A stretch of 64,000 nucleotides of DNA, from positions 768,001 through 832,000 of the forward strand of contig JBDRZU010000001.1 in the NCBI GenBank assembly GCA_039804105.1, written 5' to 3'. The position numbers and the translations under genes were made by a program. This document shows positions 1-64,000 of this stretch, piece after piece (the first letter of the stretch is position 1; each line of letters opens with the position of its first letter). Origin of the DNA: a candidate division WOR-3 bacterium. Lineage in GTDB: Bacteria; Hydrothermota; 32-111. The notes beneath the pieces were generated by a model that searched no databases, was not told the DNA's origin, and was given only the letters and a program-made list of their open reading frames with translations.

Positions 1-181
1 TTTTTGTAATCGAAGAATAGCCCATTGAAGCTGCCATACCTTTTATCGTATGCATCCCTCTGAAAATCGAGTTTATTGCCTCTATATCGTTCATATCCTT
101 TTCAAGTTTCAAAATAGAATCTGAAACCTGATCAAGGTATTCTTCAGCTTCGCTTATGAACAATTCTTCGTAATTTGTCAT
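1..181 (-). CDS. cheA: Chemotaxis histidine kinase CheA, N-terminal HPt domain (partial, runs off the window start)
   Basis: Not in the ORF track; manual translation from ATG at 181 gives MTNYEELFISEAEEYLDQ...INSIFRGMHTIKGMAASMGY, the HPt FRxxHTIKG motif; directly follows cheY. Confidence 0.92.
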   Translation of the reverse strand, partial: MTNYEELFISEAEEYLDQVSDSILKLEKDMNDIEAINSIFRGMHTIKGMAASMGYSSITK

Positions 182-184
182 ACA

Positions 185-553
185 CTATTTTAAATTTAAA
201 ACTCTGTTCACAGATTCAAGAACCCTTGAAGGTTGAAAAGGTTTAACAACAAAATCTTTGGCTCCCGCCTGAATCGCTTCAACTACAAGTGATTGCTGGC
301 CCATAGCGGAAACCATCAATATCTTTGCGTTTGGGAACTCTTTTATAATTTCCCTGACAGCATCTATACCTGACATATCAGGCATTATGATATCCATAGT
401 TACAAGATCCGGCTGTAATTCCCTATACATCTGAACAGCCTGAGATCCTGTCCCTGCCTCCCCACAAATTTCAAAACCTTCCTTTTTCAGAATATCTGCG
501 ATCATCCTTCTCATAAAAATTGCGTCATCAACGATAAGCACCCTTGTAGCCAT
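185..553 (-). CDS. cheY: Chemotaxis response regulator CheY
   Basis: Stand-alone REC domain with IVDDA, DLVTMDIIMP (phospho-Asp) and FVVKPF; lies between cheW and cheA; AGGAGG RBS. Confidence 0.93.
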   Translation of the reverse strand: MATRVLIVDDAIFMRRMIADILKKEGFEICGEAGTGSQAVQMYRELQPDLVTMDIIMPDMSGIDAVREIIKEFPNAKILMVSAMGQQSLVVEAIQAGAKDFVVKPFQPSRVLESVNRVLNLK

Positions 554-564
554 ATTTTTTCCTC

Positions 565-963
565 CTAATTTTTGTTGATAATATTTTTCAAATTCAATAT
601 TATAATCTCTTTACCATCTTTTTCAACAAAACCTTTTATATATTCACCCTCACTCTCTTCATCTTTTACTTTTGATACATTTATTATACCTTCTATTTCA
701 TCTATTAAAAGTCCATATTTTTCCTTATTGTTTTCACAGATGATTATATAATTTTCCTCAACCTTTTTCATCATTTTTAATTTTTTCTTCAACGAGATCA
801 AAACAACAACATCACCCCTTAAGTTTATAACACTTTCTATGTAATCTTCAGCGTTTGGAATTCTAATTCCTTTTATTCTCTCATAAATATCTATTATTTC
901 AGATATTTTTATTCCATATATTTTGCCTTCGATTTTAAATGTTATATACTGTTCATTTTCCAT
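565..963 (-). CDS. cheW: Chemotaxis coupling protein CheW
   Basis: IPNAEDYIESVINLRGDVVVLISL and YGLLIDEI match the CheW signature. Confidence 0.9.
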   Translation of the reverse strand: MENEQYITFKIEGKIYGIKISEIIDIYERIKGIRIPNAEDYIESVINLRGDVVVLISLKKKLKMMKKVEENYIIICENNKEKYGLLIDEIEGIINVSKVKDEESEGEYIKGFVEKDGKEIIILNLKNIINKN

Positions 964-967
964 TCTG

Positions 968-3900
968 TTAAATCTCCTTCCATGTGAACTCTATTGGTAA
1001 AACACTTAAAGGATGTGCATAAAAACCATGAACATCATCATGTATTGCGATCTGTCGATAGTTGTGAGTTAAAAATACCCATGGAGCATCGTCAACAATA
1101 ATTTTTTCAATTTCCTGATAAAGTTTGTTTCTTTCCTCAAAATTCGTTGTCATCCTCGCTTTTAAAATAAGGTCATCCACCTGTTTGTTTGAATAAAAAG
1201 AGTTATTTCCACCATCTCCAAAACTTTCACTATGAAAAAGGGGATACAAGAAATTGTCTGGTTCTCCTGTGTCACCAGCCCAACCCATCATAAAAAGATC
1301 ACATTTCCCAGAATGCATTCTATCGAGAAGTTCTACCCATTTTAAGGGAACTATTTTTATTCTTATACCTATTTCCTGCCACATACTCTGTAAGAGTTCC
1401 GCTCTTTTTATAACCCTTTCAGAATTTGAGCATATCATTTCAAAATTGTGTTTTATACCATCTGAGAACCCTGCTTTTAACATTAATTCTTTCGCTCTTG
1501 CAAGGTTATAGGGATAACCTTCAAGAGATTTGTTATAACATGGAAGTGATGGTGGGAAAACACCTTTTGAAATTATCCCGAGACCAAACATAGTTTCGTT
1601 TATATACCGTGACTTATCGGTAGCATAGTTGATTGCTTTTCTTATCTCTTTTGTTAATGTAATCTCATTTTTTCTTGACATGTTGAAACCAACATACTGA
1701 ACATCAAGAGAAGGTATCGTTAACACTTTGATATCAACCCTGTTCTGTTTTTTTAATTTTTCAAGATCCTCAGCGTTTACAGAGCAGTAATCAATCTTTC
1801 TGGCTAACAGTTCTTCAAACTCATCCTCTTCTCTTTTTATTTTTATTTCAACACTTTCAACGAAAGGTTCTCCTCCAAAGTAATACTTATTGGATTCCAT
1901 AAGAATCCTTTCATCATCAACATATTTTAAAACGAACGGTCCACATCCGATACAGTTGTTCTTCATCTTTTCATCGGAAAATTTTACCATATCCTTTTTA
2001 ACCACTGCTAGACATATCACAGCAAGATTTGAAAGGAATGGGATATAAGGATATTCAAGGGAAAACTTTATCGTATGCTCATCTATTATTTCAATTCCCT
2101 CAACATCACGCGCTCTTCTTTTAATATAATTTTGAGCTCCCTTTATCATATTCACAAAAGGAGCGTTTGGAGTTAAAAGAACATTTTTTATGCTCTCTTT
2201 CACATCCTCTGCTGTTACAGGTGTTCCATCGTGAAAGTAAGCGTTTTTTCTTAAAAAGAAAACCCATTCCGTTGCGTCAGAGTTTATATGCCAATATTTT
2301 GCAAGTGCTGGAATAACATTTGTATCCTTTCCAAATCTAACGAGTCCCACATGGATCTGTTGTAAAACTGTATTACTCGTTGAATCCCCCACAAGTGCGG
2401 GCTGCCAATGAACGGGCAGATTGTTCATTATGAATTTAAATTTGTTCTTTTCAGGATCCCTTTTGATTATGAACTTTTCTGAAAATGTTTCCTGTATACC
2501 TGAAACCATTTTCAAAGATTCTTCGCTTTTTAGAATATCGTTTTTAAAAATCTTGTTCAATTCATCAGCCATTTGATTTATTTTTTCTGATTTTGAAATT
2601 ATATTCATATAAAGTTTAACTATCTCATCTTTTAAAACTTCCTGCTGGGTTATAGTATCGTAGATCTCTTTCAAAAGATTTTTAAAATTCTCAGCTGAGT
2701 CCTTTACATCCTTTACAACCTTGTTGCTCGTTTCTATTGAGAAAATAATCTTTTCAGCAGAATCGAGTTCTTTATCCACTATACTCAAAACATCATGCAA
2801 AAGTTTTTCCATATTTTTCACAATATCTTTTATCTCAAGTGACGCATCCGTTGCTTTTTTTATGAGTTCTTTTGTCTGTGAAACTATAACAACAAGATTC
2901 TGTTGATATTTGCCTGATCTTGCTGCTTCAATCGAAGCATAGAGCGAAAGCAATTTTGTCTGTTCTGAAAGTTCTTTCAATTCCAAACTCGTTTCAAAAA
3001 TGGATTTCAAATTTTTTGATATTTCGCTGAAATCATCTTTAAGATTAAGTATCATTTCAAGAGTTTTTTCTATATCATTCTTCACATTGATAACACTCGT
3101 TGAGAACTCATTAACTGCACCAAGGAGAAGGTTAAGATTGTCTTCTATCTCTCCTACATTTTTCAGCATCAATTGCTCGCTTTCCTCTATCGATTCGATA
3201 GCACCAAAATAGTTTTTAACAACCTTTGATTGTTCATCATTTTTTTCTATAAACTCGTTTATAACTCCCATCGTTTGATCTATTATGTTTTTACTGTTTT
3301 CAATAAAAAATTCTATCTTTTTGAAAATCTTGATCTCGGTCGATATTGAACTATCAAGAGATTTTTTTTCATAAATAAGGTCTGACAAAGGTTCAAGTTG
3401 TTGCATAAGATTCGATAGTCCAACCTTTACATCAGATTGCGTTTTAACCATTGTTAGAAGTTTTTCTGTTGACTGTAAAGAAACATCAATTATGTTTTGA
3501 ACACTTTTGTTAAGATCGTTAATCAGATTTTTATTCTTATCCTGAATATTTATATATTCTTTCATCTTATCCGATTTTAATACTATATCCGAAAGGTTCA
3601 TCTCAACATTTTTTAATCTAAAATTCAAAAGATCTATATTCTTTTTTAGTGCATCGATTCTGAACTTAACATTATCAACAGATTCGATAACATTTTCTGT
3701 TTTTATCTTTATAATGTTGATACTTTCGGGAATCCTTTTGGTTAGATTGAAGGTTTTGTTCGCAAGAAGAAGCATCCTGTCAGCTATAACTTCAAACCCT
3801 CTTCCACTCTCTCCGGCATGGTACGATTTTATTCCAGCATTCCTTGCAGCTGATTCGGTCATCTGTGCTATACCTATTATGATTTCTGTTATCTGTCCTA

Positions 3901-4306
3901 TATGTTTTGAATAGTCGTTAAAAGGTTTTACTATATCGAGAATCTGGGATGAACCACTTGTAAAAATATTCAATTGGTTTATCACCTGATCAAACTCTTT
4001 AACACTATTTTTTATACTTTCAGTTGAATTTTTCGAATAATCTATCAGAACATCAGCAGCTTCGGAAACTATCTGTATCGAAGCGTAAAGTTTGTTTCCT
4101 TTGTCCTCGATCTTTTCTATTTCATCAACTAAACCTTTTTCTTCAATTGAAATCGAAGAGAGTATCGAATGGGCGTTTCTGTTTATTTCAAGAAGTTCAT
4201 CATCATCTATTTTTATAGTTTTCAAAGCATAGATCAACGCTGTTGGATCGAATTCCTCTTCCTGTATTACTCCCTTTCTTTTAAAAAAATTGAAGAAAGA
4301 CATCAT
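968..4306 (-). CDS. Soluble methyl-accepting chemotaxis-like protein (two signalling hairpins) fused to a C-terminal family-5 (OppA/DppA/NikA-type) solute-binding domain
   Basis: Hairpin-tip-like motifs near aa 146 (IAQMTESAARNAGIKSYHAGESGRGFEVIA) and aa 448 (EQTKLLSLYASIEAARSG); from about aa 620 SBP_bac_5 motifs PALAKYW, FHDGTPVTAEDV, IGCGPF, IRKAINYA; no signal peptide or TM helix. Confidence 0.85.
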   Translation of the reverse strand: MMSFFNFFKRKGVIQEEEFDPTALIYALKTIKIDDDELLEINRNAHSILSSISIEEKGLVDEIEKIEDKGNKLYASIQIVSEAADVLIDYSKNSTESIKNSVKEFDQVINQLNIFTSGSSQILDIVKPFNDYSKHIGQITEIIIGIAQMTESAARNAGIKSYHAGESGRGFEVIADRMLLLANKTFNLTKRIPESINIIKIKTENVIESVDNVKFRIDALKKNIDLLNFRLKNVEMNLSDIVLKSDKMKEYINIQDKNKNLINDLNKSVQNIIDVSLQSTEKLLTMVKTQSDVKVGLSNLMQQLEPLSDLIYEKKSLDSSISTEIKIFKKIEFFIENSKNIIDQTMGVINEFIEKNDEQSKVVKNYFGAIESIEESEQLMLKNVGEIEDNLNLLLGAVNEFSTSVINVKNDIEKTLEMILNLKDDFSEISKNLKSIFETSLELKELSEQTKLLSLYASIEAARSGKYQQNLVVIVSQTKELIKKATDASLEIKDIVKNMEKLLHDVLSIVDKELDSAEKIIFSIETSNKVVKDVKDSAENFKNLLKEIYDTITQQEVLKDEIVKLYMNIISKSEKINQMADELNKIFKNDILKSEESLKMVSGIQETFSEKFIIKRDPEKNKFKFIMNNLPVHWQPALVGDSTSNTVLQQIHVGLVRFGKDTNVIPALAKYWHINSDATEWVFFLRKNAYFHDGTPVTAEDVKESIKNVLLTPNAPFVNMIKGAQNYIKRRARDVEGIEIIDEHTIKFSLEYPYIPFLSNLAVICLAVVKKDMVKFSDEKMKNNCIGCGPFVLKYVDDERILMESNKYYFGGEPFVESVEIKIKREEDEFEELLARKIDYCSVNAEDLEKLKKQNRVDIKVLTIPSLDVQYVGFNMSRKNEITLTKEIRKAINYATDKSRYINETMFGLGIISKGVFPPSLPCYNKSLEGYPYNLARAKELMLKAGFSDGIKHNFEMICSNSERVIKRAELLQSMWQEIGIRIKIVPLKWVELLDRMHSGKCDLFMMGWAGDTGEPDNFLYPLFHSESFGDGGNNSFYSNKQVDDLILKARMTTNFEERNKLYQEIEKIIVDDAPWVFLTHNYRQIAIHDDVHGFYAHPLSVLPIEFTWKEI

Positions 4307-4328
4307 ATCAAATCCTTTTTAAAAATAA

Positions 4329-4357
4329 AATATAACATAATAATAAAAATAAATCAA
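4329..4357 (-). promoter_or_regulatory. Putative sigma-70 promoter of the mcp-cheW-cheY-cheA operon
   Basis: TTGATT-N17-TATATT with TG extension; AAGGA RBS before the ATG. Confidence 0.5.
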
Positions 4358-4376
4358 TATGGTGGATTTTGAAAAA

Positions 4377-4967
4377 TCAATCTATATTTTGCCTTTTTTC
4401 GACAGAACATTGAAGTGTAAAATCATCTATATACTCAAAATCTGTTCCAAAAGGAATACCTCTTGCAATTGTTGTGATCTTTTCAACTTTGTTCTTCAAA
4501 AGCTTTGTAAGATAAATGGTTGTTGTCTCTCCTTCGGTTGAAGGTGATAATGCTATGATCACCTCTTTTATTTTACCATCTTCAATTCTATTCACAAGTT
4601 TTTCAAAAGATAACTTTTCAGGTGTTATACCATCAAGTGGTGATATCAAACCACCAAGTATATGGTAAAGCCCATTATATCTTTTGGTTCTCTCGAAGAT
4701 GAACAGATCTCGAGGTTTTTCTAAAACCATTAAAATATTCTCATCCCTCTTGTTGTTCGAACAGATACTACATGGGTCTGTTTCATCAACACTCCCGCAG
4801 ATTGAACAAACTTTTATATTCTCTGAAAGTTCAAGTATCGATTCTGACAATTCTTTTGAAAACTCTTTTCCTTTCGAGATCAAAAAGAATATCAACCTTT
4901 CAGCAGATTTCTCACCTATACCTGGAAGTTCTTTTAAATTTTTTTTCAACCGATCAAAACTCGTCAT
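4377..4967 (-). CDS. recR: Recombination mediator RecR
   Basis: LPGIGEKSAERL HhH, C4 zinc finger CSIC...CSIC, Toprim (YHILGGLISPLDG, EGETT); start moved to the ATG at 4967 just after the ybaB stop. Confidence 0.95.
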   Translation of the reverse strand: MTSFDRLKKNLKELPGIGEKSAERLIFFLISKGKEFSKELSESILELSENIKVCSICGSVDETDPCSICSNNKRDENILMVLEKPRDLFIFERTKRYNGLYHILGGLISPLDGITPEKLSFEKLVNRIEDGKIKEVIIALSPSTEGETTTIYLTKLLKNKVEKITTIARGIPFGTDFEYIDDFTLQCSVEKRQNID

Positions 4968-4968
4968 A

Positions 4969-5283
4969 TCAAAATCCCAGCATATTAGGTAACTGGATTC
5001 CACCAGTTATCTTTGCCATCTCTTCCCTGTTTAAAATGTCAACCTTGTTCTTTGCTTCGTTGAATGCTGATTTCAAAAGGTCCGTTATTACAACAGGTTC
5101 CTCGTTTTTCAAAATTTCCTCTGAAACAGTTATATCAACAACTTCATATTTACCATTCATTTTAACATTGACCATTCCACCACCAACACTCGCTTCAACA
5201 ACAGTACTTTTAAGTTTTTCTTCCATCTCATCCATCATCTTTTGCATCTGTTGTGCCTGCTTCATAAGTTTTTTCATGTCCAT
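4969..5283 (-). CDS. ybaB: YbaB/EbfC nucleoid-associated protein
   Basis: MKQAQQMQ...ASVGGGMVNVKMNG; canonical dnaX-ybaB-recR order. Confidence 0.93.
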   Translation of the reverse strand: MDMKKLMKQAQQMQKMMDEMEEKLKSTVVEASVGGGMVNVKMNGKYEVVDITVSEEILKNEEPVVITDLLKSAFNEAKNKVDILNREEMAKITGGIQLPNMLGF

Positions 5284-5291
5284 TTTTCCTC

Positions 5292-6824
5292 CTAATAGAT
5301 TATCTCTCCATCAAACCTTTCGATTATCTTCAACACATTTTCATTCTTATCAAGTCCTGTACTCAAGATCTGATTATCCTTAGTTTCATTTTTTAAAAAA
5401 ATGATATCAAGTACTATCTTTTCGTTAAAATCTTTTATTAAACCTTTGATCTTTTGATCTTTTAAAACATATTCAAGGGATTCGGGAAAAGAAATTTTTA
5501 TATACTCTTTTTTTCTTTCAATAACATTCCCATTTTCAAGTGCTGTTCCAACAACAGGATCTTTTTTCTTACAGAATTCTATAAATTTTTCAAAAACTAA
5601 ATTCTCTTTCTCCTGTTCAACTTTTTCCACAGTGTTCGAATCAATGTTTTTTGGTGTTACTTCAACTTTTTTTTCGATTTTTGTCTCTGAAAACTTTTTT
5701 TCGTTGAGCAATTTTATTATCTCATCTATATCTCTCCCATCTATCATAAAAGGTATTCTCATCAATTGATTTTCAACAACAATTTTTCTATTGGAGGCAA
5801 ATTTTAATTTATTAGAAAGTTCGATCAACTCCCTTATTATCTGGTTCAAAGTTGTGTTTGAAAAATGTTTTGCTTGATCTTTTGCTTTTTCATACACTTC
5901 AGGGTGTAATGATGATATCTCATCGGTTGTTATATCATTTTTTAAAAGCACAAGATAATGAAAGTAAGTAGCAAACTCTGATACAAAAGTTTCTATATCA
6001 AAGCCCTTAAGCAAAAGTTCCTCAAAACTCTCCACAATACCTTTCAAATCCTTATCCAATATCTTTTGAACGAGTTTAACAAAAAAGTATGTATCGAGAC
6101 GCCCAAAAATCGAATTAACATCATCGTATGTTATCTTTTTATGAACAAGTGCTATCTGGTCAAGCATCGATAACGCATCTCTCATCCCACCATCAGCCAT
6201 TTGAGCGATCAGGTTGAGTCCTTCAACATCATAATCTATCTTTTGATCCTCACAAATTATCTTCAACTGCTTAACTATCTCAGATATTGGCAACCTTTTG
6301 AAATCAAATCTCTGGCACCTTGAAAGTATGGTCGGTATAACATTGAAAGGTTCTGTGGTACAGAATATAAATTTAACATGCTCTGGAGGTTCCTCTAATA
6401 TTTTCAGCAAGGCATTGAATGCCTCTTTTGTTAACATATGAACTTCATCGATAATAAAAATTTTGTTTTTTGCTGAAATTGCGACATATCCAGCTTTGTC
6501 TCTCAAATCTCTTATTTCATCTATCCCTCTATTAGATGCACCATCTATTTCAACAACATCAACATCCCTTCCATTGATTATATCTTTACATGATTTACAT
6601 TTTAAACATGGTTCACCGTTTTCAATATTCTCACAGTTCAAAGCCATCGCAAGAATCCTTGCTGTTGTAGTTTTACCAACCCCCCTTGGTCCTGAAAAAA
6701 GTAAAGCATGAGGTATCCTGTTGTTTTTCACAGCATTCTTCAAAACTTTTACTATATGATCCTGTCCTATAACATCCTCAAACCTCTGAGGTCGATATTT
6801 TCTTGCAAAAACTATATACGTCAT
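5292..6824 (-). CDS. dnaX: DNA polymerase III subunit gamma/tau
   Basis: ARKYRP, Walker A GPRGVGKTT, EIDGASNRG, IIDEVHML, TILSRCQ. Confidence 0.97.
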   Translation of the reverse strand: MTYIVFARKYRPQRFEDVIGQDHIVKVLKNAVKNNRIPHALLFSGPRGVGKTTTARILAMALNCENIENGEPCLKCKSCKDIINGRDVDVVEIDGASNRGIDEIRDLRDKAGYVAISAKNKIFIIDEVHMLTKEAFNALLKILEEPPEHVKFIFCTTEPFNVIPTILSRCQRFDFKRLPISEIVKQLKIICEDQKIDYDVEGLNLIAQMADGGMRDALSMLDQIALVHKKITYDDVNSIFGRLDTYFFVKLVQKILDKDLKGIVESFEELLLKGFDIETFVSEFATYFHYLVLLKNDITTDEISSLHPEVYEKAKDQAKHFSNTTLNQIIRELIELSNKLKFASNRKIVVENQLMRIPFMIDGRDIDEIIKLLNEKKFSETKIEKKVEVTPKNIDSNTVEKVEQEKENLVFEKFIEFCKKKDPVVGTALENGNVIERKKEYIKISFPESLEYVLKDQKIKGLIKDFNEKIVLDIIFLKNETKDNQILSTGLDKNENVLKIIERFDGEIIY

Positions 6825-6845
6825 ATTTTTTCCTTTGTTGATATG

Positions 6846-6916
6846 GCGGCGGAGATAGAGGCCTTTTACTGCTGCTTCTTTTCAGACCTGACAGGGTTCA
6901 AGACATATCTCCCCGC
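6846..6916 (-). ncRNA. ffs: Signal recognition particle RNA (4.5S, small bacterial type)
   Basis: Minus strand reads GCGGGGAGAUA-UGUCUUGAACCCUGUCAGGUCU-GAAA-AGAAGCAGCAGUAAAAGGCCUC-UAUCUCCGCCGC: helix 8 with GNRA loop and CAGG/AGCA symmetric loop; typical position upstream of dnaX. Confidence 0.93.
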
Positions 6917-6924
6917 GTGTTTTT

Positions 6925-6952
6925 ATAATACCATTTATAAAACTATTTTCAA
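6925..6952 (-). promoter_or_regulatory. Putative promoter of ffs-dnaX-ybaB-recR
   Basis: TTGAAA-N16-TATTAT with TG extension, just upstream of the SRP RNA 5' end. Confidence 0.55.
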
Positions 6953-6959
6953 GAAGGAA

Positions 6960-7958
6960 TCAATTCCTGTTTTTCCGCTGTGCTTTTATATGTTCATTGT
7001 AAGTTTTTGTAAAAGTATGTGTCCCATCTCCATTAGATACATAAAAAAGAAAATCATGCTTTGTTGGATTTAAAGCCGCATCAACAGACACACTTCCTGG
7101 TGAACATATCGGTGTTGGTGGAAGTCCTGCGTTCTTGTAAGTATTGTATGGAGAGTTTACCTCAAGATCCCTATATAAGAGTTTCCCACCATCTTTCCCA
7201 AGAGCATAAAAGACGGTTGCACAACATTGTAAATTCATATCTTTTTTCAATCTGTTGTAGTAAACTCCCGATATTAGATATTTTTCCTGATCAACTTTTG
7301 CTTCCTTCTCTATTATGGATGCAAGTATTATGTACTCATACCTTGTAAATGAAAACTCATTCGTTTTGAACAAGGATTCTGGATATTTTTCTTCAAAAAG
7401 TTCCAACATTTTCAAAACCATATCTCTTGCTCCCATATCATCAGTAAAATAGTATGTTTCTGGTAGAAGAAAACCCTCACAATTTTTTCCTTTTATATTA
7501 TACTTTTTTAAAATTTCTTTCGAAAAACATGTTGAAAAAAATTCTGTTGAATCTATTTTAAACTCTTCTTTCAGACGTTTGTATATCTGCTTTAAAGTGA
7601 AACCCTCAGGTATAACAACTTTTTTCTGTAAAACTTTTCCCTTATAAATTTTATAAAAAGCATCATATTCGTTTTGGTTTTTTTCAAGGAGGTAAATCCC
7701 CGCCTTCATCTTCTTGTCAGCATTATAGACCTTTACAAAAAACTTAAAAAGATTTGGATTATTTATTATTGAACTATCAACAAGAACTTTTTCTATATCT
7801 TTTAAACTCATTCCATTTTTTATTTCAACTCTGATATACTCTTTAGGTTTGTTTTCCCTTTCAGTTGAAAAACTTTGATAGTTGAGTTTAATAAAAACGA
7901 TTGAAATCATTAATAAAAGTAAAAAACCAAAATATTTATTTTTCTCTTTCAAAATCAA
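6960..7958 (-). CDS. mltG: Endolytic transglycosylase MltG (YceG family)
   Basis: N-terminal TM; IPEGFT, EGFLLPETY, LASIIEKE, SPYNTYKNAGLPPTPICSPG. Confidence 0.95.
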   Translation of the reverse strand: MILKEKNKYFGFLLLLMISIVFIKLNYQSFSTERENKPKEYIRVEIKNGMSLKDIEKVLVDSSIINNPNLFKFFVKVYNADKKMKAGIYLLEKNQNEYDAFYKIYKGKVLQKKVVIPEGFTLKQIYKRLKEEFKIDSTEFFSTCFSKEILKKYNIKGKNCEGFLLPETYYFTDDMGARDMVLKMLELFEEKYPESLFKTNEFSFTRYEYIILASIIEKEAKVDQEKYLISGVYYNRLKKDMNLQCCATVFYALGKDGGKLLYRDLEVNSPYNTYKNAGLPPTPICSPGSVSVDAALNPTKHDFLFYVSNGDGTHTFTKTYNEHIKAQRKNRN

Positions 7959-8334
7959 GATACTCCTTCATAATTATCATCGCTGATACAGAATCGATCA
8001 TCTTTTCTTTTTTATCTTTTAAACCACTTTCTTTGATTAACCTCTCTGATTCCTTTGTTGTCAAACGCTCGTTAAAAAATATTTTTTCAATTCCGTCAAG
8101 ATCCATGCCATTCAATAAATTTTTTATCCATAAAGACATTTCATTATCATTACCATCCTTATCAAGTGGAACACCTACTATTATTTTTTCTACATTATAC
8201 TCCTTTAAATATTTTTTCAAAATTTTTTCAAGTTCATCTGTCCTTACAGGTTTCTGTGGTAAAACTATCCCATCGATTGAAAGACATAGACCTGTTCTTT
8301 TTTTTCCAACATCAACAGACAAAAGGTTTGACAT
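7936..8334 (-). CDS. yqgF: YqgF/RuvX pre-16S rRNA nuclease
   Basis: SVDVGKKRTG, VGVP, NERLTT, IDSVSA. Confidence 0.9.
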   Translation of the reverse strand: MSNLLSVDVGKKRTGLCLSIDGIVLPQKPVRTDELEKILKKYLKEYNVEKIIVGVPLDKDGNDNEMSLWIKNLLNGMDLDGIEKIFFNERLTTKESERLIKESGLKDKKEKMIDSVSAMIIMKEYLDFEREK

Positions 8335-9358
8335 ATTCTTCTATAATTCCATTTATCAACCTTAGAATTTCAAATTTTGAAAACATTTTTGCTCTTCTGT
8401 ACCCTAAAACAGAAAATTCATAAAGTTTTTCTCTTTTTTCAAAAAGTTCGTTCAGAGCATTCAGTGGATCGTTTGAATTAAAATTAACGATTACCGCACT
8501 ACCACTAAAATTTTTTTCTATATCAAAACTTCCTGTTGTCAAAACAACACATTTGGAAGCCATCGCTTCAAGTATTGCTCTTCCCTGTTGCTCTTTCCAG
8601 GATGTTGTATCTTGCGAAAGATTGATAAAAATATCAACATCTTTATAAAAGTTGGGCATATTCTTATGCTCAACAAATCCTAAAAATTGGTAATCGATTT
8701 TTGAACTTTTCAAAAAATCAAGAAGCAGTTTTTCTTCTTTTCCTTTACCAGATATCTTTATTTTATAATCCTGCTTGAGATTCTTCAAAATCTCAATTAG
8801 AAGTTTAACCCCTTTATTCTCTTCTAATCTCCCTGCAAAACCAAGAGTCAATCTCTCTTTTGAAAAATTTTTATCTTCACTCAAAAAAAATTCATCAGGG
8901 ATATGCAATGGAACAATCTTTGTTTCTTTTTTAAAAATCTCTTCAAGAACCTGTTTTGAACCTTCACCGACTCCAACAAAAAGATCAACTCTATTTTTAA
9001 CAAAATTGTAGAGAGTATCTCTGAAAACATCCTTTTTTAAGATGTTTTGAGCACCTCTCAAAATCGATCTTTTATATTTTAAATTTTTCAGAATGAAGTA
9101 TGTTTGTGGAAGATATGGTTCTTCATCTATCCATAAAAGATCATAGAATTCTTTATCGTTTATGATTGGAATATAACCATTTTTTGTAAAAGGAAACTTT
9201 ATCTTTTTGAAACCATTTTCATCAAAATACTTTTCCCCAAATTCCCCTGTCCATAATTTAGGATATATTATTCTAACATCATATTCTTCCATAAGCATCT
9301 GAAAAATTTCTCTGTTCTGAGGATTAACATGCATGTGTCCAATAACCAAAATCTTCAT
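8312..9358 (-). CDS. Glycosyltransferase family 4
   Basis: GT-B motifs GFAGRLEENKG and EQQGRAILEAMAS. Confidence 0.85.
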   Translation of the reverse strand: MKILVIGHMHVNPQNREIFQMLMEEYDVRIIYPKLWTGEFGEKYFDENGFKKIKFPFTKNGYIPIINDKEFYDLLWIDEEPYLPQTYFILKNLKYKRSILRGAQNILKKDVFRDTLYNFVKNRVDLFVGVGEGSKQVLEEIFKKETKIVPLHIPDEFFLSEDKNFSKERLTLGFAGRLEENKGVKLLIEILKNLKQDYKIKISGKGKEEKLLLDFLKSSKIDYQFLGFVEHKNMPNFYKDVDIFINLSQDTTSWKEQQGRAILEAMASKCVVLTTGSFDIEKNFSGSAVIVNFNSNDPLNALNELFEKREKLYEFSVLGYRRAKMFSKFEILRLINGIIEEYVKPFVC

Positions 9359-9361
9359 AGA

Positions 9362-10081
9362 TTACCTCAAAATTTTCACATCTCCCGCAAGAAAACTTTT
9401 TTTTCCTGAAGATGTTTCTAAAACTATGGAACCATCATCTTCAAATTCTAACACTCTACCCTCAAACACTTGCTCAGAAGATGTTATTCTTACACTTTTA
9501 CCGATCATACCACTTTCATTCAAAAAATTTGAAATCTTATGGTAATCTTTTACTTGAAATATATTCATCAAAACTGAAAAGAGAACATCTTCAAGTTTCA
9601 TTTTTTTCCCAGTTTGTAGATAAATTGAAGTTGCAATATTCTCAACACTTTCCGGGAAATAATCGTTGTTAACATTTATGCCAATTCCTGCAATGATAAA
9701 ATTATCAAAATACTCAAGTAGTATCCCTGATATTTTTTTATCCTTCACCAAAAGATCGTTAGGCCATCTATATGTTAAATCTTCTATCTCACTTTTAAGA
9801 TGGTTGTAAACTCCCATACAACATACGATTGAAAAAAATTGAGGAGAATATGTTAACCTTTTTGAATCATACGAAAAAGTGAAATAGAGTCCACCTTCAT
9901 CTGATTCCCATTTTCTATTGAATCTTCCATAACCTTTTGTCTGTGTTTTTGCAACGATCAAAAAATTTTTTTTACCCGATTTTAAAAGTTCTATACCCTT
10001 TAGATTTGTTGAATCCATAATATCAAAAAATATATAATCTTCGAAATCAAATGTTTTTTTTATTTTCAAAAAATCAAACAT
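9362..10081 (-). CDS. birA: Biotin-protein ligase (no N-terminal HTH)
   Basis: DSTN, QTKGYGRFNRKW, RWPND, KKISGIL, GIGINV. Confidence 0.93.
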   Translation of the reverse strand: MFDFLKIKKTFDFEDYIFFDIMDSTNLKGIELLKSGKKNFLIVAKTQTKGYGRFNRKWESDEGGLYFTFSYDSKRLTYSPQFFSIVCCMGVYNHLKSEIEDLTYRWPNDLLVKDKKISGILLEYFDNFIIAGIGINVNNDYFPESVENIATSIYLQTGKKMKLEDVLFSVLMNIFQVKDYHKISNFLNESGMIGKSVRITSSEQVFEGRVLEFEDDGSIVLETSSGKKSFLAGDVKILR

Positions 10082-10922
10082 TTTCCACCTTCATACTTAT
10101 ATCGAGAGCTTTTGCTGAGTGTGTTATTTTGCCAATAGAGATAAAATCAGGATATTTCTGGGCATAACTTTCCACATTTTTTTCATCTATGTTTCCTGAC
10201 ACTTCAACTTCACATCTTTTATTGATTATTTTTATAGATTTTTCAATATCTTCGGGTGACATATTGTCAAGAAGAATTCTATCAACTGGGTAATTTAAAA
10301 CCTTTTCAATCTCTTCAACATCTCTTACCTCAACTATGATCTTTTTGTCTGGATATTTATTTTTCATCCTTTGAGTTACGGTGAAATCATCTTTCATAAA
10401 AGTAATGTGATTGTCCTTTATCATTATTTGATCATAAAGATCAAATCTATGGTTAACACCACCACCACATAAAACAGCATACTTTTCAAGGGGTCTTAAA
10501 CCGGGAACAGTTTTTCTCGTATCAAGTATTTTCACATTATATTTTTCAACAAGTTTTACAAATTTGTTAGTGTATGTTGCAACACCTGAAAGATGTTGCA
10601 CAAAATTGAGTATAGTTCTTTCAGAAGAGAGTATCCCTCTCAACTTCCCTTTAATTTTTGCAAGTTTTTCCCCCTTTTTGATAAGATTTCCATCCTCTGA
10701 AAAATATTCAACAACATAGACGCCAAAATTTTGAAGAACAACTTCTGCAATCTGTATACCTGAAAGAATACCCGTTTCTTTTGCAATTATGTTTGCAACA
10801 CCTTCGCTTTCTTCAGGTATGCACATCTGTGTTGTTATATCTGTAAATGCCTTATCCTCTTTTATCGCTTCCATGACAATGGATTCGATATTCGCTCTAT
10901 CGACAATTTTAAAAATGTTCAC
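10074..10922 (-). CDS. nadC: Nicotinate-nucleotide pyrophosphorylase (quinolinate phosphoribosyltransferase)
   Basis: LDTRKTVPG, NHRFDL, IKDNH, ILLDN; start placed at GTG 10922 behind an AAAGGGG RBS. Confidence 0.95.
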   Translation of the reverse strand: MNIFKIVDRANIESIVMEAIKEDKAFTDITTQMCIPEESEGVANIIAKETGILSGIQIAEVVLQNFGVYVVEYFSEDGNLIKKGEKLAKIKGKLRGILSSERTILNFVQHLSGVATYTNKFVKLVEKYNVKILDTRKTVPGLRPLEKYAVLCGGGVNHRFDLYDQIMIKDNHITFMKDDFTVTQRMKNKYPDKKIIVEVRDVEEIEKVLNYPVDRILLDNMSPEDIEKSIKIINKRCEVEVSGNIDEKNVESYAQKYPDFISIGKITHSAKALDISMKVENV

Positions 10923-11601
10923 AGAACACCCCCTTTTCATCAATCGTAAAATAACTTCCCTTGCTTCTAAAATCTGCCAGAGAATAAATTTTACGATCAT
11001 CTGAAACAAAATCTATATGGTAATGTGCAATAACGATTTTCTGAAAATCTTCACCAAAATTTTCTCTTACACTTTTTTCGATCGATTTGACTTTTTTTTC
11101 TTTCTCTTGAATCCTCATATCGCAAAGATCTGAAACAAAGATACCTATACTGTATCCCAAACTCTCAGGCAGGAGAGAAAACATGAACCTATTTAAATTG
11201 TTCTTTAAAAAAGAATATATAAATTTTTTTAAAATTGTATCATTTTTGAAAATATGACCATGAGTTAAAAAGATTTTTTGGTTACCAAGTTCAAAACATA
11301 TCTGATCAACAACATCTTTACAACCTGTATATCTTTTTAACATTTCTCCTATAAATAAGTCATGGTTTCCTCTTACAATATATACATTATATTTTTTTGA
11401 AATTTCCTTCAAAAAATTTAGAAAATCCAAATTTTCTTTTTTATAAAATTTATTTTTGAACTCAAAAAAAAAATCAAATGTATCTCCTAGAAATATAACA
11501 TCTTTGAAATCATCTCTTTTCAAAACTTCTTTTATCCTATTAAAAAGATGATCATCACCTTTTCTATAATGAAGATCAGCAAACACAACTTTTTTTGTCA
11601 T
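10909..11601 (-). CDS. Calcineurin-like metallophosphoesterase, LpxH-like (UDP-2,3-diacylglucosamine hydrolase family)
   Basis: ADLH, LGDTFDFFFE, RGNHD, THGH, AHYH motifs; start uncertain (11601 or 11610). Confidence 0.65.
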   Translation of the reverse strand: MTKKVVFADLHYRKGDDHLFNRIKEVLKRDDFKDVIFLGDTFDFFFEFKNKFYKKENLDFLNFLKEISKKYNVYIVRGNHDLFIGEMLKRYTGCKDVVDQICFELGNQKIFLTHGHIFKNDTILKKFIYSFLKNNLNRFMFSLLPESLGYSIGIFVSDLCDMRIQEKEKKVKSIEKSVRENFGEDFQKIVIAHYHIDFVSDDRKIYSLADFRSKGSYFTIDEKGVFCEHF

Positions 11602-12484
11602 AACTTTCAAATATCCATTTTAAACTCTCTTCAATAGTATATTTATTCTTATAACCCGTTAAACTTTTGAAAAGATCACAGTTCCCAAAAAATTCTTCAG
11701 GTTCATTTTTCCTTAAAAGAGATTCATCAATCTGAAAATGAATTTTTTTTCCAGATATTTTTACAAGGTATTCTGCAATATCTTTTAAAAGAAAACTTTT
11801 ACCTGAACAGATATTATAAACACCTTTTTCAAGATCCATCGCGAGAGAGTAAGCGTAAACCATATCCCTTACATCGGTAAAATCTCTTTTTAAATTGAGA
11901 TTTCCGATTTTAACGATTCCACTATCTGATTCAATTATCTTTTTTATTAAAGAAGGAATAAAAAAATTCTCATTCTGTCCAACACCTATATGGTTGAACG
12001 CCCTTATGATAACATAATTCAATCCAAATTTCTCATAACTTTTTATAATCTCTTCACAAATCTTCTTTGAAATCGAATATGGGTTCTGCGGATTCAACGG
12101 ATGTTTTTCATCTATCGGTAAATATACAGGTTTTCCGTAGACATCTGAAGTTGAAATGAATAAAAACTTTGTTTTTCTCTGATTCAACCTTAAAGATTCT
12201 ATTATGTTCAAAGTTGAATTTGTATTTACAAAATATGTAAGATAAGGATCATTTAAAGAAACTTTTGTTGATGACTGGCCAGCAAGATGAAAAATATAAT
12301 CATATTCATTTTTTTCGAAAAAATCGAACACTCCCTTTTTATCAGTTAAATCGAGTTTATATGATGGATATTCTAAAAATTTATCAACAAAGTATGTCCC
12401 TTCAACAAGGTATTTGTCCCTCAATACCTTATAAAGATATGATGCAACAAACCCCTCGGCACCTGTTATCAAAACTTTTTTCAT
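11576..12484 (-). CDS. GDP-mannose 4,6-dehydratase / GDP-4-keto-6-deoxy-D-mannose reductase-like SDR
   Basis: ITGAEGFV, HLAGQSS, YSISK (YxxxK), RAFNHIG, RDFTDVRD. Confidence 0.8.
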   Translation of the reverse strand: MKKVLITGAEGFVASYLYKVLRDKYLVEGTYFVDKFLEYPSYKLDLTDKKGVFDFFEKNEYDYIFHLAGQSSTKVSLNDPYLTYFVNTNSTLNIIESLRLNQRKTKFLFISTSDVYGKPVYLPIDEKHPLNPQNPYSISKKICEEIIKSYEKFGLNYVIIRAFNHIGVGQNENFFIPSLIKKIIESDSGIVKIGNLNLKRDFTDVRDMVYAYSLAMDLEKGVYNICSGKSFLLKDIAEYLVKISGKKIHFQIDESLLRKNEPEEFFGNCDLFKSLTGYKNKYTIEESLKWIFESYDKKSCVC

Positions 12485-13212
12485 AATCCCTCTTTCAGTC
12501 GATCTGCAAGTACTTTTGGCAATCTTTCTTCGTTTATCTTTTTCATAGCACTCTCTATATCATATTCGACCCGATGGAAATTGATTACCATATCATCTTT
12601 ATCAAAAACAACAAAAGACGCTCTGTTGTCTCCATCCCTTGGCTGTCCAACAGATCCAACATTGATAATGTATCTTGAATTGTCTTCAATTTTTATCGTT
12701 TCATTTTGAATTATTTTAACATCATCAAAATTTTTTTTGTAAACAACAGGTACATGTGTATGCCCTATAAAAAGTATTTTAAACTTATCATAAAAAAACT
12801 CATCTTCCGCCTCATATATTGAAGTTATATAGTTCCAATAAGAAGGATTCTGTAAATTCGAATGAGAGAATTTAAAATCCTGTATAGAAAAAGTGTATTC
12901 AAGTTTTTTTATTTTTTCAAAATGTTCTTTTTTGATAACCTTTCTCGTCCATAGAATAGCTTCCTTTGCAGAATAATTAAAAAATCGAATGTTCGTTTTT
13001 CCGATAACACCACATTCATGGTTTCCCAACACAACTTTATCCGTGAGTGAAAATATCTTTTCTAAACATTCGTTTGGTTGTGCACCATAACCTATTATAT
13101 CTCCAAGACAGATAACTTCTGGAAAAGGTTGATAATTTTTTTCAACAAAATTTATGACCGATTCCAGAGCATCATAGTTTGAATGTATATCAGAAAAAAT
13201 TAAAAATTTCAT
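12481..13212 (-). CDS. Metallophosphoesterase (YfcE/MJ0912-like)
   Basis: SDIHSN, LGDIIGYG, GNHE, GHTHVP, NVGSVGQPRD. Confidence 0.88.
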   Translation of the reverse strand: MKFLIFSDIHSNYDALESVINFVEKNYQPFPEVICLGDIIGYGAQPNECLEKIFSLTDKVVLGNHECGVIGKTNIRFFNYSAKEAILWTRKVIKKEHFEKIKKLEYTFSIQDFKFSHSNLQNPSYWNYITSIYEAEDEFFYDKFKILFIGHTHVPVVYKKNFDDVKIIQNETIKIEDNSRYIINVGSVGQPRDGDNRASFVVFDKDDMVINFHRVEYDIESAMKKINEERLPKVLADRLKEGL

Positions 13213-13640
13213 CTAAATTCAGGTAAATATTTTTCTTTGTTTTTTAAAATTTTATCGAGTATACCGTTGACGAATCCACCGGAATCTGAGGTTGAATAAA
13301 GTTTTGCTATCTCTATCGCTTCATCTATCGCAACTATATCCGGCACATTATCCTGAAGGAATATTTCAACGAGGGCAATCCTCAGAATGTTTTTGTCTAT
13401 TACAGCCATTCTATGTATCGACCAATTTTTTGTAACACCATCGATTATCTCGTTAAGTTTATCAAAAAAGAGGGTCACTTTTTTTATTACATTTAAACTG
13501 TACTCTTTTACATCATCGGTCAGGTTATCCTCAAGCTTGAAAACTTCATCTATAATGTTATCCAGATTAGAGAAATCATTTATCTCATAGATGTATAAAA
13601 CCTTTAAAGCGAGAATTCTTGCTTTTCTTCTTTTGCCCAC
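13209..13640 (-). CDS. nusB: Transcription antitermination factor NusB
   Basis: RRKARILAL, DKNILR, IDEAIEIAK, FVNGILD; follows ribH. Confidence 0.95.
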   Translation of the reverse strand: MGKRRKARILALKVLYIYEINDFSNLDNIIDEVFKLEDNLTDDVKEYSLNVIKKVTLFFDKLNEIIDGVTKNWSIHRMAVIDKNILRIALVEIFLQDNVPDIVAIDEAIEIAKLYSTSDSGGFVNGILDKILKNKEKYLPEFR

Positions 13641-13642
13641 AC

Positions 13643-14107
13643 TCAGATCCTTTTGTAAAGGTTTGCAAGTTCCAGAACAGTTTCTGCTGCATCGTATCCT
13701 TTGTTTCCAGATTTGGTTCCTGCTCTTTCGATTGCCTGATCTGTAGAATCTGCTGTAATTATACCAAAAGAGATAGGAATATCAACATCAAGATTCAGTT
13801 TTGCTATACCTTTTGAAACTTCTGCTGCAATATAATCAAAATGTGGAGTTTCACCTCTTATAACCGTTCCCAAACATATCACACCATTTAGATCTTTATT
13901 GTTTTTGATAACAATTTTAGTAACCTGAGGAATCTCAAAAGCACCGGGTGCAATGTAAATCTTTATATCCTTTTCCTCCACATTATGTCTTAAAAGACAA
14001 TCAACAGCACCATCGATCAAATTTTTTGAAATGAAATTGTTGAACCTTGAACACACTATTGCAAATCTCATTCCCTTTCCATCAAGTTTTCCTTCAAACT
14101 TTTCCAT
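13643..14107 (-). CDS. ribH: 6,7-dimethyl-8-ribityllumazine synthase
   Basis: SRFN, PGAFEIP, IRGETPHFDY, GNKG. Confidence 0.97.
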   Translation of the reverse strand: MEKFEGKLDGKGMRFAIVCSRFNNFISKNLIDGAVDCLLRHNVEEKDIKIYIAPGAFEIPQVTKIVIKNNKDLNGVICLGTVIRGETPHFDYIAAEVSKGIAKLNLDVDIPISFGIITADSTDQAIERAGTKSGNKGYDAAETVLELANLYKRI

Positions 14108-14115
14108 AAAACCTC

Positions 14116-15315
14116 CTATATGTTTTTTAACAGATGTCCAAGTTTTTTCTTTTTTGTTAAGAGATATTCAAAATTGTTCTCATTCGGCTGTATTTCAATT
14201 GGAACCCTTTCAACTATTTTGATTCCATAACCTTCAAGCCCAATTATCTTTTTTGGATTGTTTGTAAGTAACCTTATCGTTGTAAGACCAAGATCTTTTA
14301 AAATCTGTGCACCTATCCCATAATCTCTAAGATCAGCAGGAAATCCGAGTTTAATGTTCGCTTCAACAGTGTCATAGCCCTTTTCCTGCAGATGGTATGC
14401 TTTTATTTTATTCACAAGACCTATTCCTCTTCCTTCCTGTCTCAAATAGAGTAAAACACCTTCTTTCTCCTTTTCTATCATTTCAAGAGAACTTTCAAGT
14501 TGTTTCCCACAATCACATTTTTGTGAATGAAAGATATCTCCTGTAAAACATTCAGAGTGAACTCTCACAAGAACATTTTTTTTACCTTTAACATTTCCTT
14601 TTATCAAAGCAACATGTATATGGTTGTCAACATCGTTTGAATATAGTACTATTTTAAATTTACCAAAATCTGTTGGAAGTTTTGCTTCAACCTCTTTATG
14701 AACAAGTTTATCAATTTTACATCTGTATGAGATAAGATCTTTTATCGTTATAATCTTCATCTTAAACTTTTTTGCAATTTTCAAAAGTTTAGGTAACCTT
14801 GCCATCTTACCATCATCATCCATAATCTCACATAGAACACCTGCAGGTTTAAGTCCTGCCATCCTTGCAAGATCTGATACCGCTTCGGTGTGTCCTGCTC
14901 TTTTCAAAACACCACCCTTTTCAGCTTTGAGTGGAAAAACATGCCCTGGTTTTGCAAAATCTTCAGGTTTCGAATTATCATCTATTAGAAGTTTTATCGT
15001 GTGTGCTCTATCGTATGCAGATATTCCCGTATCTATACCCTCTTTAGCATCAACTGAAACTGTGAACTTCGTTCCATGTAATGCTGTATTATTCTCACAC
15101 ATAAGCCGCAGTCCCAACCTTGATAGCATCTCTTCAGTCATTGAAACACATATGAGTCCTCTTCCCTCCTTTGCCATAAAATTGATCTTCTCAGGTGTGA
15201 CAAGTTCTGCTGCCATTATAAAATCACCTTCATTCTCTCTATCCTCATCATCAACAACTATAACTATCTTACCATTTCTGATATCATCAATAGCATCTTC
15301 AATCCTACTAAACAT
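14116..15315 (-). CDS. ribBA: Bifunctional DHBP synthase / GTP cyclohydrolase II
   Basis: [38 protein letters not shown]. Confidence 0.97.
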
Positions 15316-15913
15316 TTTTTCTCTCCTTTAGAAATTTGTAAACATCCTTTGTTATCTGATTTATTTCAACATTAACTTTATCTCCAACCTTTAAATTTTT
15401 GAGATTGGTTATTTTGATCGTTTCAGGGATAATGTTTAAAACAAAAGAGTTTTCAAAAACATTTTTTATGGTTAAACTTATACCGTTAACACCTATCGAA
15501 TCGTTTTCAACAAGATATTTTCCATATTTTGAACCTATATCGATCTCAAATTCAATCTTGTTTTTGTTTGGTTTCGTTATCCTTCTCACATAACCTGTTG
15601 TATCAACATGGCCAAGGAGAATATGTCCACCAAGTTTATCATTCAATGTTAAAGATTTCTCAAGGTTGACTTCACTATTTTTTTTATAGAACCTGATGAT
15701 CGTTCGTTCAGCAGATTCAAATAAAGCATAGAATCTCAACAAATTCTTATCTATATGTTCAACAGTCAAGCAAACACCATCAACTGAGATCGAATCTCCA
15801 CAAAAAACATCCTTCAAAAAATCTTTTGAAACCTCAACAGTTAAAACATAGTCATCAGATTTTCTTTTCAAATCATAAATTTTTCCAGTTTCTTTTATGA
15901 TTCCTGTAAACAT
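15308..15913 (-). CDS. ribE: Riboflavin synthase
   Basis: MFTGII N-terminus, [16 protein letters not shown]. Confidence 0.96.
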
Positions 15914-16965
15914 ATATACCTCTTAAAAATATCTTCTCCAATTTTTTTTTCTTCAACCTGTTTGAATTTTTTGTCTTTTAAAATTTTCTCTATGTTAAAT
16001 TTTATACCACTTTTTAATTCTTTGAAAGATTTATAGATCCACACTTCATCAACAACATTATTTTTCAATGAATCTAAAAAAACACTCTTTCCACCTTCAA
16101 TGATCAAAGAAATTATTTTATACTCACACAATCGATTTTTCACAAAATCCCAACTTTCCTTTTTATTCTTTACGAATATGTACTTTATATCTTTTTTATC
16201 GCTTAAAACAGTTTTGAACTTTTTTGAAACTATTATTAATTTCAACCTTTTTTTATCTTTAAAAACATTTTTCGAATAATCAAGTTTGTTACTAAAATCA
16301 AGGATAATTATTTTTGGTTTATAATTTTTTTCAATATTCCTTGTATCAAGTAAAGGATCATCAACATTTATAGTGTTTGAACCAATAAGTATACCATCAA
16401 CAGTAAACCTTCTTTTATGAAGATCCCTTCTTGATTCAAAACATGTTATATACCTTTCAGGTGAGTTTTTGGAATATATAAAATTATCTTTAGATAATGC
16501 AATCTTTAAAATTGTATATGTTTTTTTACATGTAATATATTCTTTAAAATATGGATTTAAACTTTTTACTTCTTCCTCACAAACTCCCACATCAACATCG
16601 TAACCAGCATCCTTTAAAATTTTTATAGATCTTCCATTTACAGAAGGATTAGGATCCTTCATTCCAATCACGATCCTTTTGAATGGTATCTGTTTTATCG
16701 TTTCAACACAGGGTGGTGTTTTTCCCCAAACAGAACATGGTTCAAGTGTGACATATAGTGTGGAATCAGCGAGTGATACAGGGGAAGAATTTATCGCTTC
16801 GATCTCTGCATGTGGTTTCCCCGATCCCCTGTGATAACCCTTTGAAACAATTTTTCCATCTTTAACAATTACAGCACCAACAAGTGGATTCGGGGAAGTT
16901 TTCCCTTTCGCTTTCTGTGCTAACTTTATAGCTTTTCTTATAAACTTTTCATCTTCTCTTAACAT
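15895..16965 (-). CDS. ribD: Riboflavin biosynthesis deaminase/reductase RibD
   Basis: PNPLVGAV, HAE, TLEPC...PPC, IEGG; start placed at ATG 16965 because the upstream extension lies inside the riboswitch. Confidence 0.95.
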   Translation of the reverse strand: MLREDEKFIRKAIKLAQKAKGKTSPNPLVGAVIVKDGKIVSKGYHRGSGKPHAEIEAINSSPVSLADSTLYVTLEPCSVWGKTPPCVETIKQIPFKRIVIGMKDPNPSVNGRSIKILKDAGYDVDVGVCEEEVKSLNPYFKEYITCKKTYTILKIALSKDNFIYSKNSPERYITCFESRRDLHKRRFTVDGILIGSNTINVDDPLLDTRNIEKNYKPKIIILDFSNKLDYSKNVFKDKKRLKLIIVSKKFKTVLSDKKDIKYIFVKNKKESWDFVKNRLCEYKIISLIIEGGKSVFLDSLKNNVVDEVWIYKSFKELKSGIKFNIEKILKDKKFKQVEEKKIGEDIFKRYICLQES

Positions 16966-16989
16966 AAAAAACCCGATTTTACAATCGGG
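16966..16989 (-). terminator. Intrinsic terminator, expression platform of the FMN riboswitch
   Basis: CCCGAUU-GUAA-AAUCGGG followed by U6, immediately before the ribD AUG. Confidence 0.85.
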
Positions 16990-16998
16990 GCTTATAAC

Positions 16999-17102
16999 TC
17001 CTTCTTCCATCCTGACTTTACAGTCGGCACCGTAATTTCAACGGTTCTGCTTTCGCTCGCGGGCTTTACCGCCGATCGGGATTTTCACCCAGCCCCGAAG
17101 GA
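16999..17102 (-). promoter_or_regulatory. FMN (RFN) riboswitch aptamer
   Basis: UCCUUCGGGGCUGGGUGAAAAUCCCGAUCGGCGGUAAAGCCCGCGA...CCGACUGUAAAGUCAGGAUGGAAGAAGGA matches the RFN consensus; upstream of ribD. Confidence 0.96.
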
Positions 17103-17108
17103 AATATT

Positions 17109-17136
17109 ATTATAGTTTAAATTTATCATTAGTCAA
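17109..17136 (-). promoter_or_regulatory. Sigma-70 promoter of the rib operon
   Basis: TTGACT-N16-TATAAT, 6 nt before the aptamer. Confidence 0.75.
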
Positions 17137-17301
17137 TAAATATTTTATAAATCTTTCACAAAAATTATTAAACTTTTAAACCCTATCTTAAAAGAAGCAA
17201 TACGAATCAGAATATGTTAGAAAACTATATAAAATTTATTAAAATTTTCATTAATACTTTCAAATATACATTCTTTGATTGCAAAATTTCTTGTTAATTT
17301 C

Positions 17302-17329
17302 TTGACTTTTTTTGATATTCAATTATGAT
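17302..17329 (+). promoter_or_regulatory. Putative promoter of the GGDEF gene
   Basis: TTGACT-N16-TATGAT; implies the real start is ATG 17340. Confidence 0.5.
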
Positions 17330-17339
17330 TATTTTACAA

Positions 17340-18488
17340 ATGAAAGAAGATAAGGGGAATATTTTTTACACTGAATTCAACTATGATAAACTCTATTGGC
17401 TGATAAATATAAGGACTTTACTTTTAATCTGTTTAACAATAATTTTTTCAATTTTATCAATATTTAAAATCAAAATCAATAACACATTTTCATCAGAGTA
17501 TTTACTTTTATGGCATATAATAGCACTTGCAATCAATTTTTTACTATATATTGATCTAAAATATCTTCAAAACAATAAACACCTGATTATGAATGAGGAA
17601 AATTTTAAATATATTGGAATGATTCAAATAGATTTTGACATTCTTTATACGATAGTTACAATTTTTCTTTCAGGAGGAATAAAATCTCCACTTCTTTTTC
17701 TGTTCATTTACAACATAATCACATCAAACTTTTTGATTCAGGATAGAAATACTTTCTTTTATACTCTTATATTGATAGTACTTATTTTCATCTCAGAGTT
17801 CAGATTCAAATTCAAGGACACTTTCCCATACATAGAGTATAAAACTTTGGAAAAGTTTGAAAATATGGTGTTGATCTCACTCATATTTTTTTTCCTCTTT
17901 TACCTTTCAAAATATGTATCAGAAAAACTGAAACAAAAACAGGAAGAATTGAACAAACTCTATCAGGAAACATACAAATTATCTATAACTGATAGATTAA
18001 CAGGCCTTTACGATCAAACATATTTCAGAGTCAGTGCTTCAGATGCTATTGAAATCGCAAAAATCAATAACAACAAACTTGCAATAGTTATGTTTGATAT
18101 CGACAATTTTAAAGAGTTCAACGATACTAATGGACATCTTATGGGTTCAAGGGCATTGGTCCAGATAGCACAGATTATGAAAAAAACTTTCAGAAAAACT
18201 GATATCCTTGGTAAATATGGAGGAGATGAGTTTATAATACTCTTAAAAGATATCGATGAAAATTATATAACATTTGTTCTTGAGAGATTCAAAAGTCAAA
18301 TAGAAAATTTTAATTTTAATCCAGAAACATCAAAGGTCTCACATTTAACTATTTCCATAGGTGTTTCTTTTTTCCCAAAAGATGGAGATAACCTTGATAC
18401 ACTTATCGATAAAGCAGATAAAGCGTTATATACTGCAAAAAATTTAGGTAAAAATAATCTATTCATTTTTGATGATAGTAAAAAGTAG
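17340..18488 (+). CDS. Membrane diguanylate cyclase with PilS-like N-terminal TM domain
   Basis: About six TM segments, coiled coil, TDRLTGL, DIDNFK, NDTNGH, I-site RKTD and active site YGGDEF; start 17340 or 17325. Confidence 0.9.
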   Translation: MKEDKGNIFYTEFNYDKLYWLINIRTLLLICLTIIFSILSIFKIKINNTFSSEYLLLWHIIALAINFLLYIDLKYLQNNKHLIMNEENFKYIGMIQIDFDILYTIVTIFLSGGIKSPLLFLFIYNIITSNFLIQDRNTFFYTLILIVLIFISEFRFKFKDTFPYIEYKTLEKFENMVLISLIFFFLFYLSKYVSEKLKQKQEELNKLYQETYKLSITDRLTGLYDQTYFRVSASDAIEIAKINNNKLAIVMFDIDNFKEFNDTNGHLMGSRALVQIAQIMKKTFRKTDILGKYGGDEFIILLKDIDENYITFVLERFKSQIENFNFNPETSKVSHLTISIGVSFFPKDGDNLDTLIDKADKALYTAKNLGKNNLFIFDDSKK

Positions 18489-19949
18489 TTTTACGATATC
18501 AGGATCATAAAGTTTTCCAACATTTTCGTTGAATATTCCTTCTATATGCTTATCTGTCAGTTTAAAAATATCTTTAAAAACACAATATTCTCCAGCAACC
18601 CTGACTATTCTTGAGCCAACCGGAATTTTTTTACCGACGAGTTTATTAAAACCCGTTCCATCATAGTTTTCGTAAAGAAATTTAATAATCTTTTGTGCAT
18701 CTTCAAGCATCACAAGGGGTGCTATAATGTCTGCACCAGAAACGATTGCCTGTTTGATCTCAAGTGATTTTTCAGGGTCAAAGTATGTTGGTGCATTGAA
18801 GATTTCCTTTGGTTTACTCAAAAGTCCAAGCAGATGCAATAAAGCAGAATACTGAATATCCCTTATCTCATCATCAGAAAGTTCCATCCTTTTTGCTATT
18901 TTAACTGAAAGTGCTGAAACTTTTTCACTGTGTTTTTTTAAACCAGGGAATATCCTATCTTCAAGGTATAAAAAAGCGATCAAAGATTCAAGATAACTTC
19001 TTCTTGAATCCTCAAAAAATTTTGCGGATGCAAGTGAATTCGTGATAACAATTCTTGCAATCTCAAAAAGAACAATCTTTTCATCTTTGATTTTCAATGA
19101 ATCTATTTCAAATATAAAAACTCCTATGATCAGTTTTCCTAAAAATATTGGTAAAGTAACCGTTGAATTATCCTTAATACCTTTAAGAGAGTATCCAATA
19201 TTTATTTTTGAAGATTTAAAATATTCGATAAACTGGGTCTTGTTTATTTTGGTTCCTACAGGAAACTCTTTTTCAAAATTTCTTTCTTTTTTTACAACAA
19301 AATCTCCACTCTTTTCATCAAACAATAAAAGCACTAAAGAGTGAGGATTAAAAATTGAATCAAGTTTTTCAAAAATGTTTAAAGAATTCGATTCAAAAGA
19401 TTTTATCACAGAGATCATTTCAGAGAAAGTTTTTAGTTCCTCGATGCTTTTTAAAAGTTCTTTTAGATAATTATCAAGTTTTTCCTTTTGTTCTGATACC
19501 AGCTGGTTAGTATTTAACAATTCCTCATTCATCTTTTGAATGTCAGCACTTAACCGTTCTTTATCTAAAAGTAACTGTCTTTTTTCATAAGCGTTTCTGA
19601 TAACAAGTAACATTGTGTCAGCCGTGAATGGCTTTGATACAAAATCGTAAGCACCACTCCTTATGCAGGTCATTGCAAGATTTATATCTATTGTTGCTGA
19701 GATTACTATTATAGGTGAAAAAGGATTTTCTATCGAAAAACTTGTTATGAAATCAAATACATCTGTTCCAGGTAATGAGAGATCAACTATTATCAAAGAA
19801 TAATTATTTAACGATAAAAGATTTTTAAACTGTACACCATCCGTTGCAATATCAACATCAACACTATCCTTCTTTTCATACTCGATAATTTTTTTTAAAA
19901 AATTTGCGACAGTGATTTCACCATCAGCAACTAATATCTTTTCTTTCAT
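18459..19949 (-). CDS. Response regulator: REC, coiled coil/GAF-like region and degenerate HD-GYP domain
   Basis: REC (IVDLSLPG, AYDFVSKPF); C-terminal HSEKV...ALLHLLG...LYENYDGTGF...IPVGSRI follows the HD-GYP fold but lacks metal ligands. Confidence 0.8.
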   Translation of the reverse strand: MKEKILVADGEITVANFLKKIIEYEKKDSVDVDIATDGVQFKNLLSLNNYSLIIVDLSLPGTDVFDFITSFSIENPFSPIIVISATIDINLAMTCIRSGAYDFVSKPFTADTMLLVIRNAYEKRQLLLDKERLSADIQKMNEELLNTNQLVSEQKEKLDNYLKELLKSIEELKTFSEMISVIKSFESNSLNIFEKLDSIFNPHSLVLLLFDEKSGDFVVKKERNFEKEFPVGTKINKTQFIEYFKSSKINIGYSLKGIKDNSTVTLPIFLGKLIIGVFIFEIDSLKIKDEKIVLFEIARIVITNSLASAKFFEDSRRSYLESLIAFLYLEDRIFPGLKKHSEKVSALSVKIAKRMELSDDEIRDIQYSALLHLLGLLSKPKEIFNAPTYFDPEKSLEIKQAIVSGADIIAPLVMLEDAQKIIKFLYENYDGTGFNKLVGKKIPVGSRIVRVAGEYCVFKDIFKLTDKHIEGIFNENVGKLYDPDIVKLLFTIIKNE

Positions 19950-19950
19950 T

Positions 19951-22900
19951 TTAACTGTTCAAAGGCAATTTTATTACAAAAGATACACCATTTTCTCTGT
20001 TAACAGCGAATATTGTCCCATTGTGTTCCTTTATAATATTAAAGGAGATTGCAAGACCGAGTCCTGTGCCACCACTCTTCGTTGTGAAAAACGGTGCAAA
20101 AATTTTTGAGAGATTCTCCTCAGGAATTTTTGGACCATCGTTATAAATATCTATAACAAGAAAATTGTCTTCTTTTTTAATCGAAATTTCAATATGACCA
20201 TTCTTTCCAATCGATTGGACAGCATTCAAAAGTATATTCATAAAAACTTCGATCATCTGTTCCTCATCAACCATTATCTCCTGAATATCCTCATTTATGT
20301 TAACATTCAGAGATATGTTCGTTTCTTCAAGTTTATTTTTTACCATCTCAACCGCATGATTTAAAACATCGAGAATGTTCACCTTTGAAAGTAGCACAGT
20401 TTTTGCCTTTGCAAAAGATGTCATATCGTTCACAAGCCTGTCCAATCTTTTGACCTCTTTTATCACAAGATCTATTGACTCAGTGAGTATATCATCATCT
20501 TTAAGTCGCATCTTTAAAAATTCCATTCCAGTTAAAATACCTGAAAGAGGATTTTTTATCTCATGCGCCATACCAGCTGCCATCTGTCCAAGCATCGCAA
20601 GGTTCTCTTTTGCTTTCAATTCATTCTGAATCTTTTTGATTTCAGAAAGATCTTGAATTATACATACGAGTTCAAGATCCTTTTCGAATTTTATAGGTGT
20701 AATACTTATACCACAGGGTACACTCCCCCTCTTCTTGCTTTTTAAAATTATTTCATCTCTGAATAAAGGTTTTTCACTTTTAATAACATTATCTATTATT
20801 CCATTTTTATCCTCAAAAAGATCAAGATAATGCATGTTGAAAATCTCATCAGGTTCATATTCACCGATTTTTAAAAGTGAATTGTTAAAATGTATAACCT
20901 TTCCATTTCTATCTATATAAACAACACCAGAAGGTATGTTGTTCAAAATCAGATCAGAAATCTGCAAATCCTTAGAGGATTCTTCAAACCTTGAGATTGC
21001 TATGATCGCTGTGTTTGCAAGAGTTTCAAGAAACTGTTTATCCGACTCAGAAAAATATCCACTCTTTTTGTTATCAACACACAAGACCCCAATCGTTCTA
21101 CCAAGAAACTTTAAAGGAACATTTATAAGATTTTCTACTTTATAATATTTTGATAAAGATTTTATCGGTTTAAAATATTCACTCTTAGTCACATCATTTA
21201 AAATCAAAGAGTTTCCAGTTTTATAAACATATCCAGCAGCACTTTCTGACATATCCTTTACCTTTTTCAATTTTTCGATTTCTATGCCCAAAGATGCTTT
21301 GAAAACAAGTCTCCCACTCTCCTGAAAAAGAAGGGAAGCATAGGTCCCATCAACGATTTTAACAGCAGATTCAAGAAGATATTTGAAAAACTCTTCAATA
21401 CTTTTTACATAAATGAGTTTTTCAGTCAGATTGCTAATAATGTTATACTGCTTCAATTTTCTTTCATTTTCATCAAACAGTAATGCACTTTCAAATTTGA
21501 TATAAAGTTCTTGAACGATAGCGTTAAAAGTATAATCATATATTTTTGTTTTAAGGTTATTATCTGAAAAAACGATCAGGAGGAATTTATCCTTTTTGTT
21601 AACAAAAATGGGTAAAACTGTTGCATACCGTATCTCTTTTTTAAAAAATGATTTACTAATTTTTGGATCATCAAAAAAGTTTGTAACACTCTGATTTATC
21701 TCTTGTTCAAAATAATATTTTTTCTTATCCAAAAGTATAGTTTTTAGTTGTTCGTTTTCAAAATATGTTTCTTTTATTTGATAACTTTCATCTTCATTTT
21801 TTTCAAGAAGTAATGTCACTTTACTTTTAAGCAAACTTCCTAAAGTTGCGGTAACTATTTTTGAAAGAAATTTTAGATTCAAAGAACTTCTTAAACTCGT
21901 AAAAATTTTGTACAGAATCGTCAACTGTTCAATCTTGTTTTCCGAGTCCATCTGTAAAAGAAGAGATTTTATAAAACTTGCTGAATTGTTCGAAATTATT
22001 TTAACAAGTTCAAAATCTTTTTCAGTAAAAGGAATCTTTCCAAACCTTGTCAACATTAGAACACCAACAAGTTCACCCTTGAAAATTATCGGTACACATA
22101 TACCTGCCTGTGATTGTTTTTTATAACCTTTTGTGTATTCAATGTTAGGAAACTTTAAAAGATCGTCAAGCATTAAAGGTTCTTTTGTGAGAGCAACTGT
22201 TCCAGAAATACCTTTTCCAACAAAAAAATCTCTCTCCATCAATTCTTTTTCATCTATACCTATCGCCGAAACAGCTCTTAGTTTATCCTCTTCAGTTTTT
22301 ACCAGTATAAAACCTCTATCAGCGTTTATCTCTGAAATTAAAAATTCAAGAAGGTTTCTGAAACTTTTTTTATAATCTTTATCCTGTGATAATATTTTTG
22401 AAACTTTTAATATCACTTCAAGTTTTTTCAAACTTTCATTCTTTTCTTCATAAAGATACGATTTATCAAATATATTTCCAACCTGTTCGTAAAATGTTTG
22501 TATAAAATCCTTTTTAAACCTGTCATTTGCAACATCTTCTGTAAACTCAGTGATTATCTTTCCAAACATCTTTTTGTTATAAATTATAGGCAAATAAATT
22601 ATATTCTTTATATTTTTCTTAACTTTTAATTCGTTTAATTTTGCTCCATAATAATATATTACATTTTCATCTCTTAAATTTTTAAAATGATCCAAATGCT
22701 TGCTCTTTATTTTGTTTAAATCAAAAGTTGTAACATCAAGTTTAAACTGTTCATCTTTTAAAACATCTACATAATAAACATTTTTCGGTTTAAGATTTTT
22801 AAAATAGTATTTCAAAACCTGAGGAATTAAAACTTTTATATCAATATTTGAAGAAAAAAGGTTGTTCAAATTATTCACAATTTCTGTCTTCTTTTGAACG

Positions 22901-23898
22901 AAATAATACTCTTCTTCAATCATTTTTTTCTCGGTAATATCCTCTATCAAAATCACAACTCCAACACATCTTCCATTCTCTATCAAAGGATATCCATAAA
23001 GATTTTGAACGAGTTCTTTTTTTAGCCTTGTGGAATACCTTTTAACTCCAAGCATCCTTCTCGTCTTTTTTGTCTCTATTATTTCAGAAAGTATTTTATC
23101 GAGTTTCAATTCGAGTAGATCAGGGAAAAGGTCAAAAATATTTTTACCTATCATCTCAGAGTTGGTGAATTTATACTTTTCCGCTGTAAATTTGTTAAAC
23201 TTGATTATATTACCTTCCCTGTCAAGAACAATGATTCCCTGTGCAATAGCATCAAAGACAAGATTCTGAATCCTTTTTAAACCTTCGATCTCTTTTGTCC
23301 AAATCTCCTTTTCTTTGAGATCATAAATTATCACAATAGAATAATCTTCCCATGGAAAGATACTGACTTTTACAGAACTGGAATTTCCATTTACATCATA
23401 CATTTCTATGAAAAGTTCCTGTTTTATCTTCTTTTTTAACGATATTATTGTTTTTTCTAGATAGTCAGGCAAAACATACTCACTGAAATATGTCGCATTA
23501 CCTAAATATGTATCCCCATATTTTATCTGAAATGATTGGTTTGAAAGGATAACCTTTAAATCTTTATCAAGAAAACATACAGCAGAATCTATACTATCAA
23601 GGAGTTCTGCGAGAAGGTATATATCCATTATGGAAGAAGTGTTCACTTCGTTTTTAAAAAATATGATGATCTTTTCATAGTTCGGGAAATTAAAGTAAAT
23701 GTATTCACCGAAAGTACTATAGATAAAAATATCCCTTTTAAATTTTATCGATGATAAAAATCTTTTAATATCAAAATCTTTTTCAACAAAATTCTCTTTA
23801 CGGTAATCTGATACCACCCTCCCATCATAGGTTGACAAAATAAATGAAATATTTTTTAATTTTAAAAAATCAAGAAAAGATACTAAAACATTTCTCAT
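19951..23898 (-). CDS. Cytoplasmic multi-sensor histidine kinase (PAS/GAF repeats, HisKA, HATPase)
   Basis: H-box MAHEIKNPL, N-box NILLNAVQ, G-boxes FFTTKSGGTGLGL; PAS-like (GIIVLDREGNIIKFN) and GAF-like (GKGISGTVA...CVPIIFKGELVGVL) segments; no TM. Confidence 0.9.
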   Translation of the reverse strand: MRNVLVSFLDFLKLKNISFILSTYDGRVVSDYRKENFVEKDFDIKRFLSSIKFKRDIFIYSTFGEYIYFNFPNYEKIIIFFKNEVNTSSIMDIYLLAELLDSIDSAVCFLDKDLKVILSNQSFQIKYGDTYLGNATYFSEYVLPDYLEKTIISLKKKIKQELFIEMYDVNGNSSSVKVSIFPWEDYSIVIIYDLKEKEIWTKEIEGLKRIQNLVFDAIAQGIIVLDREGNIIKFNKFTAEKYKFTNSEMIGKNIFDLFPDLLELKLDKILSEIIETKKTRRMLGVKRYSTRLKKELVQNLYGYPLIENGRCVGVVILIEDITEKKMIEEEYYFVQKKTEIVNNLNNLFSSNIDIKVLIPQVLKYYFKNLKPKNVYYVDVLKDEQFKLDVTTFDLNKIKSKHLDHFKNLRDENVIYYYGAKLNELKVKKNIKNIIYLPIIYNKKMFGKIITEFTEDVANDRFKKDFIQTFYEQVGNIFDKSYLYEEKNESLKKLEVILKVSKILSQDKDYKKSFRNLLEFLISEINADRGFILVKTEEDKLRAVSAIGIDEKELMERDFFVGKGISGTVALTKEPLMLDDLLKFPNIEYTKGYKKQSQAGICVPIIFKGELVGVLMLTRFGKIPFTEKDFELVKIISNNSASFIKSLLLQMDSENKIEQLTILYKIFTSLRSSLNLKFLSKIVTATLGSLLKSKVTLLLEKNEDESYQIKETYFENEQLKTILLDKKKYYFEQEINQSVTNFFDDPKISKSFFKKEIRYATVLPIFVNKKDKFLLIVFSDNNLKTKIYDYTFNAIVQELYIKFESALLFDENERKLKQYNIISNLTEKLIYVKSIEEFFKYLLESAVKIVDGTYASLLFQESGRLVFKASLGIEIEKLKKVKDMSESAAGYVYKTGNSLILNDVTKSEYFKPIKSLSKYYKVENLINVPLKFLGRTIGVLCVDNKKSGYFSESDKQFLETLANTAIIAISRFEESSKDLQISDLILNNIPSGVVYIDRNGKVIHFNNSLLKIGEYEPDEIFNMHYLDLFEDKNGIIDNVIKSEKPLFRDEIILKSKKRGSVPCGISITPIKFEKDLELVCIIQDLSEIKKIQNELKAKENLAMLGQMAAGMAHEIKNPLSGILTGMEFLKMRLKDDDILTESIDLVIKEVKRLDRLVNDMTSFAKAKTVLLSKVNILDVLNHAVEMVKNKLEETNISLNVNINEDIQEIMVDEEQMIEVFMNILLNAVQSIGKNGHIEISIKKEDNFLVIDIYNDGPKIPEENLSKIFAPFFTTKSGGTGLGLAISFNIIKEHNGTIFAVNRENGVSFVIKLPLNS

Positions 23899-23906
23899 AA
23901 TCTTCC

Positions 23907-24164
23907 CTATATATTTATTAGATTTTCTAAATGTTTTTTTGCATCAACATTGTTTCTATCGATTTCCAAAACTTTTTTAAAACATTCCTTTGCTTTTTCG
24001 ATATCGTTTATACTTTCATAAACTATTCCAAGGTTATAATATATATCAGTATCATCGGGAAACAAGGTTAACCCCTCCTCAAAAATTTGTATCGCTTTTT
24101 TGAAGTTCTGGTTCTGGAAATAAAAAAAACCTGCTTCTAGAATTTTTTCTTTATCCGGTTCCAT
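23907..24164 (-). CDS. Small TPR protein
   Basis: Two TPR-like repeats (IYYNLGIVY...KAKECFKKVLEID). Confidence 0.8.
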   Translation of the reverse strand: MEPDKEKILEAGFFYFQNQNFKKAIQIFEEGLTLFPDDTDIYYNLGIVYESINDIEKAKECFKKVLEIDRNNVDAKKHLENLINI

Positions 24165-24170
24165 TGTTTA

Positions 24171-24199
24171 ATAATATTATAAATTTTCAATCTTTTCAA
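24171..24199 (-). promoter_or_regulatory. Putative leaderless promoter for the TPR-kinase-regulator genes
   Basis: TTGAAA-N17-TATTAT-N6-ATG; no SD sequence. Confidence 0.4.
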
Positions 24200-24872
24200 G
24201 ATCTTCCTTCAAACCGATCATAACAAGTATATCACCTTCAATTATTCTTTCCTTTGGAGATGGTGATATTATCGTATCTTCTTCAAAACTGAGTTTGTAC
24301 GAATCTGTTGTGGATGGCTGTTTCCTTTTGATCGCTATTATGTTTATATCATATCTTTTTCTTATATCTATCTCTTCGATGGTTTTTCCCACAAAAACTT
24401 CTGGTGTTTTTATCTCAACAAGATTGTAGGAAGGGGAAAGTTCGATGATGTCAAAAATTGATGGAGAGATAAGGGTATTAGCAAGTCGATCTGCACTTTC
24501 AAGTTCTGGATATATTATTCTGTCAACACCAATCTTTTCAAGTACTTTTCCATGTTTTTGATCACTCGCTTTAGCAATAACCTTTCTTATTTTTAAGTCC
24601 TCTTTTAAAAATGAAGAAAGAAGTATGCTTGTTGCTATATCCTTTATAGCGATAACTGCAACATCAACATCCATAAGTCCAACCTCTTTTAATCCTTTTT
24701 CATCTAATGCATTCAACTGTATCGCATGCGTAACCTTATTTGAAATATCGTCAATCTTACTCTCATCAGAATCTATAGCTATTACCTCATAACCTTTCTC
24801 TGAAAGTTTTGTTGCAACATGATACCCAAAACTGCTAAGCCCTATAACTGCAAAAAACTTTTTATCAGACAT
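24177..24872 (-). CDS. ktrA: Ktr/Trk K+ uptake regulatory (RCK) subunit
   Basis: AVIGLSSFG Rossmann motif, KIGVDRIIYPE, TrkA-C domain. Confidence 0.9.
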   Translation of the reverse strand: MSDKKFFAVIGLSSFGYHVATKLSEKGYEVIAIDSDESKIDDISNKVTHAIQLNALDEKGLKEVGLMDVDVAVIAIKDIATSILLSSFLKEDLKIRKVIAKASDQKHGKVLEKIGVDRIIYPELESADRLANTLISPSIFDIIELSPSYNLVEIKTPEVFVGKTIEEIDIRKRYDINIIAIKRKQPSTTDSYKLSFEEDTIISPSPKERIIEGDILVMIGLKEDLEKIENL

Positions 24873-24881
24873 AAAACCTCC

Positions 24882-26261
24882 TTATCCAACAAGGATCTTT
24901 GCCTTTGGATACTGGAACGAATCTCTTCTATCTTTTGTTAAAAAGATATTCACAGCAGTCAAAACTCCAACCCTTCCAATAAGCATCACAAACATTATTA
25001 CAAACTTTCCCAAAGGAGTAAAATTCGCAACGAGTGAAACATTTGAAATCTTTCCACCCAAAGATAAACCAACCGTTCCATACGCTGAAACGACTTCAAA
25101 AATCACTCTAAAAGGTTCCTCATGTTCACTTATAAGAAGGATCAAGATCGCAAAAACAACAATGAATATCGTAATTGTAAATATAAAATATGACTTCATT
25201 ATCATTTCCTCATCCACCCTTCTTTTGAAAATGTTGAGATTTCTTCTTCCTTTGAGATTGTTTATCATATAAGTGACAACAAGATAAAAAGTTGTTGTCT
25301 TTATACCACCACCGGTTCCTCCGGGAGATGCACCTATAAACATAAGTATTATCAAAAGAAAGATTGATGAACTCTTCAACAAAGCAAAATCAATAGTATT
25401 AAAACCCGCTGTTCTTGGAGTTACAACCTGAAACAAAGAGTTAAAAATTTTTCCAAAAATATCAAGTTCTTTTAAGGAGGAGTTACTTTCAAAAATAAAA
25501 AATAAAAGAAAAGGAATCACGATGAGTAGAGAAGTCATTATTATCACTATTTTTGTATGGTTCTCGAATTTTTTATAATAAAATCTATTTTTATACACAT
25601 CTCTTACAACGATAAATCCAATTCCTCCCACCACGATCAATAAGATAACCGTTAAAATTATAATCGGATCATTTCTAAAATTAAAAAGGTTTGTCGAAAA
25701 AGTTGAAAAACCTGCATTACAAAAAGATGATATTGAATGAAAAATAGAACAGAATATCGCTTCTGGAACATCTCCAATAATCTGAACAAACCTGAAAAAC
25801 ATTATTACACTTCCTAAAAGTTCCATTGAGAAAACAAACAATAAGAGTTTTAAAATATAATTTTTGATCTCTTTACTGGAGAATTTCTGAAATTCTTGAA
25901 GAGTTTGAAACCTGATATTCGAATCAACCCTTTTCGCTATCGCAAGTGTAAAAAAAGTTGAAATCATAATATATCCAAGTCCACCCACCTGGATCAAAAG
26001 TAAAATTATAAGTTTTCCAAAAGGTGAGAAAAATGTTGCCGTGTCTTTGACTATCAAACCTGTTACACACACAGCAGAGGTTGAAGTAAAAAGTGCATCT
26101 ATAAAATTTATATTAACTTTAGGATCATTTAGAGAAATAGGCAGAGAAAGAAGGAGTGCTCCAGAAATTATAAAAACAATATATCCAAAAATTATCACCA
26201 AAGAAGGGTTCACCTTTTTTACCGTGAAATCATTTTCAAAATAATATTTTTGCTGTTTCAT
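24882..26261 (-). CDS. ktrB: Ktr/Trk K+ uptake membrane subunit
   Basis: Four pore loops: SAVCVTGL, SFCNAGF, TPRTAGF, SAYGTVGLS. Confidence 0.92.
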   Translation of the reverse strand: MKQQKYYFENDFTVKKVNPSLVIIFGYIVFIISGALLLSLPISLNDPKVNINFIDALFTSTSAVCVTGLIVKDTATFFSPFGKLIILLLIQVGGLGYIMISTFFTLAIAKRVDSNIRFQTLQEFQKFSSKEIKNYILKLLLFVFSMELLGSVIMFFRFVQIIGDVPEAIFCSIFHSISSFCNAGFSTFSTNLFNFRNDPIIILTVILLIVVGGIGFIVVRDVYKNRFYYKKFENHTKIVIIMTSLLIVIPFLLFFIFESNSSLKELDIFGKIFNSLFQVVTPRTAGFNTIDFALLKSSSIFLLIILMFIGASPGGTGGGIKTTTFYLVVTYMINNLKGRRNLNIFKRRVDEEMIMKSYFIFTITIFIVVFAILILLISEHEEPFRVIFEVVSAYGTVGLSLGGKISNVSLVANFTPLGKFVIMFVMLIGRVGVLTAVNIFLTKDRRDSFQYPKAKILVG

Positions 26262-28551
26262 AAATATTTTTCACAAAATAAAATTTTAAATCCTTTTTAA
26301 CCTTTTGAGGTATCTTTAATAAATTTGATCTATTTTTTTCTGGAATGATTATATTTTTGATTCCATCTATCTGTGCAGCAACAATTTTCTCGAACAAACC
26401 ACCAACGGGCAGAACGTTTCCAGTCAGGGTTATCTCTCCCGTCATCGCAAAATCACCTTCAACAGGTTTTTTAGTTAAAGCTGAGATCAATGATACAACT
26501 AGTGTTATACCTGCAGATGGTCCATCTTTAGGTATCGCTCCCTCGGGAATGTGTATATGTGTATCAAATTTTTTATAGAATTCAGGATCTATGCCAAACA
26601 GATGACAATTTTTTCTTAAATAACTTATCGCAGTTGTTGCTGATTCTTTCATAACTTCACCAAGTTGTCCAGTTAACTGAACATTTCCATTACCTTCCAA
26701 GATAACCGTTTCAACAGTCAAAACTTTTCCTCCATTTGGAGTCCAAGCAAGTCCGTTAACAATTCCAGGTATATTCCTCTTTTCTTTTGTTCTTTCAATA
26801 TAAAGCTCAGGTCCAAGATATTTAACAACTTCATCTCTTCCAATTTTTTTATTTTTTATTTTTTCACCGATTGCTATCTCTTTTGCCCTTTTACCCATTA
26901 TTGTCTGTATATTTTTTTCAAGGCCTCTTATTCCAGCCTCTGGAGCATAATTTCGTATTATTTTTACTATAGCTTCATTTTCAAACTTTATATCGTCTTT
27001 TTTTAATCCTGATCTTTTCATCATTCTGGGAATCAAAAATTTTTTTGAGATCTCCACTTTCTCAAATTCAAGATATCCTGGAATCTCTATTATCTCCATT
27101 CGATCGCGTAAAGCTGGAGGAATCGTATGTACAACGTTAGCAGTACAGATGAAAAGAACTTTTGAAAGATCATATTCAACCTCAAGATAGTTATCCGAAA
27201 AACTGTTGTTTATCTGTGGATCAAGTATTTCAAGAAAAGCATTCGAAGGATCTCCCCTGTAATCTCCACCAAGTTTATCTATCTCATCAAGCATAAACAC
27301 GGGATTTATAACTCCTGCTCTCTTCATCATCTGAATTATCCTACCAGGCATAGCACCAACATAAGTTCTTCGATGGCCCTTTATCTCCGATTCATCCTTA
27401 ATTCCACCAAGAGAAATCCTTACAAATTTTCTTCCCATAGCTTCAGCTATCGATTGGCCAAGTGAAGTTTTTCCAACTCCGGGAGCTCCAAGAAAACATA
27501 GTATATGACCTTTGCTATCATTTGATAACTTTAAAACTGAAAGATATTCAAGAATCCTTTCTTTTACCTGAGTCAGTCCATAATGATTTTTAGTGAGAAT
27601 TTTTTTTGCAAGTTTGATATCAAGATTATCCTGCGTAATCTTTTTCCATGGAAGAGAAAGAAGCCAGTCGAGATAATTCTTAATTATATTGTATTCTGGT
27701 GAATATGTTGTCAAGGTTTTCAATCTGTTCACTTCTTCAAGTGCCTTTTCTTTTGCATTATCACTTAAATCGGATTTTAAAATTTTTGTTTTTATCTTTG
27801 AAAATTCATCTTCCTGTTCAAAAGAACATCCAAGTTCTCTGTTGATTATTCTCAACTGTTCTTTAAGAAAAGATTTTCTTGCATACTCTTTACTTCTTTC
27901 AATAACCTCATCGTATATTCTCTTTTCGATTTTTTTCTTTTCAATTTCCTCATTGATAAATACAAGAAGTTTTTTGATACGAGTTTCAATATCCGTTTCA
28001 ACGATAAAGCTGTTAAAGGATTGCTCATCAAGATCTATCAAAGAAACCAACTCTTCGGAAAGTAAAAACAGATTTTTTTCTGAATTAACTTTGTAAAGAG
28101 AATCGTAATAAGTTTTATTAAGGTTTGATAGTTCTTTAAAGTTCTTTTTTAAAAGATTCAAATATACTTCAGCAAGATTTTCATCTTTTATCTCTTTAAA
28201 ATAAACTCTTTCACATTTAACCTTTTTATAAGTGTTGTAATCTATAACTTTTGTAATCTTAACATAATCAACAGTAGAAACAAACAATCTTAAAACTTGC
28301 TCACTAATATTTTCTTTCTTCAACACTTTCAAAAGTAAACCTGATACATGTTCATTATCAAAACATTTTAAAACTATAAATTCCCCTTCAGAGATTTCAA
28401 TTTTATGAAAATCGATATCTACTCTATCGATAAGATCAATTTTCTTTAGAGTTTGTAATGAAAATTTCTGAGCATTCTTTTTAAATGAGAAATCGATTAA
28501 AAGAAATAACGAATCATAGGAAAAATTTTCTTTTTCAACCATATCAACCAT
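26236..28551 (-). CDS. lon: ATP-dependent Lon protease
   Basis: [15 protein letters not shown], catalytic PKDGPSAG and GGLFEK; N-terminal domain divergent. Confidence 0.96.
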
Positions 28552-29725
28552 TTTTGAAAAATTCTTTGAGATCTTTTTCAGTGACTTTCACAACTTTTAT
28601 ATCATCCCTCTCAGGTATTTCAAACATTATATCAAGCATATACGATTCGATTATCGATTTCAAGCCCCTTGCTCCAGTTTTCTTCTCTTCTGCCTTTTTC
28701 GCTATAAAATCAAGAGCACCATCTGTGAACTCAAGTTTTTTCCCATCGAGTAAAAGAAGTTTTTCGTATTGTTTTATTATCGAATTTTCAGGTTCATATA
28801 AAATCTTTACAAGTTCTTCATGTGTGAGTTCAAAAAGTGGTGCTATTATTGGAAACCTTCCAATAAATTCAGGGATCATTCCAAAATTTATAAAATCCCT
28901 ATGTTCCACTTTTTTCAGAATCATCCTATCAAAATCATCTTTATCAAGGTTGTCACTTTTAAAACCAATCGTTGTTTTATCCATTCTTTCTTTGATTATC
29001 TGATCGATCGAATTGAACGCTCCACCAGCTATAAAAAGAATGTTGGTTGTATCAAGTTGAATATATTTTTGTTCAGGATGTTTTCTTCCACCATAGGGTG
29101 GAATGTTGGCTATAGTTCCCTCAAGTATTTTTAAAAGTGCCTGTTGAACACCTTCTCCAGAAACATCTCTTGTGATCGATGGATTTCCAGCGTTTTTGCT
29201 ACCTATCTTGTCAATCTCATCAATGTAACATATACCAACCTTTGCTCTTTCAAGATCAAAATCAGACGATATGATCAATCTCAAAAGAATGTTCTCTACA
29301 TCCTCTCCAACATACCCTGCTTCAGTTAAAGATGTTGCATCAGAGATCGAGAAAGGAACATCGAGAATCTGTGCCAAAGTTCTTGCGATAAGAGTTTTTC
29401 CAACTCCAGTAGGTCCAAAAAGTAGGATATTTGATTTTTCAATTCCGCCTTTAACTCCAAGTTTTATTCTTTTATAATGGTTGTAAACACCAACTGAAAC
29501 AACCTTTTTGGCATATTCCTGACCAACAATGTATTTATCAAGTTCATGTTTTATCTCTTTTGGAGTTGGAAGTTTTTTAATGATTAAACTATTCTTTTCA
29601 TTCTCTTCTTCTTTCTTTACGAGAAGACCAGCACACTGGAAACAGATTTTCTTGTTATTTATTACTATGTAATCAGAAGATATCTCTTTTAAACATTCTT
29701 CACATTGATTTTCATTTTTTTTCAT
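28544..29725 (-). CDS. clpX: ATP-dependent Clp protease ATPase ClpX
   Basis: C4 zinc motif, [36 protein letters not shown] loop. Confidence 0.97.
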
Positions 29726-30311
29726 TTACTTTCCTTGATGTTATCACACTATCTATGATTCCATAATCTTTTGCCTCATCAGCACTCATCCAAAAATCTC
29801 TATCAGAATCCACCTCTATCTGTTTCAAATCTTTTCCCGTATGAAGCGATATTATTTCGTTGAGTTTTTGTTTTATCCTTAAAATCTCCTTTGCATGTAT
29901 CTCTATATCTGATGCCTGTCCCTGAACTCCTCCCATCGGTTGATGTATGAGTATTCTTGAATTTGGTAAAGCGAACCTTTTTCCCTTTGCCCCAGCCATA
30001 AGTATAACAGCTGCCATGCTCGCTGCAACTCCCATACAAATCGTGGATACATCACATTTGATATACTGCATCGTATCATAGATTGCAAGTCCACTGCTTA
30101 CTATTCCACCGTTGGAGTTGATGTATAGATTTATATCTTTGTCAGGATTATCAGCTTCAAGAAACAACATCTGTGCTATGATCAGATTCGCTGTCTCATC
30201 ATCAATTGGACCACCAAGAAAAATTATCCTGTCAACAAGAAGTCGAGAATATATATCATATCCCCTTTCTCCTCTTCCCGTTCTTTCAACAACCATCGGA
30301 ATAAGAGTCAT
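29712..30311 (-). CDS. clpP: Clp protease proteolytic subunit
   Basis: [24 protein letters not shown]. Confidence 0.98.
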
Positions 30312-30330
30312 AAAAACTCCTTTTTTAATT

Positions 30331-31569
30331 TTAAACTATTTCCACTCTGCTGTTTATAAGATCCATCGCTTTATTATAGATTATTGATTTTTCAATTTCC
30401 TCCCTCACACCTTCATCATCTGCCATCTCTCTGACTTTTGAGTTTGGATGTTGTTTTATCTTGTTTATCTCATTCTGAATCTCTTCCTCCGTTGCTTTTA
30501 TATTTTCCTGCAGAGATATTCTTGTTAAAATTATCTCTCGTTTTGCTCTCCAGACAGCATAGTTCAAATAGAGTTCCTGAAGTTTTTCATCATTTTCAAA
30601 CTCTTTTCTACCAGAATTTTTCAAAGAGTTCAATATCGATTCAAGGTGCATCTGAACAAGTGATTTTGGGGGATCAAAAGGATTCTGTTCTATAATATAG
30701 TTTATGACCTTCTCTTCCTTTTCAAGTTCATAATCCCTGTTAATATCGTTTTCAAGCCTTTTTTTTGTGATATCTTTCAAACTCTGAAAACTTTCAAATC
30801 CAAAATTTTTAGCAAAAATTTCGTCATCGTTTTCAACAATTTTTCTTTTGACCTGTTTCACATCTATTCCTATCGTCACCTTCTTTCCTTTGAGTAACTC
30901 ATCCTGATAATCTTCAGGATACTGATAATCGAATACAACTTTATCTCCCTGTTTTTTACCTTTTAAATTTTCTATGAAAACAGGAAGTATTTCACCTTCT
31001 GTTAATTCAATTGAAAAATCTTTGTAACTTAAATCTTCTATCTCTTTTCCGTCTTGATCTTTAAAACTCAAATCGACTATAGCAATGTCTCCTATCTCGA
31101 TTTCACCTTCTTTATCCTCGATTTTTGCATAAAGATTTTTCAGAAGTTTTATGTTGTTCTGTATCATTTCTTCATCAACATCTTTCTTTTTAATATCGAT
31201 TTTTATTTTGTCATAATTTTTTATTTCGATCTCTGGATAGATGTCAAATTCTACAACAAAATTTATTTTTTCGATACCTTTTTCAACTTTAGAAACTACA
31301 GGTCTTGAAAGTATATGGAATTCTTTTTCTTTCAAAACATTCAAAAAACCTCTCTGAACAAGTTTTTCCTCTGTTTCCTCCTCTATCTGGGTTTTGTATT
31401 TACTTTCGATCAGGTTCTCTGGAACTTTGCCAGGCCTGAAACCATCAATTTTTACTTCATTTTTGATTTCCTGTAAAACTCTTTTGTACTCAGATAGAAA
31501 CTCTTCATTGGTGAAACTTATGTTAAGAATAACATGCCAGTTTTCCTTCTGTTCAAAATTGTATTCCAT
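30331..31569 (-). CDS. tig: Trigger factor
   Basis: GFRPGKVP signature, FKBP-like middle domain, tig-clpP-clpX-lon order. Confidence 0.95.
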
Positions 31570-31588
31570 AAATACTCCTTATATTTTA

Positions 31589-31670
31589 TGCGAAAGGGGG
31601 GAGTTGAACCCCCACAGTGTTACCTACTGGATCCTAAGTCCAGCGCGTCTGCCAATTCCGCCACTTTCGC
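31589..31670 (-). tRNA. tRNA-Leu(TAG), CCA not encoded
   Basis: GCGAAAG acceptor stem pairs with CTTTCGC-A; D arm TGGCGGAATTGGCAGACGC; anticodon arm CTGGA-CTTAGGA-TCCAG; long variable arm; GGGGG-TTCAACT-CCCCC T arm. Confidence 0.97.
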
Positions 31671-31684
31671 GGATTTAATTTTTT

Positions 31685-31713
31685 ATTTTATATAAAAAAA
31701 TTATATATGTCAA
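31685..31713 (-). promoter_or_regulatory. Promoter of tRNA-Leu-tig-clpP-clpX-lon
   Basis: TTGACA-N17-TAAAAT. Confidence 0.6.
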
Positions 31714-31748
31714 TAATGATGGGAACTATGTAAAGTCAAAAAAACCAA

Positions 31749-32729
31749 TTATTTTACCCTATCAAGATTTTCCTTATATTTTTTTGTATCCTCGTTATTT
31801 TCTCCATTCTCTTTTTTAGATATATCGTAGGCCTTCTGGTAATACTTTTTAGCATCAGATTTTTTCCCTAACTTTTCATAAGCAAGACCCATATTGTTAT
31901 AAGTGTTTGCAAGTTCGATGTTGTTTTTCGATTTTTCAAAAATTTCAGCAGCTTTTTTGTAATATTCAAGTGCTTTGTTGTATTCCTCTGTATAGTCATA
32001 TAGTACACCATAATCATTATATGTTACGCCCAGTTGATTGTTATTATATCCACCGTTAATTTTTAAAACACTTAGCGACTTTTCAAAATATGGTTTTGCC
32101 CCATCATAATCATCAGAATTTATGAAAAGCCATGCGAGTGTTCTGTAATCAACTCCAACAAGGGTGTCATTCTTTCCATAAGTTTTTTCTTCAACATCAA
32201 TCATTTTTTTCAAATATATTATAGCGTTAGAATAATCGTAAGCATATTCATAAATCTGATACAGATCGTAGTAAGGCATGATCAGATTTTCGTTGTAATC
32301 ACCATAACTGTTGTTTTCCTCAAACCATTTTATTGCATCTAAAAGATTTTCAGTTGCGAGATCATCGTAAAAATAATCAAAATAAAGATCTCCAAGGTTT
32401 GTTTTAACAATTGCAACATTTTTCTTTTCAGCATCACCACTTGCCTTGAAAGCGGTTATACTTTTATTGAAATATGTTTCAGATTCATCAAATTTATCAA
32501 GTTTTTTTGATATGAGTCCAAGGATATTGTAAGCGTGTCCTGCCTCAATACTTTTTGACCCGTATTGTTTCAAAGTATAATCGAGGAGTTCTTGAGCTTT
32601 GTTATATCCCATCTCATAGTTTCCTTTTGTGTAATAATTGTTCACAACATCATATCTATCCTGCCATTCATCAGCAAAAACTAAAACAGTAAAAATTAAC
32701 ATCACAAGCAAAACAAAAGACTTTTTCAT
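31749..32729 (-). CDS. Exported TPR-repeat protein
   Basis: Signal peptide MKKSFVLLVMLIFTVLVFA; kinesin-light-chain-like TPRs (YNILG, YNDYG, YNNMG). Confidence 0.8.
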   Translation of the reverse strand: MKKSFVLLVMLIFTVLVFADEWQDRYDVVNNYYTKGNYEMGYNKAQELLDYTLKQYGSKSIEAGHAYNILGLISKKLDKFDESETYFNKSITAFKASGDAEKKNVAIVKTNLGDLYFDYFYDDLATENLLDAIKWFEENNSYGDYNENLIMPYYDLYQIYEYAYDYSNAIIYLKKMIDVEEKTYGKNDTLVGVDYRTLAWLFINSDDYDGAKPYFEKSLSVLKINGGYNNNQLGVTYNDYGVLYDYTEEYNKALEYYKKAAEIFEKSKNNIELANTYNNMGLAYEKLGKKSDAKKYYQKAYDISKKENGENNEDTKKYKENLDRVK

Positions 32730-32752
32730 CTGTCCTCCTTCTGTTAAAAAAG

Positions 32753-32941
32753 TTATTTTTTGTTGCAGGTGTTTATTTTAAAGGGAACATAGAGAAGACA
32801 AAATCCGGTTATCGCTGTTAAAAGCAATATTCCCCCCAAAATATAAAAGACCCATAATTTTGTAAGATAACCTATTAAAGCAAAAATGATTGAGATAATT
32901 ATTCTGATGATCCTATCAATCTTTCCAACATTACATTTCAT
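32753..32941 (-). CDS. DUF2892 / YgaP-like small membrane protein
   Basis: NVGKIDRIIR...TGFCLLYVPFKINTC. Confidence 0.85.
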   Translation of the reverse strand: MKCNVGKIDRIIRIIISIIFALIGYLTKLWVFYILGGILLLTAITGFCLLYVPFKINTCNKK

Positions 32942-32960
32942 TTTTCCTCCTTTAAAAATA

Positions 32961-33299
32961 TCATCCTGGTGGCCAGTTCATCCTTCTTCCACCAAGTATG
33001 TGGAAATGTAGATGAAACACTGATTGTCCCGCTTCAGTTCCAACATTTGAAACAACTCTGTAACTTTCAAGACCAGATTGTTTTGCAACTTTTGAAATAT
33101 TTTTAACCAAAACACTTATTAAATTTTTATCATTTTCATCTATCTTATCGATCGATTCAATATGTTTTTTGGGAATAAGGAGTATATGAACTGGTGCCTG
33201 TGGGGAGATATCTTTAAAAGCAACACATACATCATCCTCATAAACGATCTGAGATTTTATCTCTTTCTTTGCTATTTTACAAAAAATACAATCATCCAT
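32961..33299 (-). CDS. hinT: HIT family nucleotide-binding protein
   Basis: DCIFCKI, GQSVFHLHFHILGG, WPPG. Confidence 0.93.
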   Translation of the reverse strand: MDDCIFCKIAKKEIKSQIVYEDDVCVAFKDISPQAPVHILLIPKKHIESIDKIDENDKNLISVLVKNISKVAKQSGLESYRVVSNVGTEAGQSVFHLHFHILGGRRMNWPPG

Positions 33300-33978
33300 T
33301 ATTCGCTCCTTTTAGATAATGGATTATCGAAAGAAAAGCAACTGCAAAAGTTTCTGTTCTTAAAACAGCAACATCAAAGAAAAAAGGTTTTACTCCATTT
33401 TTTATCAAGAACTCCTCCTCCTCTTTTGTGAATCCTGAAGGTGGTCCTATAAAAATATTAACAGATTCGCTTTTAAATTCAATAGTTTTTTCTACCTTTC
33501 TCTCAAGTGAACCAAAAAAAGAATCGATACTCCTATCAAAATCAATTTCAAAAAGTTCTATTGGTTCATTGTAAACTGGAATTTTGAATCTTCTTGATTG
33601 TTTTACAGCAGATTTCAAGATTGAAAAAACTCGGTCTTTTTTTAAAGGATATTTTTCACTTTTTTGCGTTATAATAGGAGTAAAAGATTTTACACCCAAC
33701 TCGGTACACTTTTCAAAAATAAATTTCATCCTGCTTTTATCACATAATCCAAAATAAATGTTTACAAATTCATTTTCAGTTGAATGATCAACTTTGATGA
33801 ATTCATATATTCTACCATACTTATCCACTATACCAGAATATAATATTCCATCACCTGTTGTAAACAATATCTTTGAAGGAATTCTTATTCTGTATACTGA
33901 AAGATGGTGAAGTTCATCTTTTGGAAGAAAAAAATTTTCACCTTTTTTTTCTGCGAAAAAAATCGGTTCAACCATCAA
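33292..33978 (-). CDS. rsmE: 16S rRNA m3U1498 methyltransferase
   Basis: [27 protein letters not shown]; downstream of dnaJ. Confidence 0.88.
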
Positions 33979-35096
33979 AGAATCTTCTCAAGTTCCTTTA
34001 AAAGATTTTTAACTCTTAAATCAACATTTTTAGGGACCTCAATGTTGACTTTTACAAGTAAGTCCCCTACCTTTTTCGGGTTATTAGGATCTGATAATCC
34101 CTTTCCTTTTACAACAAAAGTTTTTCCCGATTCGGTTCCTTGTGGAATTTTTAATTTTATCTTCTTTCCATCTATTGTATCAATCGTGACTTCCCCACCT
34201 AAAACTGCTGTTGGATATTTTATATAAACTTCAGTTTTGAGATTATCATCCTCCCGAACAAATCTTTTATGGGGAACTTCCTGAAACACTATAATAAGAT
34301 CTCCATACTTGCCACCATTCTTACCAGCATTTCCTTCTCCCTGAATTCGCATATAAGAGTTATCGTAAACACCAGCAGGTATGTCAACTTTGACACTGTG
34401 TTCAACTTTGATTACTCCTTCCCCAAAACAATCTTTGCACTTTTTACCAATGACCTTTCCCTCTCCAGAACATGTTGGACAGGTTGCGACCTGAACTATT
34501 GTTCCAAACATCGATTGCTTTTTGTACTTCCTTTGACCAGTTCCTTTACAATCCGGACAAACAGTTATATCTGTTCCACCTTTACCATCACATGTTCTAC
34601 ATTTTTCATATCTTGTATATTTTAAAGTTTTTGTGGTTCCAGAATATATCTCTTCAAGAGTTAATCTTAAATTTATCTTTATATCTTTACCTTTTCTTTC
34701 CTGTTCATAATATTTTTCGCTTCTTCTTTCAGAAAATCCTCCACCGAAAAGATCATCAAAAATTGACGATCCAAAACCTCCCCTTGAACCAAAAAATTCT
34801 TTGAAAATATCTGAAATATCTTCAGCATGAGAAAAATCCTGCCAACTGAAACCACCCTGACTGAACTGTCCAGATACTCCTTCATATCCATAGGTATCAT
34901 AGAGTTTTCTTTTTTCAGGATCGATTAAAACCTCATACGCTTCAGATATCTCTTTAAATTTTTTTTCAGCTTCCTCTTTGTTGTCCTTGTTCAGATCAGG
35001 ATGATATTTTTTCGCAAGCGCCCGATAGGCTTTTTTGATCTCATCGGGCGTTGCGTTCCTATCAACATTTAAAATTTTATAGTAATCCTTTTCCAT
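33975..35096 (-). CDS. dnaJ: Chaperone DnaJ
   Basis: J domain with HPD, G/F region, four CxxCxGxG repeats. Confidence 0.98.
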
Positions 35097-35102
35097 CTTT
35101 CA

Positions 35103-37642
<2,540 letters not shown>

Positions 37643-37666
37643 AGTATTTCCCTATCTTTTTATGTT

Positions 37667-37694
37667 AATTTAATTTAAGTTTCCTTCCTGTCAA
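37667..37694 (-). promoter_or_regulatory. Putative promoter of grpE-dnaK-dnaJ
   Basis: TTGACA-N16-TAAATT; no CIRCE element visible. Confidence 0.55.
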
Positions 37695-37697
37695 GGT

Positions 37698-40343
37698 TTA
37701 ATTTATAAAAGTAAATTTTTTAGTTAAAACTCTTTCTGGTAATTCAATCCTTATAAAATATACCCCATTCGAAAGATTTGGGGTCAAAACAAATTCTTTT
37801 TTGTTCTTAAAAAAATATAAGGATGTAGAATGAACCAATCGTCCAGCACTATTATAAATCTTTATTCTACCGAATAAAGTTTTATCGGTTAGATAATTTA
37901 TGGTTATCTTGCCAGAAGATAAAAACTCTACATTGAATTTAAAATCTTGAAATTTTTGTTTTTCATCAAGAGTATAGTAAGGTGAAAACTTCGCAAAGAA
38001 AACACCATATTCGTTATCAGAAATAAAAACTCTTTTAGAAAGTGTATCAACTAAAACTTTTTCAACTCTGTTGTTTGGATAAAAACTTGATATTTCGTTA
38101 AGTCCCTCAAACGTATATATTCCAAAACCTTTTGTATTATTATAACCAATCACGCCGTTTTCAACAAGAGACAATCTATTAATCGTTCCAAGATTTTTGT
38201 TTTCAACAAATACGGGATTCAAAGGATCAGTGATATTATATCTTACAATTCCTGAATTTACAGCAGCAAGATAGAGATTATTATCTTTCACTTCACAGAA
38301 AGATTCATTATAACTTGTTGAGAAAAGAGATATTTTCGTAACACCATTTGAGGGATACGATGTTTTCATGATGTATATTCCATTCAGAAGATCTGTCAGA
38401 TAAAATATAGAATCGACCAAAGCGGTTGATGTATAATATTTAAGGGTTCCTTCACTGAAACTTCCAGCATTTTCAAATCTATAATCTGATTTGATATTTA
38501 AAACATAGAAAACCGACTGGGTTGTCAGGAATACAACATAATCTTTTATATCAACATCTGTAATATTCTGAACAACTTTGAAAGAATCTTTCAAAGAGGT
38601 TGAGTTCAGATTAAAAGTGTACAAAGCATTGTCTGTAACCAAAACAAAAATTGAATCGTTTAAGATTTTAAATTTTTTATAGTTGCGACCATCCTGATAT
38701 ATCTGTGAAACTTCTATCAAAGTTGTGTCCGAAAGATTAAGTTCATACAAACCTTTAGTTCCAGCACAAACCCATACATTTCCATCCACAAAATCGATAT
38801 CGTATGCGTTTGATAGATCAAAAGTATAAGATTTTAAATTGACATTGTTTGTGTCAGAACAATCGATTATATTTAAAGGATTGTAAACTCCATCTGTAGC
38901 GATCAGAGAGGATAAAATGTTATAAAATTCTGCTGATACATGAATCTGTCCTGAAATTTCTGGTGTAAAATATGAAAATGTATCAAAAGTTTCATTTATA
39001 AAATTTTTTGTTGTAAAATTGTTGTTTGTCCAGTAAAGTTTTGTCGAGAAGAGTGAATCAGAAATATTTTTAAAATATATTTTTCCTTTTAGACCTTTAA
39101 TATATTTTTTATTATCAATATTAAGGTTACCTGTTCGAAAGCTGTTACCACCAGCAGGTTTGACCTCATAAACACATGAATATGATAATTCTCCATTGAT
39201 ATTGGTATATAAATTCCAAAATGGTTCAGTATAATCCCATGTGTTATGGACTTGAACAAGAGTATCTGTTCCACCATCATCATAACCTATACCAACAACA
39301 GAGTGACCAATATATTCTCCCTGATAGTAATAGTTCAAAACAGCCCAATGCACAGGTCTTATTGAATCGATTTCATTCTTTATATATCTGTAAAAAAATG
39401 TGTCTGAAGTTTGGCCATAAATATGTTGCCCTAAAGTAAAAGAATAGGGATGATTTATGTTAGCAAATGTTGAATGTGCTGGTTTTATGCTATAAACAGA
39501 TGTCCCACCCTCATAAATCGAATCAGTATTCATAAGTATTGCAAGTTGCCTTTGTGTAGAAGGAACATTGTATCTATAAGATCCCAGAACATTATCATAC
39601 CTTGTAAAATAATAATCAACAAAATCACCATATCCTCTTGTATCATAATATGAAAAGATCATAGCAGAAGATGTGGGGGAACATCCATAGGACCATAAAA
39701 CAAAAGGAACATTCGGAATATAGTTTGTCGATTTTTTATCAGAAATTTTATATTCTCCTTTTAACACTTTTTGCCATTTATCACTTACCATATCGTTTTT
39801 TTGAAAACCAATTTTTTTGTATCTTTTATAAGTCGCAAGATCAAAAACACTTTCTTTATATTCATAAAAGAATCTTCCAAAACCTGCATAATATAAAGTT
39901 TTTCCTTCTTGTAAATTGAAATATTCTTTTAATTTTTTCCAATTCACGATGAAATATGGTATTCCTTTTGAATATTCAAGAATCACATTGTTTTCTTTTC
40001 TTGCGGAAATAATTATATATCCTACCCTATCTTTAAAAGATAAAATCTCTTCATCAAAATTTTTGCTTTCAATATTTTCGATCTCTTTTATCAATCTGGT
40101 AAAATCTATTTTTTCATCATAGGAAAAGAAAAACATGTATGCATAGAGATGATCATCAAGGTATGAAAGATATAAAGGTTCTTCATTCAAAATGTACTTT
40201 GGATTCAAACTATTGACTTTTAAAAAAGCAATATTTTTAGCAGTTTGGAGATCTACAAAATTATCTTCGATAATGGGTGTTTTAAACTGGGCAAAAATCG
40301 ATATAGATATAAGAAGAAATAAAAAACTAAAAAATTTTTTCAT
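37698..40343 (-). CDS. Secreted papain-fold cysteine peptidase (C39-like/C10) with beta-propeller-like repeats and a T9SS/Por-type C-terminal tail
   Basis: Signal peptide; WSYGCSPTSSAM (Cys), GHSVVGIGY (His), VHNTW; LVIVD-like repeats (LYLAAVNSGIVRYNITDPLNP); tail IKIYNSAGRLV...LSNGVYFIRI...KKF. Confidence 0.7.
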   Translation of the reverse strand: MKKFFSFLFLLISISIFAQFKTPIIEDNFVDLQTAKNIAFLKVNSLNPKYILNEEPLYLSYLDDHLYAYMFFFSYDEKIDFTRLIKEIENIESKNFDEEILSFKDRVGYIIISARKENNVILEYSKGIPYFIVNWKKLKEYFNLQEGKTLYYAGFGRFFYEYKESVFDLATYKRYKKIGFQKNDMVSDKWQKVLKGEYKISDKKSTNYIPNVPFVLWSYGCSPTSSAMIFSYYDTRGYGDFVDYYFTRYDNVLGSYRYNVPSTQRQLAILMNTDSIYEGGTSVYSIKPAHSTFANINHPYSFTLGQHIYGQTSDTFFYRYIKNEIDSIRPVHWAVLNYYYQGEYIGHSVVGIGYDDGGTDTLVQVHNTWDYTEPFWNLYTNINGELSYSCVYEVKPAGGNSFRTGNLNIDNKKYIKGLKGKIYFKNISDSLFSTKLYWTNNNFTTKNFINETFDTFSYFTPEISGQIHVSAEFYNILSSLIATDGVYNPLNIIDCSDTNNVNLKSYTFDLSNAYDIDFVDGNVWVCAGTKGLYELNLSDTTLIEVSQIYQDGRNYKKFKILNDSIFVLVTDNALYTFNLNSTSLKDSFKVVQNITDVDIKDYVVFLTTQSVFYVLNIKSDYRFENAGSFSEGTLKYYTSTALVDSIFYLTDLLNGIYIMKTSYPSNGVTKISLFSTSYNESFCEVKDNNLYLAAVNSGIVRYNITDPLNPVFVENKNLGTINRLSLVENGVIGYNNTKGFGIYTFEGLNEISSFYPNNRVEKVLVDTLSKRVFISDNEYGVFFAKFSPYYTLDEKQKFQDFKFNVEFLSSGKITINYLTDKTLFGRIKIYNSAGRLVHSTSLYFFKNKKEFVLTPNLSNGVYFIRIELPERVLTKKFTFIN

Positions 40344-40352
40344 ATATCCCTC

Positions 40353-40706
40353 CTATTTATTAGGGATAACACAGATAAATTTGAAATCCTCTTCAAAAGG
40401 ATTTTTAAACTGATGGATTTCGTTTGGTTCAACATAAACAAAATCACCAACACATATTTCTCTTTCTCCCTCAGAGGAAACAACAATACCTTTTCCACTT
40501 TCAACTTTTACAAGGTGTTCAAAGTCATGTTTGTGAAGAGGTGAATGTCCACCAGGTTTTACTGTAAAAAGTCGCATAATTATTCTTGTTGAACCTTCTT
40601 TTACTCCTATCGGAATCTGCCTTTCAACATTTTTTACACCATCATCTATTACTATATCTTTTTCAACATGATCAATATTATTTATCTTCATATCAATACT
40701 CCTCAT
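40353..40706 (-). CDS. Cupin domain protein
   Basis: PGGHSPLHKHDFEH...GDFVYVEPNEIHQF. Confidence 0.88.
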   Translation of the reverse strand: MRSIDMKINNIDHVEKDIVIDDGVKNVERQIPIGVKEGSTRIIMRLFTVKPGGHSPLHKHDFEHLVKVESGKGIVVSSEGEREICVGDFVYVEPNEIHQFKNPFEEDFKFICVIPNK

Positions 40707-41337
40707 GTGGATCTTTTTGTTTTATCAATTTTTTATAATTTTCTCCATAATAATCTTTTGCTTTCACGATCTTAATCTCTTTCATGTAATCACCTTTTGA
40801 GATTTTATCTAAAACTTCAATCTTTTCTATGACCTGACCGAAAACCGTATATTTCCCGTTAAGATGTGGTGTTGAATCGAGACATATATAAAATTGACTG
40901 CCTGCAGAGTTTGGATCCTGTGCTCTTGCCATAGCAACAGTTCCTTTGATATGTTTTATATCATTAAACTCAGCATCTATAGTATAGCCAGGCCCTCCCA
41001 TGTTTGTATTATCGGGACTACCTGTTTGGATCACAAATTTTGGTTCTACACGGAAAATTATCAATCCGTTATAAAATTTTTTTAAAGAGAGTGTTAAAAA
41101 ATTTTTAACATGATTTGGGGCTTTTTCTGGATAGAATCTTATAACCATCGTATCCTCTTCCTTTCCATCTTTTGATTGCCAAACAAACAAAGCAAGGTAA
41201 TCCTTTTTAAAATCAAAATTTTTTAAAGGATCTATAGTTTTTGTTTCCATCTTTTCCTCTTTTGTTTCATTTTTTTTACATCCATAAAATGAAAAGATTA
41301 TAAAAATTGTAAGTATTACAAAAACTATTCTTTTCAT
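40693..41337 (-). CDS. Cyclophilin-type peptidyl-prolyl isomerase, lipoprotein
   Basis: Lipobox FYGC; APNHVKNF, FRVEPKFVIQTG, AMAR, SAGSQFYI, YTVFGQV. Confidence 0.92.
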   Translation of the reverse strand: MKRIVFVILTIFIIFSFYGCKKNETKEEKMETKTIDPLKNFDFKKDYLALFVWQSKDGKEEDTMVIRFYPEKAPNHVKNFLTLSLKKFYNGLIIFRVEPKFVIQTGSPDNTNMGGPGYTIDAEFNDIKHIKGTVAMARAQDPNSAGSQFYICLDSTPHLNGKYTVFGQVIEKIEVLDKISKGDYMKEIKIVKAKDYYGENYKKLIKQKDPHEEY

Positions 41338-41347
41338 TTTAAACCTC

Positions 41348-42310
41348 CTATTTTCTTAATGTTATCAGATAAAGGTAAACAATATACGAGATAAGCATAA
41401 AAAATGAACCTTTTTTACCTAAAGAATGTTTTTTCCCAAGAAACATCAGACCAAAGAGCAAAAAAGTTGAATACAACAAGACAGAAAGATCAAAATTAAA
41501 AAAAGTTTTATATTCAACATTGTTTATTACACTGGAAATTCCAAGAATAAAAAGATTATTAAAAATATTGGATCCAATGATATTCCCTATTGCTATATCA
41601 CTATTCTTTTTATAGGATGCAACCGCTGATGTTACAAGTTCAGGAAGCGAAGTTCCAATGGCAACAACCGTAAGAGAAATGAAAGCTTCTGAAATTCTTA
41701 AAAACCTTGCTATAAAAATTGCAGAGGAAACAAGAAATTTTGCTGATATGAACAGAAATACCATTCCTAAAACTATAAAAACCAAAGATTTTTCAAAACT
41801 AAAAACTTTAATATTTTCTTCGACAACAGGTTCAACCTTTGCAATCTTTATAACATAATATAGAAAACAAACGAAAAATATTAAAAGAACAATACCTTCA
41901 CTTTTTGATAAAGAATTTGAAAAATTGGAACCATTTATAAATTTGTCGTTCAAAAAAATAAAAAGAATAAAGGCAGCAAAAAAGGAAAAGGGAATTTCTT
42001 TATAGGTGGTATTCTTTTTCACAACTATTGGATTTACAAGACCTGAAATCCCAAGTATCAAAAGTATATTTGTGATGTTGGAACCGATTATGTTTCCCAA
42101 AACTATCTCGTTATGTTTTGAAAAAGAGGAGATGATATTTATAACAAGTTCAGGTAAAGATGTTCCCATCGAGACAAGAGTAAGACCAATAACCATCTGG
42201 GAAACATTAAAATGTTTAGCTATCGATGAAGAACCTGCAACAAAAAAATCAGCTGATTTTATCAACACCAAAAGCGAAACTAAAAAGATTATTAACTGTA
42301 AAAAAAACAT
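41348..42310 (-). CDS. Calcium/sodium antiporter (YrbG/CaCA family)
   Basis: Two alpha repeats GTSLPEL and GNIIGSNI; start placed at ATG 42310. Confidence 0.92.
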   Translation of the reverse strand: MFFLQLIIFLVSLLVLIKSADFFVAGSSSIAKHFNVSQMVIGLTLVSMGTSLPELVINIISSFSKHNEIVLGNIIGSNITNILLILGISGLVNPIVVKKNTTYKEIPFSFFAAFILFIFLNDKFINGSNFSNSLSKSEGIVLLIFFVCFLYYVIKIAKVEPVVEENIKVFSFEKSLVFIVLGMVFLFISAKFLVSSAIFIARFLRISEAFISLTVVAIGTSLPELVTSAVASYKKNSDIAIGNIIGSNIFNNLFILGISSVINNVEYKTFFNFDLSVLLYSTFLLFGLMFLGKKHSLGKKGSFFMLISYIVYLYLITLRK

Positions 42311-42316
42311 AAAAAA

Positions 42317-42344
42317 ATTATATACCAATAAAATTTAAAGTAAA
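42317..42344 (-). promoter_or_regulatory. Putative leaderless promoter of the CaCA antiporter gene
   Basis: TTTACT-N16-TATAAT-N6-ATG; no SD sequence. Confidence 0.5.
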
Positions 42345-42351
42345 TATGAAA

Positions 42352-44706
42352 TCAGATTACAATTTTTTCGTTTTTATTCAGTTTACCAGAAATTATTATT
42401 TCGGAAAGTTTATTTTCAACAGATGTTTGAATAACCCTTTTAATAGGTCTTGCACCATATTCCATTGAATAACCCTCTTCAAGGATCTTATTTTTCGTTT
42501 TCTCACTAACTTCGAATTCGATTCCAAACTCTTTCGCTCTCTCTTTCACTTTTGCGATTTGTATTTCTATTATCTTTTGGATCTGTTCCTTTGTAAGGTT
42601 TTTGAAAACTATTATATCATCAAGTCGATTTATGAATTCAGGTTTAAAGTGATTTTTTATTTCATACATGATTTTTTCTTTGATCATATCATAATCATCT
42701 GAAAAATCTATCCTCCCTGAACCTATGTTTGATGTCATTATGATTATGGTGTTTCTGAAATCAACAAGATGTCCCTGTCCATCTGTCAACCTTCCATCAT
42801 CTAGCACTTGAAGGAGAATGTTGTAAATATCAGGATGTGCTTTTTCAATCTCATCAAAAAGAATAACAGAAAAAGGTCGTTTCCTTATAACCTCAGTAAG
42901 TTGACCGCCTTCTTCATAGCCAACATAACCTGGCGGTGCACCGATTAATCTACTGACTGAAAACTTTTCCATATACTCACTCATATCTATCCTTACAAGA
43001 GCATCCTCTATATCAAATAAAAACTCTGCTAAAGATTTTGCAACTTCAGTTTTTCCAACTCCAGTTGGTCCAACAAAAAGAAATGAACCGATAGGCCTTT
43101 TGGGATCAGATAATCCTGCTCTTGACCTTCTTATCGCATTTGAAATCTGTTTTATCGCTTCTTCCTGACCAACAACCCTTTTGTGTAACCTTTCTTCCAT
43201 TTTTAAAAGTTTCTCTTTCTCACTTTCAACCATTCTCGCAACAGGTATTCCTGTCCATTTTGAAACTATCTGAGCAACCATATCACCATCAACTTCAGTT
43301 TTCAGCTTGTTCTTTTTTATCCATTCATCCTTTTTCTTTTTCAACTCTTCAGATATTTTATCACTCTCCTTTTTCAACTCTGCTGCTTTCTCATAATCTT
43401 TTCTAATAACAGCACTCTCTCCATCCTCCTGAATCTTTTTTATTCTGTTTTCAAGAACCTTTATCTCTTCTGGCATCGAGAAGATTTGAAGTTTTAACCT
43501 TGCGGATGCCTCATCTATCAGATCTATTGCTTTATCAGGTAACCTTCTATCAGTAATATATCTATAGGATAGTTTTGCTGCTTGAACTAAAGCATCATCT
43601 GTGATCTTGACTTTATGATGTTCCTCATATTTTTTTCTGAGACCTTTTAAGATTTCGATTGTCTGATCCACACTTGGTTCTTTTACAATTATCGGTTGAA
43701 ATCTTCTTTCAAGTGCTCGGTCCTTTTCTATATATTTTCTGTATTCATCAATAGTCGTTGCACCTATAACCTGCATCTCACCTCTTGCAAGTGCTGGTTT
43801 TAACATATTTGAAGCATCAAGTGAACCTTCAGCCCTTCCAGCACCAACAAGATTATGTAGTTCATCTATGAAAAGTATTATTTTACCATTCGATTTAACT
43901 ATCTCATCAACAAGAAGTTTTAACCTCTGCTCAAATTCACCTCTAAATTGCGTTCCAGCAACGAGAGCACCCATATCGAGTCCCAGTATTTTTCTTGATT
44001 TTAAATTATCGGGAACATCACCTTCAACTATCTTTTGAGCGAGTCCCTCAACTATTGCAGTTTTTCCTACACCCGCTTCTCCAATAAGAACAGGATTATT
44101 TTTTGTTCTTCTTGAAAGAATCTCGATCGCTCTTTCAACTTCTTCTTCTCTTCCTATAACTGGATCAAGTTTTTTCAACCTTGCAAGTTCAGTAAAATCT
44201 CTTGTGTATTTTTTTAACACATTATAGTTTTTTTCAGCATTTTCACTTGTAATTCTCTGATTTCCCCTTAGATCCTGTAAAACATCATAAACCTTTTCTT
44301 TTGTGATATTATATCTTGTAAAAATATTGTTTACTGTTTTGTTTGAAATATCAAAAAGTCCAAGAAAAAGATGTTCAGATCCAAGATATTCATCCTTCAT
44401 CCTTTCTCTTTCCCGATCCGCATTATCAAAGAGTTGTTCGGTATCATAGGTAATATAAACCTGATAGCCACTTCCATGTTCTACATAGGGAAGATTATTT
44501 AACTCCTTATCAACATCATCAATTATACTTCTTCTGCTTATTTTTAATTCTTCTATGATCGATGGAACAATCGATTCATCACTCGCAAGGAGACCTCTTA
44601 AAATATGGATAGGTGTAAGTTCCGTATGTTTCTTTTGTCTTAAAATTTCCTGTGCAACACCTATCGCTGATCTTGCACCTTCAGTTATTCTATCAAAATT
44701 GATCAT
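42352..44706 (-). CDS. Hsp100/Clp AAA+ ATPase (ClpC/ClpB family)
   Basis: Clp N-domain repeats, two AAA modules ([16 protein letters not shown]), GAPPGYVG; short UVR-like middle domain; start at ATG 44706 behind GGAGG. Confidence 0.93.
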
Positions 44707-44723
44707 ATTAAACCTCCACCCAA

Positions 44724-44751
44724 AATATAATTCTGGTAGAGGTTCTGTCAA
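44724..44751 (-). promoter_or_regulatory. Putative promoter of the Clp ATPase gene
   Basis: TTGACA-N16-TATATT followed by a GGAGG RBS. Confidence 0.65.
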
Positions 44752-44755
44752 GATT

Positions 44756-45559
44756 TCATTCTACAATGTAAGGGAAAATTATTCCATAAGTTGAATATTC
44801 CAAAGAATCATCTTCAAGTGTTTGTTTTGTGAAACCATCTATAAGCATTCTATATGTTTTTTTGATAAACGGAACTCTGAATGTCTGTATATAAACATTT
44901 TCAGAAGAGTAAACTATTTCTTTCCTTTTTAGATAAGAATGAACGAAAAACCTTGATGTTGTATCTGTTGAAAAAACTGATAACTGTATCACTGTTCCTG
45001 ATGGAAGAGAAATTATTTCGTTTTTTCCAAAATATGATGTATCCATTTTTATCATCGTATCGATTATACCATCAGCAAAAATTTTTATCGAATCAAATTT
45101 AACATCTGAATGATTTTTAGTATAAATGTATGTATTGGTAATTTTCACAAGACGCCATCCGTTATGATAATCGAGTGTTGTATCCTTTTTAAAAAAACAA
45201 TATTTTACAATTGTGTCGATATAAGGTTTTGCAATGTGAACTGTGTCTGAATCTGAAATATACCAAAGGTTCATATCACCTGGAAATATGATTTTAATTG
45301 TTGCATAAGCTGAGTCACCGATAACATCAATATCGATATCATAACTTATACTGTCATCTGCCGACTTTGTTCTGTACCAGAGGAATGGTTCTATTGGTGT
45401 TTTGACTTCAGTTGTTTCCTCATCAGCATCATAGGTTAAAAAAAGCATATCCTGTAAAGAATATATCAAATCGTCTATACTTGCTTCATCACTTTTTTTG
45501 TTGAGAGCACAGGAAAGAAAAAGTATTATTATTAAAAGCAAAAGAAAAAATTTTTTCAT
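44756..45559 (-). CDS. Hypothetical lipoprotein
   Basis: MKKFFLLLLIIILFLSC lipobox; beta-rich; no family recognised. Confidence 0.7.
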   Translation of the reverse strand: MKKFFLLLLIIILFLSCALNKKSDEASIDDLIYSLQDMLFLTYDADEETTEVKTPIEPFLWYRTKSADDSISYDIDIDVIGDSAYATIKIIFPGDMNLWYISDSDTVHIAKPYIDTIVKYCFFKKDTTLDYHNGWRLVKITNTYIYTKNHSDVKFDSIKIFADGIIDTMIKMDTSYFGKNEIISLPSGTVIQLSVFSTDTTSRFFVHSYLKRKEIVYSSENVYIQTFRVPFIKKTYRMLIDGFTKQTLEDDSLEYSTYGIIFPYIVE

Positions 45560-46074
45560 AACCTCTCCTTTTTTAAACTTTTTAAAAATGATCTTTCACC
45601 TAAAAAAAACTCCCTTGCGACATCACTTTTATAATCAGGATAAGTCCAATCAAGATATTTTATTCCATCTTTCGTGAAAATGAATGTAACCTCACAATAG
45701 ATCCCTTCCCCAAGATATATCCTATGGGAATAATTCTTTGTTGTCAGAAGTTGAACATTGTTCAAAGTTATAACACCTGGATCTATGTTTATTTTTCTTT
45801 TACCATCGATCCTGAATCTGTTTTCTATATCTATTGAAATCTTTTTCTTTTCAAAAAAAGATTCAAGTCCTATAGGTTCCTCAAAAGATATCCATTCACG
45901 GATAACATTTTCACCTATCTCATCATCATAATAATGAGAAAATTCAGAAAACTCCAAAGTTTTTGAAAAACTTTTTATTTCTCCAAAAGCATCCCTAATA
46001 TCGGATAATGCTTTGTACCTTATACCATTATCACTATAAAGTAAACCACAGAAAAGAATGTTGCTTTCCATCAA
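45556..46074 (-). CDS. DUF4416 family protein
   Basis: YYDDEIG, RKINIDPG, TTKNYSHRIYLGEGIY, WTYPDY. Confidence 0.8.
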   Translation of the reverse strand: MMESNILFCGLLYSDNGIRYKALSDIRDAFGEIKSFSKTLEFSEFSHYYDDEIGENVIREWISFEEPIGLESFFEKKKISIDIENRFRIDGKRKINIDPGVITLNNVQLLTTKNYSHRIYLGEGIYCEVTFIFTKDGIKYLDWTYPDYKSDVAREFFLGERSFLKSLKKERL

Positions 46075-46853
46075 TATATCTTTTTTAAAATGTCAAAAAG
46101 AAAAAATATGATAAATGAAGCCAAAGAAAGAAATGGGACAAAGGGAATCTCGGGATCAGGTCTTTTTCTATAATAAAAAAAATAAGCAATAAGCCCTAAA
46201 ACTCCCGCTATTATAAAAACATAAAAAATTAGAGGATAACCTATAAAAAAACCTATAAAAGATGAAACATAAATATCTCCTTCTCCCATACCTTCCTTTT
46301 TCATTACTTTTGAAGCAAGAAATCTTACAATAAAAATAAATAGACCACCAACAAACCCTCCAATTATCGATTCTTTAAAATCGAGAAACGGAAGTTTAAA
46401 AACTTCACTTTCACCTGTAACACTCAAAAGAAAAATTGAAACATATAATAAATAGATTATCACAGGTAATATAAAAATGGGAACAAAAACATTTTTTGTT
46501 TTCAAATCGATGAATGAACTTATAAGAAGTGTTGAAAACAGCATAATATAAACTATTGATAAAAGGTTGAATCCAACCTTTATGAAAATTAAAAGGAAGA
46601 TCAAACCGGTCAATAGTTCAACCACTGGGTAAACTATACTTATCTTTGCCTTACAGTACCTGCATTTCCCTCTGAGTATAATGAATGAAAGAAGTGGTAT
46701 ATTATCATACCATTTTATACTCGTTTTACAAACAGGACAAAATGATGATGGTAAAACTATAGATTTTTTTTCTGGAATTCTGTAGATTAGAACATTGAAA
46801 AAAGAACCAAAAACAAGGCCGAATACAAAAACTATAATATAGGAAAATATCAT
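46071..46853 (-). CDS. pilD: Prepilin peptidase / N-methyltransferase
   Basis: GSFFNVLIYRIP, CPVC...CRYC, FID, GMGEGD, IPFVPFL. Confidence 0.95.
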   Translation of the reverse strand: MIFSYIIVFVFGLVFGSFFNVLIYRIPEKKSIVLPSSFCPVCKTSIKWYDNIPLLSFIILRGKCRYCKAKISIVYPVVELLTGLIFLLIFIKVGFNLLSIVYIMLFSTLLISSFIDLKTKNVFVPIFILPVIIYLLYVSIFLLSVTGESEVFKLPFLDFKESIIGGFVGGLFIFIVRFLASKVMKKEGMGEGDIYVSSFIGFFIGYPLIFYVFIIAGVLGLIAYFFYYRKRPDPEIPFVPFLSLASFIIFFLFDILKKIY

Positions 46854-47632
46854 TGTTTCTCCCTTACTATAATTGTATCTTTAAAAATTTTTACTGCTAT
46901 TCCAAAAGGTAAAAAATCAAGTTTTTTCATTTCAATTTTCAAATAAACATAGATATCTTCTTTGTTCTCTTTTAGAATTTTGTTAAAATGTTCCATCAAT
47001 AGAACTATTATATTATATTTTGCTCCATCTTTTTGATATCTGTTATCTGTGTTGTTATAGATTTCACTCCATAATTTTATCGCTGTAAGATAATCTCCTT
47101 CCTTCTTTTTTGAAGCAGCTGCAAATGTTTTACAAAAATATGGGGCATCCTTTTTAGTTGAACTAAAAAGAAACCATCTGTATGCTTTTTCATAATCTTT
47201 TAGATATATGTAATACAGAAAACCTTTAACAAATGGGTTCTCCCATCTTTCAGGTAAATTTATCATGCCCTTATCAAGAAGTTTAAGTCCAAGATCTGGT
47301 TTTTTCTGATCGTAGGTTACAACTGTTCCACCAAAAGTATAACATTGTAAAAAATTTGAATCAAGATCTGTTATCACATCAAAAAGTTTATATAAAAATT
47401 GAAGATTTTTATCTGTTAACATATGTTGACCATAATATTGAACCGTTTGAAACCACATTATATTAGTGAATGTAGTTTTGTAATCAAGTGATATCTCTTT
47501 TATAAATTTCCCAGAAGGAAAATACAAAAGTTCATTTTCAAATTTTTTTTTGTTTTCAGGTAAATTTTGAAGAATGTAAGCAAAAAACATTATGAACAAA
47601 AAAAGAAGAAAAATTTTAAAAAATGCTTTCAT
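46850..47632 (-). CDS. Membrane-anchored TPR-like protein of the pilin ABC cluster (PilG/Xap-like by position)
   Basis: N-terminal TM, WFQTVQYYG, ITDLDSNF, TPR-like helices; lies between the ABC permease and pilD. Confidence 0.55.
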   Translation of the reverse strand: MKAFFKIFLLFLFIMFFAYILQNLPENKKKFENELLYFPSGKFIKEISLDYKTTFTNIMWFQTVQYYGQHMLTDKNLQFLYKLFDVITDLDSNFLQCYTFGGTVVTYDQKKPDLGLKLLDKGMINLPERWENPFVKGFLYYIYLKDYEKAYRWFLFSSTKKDAPYFCKTFAAASKKKEGDYLTAIKLWSEIYNNTDNRYQKDGAKYNIIVLLMEHFNKILKENKEDIYVYLKIEMKKLDFLPFGIAVKIFKDTIIVREKQ

Positions 47633-48399
47633 ACAAATTCTTTTTTTCTAAAAATTAAAATCGAAACATATAAAAGCAAACAGGTATAGATAAATGTATA
47701 TGAAAATGAATAAATCACGAAATTCAATGATATAGGTATATTATTGACAGCATATACTTTAATATCAAGATAGTAAAAATTTGGAATAACAAGCATTACA
47801 AATTTAAGGAAAATTTTTAAAACAAAAGTTGGGGCTTTCTGGATCAAATACGATATGTTGTTTACAAAAAAACCTGCAACATAGGTAAAAAATGTGAATA
47901 TTGAAGAAAGAACGGGTGTTGAGAATGTTGAATAGAATATCGCAATCGAAGAAAGAAGAATCGACTGCAAGAATATGTTGACTATTGAATAAAAAAGAGT
48001 TATGTTAAAAGTGATCTTGTTAATAGTAAGAATAAGAATGAAAAATAAAGATGTGAGAAAAGTGAAACAAAAAATTATCGAAAACAGTCCAAAAAATTTA
48101 CCTAAAATTATTTCATCTCTTGAAACAGGTTTAGTTATCAGAACAAAGATAGTTTTCTTTTCTATTTCCTGAAATATCAATCTTGTTCCTGAAAAAAAGA
48201 TTATGAACAATGAAAAAAGTGATATCGTTGAAAGACCGCTATCTTTTACAAGTCTATTCAGTTCACCCAACGCTAAGGGATTTAAGGTTAATGAAAGAAT
48301 TATAATCAGAAAAGATAATGCAAGGGAAAAAAATATTATTCTATGCCTCACAGATTCTTTAAAAACTATCGATGCTATAGAAAAAATTTTTTTCATCAT
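47629..48399 (-). CDS. ABC-2 type permease (PilI-like)
   Basis: Six TMs; EIEKKTIFVLITKPVSRDEIILGKF motif. Confidence 0.85.
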   Translation of the reverse strand: MMKKIFSIASIVFKESVRHRIIFFSLALSFLIIILSLTLNPLALGELNRLVKDSGLSTISLFSLFIIFFSGTRLIFQEIEKKTIFVLITKPVSRDEIILGKFFGLFSIIFCFTFLTSLFFILILTINKITFNITLFYSIVNIFLQSILLSSIAIFYSTFSTPVLSSIFTFFTYVAGFFVNNISYLIQKAPTFVLKIFLKFVMLVIPNFYYLDIKVYAVNNIPISLNFVIYSFSYTFIYTCLLLYVSILIFRKKEFV

Positions 48400-49322
48400 C
48401 TCTCCATAAGTTTCATAAAATAATCTTCAAGAGAAAACTCTCTTGGAATATATGAAACTATTTTACCATTATTTTCGTTTACGATTTTAACAATTTCAGA
48501 AGCAACATCCTCTTTTTCCACTGTGATAAAAACTTTTTTTTCATGAATAGAGAAAAATTTAGCGATCTCTTTAAACCTTTTAATTTTTTCGAGAATATTT
48601 TCGTTCGAGAAAATTTCAATATCGATTTCTTTTATTTCACGCTTTATAATTTCATGAACATATCCAGTCCCAACTATCTCACCTTTATTGATCACACAAA
48701 CCTTATCTGCGATCATCTCAATATCTGGAAGTATGTGTGTTGAAAATATGACTGTTTTACCTCTTTTTTTTGCAGTTATTATTATATCTTTTATCTCTTT
48801 TCTTCCAATAGGATCAAGTCCTGACATCGGTTCATCGAGTACCAGAAGTTGCGGATCATTTATCAAAGATACAGCGATTCCAAGACGTTGAATCATACCT
48901 TTTGAAAAAGTTCCAACTTTTGAGTTCATACTGTTTTCAAGACCGACAAGAGAAATCAAAGTTTTAATCCTATCAGATAGAATATTTTTCTCTATATTGA
49001 ACAATGTGCCAATATGTTCAAGTGTTTCATAAGTAGTTAAAAAAGGATAGAATGATGGATTTTCAGGTAGAAATCCTATCTTTTCTCTCACACACCTTTC
49101 AAAAATATTTTTTCCAAATATTGAAACTGTCCCTTCTGTTGGTTTTAAAATCCCCATGATGATTTTTAAGGTTGTTGACTTTCCAGCACCATTTGGACCA
49201 AGAAATCCAAAAATTTCATTTTCAAGAACATCAAAACTTATATCTTTTAAAGCAACAAAAGTTTTGAATGGGAATTGTGTTTTATAAATTTTTTTTACAT
49301 TTGAAATTTCTAAAATTTTCAT
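48396..49322 (-). CDS. ABC transporter ATP-binding protein (PilH-like)
   Basis: GPNGAGKST, FSKGMIQR, LDEPMSGLDP. Confidence 0.92.
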   Translation of the reverse strand: MKILEISNVKKIYKTQFPFKTFVALKDISFDVLENEIFGFLGPNGAGKSTTLKIIMGILKPTEGTVSIFGKNIFERCVREKIGFLPENPSFYPFLTTYETLEHIGTLFNIEKNILSDRIKTLISLVGLENSMNSKVGTFSKGMIQRLGIAVSLINDPQLLVLDEPMSGLDPIGRKEIKDIIITAKKRGKTVIFSTHILPDIEMIADKVCVINKGEIVGTGYVHEIIKREIKEIDIEIFSNENILEKIKRFKEIAKFFSIHEKKVFITVEKEDVASEIVKIVNENNGKIVSYIPREFSLEDYFMKLMER

Positions 49323-49338
49323 ATATTTTATTATAGCA

Positions 49339-49366
49339 AAAAAAAGGGGCTTTGAAAAGCCCCTTT
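49339..49366 (-). terminator. Intrinsic terminator after the major pilin gene
   Basis: Minus strand AAAGGGGCTT-TTCA-AAGCCCCTTT followed by a T run. Confidence 0.85.
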
Positions 49367-49388
49367 ATACAAAGTTAAAAGATAATTT

Positions 49389-49811
49389 TCACTCTGTTGT
49401 TCCAGGTGTTAAAATAAGATCAACCAAAGTATCTTTTCCAAAACCTGTAATCTTATAATCCTGTCCTGCTGCTGCTCCACCATCTGGGTTTGGTGTTTCA
49501 TATCCAACAATACCTTGAGAATTTGCTTCACTCAACCAAACATATGATCCACCATCACCTGTTGCCTGTGTATATGGGTTTTTGAAGTTCTGTGGGAGAT
49601 AACTTGTTGTAACATCTGTCTGTGGATAAACACCACCTGAATCTACTGAAATTGTCTCAATAGCAACCTGGAAAGTGTGCATGTTTGCTTTGACTGAAGA
49701 TATTTTTGCTTTGTCAATGATCTGAACAAAGTTTGGTATTGCTATTGCAGCAAGAATACCAATGATAACTACAACGATCATGAGTTCGATAAGTGTAAAA
49801 CCTTTTTTCAT
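49389..49811 (-). CDS. pilA: Type IVa pilin (probable major pilin)
   Basis: MKKG/FTLIELMIVVVIIGILAAIAIP class III signal; strong AAGGAGG RBS and its own terminator. Confidence 0.88.
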   Translation of the reverse strand: MKKGFTLIELMIVVVIIGILAAIAIPNFVQIIDKAKISSVKANMHTFQVAIETISVDSGGVYPQTDVTTSYLPQNFKNPYTQATGDGGSYVWLSEANSQGIVGYETPNPDGGAAAGQDYKITGFGKDTLVDLILTPGTTE

Positions 49812-49845
49812 TTTTCCTCCTTGTTTTAGGTTTACTTATCTTGCA

Positions 49846-49930
49846 AACAAATTTTATACCAAATTTAACATTATATTTTTGAACGATTTATGAAAATTTT
49901 AAAGAACAAAAATTTTGCATTTTGCAAAAA
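49846..49930 (-). promoter_or_regulatory. Putative sigma-54 promoter and upstream activator site of pilA
   Basis: TGGTAT-AAAAT-TTGT (GG-N10-GT, GG at 49860-49859); dyad TTTTGCA-TTT-TGCAAAA at 49913-49929. Confidence 0.6.
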
Positions 49931-50332
49931 TCAAAAAAGATGTGTCGCTGGGGTTAATTCAAGTAGAGTTGAATCAGTATTTTTTCCATATCCAGTTATT
50001 CTATAAAAATCTAAAGAACCTTCATATTCAACAACACCTTCAATATTCGTTTCCTCTGCATTCTGTATCGCAGGAGAAAGATTACTATAAGGATTTTTGA
50101 AATTCTGTGGTAAAGCATCAACAAAACCTTCAATGTTTGGAAAATATTCAAGATATGTTTTTTCTGCTGCTTTAGTCTCAACTGTCATCTGAGTTGTATG
50201 CATATTTGATACTACACTTGCAGCTTTTGCCCTATCAACAAGTTTATAAAAATTGGGAATCGCAATAGAAGTTAAGATTCCTATGATCACAACAACTATC
50301 ATCAACTCGATAAGTGTAAATCCTTTTTTCAT
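49931..50332 (-). CDS. Second type IVa pilin, paralogue of pilA
   Basis: MKKG/FTLIELMIVVVIIGILTSIAIP; shares NMHT, LPQNFKNPY and Y.ITG.GK with pilA; start placed at ATG 50332. Confidence 0.88.
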   Translation of the reverse strand: MKKGFTLIELMIVVVIIGILTSIAIPNFYKLVDRAKAASVVSNMHTTQMTVETKAAEKTYLEYFPNIEGFVDALPQNFKNPYSNLSPAIQNAEETNIEGVVEYEGSLDFYRITGYGKNTDSTLLELTPATHLF

Positions 50333-50345
50333 AGAAAAAGATAAA

Positions 50346-50430
50346 AGCAAAAAACATTCCATTTATAAGTTATGAAAATTTTTAATTTAATCAAAATTAA
50401 TTAAGTTTTTTCTTTCGCATTTTGCAAAAA
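50346..50430 (-). promoter_or_regulatory. Sigma-54 promoter and upstream activator site of the second pilin
   Basis: TGGAAT-GTTTT-TTGCT (canonical GG-N10-GC, GG at 50360-50359); TTTCGCATTTTGCAAAAA at 50413-50430. Confidence 0.7.
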
Positions 50431-50479
50431 AGTAAAAAATTTTTCTTTTATTTTTTTCTTTTAATGTTATAATTTACTT

Positions 50480-51595
50480 ATGAAAAAAATTCTTATATTA
50501 ACATTTTCTGATATAAAATCGGATTCCAGAGTTTTAAGATACCTAAAATCTTTTGATGAAACTTACACTGTTTATCTTATCGGTAATGGAGATTTTTTAC
50601 CTGAAAATAAAAATCTTGTCTATATCAACATAAATTACAGGTCAAGAAGAAAAAACAAATCGATTTTTGAATTTTTGTATTATAATTTCTATTTGAAATA
50701 TAAAATATTTGTACTTATAAAAAATATCAAACCTGATTTTATTCATTCAAACGATTTTGAAACGTTTCTTCCATCGTATATAGCATTTTTAAATAAAAAA
50801 CATAAAATAATATATGATTCGCATGAGATATGGTGTGAAAGAGCAGGTGTAAGAAAAAATTTTGCTACAAAAATTCTCAATCTTTTTGAATATCTGATTG
50901 AAAAATCTTTCACAAAAAAGATTAAGCATTTTATTACTGTTTCAGATTCGATCAAACTTCATTTTGAAAAAACATATAAAATCAAGAATCTCTATGTGAT
51001 CAGAAATCTCCCAATTGTGAATGAACAGAGAGAAGCTGAGAGAAACATCTTTGATTCATTAAAAGATGAAAAAAGATTAAAATTTGTTTATATTGGACCT
51101 TTATCTTATGAAAGAAATATTCCATTTTTAATAGATATCTTTAAAGATTTTGAAAACGATTTTCATTTAACTTTAATCGGGAAAAATTTTTTAACATTGC
51201 CTGATTATGAAAATATAAAAATTTTTGAAAGTATAGATGAAAACAAAATCATTCCAACTTTAAAGATTTTTGATATTGGTGTTCACCCCTTAAAAATTGA
51301 TAACTTAAACCACAAATTTTCTTTACCGAACAAAATTTTTCAATATATGGCATCATCTCTTGCATTATTCGTTTATCAAAATCTTGAAACTTTAAAGATT
51401 ATAGAAAAATATAAAAATGGTTTTACTGCTGATTTTTCTGATCGTAAAGATGTTGAAAGAAAATTAAAACTTTTTAAAAATACAGATATCAAAAAAATGA
51501 AGGAAAATTCATATAGAGGTTTTGCAGAAGAGTACAATTGGGATAAGGAAAAAAAAGTTTATCAAAAAATTCTTAAAAAAATTACAAATCTTTAA
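50480..51595 (+). CDS. Glycosyltransferase family 4
   Basis: DSRV, IHSND, YDSHE, YIGPLSYER, SLPNKIFQYMAS; TGnTATAAT 6 nt before the ATG. Confidence 0.85.
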   Translation: MKKILILTFSDIKSDSRVLRYLKSFDETYTVYLIGNGDFLPENKNLVYININYRSRRKNKSIFEFLYYNFYLKYKIFVLIKNIKPDFIHSNDFETFLPSYIAFLNKKHKIIYDSHEIWCERAGVRKNFATKILNLFEYLIEKSFTKKIKHFITVSDSIKLHFEKTYKIKNLYVIRNLPIVNEQREAERNIFDSLKDEKRLKFVYIGPLSYERNIPFLIDIFKDFENDFHLTLIGKNFLTLPDYENIKIFESIDENKIIPTLKIFDIGVHPLKIDNLNHKFSLPNKIFQYMASSLALFVYQNLETLKIIEKYKNGFTADFSDRKDVERKLKLFKNTDIKKMKENSYRGFAEEYNWDKEKKVYQKILKKITNL

Positions 51596-52934
51596 TATTG
51601 TAATACCTGATTTTTCTATAGAGAGTTGATAAATTTATTCCAAGTGCCAAACTTGCCTGTTTTTTGTCATAGTTAAAATATTTCAAAGTATCCTCAATAA
51701 GTTTTCTTTCAACATCTTCGATTTTCTGTGGAATGAAATCTGTTCGATCCGTTTGAATTTTTAAATTCGAAAGTAGTGGAATATCCGATTTTTTTATTTC
51801 AAAATTATCTTTTATCACAATTATCCTTTCAACTATATTCATAAGTTCTCTTACATTCCCAGGCCATGAATATTCGGTTAAAACATTATAAACTTCAGGG
51901 TCAATCTTTTTTATAGTTTTTCCCATCTTTTTTGAATAGTAAGCAACATAATAATCAAAAATCTTTGGAATATCACTTTTTCTTTCCCTCAAGGGTGGAA
52001 GATCTATTCTGACAACATTCAATCTATAAAAAAGGTCCAACCTGAATCTATTATTTTTCACCTCCTCATCTATGTCTTTGTTCGTCGCTGAAATTATTCT
52101 AACATCAACAGGTATAGGTTCTGTAGAACCAACTGGAACAACTTCTTTTTCCTGTAAAACTCTCAAAAGTTTTGCCTGAAGAGAAAAATCCATCTCAGAT
52201 ATCTCATCAAGAAAAAGAGTCCCCATATTTGCAACCTTGATCAGTCCATCCTTATTTGTGTATGCACCTGTAAAAGCACCTTTTTTGTAACCGAAAAGTT
52301 CACTTTCTATAAGGTTTGGGTTCAGAGCAGCACAGTTGAAAGAAACAAAGTTTTTATCTCTTCTTCTTGAATTGTTGTGTATCATCCTTGCGATCAACTC
52401 TTTTCCCGTTCCACTTTCTCCTGTGATCAGAACTGTTGAGTCGGTTTTTGAAATATCGTTTAAGTTCTTTAAAATAATTTTTATCTTTTCATCTTCACCT
52501 ATAAAATCTGTTGGTATTTGAAATTTTTCTCTTTCTTTAAGATAAATGTAATTTAACTTTTCATCCCTATTTTTCAAAGCCCGATCAACGATTTCGACAA
52601 GATAATCAGAATCTTCAACCTTCTCAAGAAAATCGAAAGCACCATTTCTGAGTGCATCGAGCAAAAGTTCTTGTGTTTTTCCAAATGCTGTTATAAGGAT
52701 AACATTAACTATTGGATCTATCTCTCTTAGCCGCTTTAAAAGTTCTATTCCTGATATCTCTCTCATCTTAATATCTGAAATCACAAGATCGATGTTCTCG
52801 TTTTTGAATTTTTCCAAAGCATCATAAGGATTTGTTGTAAATGTAGTTTTGTAACCTAAATTTTTGAGTTTGTAATCAAGAACTTTACATCTATTCAAAT
52901 CATCATCAACTATTAAGATGTGATATTTATTCAA
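51582..52934 (-). CDS. pilR: Sigma-54-dependent response regulator (NtrC family), PilR
   Basis: REC, GESGTGKE, ESELFG, GAFTGA, FRLDLFYRL, WPGNVREL, Fis-type HTH; follows pilS. Confidence 0.85.
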   Translation of the reverse strand: MNKYHILIVDDDLNRCKVLDYKLKNLGYKTTFTTNPYDALEKFKNENIDLVISDIKMREISGIELLKRLREIDPIVNVILITAFGKTQELLLDALRNGAFDFLEKVEDSDYLVEIVDRALKNRDEKLNYIYLKEREKFQIPTDFIGEDEKIKIILKNLNDISKTDSTVLITGESGTGKELIARMIHNNSRRRDKNFVSFNCAALNPNLIESELFGYKKGAFTGAYTNKDGLIKVANMGTLFLDEISEMDFSLQAKLLRVLQEKEVVPVGSTEPIPVDVRIISATNKDIDEEVKNNRFRLDLFYRLNVVRIDLPPLRERKSDIPKIFDYYVAYYSKKMGKTIKKIDPEVYNVLTEYSWPGNVRELMNIVERIIVIKDNFEIKKSDIPLLSNLKIQTDRTDFIPQKIEDVERKLIEDTLKYFNYDKKQASLALGINLSTLYRKIRYYNIKDL

Positions 52935-54468
52935 TGTTCCTCCTGAATTTCAAAGTAAATTCAGTATAACCCTTTTCACTTTTAAAATCAATCTCTCCTG
53001 AATGTTCATCTTTCACAATTTTGTATACTATTGAAAGCCCAAGACCTGTTCCTTTTGTCTTATTTGTTGTAAAAGGTTGAAATATTTTTGTTTTTAAATC
53101 TTGATCAATACCTTTCCCATTATCGATAAACCTTAAAACATCGTATCCATTTTCACGTTCATATACAACCTTCACAAAACCATTTTCAAGACCATCTATT
53201 GCATCAAAACTGTTATCAAGAAGGTTTATGAAGACCTGTTTTAGTCCTGTTCTTTCTGCAAAGACCATGGCATTTTCAAAATTTTCAAATTTAACCATTT
53301 TATACTTTTCATCACATAGAAAAAGTTCTCCTAAAAATTCTTTTAAATTTATAAGTGTCGCTTCAATTTTTCTTACTCTTGCATATTCAAGAAATTGGTT
53401 CACAAGTAAGTTCAACCTTTCAACCTCTTCAAAAAGAATGTTGAACATCGGATGAGTTCTGAATTCATCCTTCAATTCACTAAGAAGAATCCGTGCGCTC
53501 TCTTTTATGTTTGATACAGGATTTCTTATTTCATGTGCAAGTGATGCTGAAAGTTGTCCAATCGTTTCAAGTTTATCTTTTATTCTCAACCTTCTCTCAT
53601 ATTCGACTATATCGGTTATATCGTTTATGAAAATCATTATAAATGTTTCACCACTTTTCTCGTTGAAAATTTTATCAACCTGCAATTGATAGGTTTTGTT
53701 CTCTCTTGTAAAATTTTTTCTTTCACCTTTCTGAACAAGATCAAAGATTTCCTGATCAACATTTTTAAACTCAATATTTGAAGATATATTTTTAAAAAGT
53801 TCTCTACTTTTTTTGTTAAAATCTGTGATAGTATAATTCTTATCAAGAAGTATTATCGTGTATGGTATATGATCTAAAAGATCTTTCAACTTCGCTGAGT
53901 ATTTAAAAAGTTCAACCTTTCTTGCCTGTAACCTTTCGGAAAGAAAACCACTCACAGCAGCAACAAGAAAGAAGGAAAGAATATAGATATACACTCTTAC
54001 TATCAATTCTTCAAGATTGATCTGTGGTTGTGGTAAAGGTCGATATGGTGATATTATAAAACCAAAGTACTCTCCAAAAACAAAAAACGAATAAGCGAAA
54101 GTTGATAATATAGCAGTTAAAAAACTACCTTTTGCAAAAATAAAGAAACTCGCTGCAATGATGTTAACAAAATACAAAATCTCAAAAAAATTATTTGACC
54201 CGCCAGTAAAATAAACTATACCAAAAATTAAAAGGTTGTCGTATATGATCTGAATGTAATTATAAAAAATATAAAATCTTTTTGTTCGAAGTAAAATTAA
54301 AAGAAAAAAACTAAAAAGGATCGTTAGAATCAGTATTGAAAAATGGGGAATTAGATTGAATTTCATACCCCTTAAACGGGAAAATATCCCAAGTAGAGGG
54401 AGTGTCAAAACAATGAAAAACCTTATGAGGATATACCAAAAATATTTTCTGTCTATATCTTTAAACAT
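52927..54468 (-). CDS. pilS: Membrane sensor histidine kinase PilS
   Basis: 6-TM N-terminus with FTGG, PAS, LAHEIRNP, GTGLGL; position pilC-pilS-pilR. Confidence 0.85.
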   Translation of the reverse strand: MFKDIDRKYFWYILIRFFIVLTLPLLGIFSRLRGMKFNLIPHFSILILTILFSFFLLILLRTKRFYIFYNYIQIIYDNLLIFGIVYFTGGSNNFFEILYFVNIIAASFFIFAKGSFLTAILSTFAYSFFVFGEYFGFIISPYRPLPQPQINLEELIVRVYIYILSFFLVAAVSGFLSERLQARKVELFKYSAKLKDLLDHIPYTIILLDKNYTITDFNKKSRELFKNISSNIEFKNVDQEIFDLVQKGERKNFTRENKTYQLQVDKIFNEKSGETFIMIFINDITDIVEYERRLRIKDKLETIGQLSASLAHEIRNPVSNIKESARILLSELKDEFRTHPMFNILFEEVERLNLLVNQFLEYARVRKIEATLINLKEFLGELFLCDEKYKMVKFENFENAMVFAERTGLKQVFINLLDNSFDAIDGLENGFVKVVYERENGYDVLRFIDNGKGIDQDLKTKIFQPFTTNKTKGTGLGLSIVYKIVKDEHSGEIDFKSEKGYTEFTLKFRRNIE

Positions 54469-54481
54469 TCAAATGTAAATG

Positions 54482-55684
54482 TTATCCAGCAACAAGAGTT
54501 ATCATCTTAAACATCGGTAGATACATTGCGACCATCATTCCACCAACAACTGTTGCAAGAACAACCATTATAAGTGGTTCGAGTGCTGACATGAGTGCTT
54601 CAACAGCAGCATCAACCTCTTCATCGTAAAAATCAGCAACTTTTATAAGCATCGATTCAAGACCACCGGTTTCCTCTCCGATCCTGATCATCTGAACTAC
54701 CATCGGTGGAAACACCTTTTCTTTTGAAAGAGGAAGTGATATCGATTCACCTTCCTGTATCGCAGTTCTCGCTTTCAGTATCGCTGCTTCAACAATAACA
54801 TTTCCAGCGGTTTTTGCTGTTGTTTCAAGTGCTGAAATAATGTTAACACCTGAGGAAAGGAGTGTCGCAAGTGTTCGTGAAAACCTCGCAACAACCTGTT
54901 TTCTCTGTAGATCTCCAAAAACTGGTGCTCCGAGTGCAAGTTTATCAAAAAATACTCTACCCTGAGGAGTATTCTGAAAAGATTTTAAAGCGACTATGAT
55001 AATAACGATCGCGATTATAATGAAAACAATATTTTTTCGTAGAAAATTCGAAAGGTTAACAAGTATCGCTGTTGGAAGAGGTAATGTACCACCAAAACTT
55101 GTGAACATACCTGCAAAGATCGGAATAACAAATATCAACATAACTGCAACAGCAATAACCATAACAACACTTATTATAGCGGGATAAACCATCGCTCCCT
55201 TAATCTTTCTTGTTAGTGCCTCATTCTTTTCAAGGTACGTTGCAAGACGGCTTAAAATCGTTTCTAGTGCACCACCTTCCTCACCCGCTTTTACCATGTT
55301 CACATAGAGTTCAGAAAAAGCATTCTTATGTTTTCTCATAGCATCAGCGAGAGTAAGTCCACTTTCAACATCGCTTATCATTTCTGATAGGACTTTTTTA
55401 AAAGGTTTACTCTCTGTTTGCTCATGAAGAATTCTTAAACATTGCATCAATGGAAGACCTGCTGCTATCATCGTTGAGAATTGTCTTGTAAAAATAGAGA
55501 TAACCTTTGTTGGAATTCCTCCTCCTCCACCAATTTCTATCGATGTCCAATCCATACTCAAGGAAATTATCTGATAACCTTGTGCTTTTAAAATCTGTTC
55601 TGCTTTTTGCTTGTTCGGTGCTTCGATCGAATCTTCTTTTATCTTTCCATCTCTACCTTTTGCTTTGTATTTAAACTTTGCCAT
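54482..55684 (-). CDS. pilC: Type IV pilus platform protein PilC
   Basis: FTRQFSTMIAAGLPL, AGEEGG, AMVYP, IGEETG, MYLPMF. Confidence 0.95.
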   Translation of the reverse strand: MAKFKYKAKGRDGKIKEDSIEAPNKQKAEQILKAQGYQIISLSMDWTSIEIGGGGGIPTKVISIFTRQFSTMIAAGLPLMQCLRILHEQTESKPFKKVLSEMISDVESGLTLADAMRKHKNAFSELYVNMVKAGEEGGALETILSRLATYLEKNEALTRKIKGAMVYPAIISVVMVIAVAVMLIFVIPIFAGMFTSFGGTLPLPTAILVNLSNFLRKNIVFIIIAIVIIIVALKSFQNTPQGRVFFDKLALGAPVFGDLQRKQVVARFSRTLATLLSSGVNIISALETTAKTAGNVIVEAAILKARTAIQEGESISLPLSKEKVFPPMVVQMIRIGEETGGLESMLIKVADFYDEEVDAAVEALMSALEPLIMVVLATVVGGMMVAMYLPMFKMITLVAG

Positions 55685-55700
55685 CTATTCCCCCTTTTAA

Positions 55701-56792
55701 TTAAATATTAACATTTCCTGTCTTTCTATATTCAGCAAGCATCTTTTCAAGTTCTTCGGGCTCCTTCGAAGCAGCCATCATATTCTCAAGTGTAATCTGT
55801 CCTGTTCTATAGAGTTCAAACAACGCCTGGTTCATAGTCTGCATTCCATATTTTTTCCCTGCCTGTATCATAGAGTATATCTGGTGCACTTTGTCATCTC
55901 TTATCAACGCTTTTATTGCAGGTGTTCCAGCAAGTATCTCCATAGCCATCGCTCTTCCACCTCTTATCTTTGGAACAAGTGTTTGAGTCATTATAGCAAT
56001 TATAACAAAAGCGAGTTGTGCTCTGACCTGTCCCTGTTGTGCTTCAGGGAAAACATCTATGATACGGTTTATCGATTCTGCTGCTGAGTTTGTGTGTAGT
56101 GTGGCAAAAGTCAGGTGTCCGGTTTCAGATATAGTTAAAGCTGCCTGGATCGTTTCAAGATCTCTCATCTCACCTATCATCACAATATCAGGATCCTGTC
56201 TCAAAGCGTATTTTAAAGCACTCGCAAAAGATTTTGTATCAGAACCAACCTGTCGTTGGTTAACTATACATTTTTTATGTTTGAACAAGAATTCTATTGG
56301 ATCCTCAACAGTGATTATATGACTTCTTCTTTCCTGATTTATCTGATCTATCATTGCAGCAAGAGTTGTCGATTTTCCTGAACCGGTTGGACCTGTAACA
56401 AGTATTAGTCCTTTTGGTCTTTTTGCAAATTCTGATACTATTGGTGGTAACCCGAGTTCTTTGTATCCTTTTATTTCAAAAGGAATCTGTCTTAAAACCA
56501 TTGCAACATTTCCACGTTGTCTGAAAACATTTCCTCTGAATCTTGAAAGGTTTGGAACAGAAATCGAAAGATCAAGTTCCCAGTTCTGTTCAAATGTTTT
56601 CTTCTGCTGATCGTTTAAAACAGAATATGCTAACTGTTCACAATCCTGTGGTTTTAAAACATCATAGTTCATTGGAACAATCTCTCCATCGATTCTTATA
56701 CATGGAGGTAGTCCTGCTGTTATATGTAAATCTGATGCTTTTCTTTCAACCATCTCAGTTAAAAGTTGAACTATTGAAGGTAAAGGTGACAT
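55701..56792 (-). CDS. pilT: Type IV pilus retraction ATPase
   Basis: ASDLHI, GPTGSGKSTT, EDPIE, LRQDPD, ETGHL, AIKALIRD, GMQTMN. Confidence 0.95.
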   Translation of the reverse strand: MSPLPSIVQLLTEMVERKASDLHITAGLPPCIRIDGEIVPMNYDVLKPQDCEQLAYSVLNDQQKKTFEQNWELDLSISVPNLSRFRGNVFRQRGNVAMVLRQIPFEIKGYKELGLPPIVSEFAKRPKGLILVTGPTGSGKSTTLAAMIDQINQERRSHIITVEDPIEFLFKHKKCIVNQRQVGSDTKSFASALKYALRQDPDIVMIGEMRDLETIQAALTISETGHLTFATLHTNSAAESINRIIDVFPEAQQGQVRAQLAFVIIAIMTQTLVPKIRGGRAMAMEILAGTPAIKALIRDDKVHQIYSMIQAGKKYGMQTMNQALFELYRTGQITLENMMAASKEPEELEKMLAEYRKTGNVNI

Positions 56793-56803
56793 CTATAAAC
56801 CTC

Positions 56804-58567
56804 CTATTCCATTACAGCTGTTTCTCTTATAACCTCTTCTATCGTCGTTAAACCTTTTTTGACTTTTATCAAAGCATCGTCTCTTAAAGTTTTCATCCCT
56901 TCTTTTTTCGCCTGTTCTCTCAATTCAGCAGTTGATGCTCTGGCTAAAATCATCTCTCTGAGTTTGGGAGAGATAGGCATAACCTCTGTTACAGCCAATC
57001 TTCCCTTATAACCCTTTCCACCGCAGAAATCACAACCATCTCCCTTTTCATAAACCTGATGACCTTTCAAAATGAGAGGATCTATTCCATAATCTCTTAA
57101 TGTCTCCTCATCATAAACGATAGGCTTTCTACATTTCTCACACACCTTTCTGAGCAACCTCTGTGCCTGAATCAAATTTAAAGCAGCTGAAACAAGAAAC
57201 GGTTCAATTCCCATATCTATCAATCTGTTTACTGTTGAAGGTGAATCGTTTGTGTGAATCGTTGAAACAACAAGATGACCTGTGAGTGCTGCTCTTATTG
57301 CAATTTCTGCTGTTTCTGTATCTCTTATCTCTCCAACGAGTATCACATTTGGTGATTGTCTCAAAAATGCTCTTAGAGCTGATGCAAAAGTGAAACCAAT
57401 ATCTGGGTTGACCTGAACCTGATTTATTCCGTAAAGGTTATACTCTATTGGATCCTCTGCTGTCATTATCTGTATATCTGGTGTGTTCAGAGATGATAAA
57501 GCAGAATACAAAGTTGTTGATTTTCCTGAACCTGTTGGTCCTGTAACAAGAACTATTCCATAAGGTTTATGTATAGCTGCCTGGAATTTTTCGAGGTTGT
57601 CTGGCTCAAATCCAAGTTTTGTCATTTCAAGTTGTAATGCTGATTTATCAAGTATTCTCATAACAACCTTTTCTCCAAAAAGCACAGGTATTATTGAAAC
57701 TCTAAGGTCTATCTGTTTATCATAAACCTTCAACCTTATTCTCCCATCCTGAGGAATATTGTGAACAGCGATGTCAAGTTCTGACATCAGTTTTATTCTA
57801 GAAACGATTCCAGCTTTCAGTTCATATGGGGGTCTTATAAGTTCAGTTAAAACACCATCAACTCTAAGTCGTACTCTTAAATAATTTTCAAATGGTTCTA
57901 TATGTATATCGGATGCTTTTAGCTCAACCGCCTTTGTAAATATATAGTTTACAATTTTGACAACCGGCTTATCCTCTGCTGCTGAAGCACCATCGATAAC
58001 CATCTCTTTTGAGTCGGCTTCTCCAACAACCTCCACATCATCATCTCCAAGAGAAATATCCTCATCTATATCAAGGTTAACTTCTTCATCAATATCAAGA
58101 TCAATATCTATATCATCCTCTTCAGAAAACTCACTCACCTGTGTTTGTGCTTCCCTGTATTTACCAAGTGCTTTTTGGAGTGAATTTTCAGTGGTAACAA
58201 CAGGAATAACATCGAGTCCTGTTTTGAATTTGACATCATCTATAGCGTTAAGATTTGCGGGATTTACCATAGCAAGAAAGAGCATATTACCGGTTTTCTT
58301 ATATGGTATCATCATATGTTTTGTTGCAAGTTCCTCTGGTATCAGATTCAAAATCTGAATAGGTATATCCTCTTTATCTATCAGGATAAATTCGGTTTTA
58401 AAATATTTTGCAAGAAATTTTGCGATTTTCTCTTCAGTTGAAAAACCTAAACTTACAACCGACTTGATAAAAGATTCCCCTGTCTCTTTCTGTCTTTCGA
58501 ATACCTTTCCAACCTGTTCCCTGTTCAAAATTCCTGCTGAAGTGAAAAGATTGGCAAGTGTTTGCAT
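56804..58567 (-). CDS. pilB: Type IV pilus extension ATPase PilB, paralogue 2 (degenerate MshEN motif)
   Basis: ASDIHIEP, PQDGRI, GPTGSGKSTT, GEIRD, CEKC/CDFC zinc site. Confidence 0.9.
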   Translation of the reverse strand: MQTLANLFTSAGILNREQVGKVFERQKETGESFIKSVVSLGFSTEEKIAKFLAKYFKTEFILIDKEDIPIQILNLIPEELATKHMMIPYKKTGNMLFLAMVNPANLNAIDDVKFKTGLDVIPVVTTENSLQKALGKYREAQTQVSEFSEEDDIDIDLDIDEEVNLDIDEDISLGDDDVEVVGEADSKEMVIDGASAAEDKPVVKIVNYIFTKAVELKASDIHIEPFENYLRVRLRVDGVLTELIRPPYELKAGIVSRIKLMSELDIAVHNIPQDGRIRLKVYDKQIDLRVSIIPVLFGEKVVMRILDKSALQLEMTKLGFEPDNLEKFQAAIHKPYGIVLVTGPTGSGKSTTLYSALSSLNTPDIQIMTAEDPIEYNLYGINQVQVNPDIGFTFASALRAFLRQSPNVILVGEIRDTETAEIAIRAALTGHLVVSTIHTNDSPSTVNRLIDMGIEPFLVSAALNLIQAQRLLRKVCEKCRKPIVYDEETLRDYGIDPLILKGHQVYEKGDGCDFCGGKGYKGRLAVTEVMPISPKLREMILARASTAELREQAKKEGMKTLRDDALIKVKKGLTTIEEVIRETAVME

Positions 58568-58568
58568 A

Positions 58569-60299
58569 CTACCTTAAAGCGGTCTCCTTTACAACCTCAA
58601 GTATATCTGTTACACCCTGTTTCAGTTTTCTTAAAGCAACCTCTCTCATAGTTACCAATCCGTTTTCTATAGCAATTTTTTCAAGATCATCTGTTGTTAA
58701 TTTTTTCATTATCGCTTTTCTTATTTCAGGTGTTATATCCATAACCTCAAAGATTCCAACCATTCCTTTATAGCCCGTTCCACCACATTTTTCACATCCA
58801 GCACCTTTATAAAGTTTTGCTCCTCCGATCTCCTCGGGTGAAAAACCAAGACGTTTCAATTCTTCATCAGATATGTTATGTGGAATTTTACAATTTTCAC
58901 AGATCCTTCTCAACAATCTCTGTGATACTATACAGTTTACAGTTGAAGAGATCAAAAATGGTTCAACACCCATGTTTATCAACCTCGTTATAGTTCCTGA
59001 GGTAGAATTCGTGTGAACCGATGATAGGACAAGGTGTCCTGTGAGTGATGCTCTTATCGCGATTTCTGCTGTTTCTCGATCTCTTATCTCTCCAACCATT
59101 ATAACATTTGGATCCTGCCTGAGATATGCTCTTAACGCTGATGCAAAAGTTAAACCGACCGACTCTGCAACCTGTAACTGGTTCACTCCATCGAGTGAAA
59201 ACTCAACAGGATCCTCTGCTGTTGTTATGTTTATTTCTGGACTATTTATCTTTGAAAGACATGTGTAAAGTGTTGTTGTTTTTCCTGAACCTGTTGGACC
59301 GGTTATCAAGATTATACCAACAGGGTTTCTTAGTGATTTCATCAATTTTTTTTCAAGATCTGGATCAAATCCTAATTTATCAAATTCAAAATCAACCTTT
59401 TCCCTGTCAAGGATTCTCATCGCAACCTTTTCACCATACATAGTGGGAACCGTAGCAACACGGATATCTATTGGTTTTCCATGAACTTTAACCTTTATTC
59501 TTCCATCCTGAGGTAATCTCGCTTCTTGGAGTTTCATATGAGCCATAACTTTTATTCTTGAAACGATCGATTTTCTGAATTGCCATTTTGGAGGATTTTC
59601 AATCGGTCTTAAAACACCATCTATCCTGTATCTTATCCTTAATGACTGATCGTATGGCTCAATATGTATATCTGAGGCACCTTCTTCAACAGCTTTTGTA
59701 ATCAGGTTGTTTACTATTTTGACTATTGGCCCACTATCCACAGATGCAGCAAGATCACTTACAACCTCATCTGCCTTTTCATTTTCATCCTTTTTTATGA
59801 CTTCAACATTCTCTTCAACTATATCGTTCAGATCGATATTATCCAAATCATCAATATCAACTTCAACATCGTCCTCTTCTGGATAATACCTGTTGATGAA
59901 TTCAAGTATCGATCTTTCGGATGATATCAAAGGAATGATCGTGTGTGCAATTGTAAACTGAATATCCTGTATCACAAACATATCCGCAGGGTTAGCCATT
60001 GCAAGATAAAGAGTTTTTCCCTCTCTTCTAACGGGAAAAATCGTATGTTGTCTTGCAAGTTTTCCAGGTATTATCTGAAGCAAAGATTCATCAACTTGAA
60101 TCTCTTCAAGATTCACAGCCTGAACTTTGTACTGTTTTGAAAGAAATTCTATAAGTTTTTTTTCTGATGTATATCCGAGTTCAACAAGAACAGTCCCTAA
60201 CTTTTTGTTTGTTTGTTTTTGAACTTTTAATGCTTCATTTAGTTGCTGATTGTTTATGATCCCAGCATTTATTAAAAGTTCTCCTAATTTTTCAGCCAT
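58569..60299 (-). CDS. pilB: Type IV pilus extension ATPase PilB, paralogue 1 (intact tandem MshEN motif)
   Basis: KLGELLINAGII...LNEALKVQ and KLGTVLVELG; GPTGSGKTTT, GEIRD, CENC/CEKC. Confidence 0.92.
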   Translation of the reverse strand: MAEKLGELLINAGIINNQQLNEALKVQKQTNKKLGTVLVELGYTSEKKLIEFLSKQYKVQAVNLEEIQVDESLLQIIPGKLARQHTIFPVRREGKTLYLAMANPADMFVIQDIQFTIAHTIIPLISSERSILEFINRYYPEEDDVEVDIDDLDNIDLNDIVEENVEVIKKDENEKADEVVSDLAASVDSGPIVKIVNNLITKAVEEGASDIHIEPYDQSLRIRYRIDGVLRPIENPPKWQFRKSIVSRIKVMAHMKLQEARLPQDGRIKVKVHGKPIDIRVATVPTMYGEKVAMRILDREKVDFEFDKLGFDPDLEKKLMKSLRNPVGIILITGPTGSGKTTTLYTCLSKINSPEINITTAEDPVEFSLDGVNQLQVAESVGLTFASALRAYLRQDPNVIMVGEIRDRETAEIAIRASLTGHLVLSSVHTNSTSGTITRLINMGVEPFLISSTVNCIVSQRLLRRICENCKIPHNISDEELKRLGFSPEEIGGAKLYKGAGCEKCGGTGYKGMVGIFEVMDITPEIRKAIMKKLTTDDLEKIAIENGLVTMREVALRKLKQGVTDILEVVKETALR

Positions 60300-60306
60300 A
60301 CATTAA

Positions 60307-60334
60307 ATTTTATTATTTTATTTTTTTAAGTCAA
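60307..60334 (-). promoter_or_regulatory. Putative leaderless promoter of pilB1-pilB2-pilT-pilC
   Basis: TTGACT-N16-TAAAAT-N7-ATG; no SD sequence. Confidence 0.55.
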
Positions 60335-62072
60335 GTTTTAATTTCAAAGATGCTCTTACAAAACCAAAAAACAATGGGGATGGAGAGAATATTGTTGATC
60401 TGAATTCAGGATGTGATTGTGTCGCAACAAAGTATCTATGATTTTTTAATTCGATAAACTCCATCAACTTTTCATCTTTTGAAACATTATGATATCCAGA
60501 AAAAATTATTCCATTTTTTTCCAGTATTTCAACAAATTGATTGTTTACCTCATACCTGTGTCTGTGTCTTTCAAGAATAACCGGTTTATCATTTTCAAGG
60601 TAACCAAGACGAAATCTATTCTCCTTATCTTTTTTCAAGATTTCAATATAATACTTATCTTCATCTATCCTTCCTGTTTCTTCATACAATTTGTAAACAA
60701 GAGTTCCTTTTAAAAGATGTGCAGCGTAAGCACCAAGTCTCATCGTTCCACCATACCTTGATTCTTTGATCACATTTTTTTGATTTTCAATGAAGTGGAT
60801 TACGGGATATTTTGTATCAGGATCGATCTCAACAGAATTCGCATTTTCAAGTTTGCACACATTTCTTGCAAATTCAACTATAGCAAGTTGCATTCCAAAA
60901 CATAGACCAAGATATGGAATATTGTTCTCTCTTGCAAATCTTATAACTTTTATTTTACCCTCAACACCATCTTTCCCAAAGCCACCCGGAACAATGAATC
61001 CATTATATTTTTTAAGATCCTTTTTATCAATTTTCCCATTCTCAACATCCTGTGCTGAAATCCAATCAATTTTTACACCACAACCATTTTTCGCACCAGA
61101 ATGCTCCAATGCCTGTGCAACAGAAATGTATGAATCTTTTAAAGAAAATTCCCCTATATCGATATATTTCCCAACCATCGCAACATTGATAATATTTTTG
61201 GGATTCTCAATTATGTTGACAGTTTTTTCAAGAAAATTCCAATCAGGTTTTTTTCTTGCTCTCAACGAAAACTCTTTTAAAATCTTTTTTCCGAGTTCAT
61301 CCTTTTCAAAATTTAAAGGAACCCTGTAAAGTGTATCAATATCTGGAGCTGAAATAACATGTTCTGAATCTATGTTAGCATATATCTCGATTTTTTTCTT
61401 TCTCACACTATCGAGAGGTTCCTTTGCACGACAAAGAATAAAATTCGGAAATATTCCATGTTCTGAGAGAAGCTTTATTGCCTGTTGTGTTGGTTTAGTT
61501 TTCATCTCTCCTATATGTTTGGGGGTTGGAAGATAAGTTATAAGAACATATTTTACATTCTCTTCTCCTATCTCCCTTTCAAGTGATTTAACAGCAAACA
61601 GATAGGGGATATTTTCATAATCCCCTATCGTTCCACCGATTTCTATCAAAACAAATTCATATCCATTTCCTATCTCTTTGATCCTTCTTTTTATCTCATC
61701 AGAAATGTGTGGTATGAGTTGGACCGTTTGCCCTAAAAATCTACCTTTCCTTTCATCTTCAATAACTTTTGAGTAGACCTGTCCCGTTGTTATGTTATTT
61801 TTTTTACTGAAATGTTGATTTAAAAATCTTTCATAGTTTCCAAGATCCTGATCTATTTCACCACCATCATCTGTTACCCATACCTCACCATGCTCTGTAG
61901 GTCTTAAAGTTCCAGCATCAAAATTTATGTATGGATCAATCTTTATAGTTGTAACCTTGTATCCATAATTTTTAAGTATCATCCCTATTGATGCTGTCGC
62001 TATACCTTTTCCAACACCACTTAAAACTCCTCCTGTCACAACTATAAATTTAGGAAATTTATTCTTTTTCAT
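60318..62072 (-). CDS. pyrG: CTP synthase
   Basis: TGGVLSGVGKG, KIDPY, KTKPTQ, PGGFG, GLCFGMQ, RHRHRYE, HPE. Confidence 0.96.
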   Translation of the reverse strand: MKKNKFPKFIVVTGGVLSGVGKGIATASIGMILKNYGYKVTTIKIDPYINFDAGTLRPTEHGEVWVTDDGGEIDQDLGNYERFLNQHFSKKNNITTGQVYSKVIEDERKGRFLGQTVQLIPHISDEIKRRIKEIGNGYEFVLIEIGGTIGDYENIPYLFAVKSLEREIGEENVKYVLITYLPTPKHIGEMKTKPTQQAIKLLSEHGIFPNFILCRAKEPLDSVRKKKIEIYANIDSEHVISAPDIDTLYRVPLNFEKDELGKKILKEFSLRARKKPDWNFLEKTVNIIENPKNIINVAMVGKYIDIGEFSLKDSYISVAQALEHSGAKNGCGVKIDWISAQDVENGKIDKKDLKKYNGFIVPGGFGKDGVEGKIKVIRFARENNIPYLGLCFGMQLAIVEFARNVCKLENANSVEIDPDTKYPVIHFIENQKNVIKESRYGGTMRLGAYAAHLLKGTLVYKLYEETGRIDEDKYYIEILKKDKENRFRLGYLENDKPVILERHRHRYEVNNQFVEILEKNGIIFSGYHNVSKDEKLMEFIELKNHRYFVATQSHPEFRSTIFSPSPLFFGFVRASLKLKLDLKK

Positions 62073-62079
62073 AATCGAC

Positions 62080-63693
62080 CTACTCTGTCTTATCTGTAAA
62101 AATTATTCTTCTCTTTTCCACATCGATATCGACAACTTTAAGTTCAATTTCACTATCTTTTGCATACTCGTTTGAAAGGTTCTCAGATTGTTTTGCTATC
62201 AACCTCTGTGGAATGAGCCCCTTTACTCCATCATCAAGTGTAACATAAATACTCTTATCCTTTATCTCACTTATTTTTCCTTTTACTATATCTCCTTCTC
62301 GATAGTTCTCGATAGGATCCTTTTGAAGTTGTTTTATACCGAGAGAGATCCTCTGTTTTTCGTTATCGATGTTGACAACAACACATTCGACCTCATCACC
62401 AACTTTATAAAGATCTTCAATTTTTGAAACTTTGTTATCCCAGGAGATGTTTGAAATGTGTAAAAGGCCTTCTATTCCAGGTGATATTTCAACGAATGCA
62501 CCAAACTTTTGAATCTTTGTGATCTTTCCTTTAATCTTTTGACCTACACTTATACTATCATAAGGATTATCACTCAACTGTTTTAAACCTAAAGATATCC
62601 TTTCATTTTTTTTATCTATGCTCAAAACTATCGCTTCAACAGTATCTCCCACTTGCATTATCTCTTGTGGTTTTTTCACATGTTGTGTCCAAGACATTTC
62701 AGAGATGTGAATCAAGCCCTCAACACCTTTTTCGATTTCAACAAAAGCTCCATAATCCTCTATTGAAACGACCTTTCCTTTAACTCTACTTCCAACTGGA
62801 TATTTTTCTTCAATGTTTTCCCAAGGATATGGAGTCAACTGTTTCATACCAAGATTGATCCTTCCTTTTTCTCTATTGATCGCTGTTATAACAACTTTGA
62901 CCTTTTCATTCAAACTCAAAAGTTCTGAAGGATGAACCAATCTTCCCCATGACATATCGGTTATATACAAAAGTCCATCAACTCCCTTCTCAATTTCGAT
63001 GAAAGCACCAAAATCTGTGATGTTTTTTACTATACCTTCAACAACATCACCAACTTTCAGATTGTTTAAGAATTCAAACTTTTTACTTTCTTTTTCACTC
63101 TCAAGAATTAATCTTCGCGAAACAACTATGTTTCTCCTCTTATAGTTTAACTTTATAACCCTAAACTCTGTTTTTAGACCAATAAGAGAATTCATATCCT
63201 CAACAGGTTGAAGATCTATCTGTGAACCAGGTAAAAACGCTTCAACACCCATAAGATCAACGATCATTCCTCCTTTAACCTGTTTTTTGATTATTCCAGT
63301 TATGTTTGTTCCCTTTTCATACGATTCATTTATTTTAGGCCAGATATTGATAAACTGTGCCTTTTTAAGAGATATGTCAGCAAAGCCATCCTCATTTTCA
63401 AATGCTTCGAGAAAAACTGGAACTATATCTCCGACTTTAACCTTTTCTGGTTCACTGAAATCTGAAAGAGGTATAACACCTTCAGATTTTAAACCAACTT
63501 CTATGATAACATCTTTGTCAGTTATTCTGACTACTCTTCCGTTAACAACCCTTGACTGTTCATCCTCATCCTTTTTCGAGAAAATATCAAGATCATAACT
63601 TTTGAATGAATCATCATAGAGTTTTTTCATCTTCTCTGCAGAAAGATCTCTGTTAATGATGATTTCGACCGATTCATTTCTTTTGTCTTCCAT
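62080..63693 (-). CDS. rpsA: 30S ribosomal protein S1
   Basis: Six S1 repeats (AFLPGSQID, FGAFIEI, GLIHISEMSW). Confidence 0.95.
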   Translation of the reverse strand: MEDKRNESVEIIINRDLSAEKMKKLYDDSFKSYDLDIFSKKDEDEQSRVVNGRVVRITDKDVIIEVGLKSEGVIPLSDFSEPEKVKVGDIVPVFLEAFENEDGFADISLKKAQFINIWPKINESYEKGTNITGIIKKQVKGGMIVDLMGVEAFLPGSQIDLQPVEDMNSLIGLKTEFRVIKLNYKRRNIVVSRRLILESEKESKKFEFLNNLKVGDVVEGIVKNITDFGAFIEIEKGVDGLLYITDMSWGRLVHPSELLSLNEKVKVVITAINREKGRINLGMKQLTPYPWENIEEKYPVGSRVKGKVVSIEDYGAFVEIEKGVEGLIHISEMSWTQHVKKPQEIMQVGDTVEAIVLSIDKKNERISLGLKQLSDNPYDSISVGQKIKGKITKIQKFGAFVEISPGIEGLLHISNISWDNKVSKIEDLYKVGDEVECVVVNIDNEKQRISLGIKQLQKDPIENYREGDIVKGKISEIKDKSIYVTLDDGVKGLIPQRLIAKQSENLSNEYAKDSEIELKVVDIDVEKRRIIFTDKTE

Positions 63694-64000
63694 TTTTCTT
63701 TTCCTCCTTATCTATTTTTTTTAGATATTTTTTTACATCATCAATTATCCAATCAGGTGTTGAAGCACCTGCTACTATTCCTATTTTTTCACTTTTTAAA
63801 ATTTTGCTCTTTAAACCTCCGAGTTCTTTTGATGTTTCAATATGGAATGTATTTTTATTCAGTAGTGAACATATCTGATACAACCTTTTTGTGTTTCCGC
63901 TATTTTTTCCACCGATTACAAGCATAAGATCGACCTTTTTCGCAACATCTATCGCTGATTTCTGTCTTAAAGATGTTGCATTGCAAATAGTATTAACAAC
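63674..64000 (-). CDS. ispH: 4-hydroxy-3-methylbut-2-enyl diphosphate reductase (partial, start outside the window)
   Basis: Frame is open to the window end: VVNTICNATSLRQ...GGKNSGNT...AGASTP. Confidence 0.93.
   Translation of the reverse strand, partial: VVNTICNATSLRQKSAIDVAKKVDLMLVIGGKNSGNTKRLYQICSLLNKNTFHIETSKELGGLKSKILKSEKIGIVAGASTPDWIIDDVKKYLKKIDKEEKKNGRQKK

Follow-up and report, generated by a model that had tools for sequence, protein, structure and literature searches.

Two genes for type IV pilus extension ATPases, pilB1 and pilB2, lie side by side in the window analysed here, a 64,000-nucleotide stretch from a candidate division WOR-3 bacterium, and only the product of the first carries the complete MshEN motif associated with c-di-GMP binding. 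The best explanation, which we hold with slightly better than even confidence, is that the two are old, coupled paralogues that would serve one pilus machine, with c-di-GMP acting directly on PilB1 only. The two genes and their N-terminal motif regions are as follows.

58569..60299, minus strand, pilB1: T4aP extension ATPase (576 aa); N-domain of the MshEN type, ATPase core intact
56804..58567, minus strand, pilB2: paralogous T4aP extension ATPase (587 aa); ATPase core likewise intact
60132..60290, minus strand, MshEN motifs of PilB1, residues 4-56: KLG...Q and KLG...Q, with the spacer KQTNK
58403..58561, minus strand, degenerate MshEN counterpart in PilB2, residues 3-55: TLA...Q and SFI...Y

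A single base (58568) separates the pilB1 stop codon from the pilB2 start (junction ...AGG TAG T ATG...). Open reading frames, Pfam matches and motif positions all agree with the original prediction of two full-length PilB genes 1 nt apart with intact catalytic sites, and the N-terminal strings quoted in it match the translations exactly. The proteins are 44% identical over a full-length alignment, both match Pfam T2SSE (E 1.8e-135 for PilB1 and 8.1e-135 for PilB2) as well as the C-terminal subdomain of MshEN, and each has Walker A (GPTGSGKT/S), an Asp box, Walker B (GEIRD), a His box and the two CxxC pairs of the tetracysteine Zn site. Their best matches in the PDB are the PilB proteins of Geobacter and Myxococcus (E ~1e-168, with GspE reaching only ~1e-114), the closest solved homologues being 6olj, 5tsg, 5zfr and 3jc8, and in our tree the PilB1 clade (SH-aLRT 100) and the PilB2 clade (93) both sit among canonical PilBs. 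Judged by sequence, therefore, both are true T4aP PilBs and not GspE. The original prediction had raised the prospect that PilB2 might group with T2SS GspE and serve a separate system; the PDB ranking and the tree place it with the PilB type instead, and, the genome having yielded neither another platform protein nor another secretin, that assignment is ruled out.

The pair heads the operon pilB1-pilB2-pilT-pilC-pilS-pilR, the order of which is kept in every relative with a long enough contig. A search of sequencing runs for expression of the stretch turned up no RNA run that contains it, and one RNA run from the same study had next to none of its sequence words. The other pilus genes of the window are these.

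55701..56792, minus strand, pilT: retraction ATPase, 363 aa
54482..55684, minus strand, pilC: platform protein with two T2SSF domains, the only PilC found in the genome
52927..54468, minus strand, pilS-type histidine kinase: 6TM_PilS, PAS, HisKA and HATPase_c
51582..52934, minus strand, pilR-type sigma-54 response regulator, by profile match
49931..50362, minus strand, type IV pilin A, with an N_methyl motif
49389..49811, minus strand, type IV pilin B, with an N_methyl motif
46071..46853, minus strand, pilD: prepilin peptidase, by profile match

The gene order is that of the pilB-pilT-pilC-pilS-pilR-pilA locus of Geobacter and Myxococcus. The pil loci of those organisms have a single pilB. Because PilC, secretin and PilM each occur once in the genome, PilB1 and PilB2 should share one platform, as had been predicted, and the arrangement is that of a T4P with two extension motors: two extension ATPases and one platform and machine. 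The genome is 85% complete, which leaves room for another platform protein outside the assembly, but close relatives argue against this, exactly one PilC being present in 12 of the 13 genomes of the host's family (four of them 95-100% complete). We infer that PilB1 and PilB2 drive one and the same pilus. The further proposals that the motors are matched to the two pilins, or that they form hetero-hexamers, gained nothing from the analysis, which found no feature linking motors to pilins or showing hetero-hexamers.

Following Wang et al. 2016, whose relaxed motif has 11 key positions, we scored both halves of each N-terminus; the pattern sought was two 24-residue units, (R/K/L)LGxxhhxxGhhxxxxLxxxLxxQ, with a 5-residue spacer between them. 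PilB1 matches at 11/11 and 10/11 positions with a spacer of 5, the sole miss being position 12 in half-site 2, which is Thr, and its N-domain aligns to that of MshE (5htl, E 2e-21), whereas PilB2 scores 8/11 and 8/11 and falls short of two MshEN motifs, which bears out the predicted difference between the two motors. PilB2 has T (half 1) and S (half 2) at position 1, A and I in place of Gly at position 3, and no basic residue in its N-terminus (MQTLAN); at position 2 it still has Leu/Phe, positions 17 and 21 are still hydrophobic, and half-site 1 retains Gln24. In the account of Wang et al. 2016, the backbone amides of Gly11 and Gly40 of MshEN bind guanine O6/N7, and even the relaxed search motif holds the Gly at position 3 invariant. 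The Lys that replaces the consensus Arg in PilB1, listed as a caveat in the original prediction, does not count against it: the extended published consensus starts with (R/K/L)LG, affinity is higher with K or L at position 1, and PilF's GSPII-B domain, with K at this position, has a Kd of 6 nM that becomes ~92 nM in K167R (Neissner 2024), values that rule out Lys as a defect. From its pocket residues, PilB1 would bind c-di-GMP and PilB2 would not.

Loss of the motif has not been accompanied by loss of the domain. An AF2 model of the PilB2 N-domain (pLDDT 89.2) matches MshEN (5htl_B) in Foldseek with E 3e-10 and TMq 0.72, and its best structural match is the non-binding GSPII-A of PilF (9g1w, TMq 0.81); according to this model, the MshEN/GSPII fold is retained. 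Gly3 is absent from both halves in all 13 PilB2 sequences of the host's family, and so is R/K/L at position 1, as in the PilB2 of the window, while Gly3 is kept in 14/15 PilB2 of other families; the motif states of other lineages thus mark the loss as derived in the host's family. Between the host family and other families, identity in the motif region is 29% for PilB2 and 47% for PilB1. Within the family, the region is equally conserved in both paralogues (68%); elsewhere in the domain, PilB2 is conserved better (79%) than PilB1 (56%). This pattern of sequence identity points to change followed by purifying selection rather than decay in the PilB2 motif region, and a decaying N-domain is ruled out by the confident fold and the conservation within the family.

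The same conservation invites a different reading, that the N-domain of PilB2 binds another partner, a protein cofactor or another nucleotide, so that the two motors would answer two inputs. The intact fold and the remodelled region, conserved as well as that of PilB1 in a domain otherwise conserved better, are what such a role would leave behind, and 7lkm, the N-domain of X. citri PilB in complex with PilZ, is among the top matches of the model (TMq 0.66). The PilB proteins of Xanthomonas and Pseudomonas have a motif-less N-domain and are reported to be regulated via PilZ-FimX (PMC8389850), and PilB2 resembles them in having an MshEN-fold N-domain without the c-di-GMP residues. It differs from them in standing beside motif-bearing paralogues, and in that a search of the 85% complete genome found no PilZ-domain protein; an indirect route of the Xanthomonas type is thus not evident, although absence from an incomplete genome is weak evidence. 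The conserved operon also has no candidate gene for a partner and the sequence names no ligand, and we regard this reading as possible but rather doubtful.

The tandem pair occurs throughout the host's phylum, with both genes retained together in one operon in at least nine families and a stop-to-start gap of -4 to +13 nt in 24/24 pairs of relatives. The original prediction had called for a phylogeny that would date the duplication. In the tree each paralogue has a clade of its own that spans the phylum, and a recent duplication is ruled out. The AU test rejects one exclusive clade of PilB1 and PilB2 (p 0.0037, lnL difference 53.9), for a group that was named after the tree was seen and a tree that came from a 'quick' search. 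By these sequence comparisons the pair is ancient and broadly distributed within the phylum. Outside the host phylum, a single PilB is the state in 65 of the 69 public loci that contain a long PilB-like ORF, and Omnitrophota have independent tandem PilBs, both copies of which are without the motif. Among 25 pairs, the motif is found in both copies in 10, in PilB1 only in 11, in PilB2 only in 4 and in neither in 0, so that either paralogue may be the one without it (15/25 pairs), through at least four independent losses. Because tandem pairs exist with both motifs intact, and those of Omnitrophota with none, c-di-GMP asymmetry is not the reason why the pair exists; the proposed split into gated and blind motors thus does not hold as the purpose of the arrangement, both motifs being kept in 10/25 pairs.

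These same counts could be read as the signature of a mixed hexamer, for example an alternating one, in which PilB1 and PilB2 assemble together and a c-di-GMP pocket is needed in one type of subunit only. Either paralogue might then lose its pocket but never both, as in 0/25 pairs, and the tight coupling in 24/24 pairs and the joint retention of both genes in one operon in at least nine families would follow naturally; hetero-oligomers of PilB and TfpB are raised as a possibility in section 11 of a review (PMC11656802). Nevertheless, coupling and co-retention are equally compatible with two separate homo-hexamers, every catalytic motif is kept in both proteins, so that neither resembles a dedicated non-catalytic partner, and in the literature consulted on PilB motors we found no description of a heteromeric PilB hexamer. 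We consider mixed assembly unlikely.

Least probable of all, and in our judgement a poor prospect, is that PilB2 still binds c-di-GMP through its hydrophobic cluster, both motors being gated and the motif difference tuning affinity: the eight key positions kept in each half include positions 2, 17 and 21 and Gln24 of half-site 1, binding is mostly by hydrophobic contacts, and mutants of Arg9 or Gln32 were cited as losing less than 5-fold (Wang et al. 2016, from an earlier study), but the position-3 Gly is the invariant one, the Ile of half-site 2 is bulky, MQTLAN offers no counterpart to the positive patch with which MshEN is described (Wang et al. 2016), and PilF GSPII-A, with one good and just one degenerate motif, fails to bind (Neissner 2024). 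The Gly-to-Ala change in half-site 1 of PilB2 is mild, with 8/11 positions kept, and weak or altered nucleotide binding is possible.

PilB1 and PilB2 are not the only motors in the genome, which also encodes a PilB-REC fusion and, as an orphan, a PilB3 whose motif is the canonical RLG, so that the single platform may be contested by three or four motors. An EPS cluster (Wzz/Wzy/Wzx) adjoins PilB3, an association conserved within the genus only and therefore set aside as a clue to function. The turnover of c-di-GMP is represented by 5 GGDEF genes and 1 EAL gene in the genome, including the following one in the window.

17325..18488, plus strand, diguanylate cyclase whose 6-TM sensor domain is PilS-like, at a distance of ~38 kb from the two pilB genes

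Its profile matches are 6TM_PilS PF25323 (41 bits, cut-off 27) and GGDEF PF00990 (143 bits), the GGDEF signature letters are present, and over 122 aa its TM domain shares 29% identity (E 5e-6) with that of the motor-adjacent PilS. The latter is ruled out as the cyclase by its HisKA and HATPase_c domains; the cyclase is a separate gene. The PilS-like cyclase of the original prediction therefore exists, with both domains, but the gene is unlinked to the operon, so that a pilin-sensing, c-di-GMP, motor-selection circuit is a conjecture. The boldest combination, in which an obligate PilB1/PilB2 hexamer would be the first heteromeric T4P extension motor and its single pocket would, in the host's family, be fed by the putatively pilin-sensing PilS-like cyclase, seems to us improbable to about the same degree as mixed assembly itself.

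To our knowledge, a pilus with two extension motors has been studied only in the case of Acinetobacter PilB/TfpB. PilB and TfpB of A. baylyi are described as non-redundant extension ATPases of one pilus machine with one platform, for which a division of labour between initiation and processive extension has been proposed (Ellison et al. 2021, PMC8213720; PMC11656802). PilB1 and PilB2 are like them in being two PilB-family extension motors with one platform. They differ in that TfpB and PilB are as distant from each other as PilB is from GspE or MshE, whereas PilB1 and PilB2 are 44% identical, and in that TfpB and PilB are not described as adjacent in the part of that work used here (PMC8213720), whereas our pair is translationally coupled across a phylum. 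A search for 'c-di-GMP' in Ellison et al. 2021 (PMC8213720) gave no occurrence. Because PilB1 and PilB2 fall among canonical PilBs, membership of either in the TfpB clade is unlikely.

With respect to the N-domain, PilB1 and PilB3 are like V. cholerae MshE (5HTL), the PilBs of M. xanthus and C. thermophilum, and C. perfringens PilB2 in having the 24+5+24 motif at the extreme N-terminus, PilB1 with Lys at position 1 in both halves, as in PilF GSPII-B; its c-di-GMP binding is predicted. Thermus thermophilus PilF has three GSPII domains, of which A is non-binding and B and C bind (PMC11731258), and thus mixes in one polypeptide the binding and non-binding MshEN-type domains that are here split over two paralogous ATPases. 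Our literature search, which covered sources outside subscription journals, found no account of a PilB pair that is tandem and coupled and whose MshEN motifs are asymmetric.

Under the explanation that we prefer, that of coupled paralogues with one c-di-GMP-responsive member, both motors would be catalytically competent, and the first 55 residues of PilB2 would have been remodelled on the stem lineage of the host's family and conserved since. The remodelling would have cost PilB2 the guanine-binding Gly and the stacking residue of position 1 in both half-sites while the MshEN/GSPII fold stayed. PilB1 keeps its pocket whole, in the Lys form associated with high affinity, and PilB3 keeps one of the canonical Arg type. 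By analogy with Acinetobacter PilB/TfpB, the two extension motors probably divide the labour on their one platform; c-di-GMP would act directly only on PilB1 of the pair and PilB2 would give c-di-GMP-independent activity or answer another input.

These findings bear on the selection of extension motors, and on their regulation, at a single pilus base. The locus belongs to a natural series of phylum-wide coupled pairs with the pocket in both motors, in the first only or in the second only, and setting these variants side by side could reveal both the effect of c-di-GMP binding on a PilB motor and any co-assembly of paralogous PilBs. Since the host has a small genome and its motors are close homologues of proteins of solved structure, the proteins should be tractable in vitro.

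The two pilus extension ATPases of the window, PilB1 and PilB2, are encoded next to each other in a run of pilus genes that follows two housekeeping genes.

Pilus genes of the window and their neighbours
upstream of pyrG, minus strand: rpsA
60318-62072, minus strand: pyrG
58569-60299, minus strand: pilB1 (576 aa)
56804-58567, minus strand: pilB2 (587 aa)
55701-56792, minus strand: pilT
54482-55684, minus strand: pilC
52927-54468, minus strand: PilS-type histidine kinase
51582-52934, minus strand: PilR-type sigma-54 regulator
50480-51595, plus strand: GT4-family glycosyltransferase, between pilR and the two pilin genes
49931-50362, minus strand: pilin
49389-49811, minus strand: pilin
46071-46853, minus strand: pilD, beyond the two pilins

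The tandem described in the original prediction is correct in every detail, since coordinates, junction, identity, domains and catalytic motifs all check out: one base separates the TAG stop of pilB1 from the ATG of pilB2, the proteins share 44% identity from end to end, each contains a T2SSE core (E about 1e-135) and the MshEN C-subdomain, and Walker A, Asp box, Walker B, His box and two CxxC pairs were located in both. The pyrG-pilB1 spacer is only 18 nt (60300-60317). Because the order rpsA-pyrG-pilB1 is kept within family f1, to which the window's genome belongs, transcription of these housekeeping genes may continue into the pilus operon. The glycosyltransferase gene keeps its position in two genera of the family, that of the window included, and its product may glycosylate pilin.

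Among solved structures, both proteins are closest to PilB from Geobacter (6olj, 5tsg, 5zfr) and Myxococcus (3jc8), with E values of about 1e-162 to 1e-169, and match GspE chains more weakly (about 1e-112 to 1e-115). The assembled genome, which is 85% complete, encodes two PilT and a single copy each of PilC, secretin and PilM. Exactly one PilC, always adjoining the pilB pair, was found in 12 of the 13 genomes of family f1 (four of these 12 being 95-100% complete), and the thirteenth, in 330 contigs, gave no PilC match. The structure ranking and the single PilC and secretin speak against PilB2 as the GspE of a separate system; therefore both motors must share one platform, as had been proposed.

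The pair is widespread in the phylum. A search with PilB2 found a match in 39 of 40 relatives, and adjacent pairs occur in families f1, f2, f4, f6, f7, f11, f12, f14 and f15, with the order pilB1-pilB2-pilT-pilC-pilS-pilR kept in the fetched loci wherever the contig is long enough. In 24/24 pairs the candidate pilB2 start lies -4 to +13 nt from the stop of pilB1. In a tree of the ATPase part (N-terminal 62-68 residues removed; 111 rows, 509 columns; IQ-TREE quick, LG+C20 PMSF, rooted on the PilB-REC paralogue), PilB1 and PilB2 form separate clades (SH-aLRT 100 and 93), and the orphan paralogue PilB3 forms a third (99), weakly sister (85) to single PilBs of Gemmatimonadota, Krumholzibacteriota and Eisenbacteria. 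One exclusive clade of all the phylum's PilB1 and PilB2, a group named after the tree had been seen, was rejected by the AU test (p 0.0037). By the separate clades and this rejection, the duplication dates back at least to the origin of the phylum.

A public contig from a genome labelled UBP2 (L036, 3521-8761) carries B3-type, B1-type and B2-type PilB genes, assigned by tree placement, in a row, with pilT next; the motifs are degenerate in the B2-type alone (NLS..., PQA...). This layout may be the ancestral arrangement. Outside the phylum, where 80 loci were fetched, at least two long PilB-like ORFs were present in 4 of the 69 loci having any, and the tree places the Omnitrophota tandems and the L079 tandem as independent duplications. 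In the pairs on two Omnitrophota contigs (L076 and L089), the stop-to-stop frames are 8 and 3 nt apart. Both pairs sit immediately before pilC without an intervening pilT, and in each of them neither copy has the position-3 glycine of the MshEN motif.

This motif consists of two 24-residue c-di-GMP-binding halves and a 5-residue spacer. Backbone amides of the position-3 glycine and the next residue contact guanine O6/N7, affinity drops more than 10-fold in hydrophobic mutants and, in an earlier study, less than 5-fold in Arg9 and Gln32 mutants, and the relaxed search motif of Wang et al. 2016 is [RKPN]hGxxhhxx[GAS]hhxxxxhxxxhxx[QNKRYWST] (PMC5013675). Neissner et al. 2024 widened the consensus to (R/K/L)LG: PilF GSPII-B, with Lys and Leu at position 1, binds with a Kd of 6 nM, which K167R weakens to about 92 nM, and PilF GSPII-A, in which one motif is good and the other degenerate, is non-binding (PMC11731258). 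Scored at 11 key positions per half, PilB1 has 11/11 in the first (KLGELLINAGIINNQQLNEALKVQ) and, after the spacer KQTNK, 10/11 in the second (KLGTVLVELGYTSEKKLIEFLSKQ). PilB2 has 8/11 in each (TLANLFTSAGILNREQVGKVFERQ and SFIKSVVSLGFSTEEKIAKFLAKY), with T and S at position 1 and A and I replacing the glycine, both positions being lost in both halves. The predicted asymmetry therefore holds, and it is reasonable to predict from sequence that PilB2 does not bind c-di-GMP. The lysine of PilB1, regarded at first as a weakness, predicts high affinity, because Lys at position 1 binds more tightly than Arg in PilF.

The asymmetry does not extend to all pairs.

Motif state in 25 pairs (window plus 24); intact means Gly at position 3 in both halves
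Both PilB1 and PilB2 intact: 10/25 (f4 4, f6 1, f7 1, f11 3, f15 1)
PilB1 alone intact: 11/25 (f1 10, f14 1)
PilB2 alone intact: 4/25 (f2 3, f12 1)
Neither intact: 0/25

Since the pairs come from related genomes, they represent about four independent losses, plus one in the B2-type of the UBP2 genome. The original interpretation stands for the shared machine and the asymmetric motif; its division into a gated and a blind motor is not the reason for the tandem, because 10 of the 25 pairs keep both motifs. That division is a lineage-specific overlay, and in every pair of the phylum so far at least one pocket is left.

The AF2 model of PilB2 residues 1-148 (47-sequence alignment; mean pLDDT 89.2, pTM 0.79) matched in Foldseek the c-di-GMP-bound MshEN domain (5htl_B, E 3e-10, TMq 0.72), PilF GSPII-A, which does not bind (9g1w, TMq 0.81), and the PilZ-complexed N-domain of X. 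citri PilB (7lkm, TMq 0.66). Over the 53-residue motif region, PilB2 of family f1 shares just 29% identity with its counterparts in other families, compared with 47% for PilB1 and 45% between PilB1 and PilB2 outside the family. Between genera of family f1, identity in the motif region and in the rest of the N-domain is 68% and 79% for PilB2, and 68% and 56% for PilB1. Decay is ruled out by the confident predicted fold and the within-family conservation; the identities show that the region was remodelled on the stem of family f1 and then kept under purifying selection.

The window's genome has five GGDEF matches and one EAL match, and PilZ gave no match in this 85% complete assembly. One GGDEF protein (17325-18488, plus strand), with its signature intact, carries a 6TM_PilS membrane domain (41 bits, cut-off 27) that only PilS shares in the genome, at 29% identity over 122 residues (E 5e-6). 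Of the other f1 genomes, 10 of 12 encode a full-length relative of this cyclase, as do 4 of 5 f2 genomes; the one in relative G005 lies about 6 kb from pilB1. Pilin has been linked to c-di-GMP signalling in Caulobacter (PMC7196804). The membrane domain and spread of the cyclase make such a link conceivable here; the cyclase, about 38 kb from the motors, shows no tie to them, and the proposed circuit of pilin sensing, c-di-GMP and motor selection is conjecture. The cyclase gene and a REC-HD_5 (HD-GYP-like) gene (18459-19949, minus strand) converge and share 30 nt at their ends; the REC-HD_5 gene is followed by that of a 1315-aa PAS/GAF histidine kinase (19951-23898, minus strand), and the three (17325-23898) may form a c-di-GMP make-and-break module.

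Every genome with a pilB pair has at least four GGDEF matches. The five relatives in which the family-model search found no GGDEF (97-99% complete) have no pair: in four, all PilBs are short or lack the motif, and G024 gave no PilB match. The PilBs of G018, G020, G026, G036 and G038 (L144-L148), genomes with no or one weak GGDEF match, are about 530-565 aa long, and their N-terminal four-helix motif region is absent or unrecognisable; there, c-di-GMP synthesis and the MshEN_N pocket have been lost together.

The window's genome encodes four long PilB-like ATPases. PilB3 (G000 C2; 561 aa from MWKRLGDLL...) carries the canonical RLG...Q motif twice (11/11 and 11/11). Its orphan gene overlaps that of a DinG-like helicase by 8 nt, with a histidine phosphatase next (locus L153:6597-10458); the PilB3-DinG order recurs in 10/10 other f1 loci examined (L155-L164), the phosphatase in 8 of these, and a connection with DNA uptake is conceivable. 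All f1 genomes and one f12 genome were seen to have PilB3. The fourth ATPase (G000 C1, L154:8791-10893; 700 aa) has T2SSE, the MshEN C-subdomain, a C-terminal receiver domain and no MshEN_N motif. Its gene lies in a signalling cluster that also encodes a REC-HD_5 protein, two histidine kinases and a sigma-54 activator. The protein would be either a PilB-like motor under phosphorylation control or a signalling ATPase.

Most likely, the pair supplies two competent extension motors from one message, in fixed proportion, that work one platform. In family f1, c-di-GMP would act directly on PilB1 and PilB3 and not on PilB2, which could be constitutive or have acquired another input. Hetero-hexamers are conjecture, compatible with the coupling and with a loss pattern that never affects both copies; so is a matching of the two motors to the two pilins. 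The closest studied analogue is in A. baylyi, which requires both PilB and TfpB for normal piliation; the two are not interchangeable, may co-assemble, and are proposed to divide the work, TfpB starting extension and PilB extending processively (PMC8213720; PMC11656802). MshEN-regulated PilB and two-motor type IV pili are known already; what adds interest to this PilB pair is a motif loss that is phylum-wide and reciprocal.
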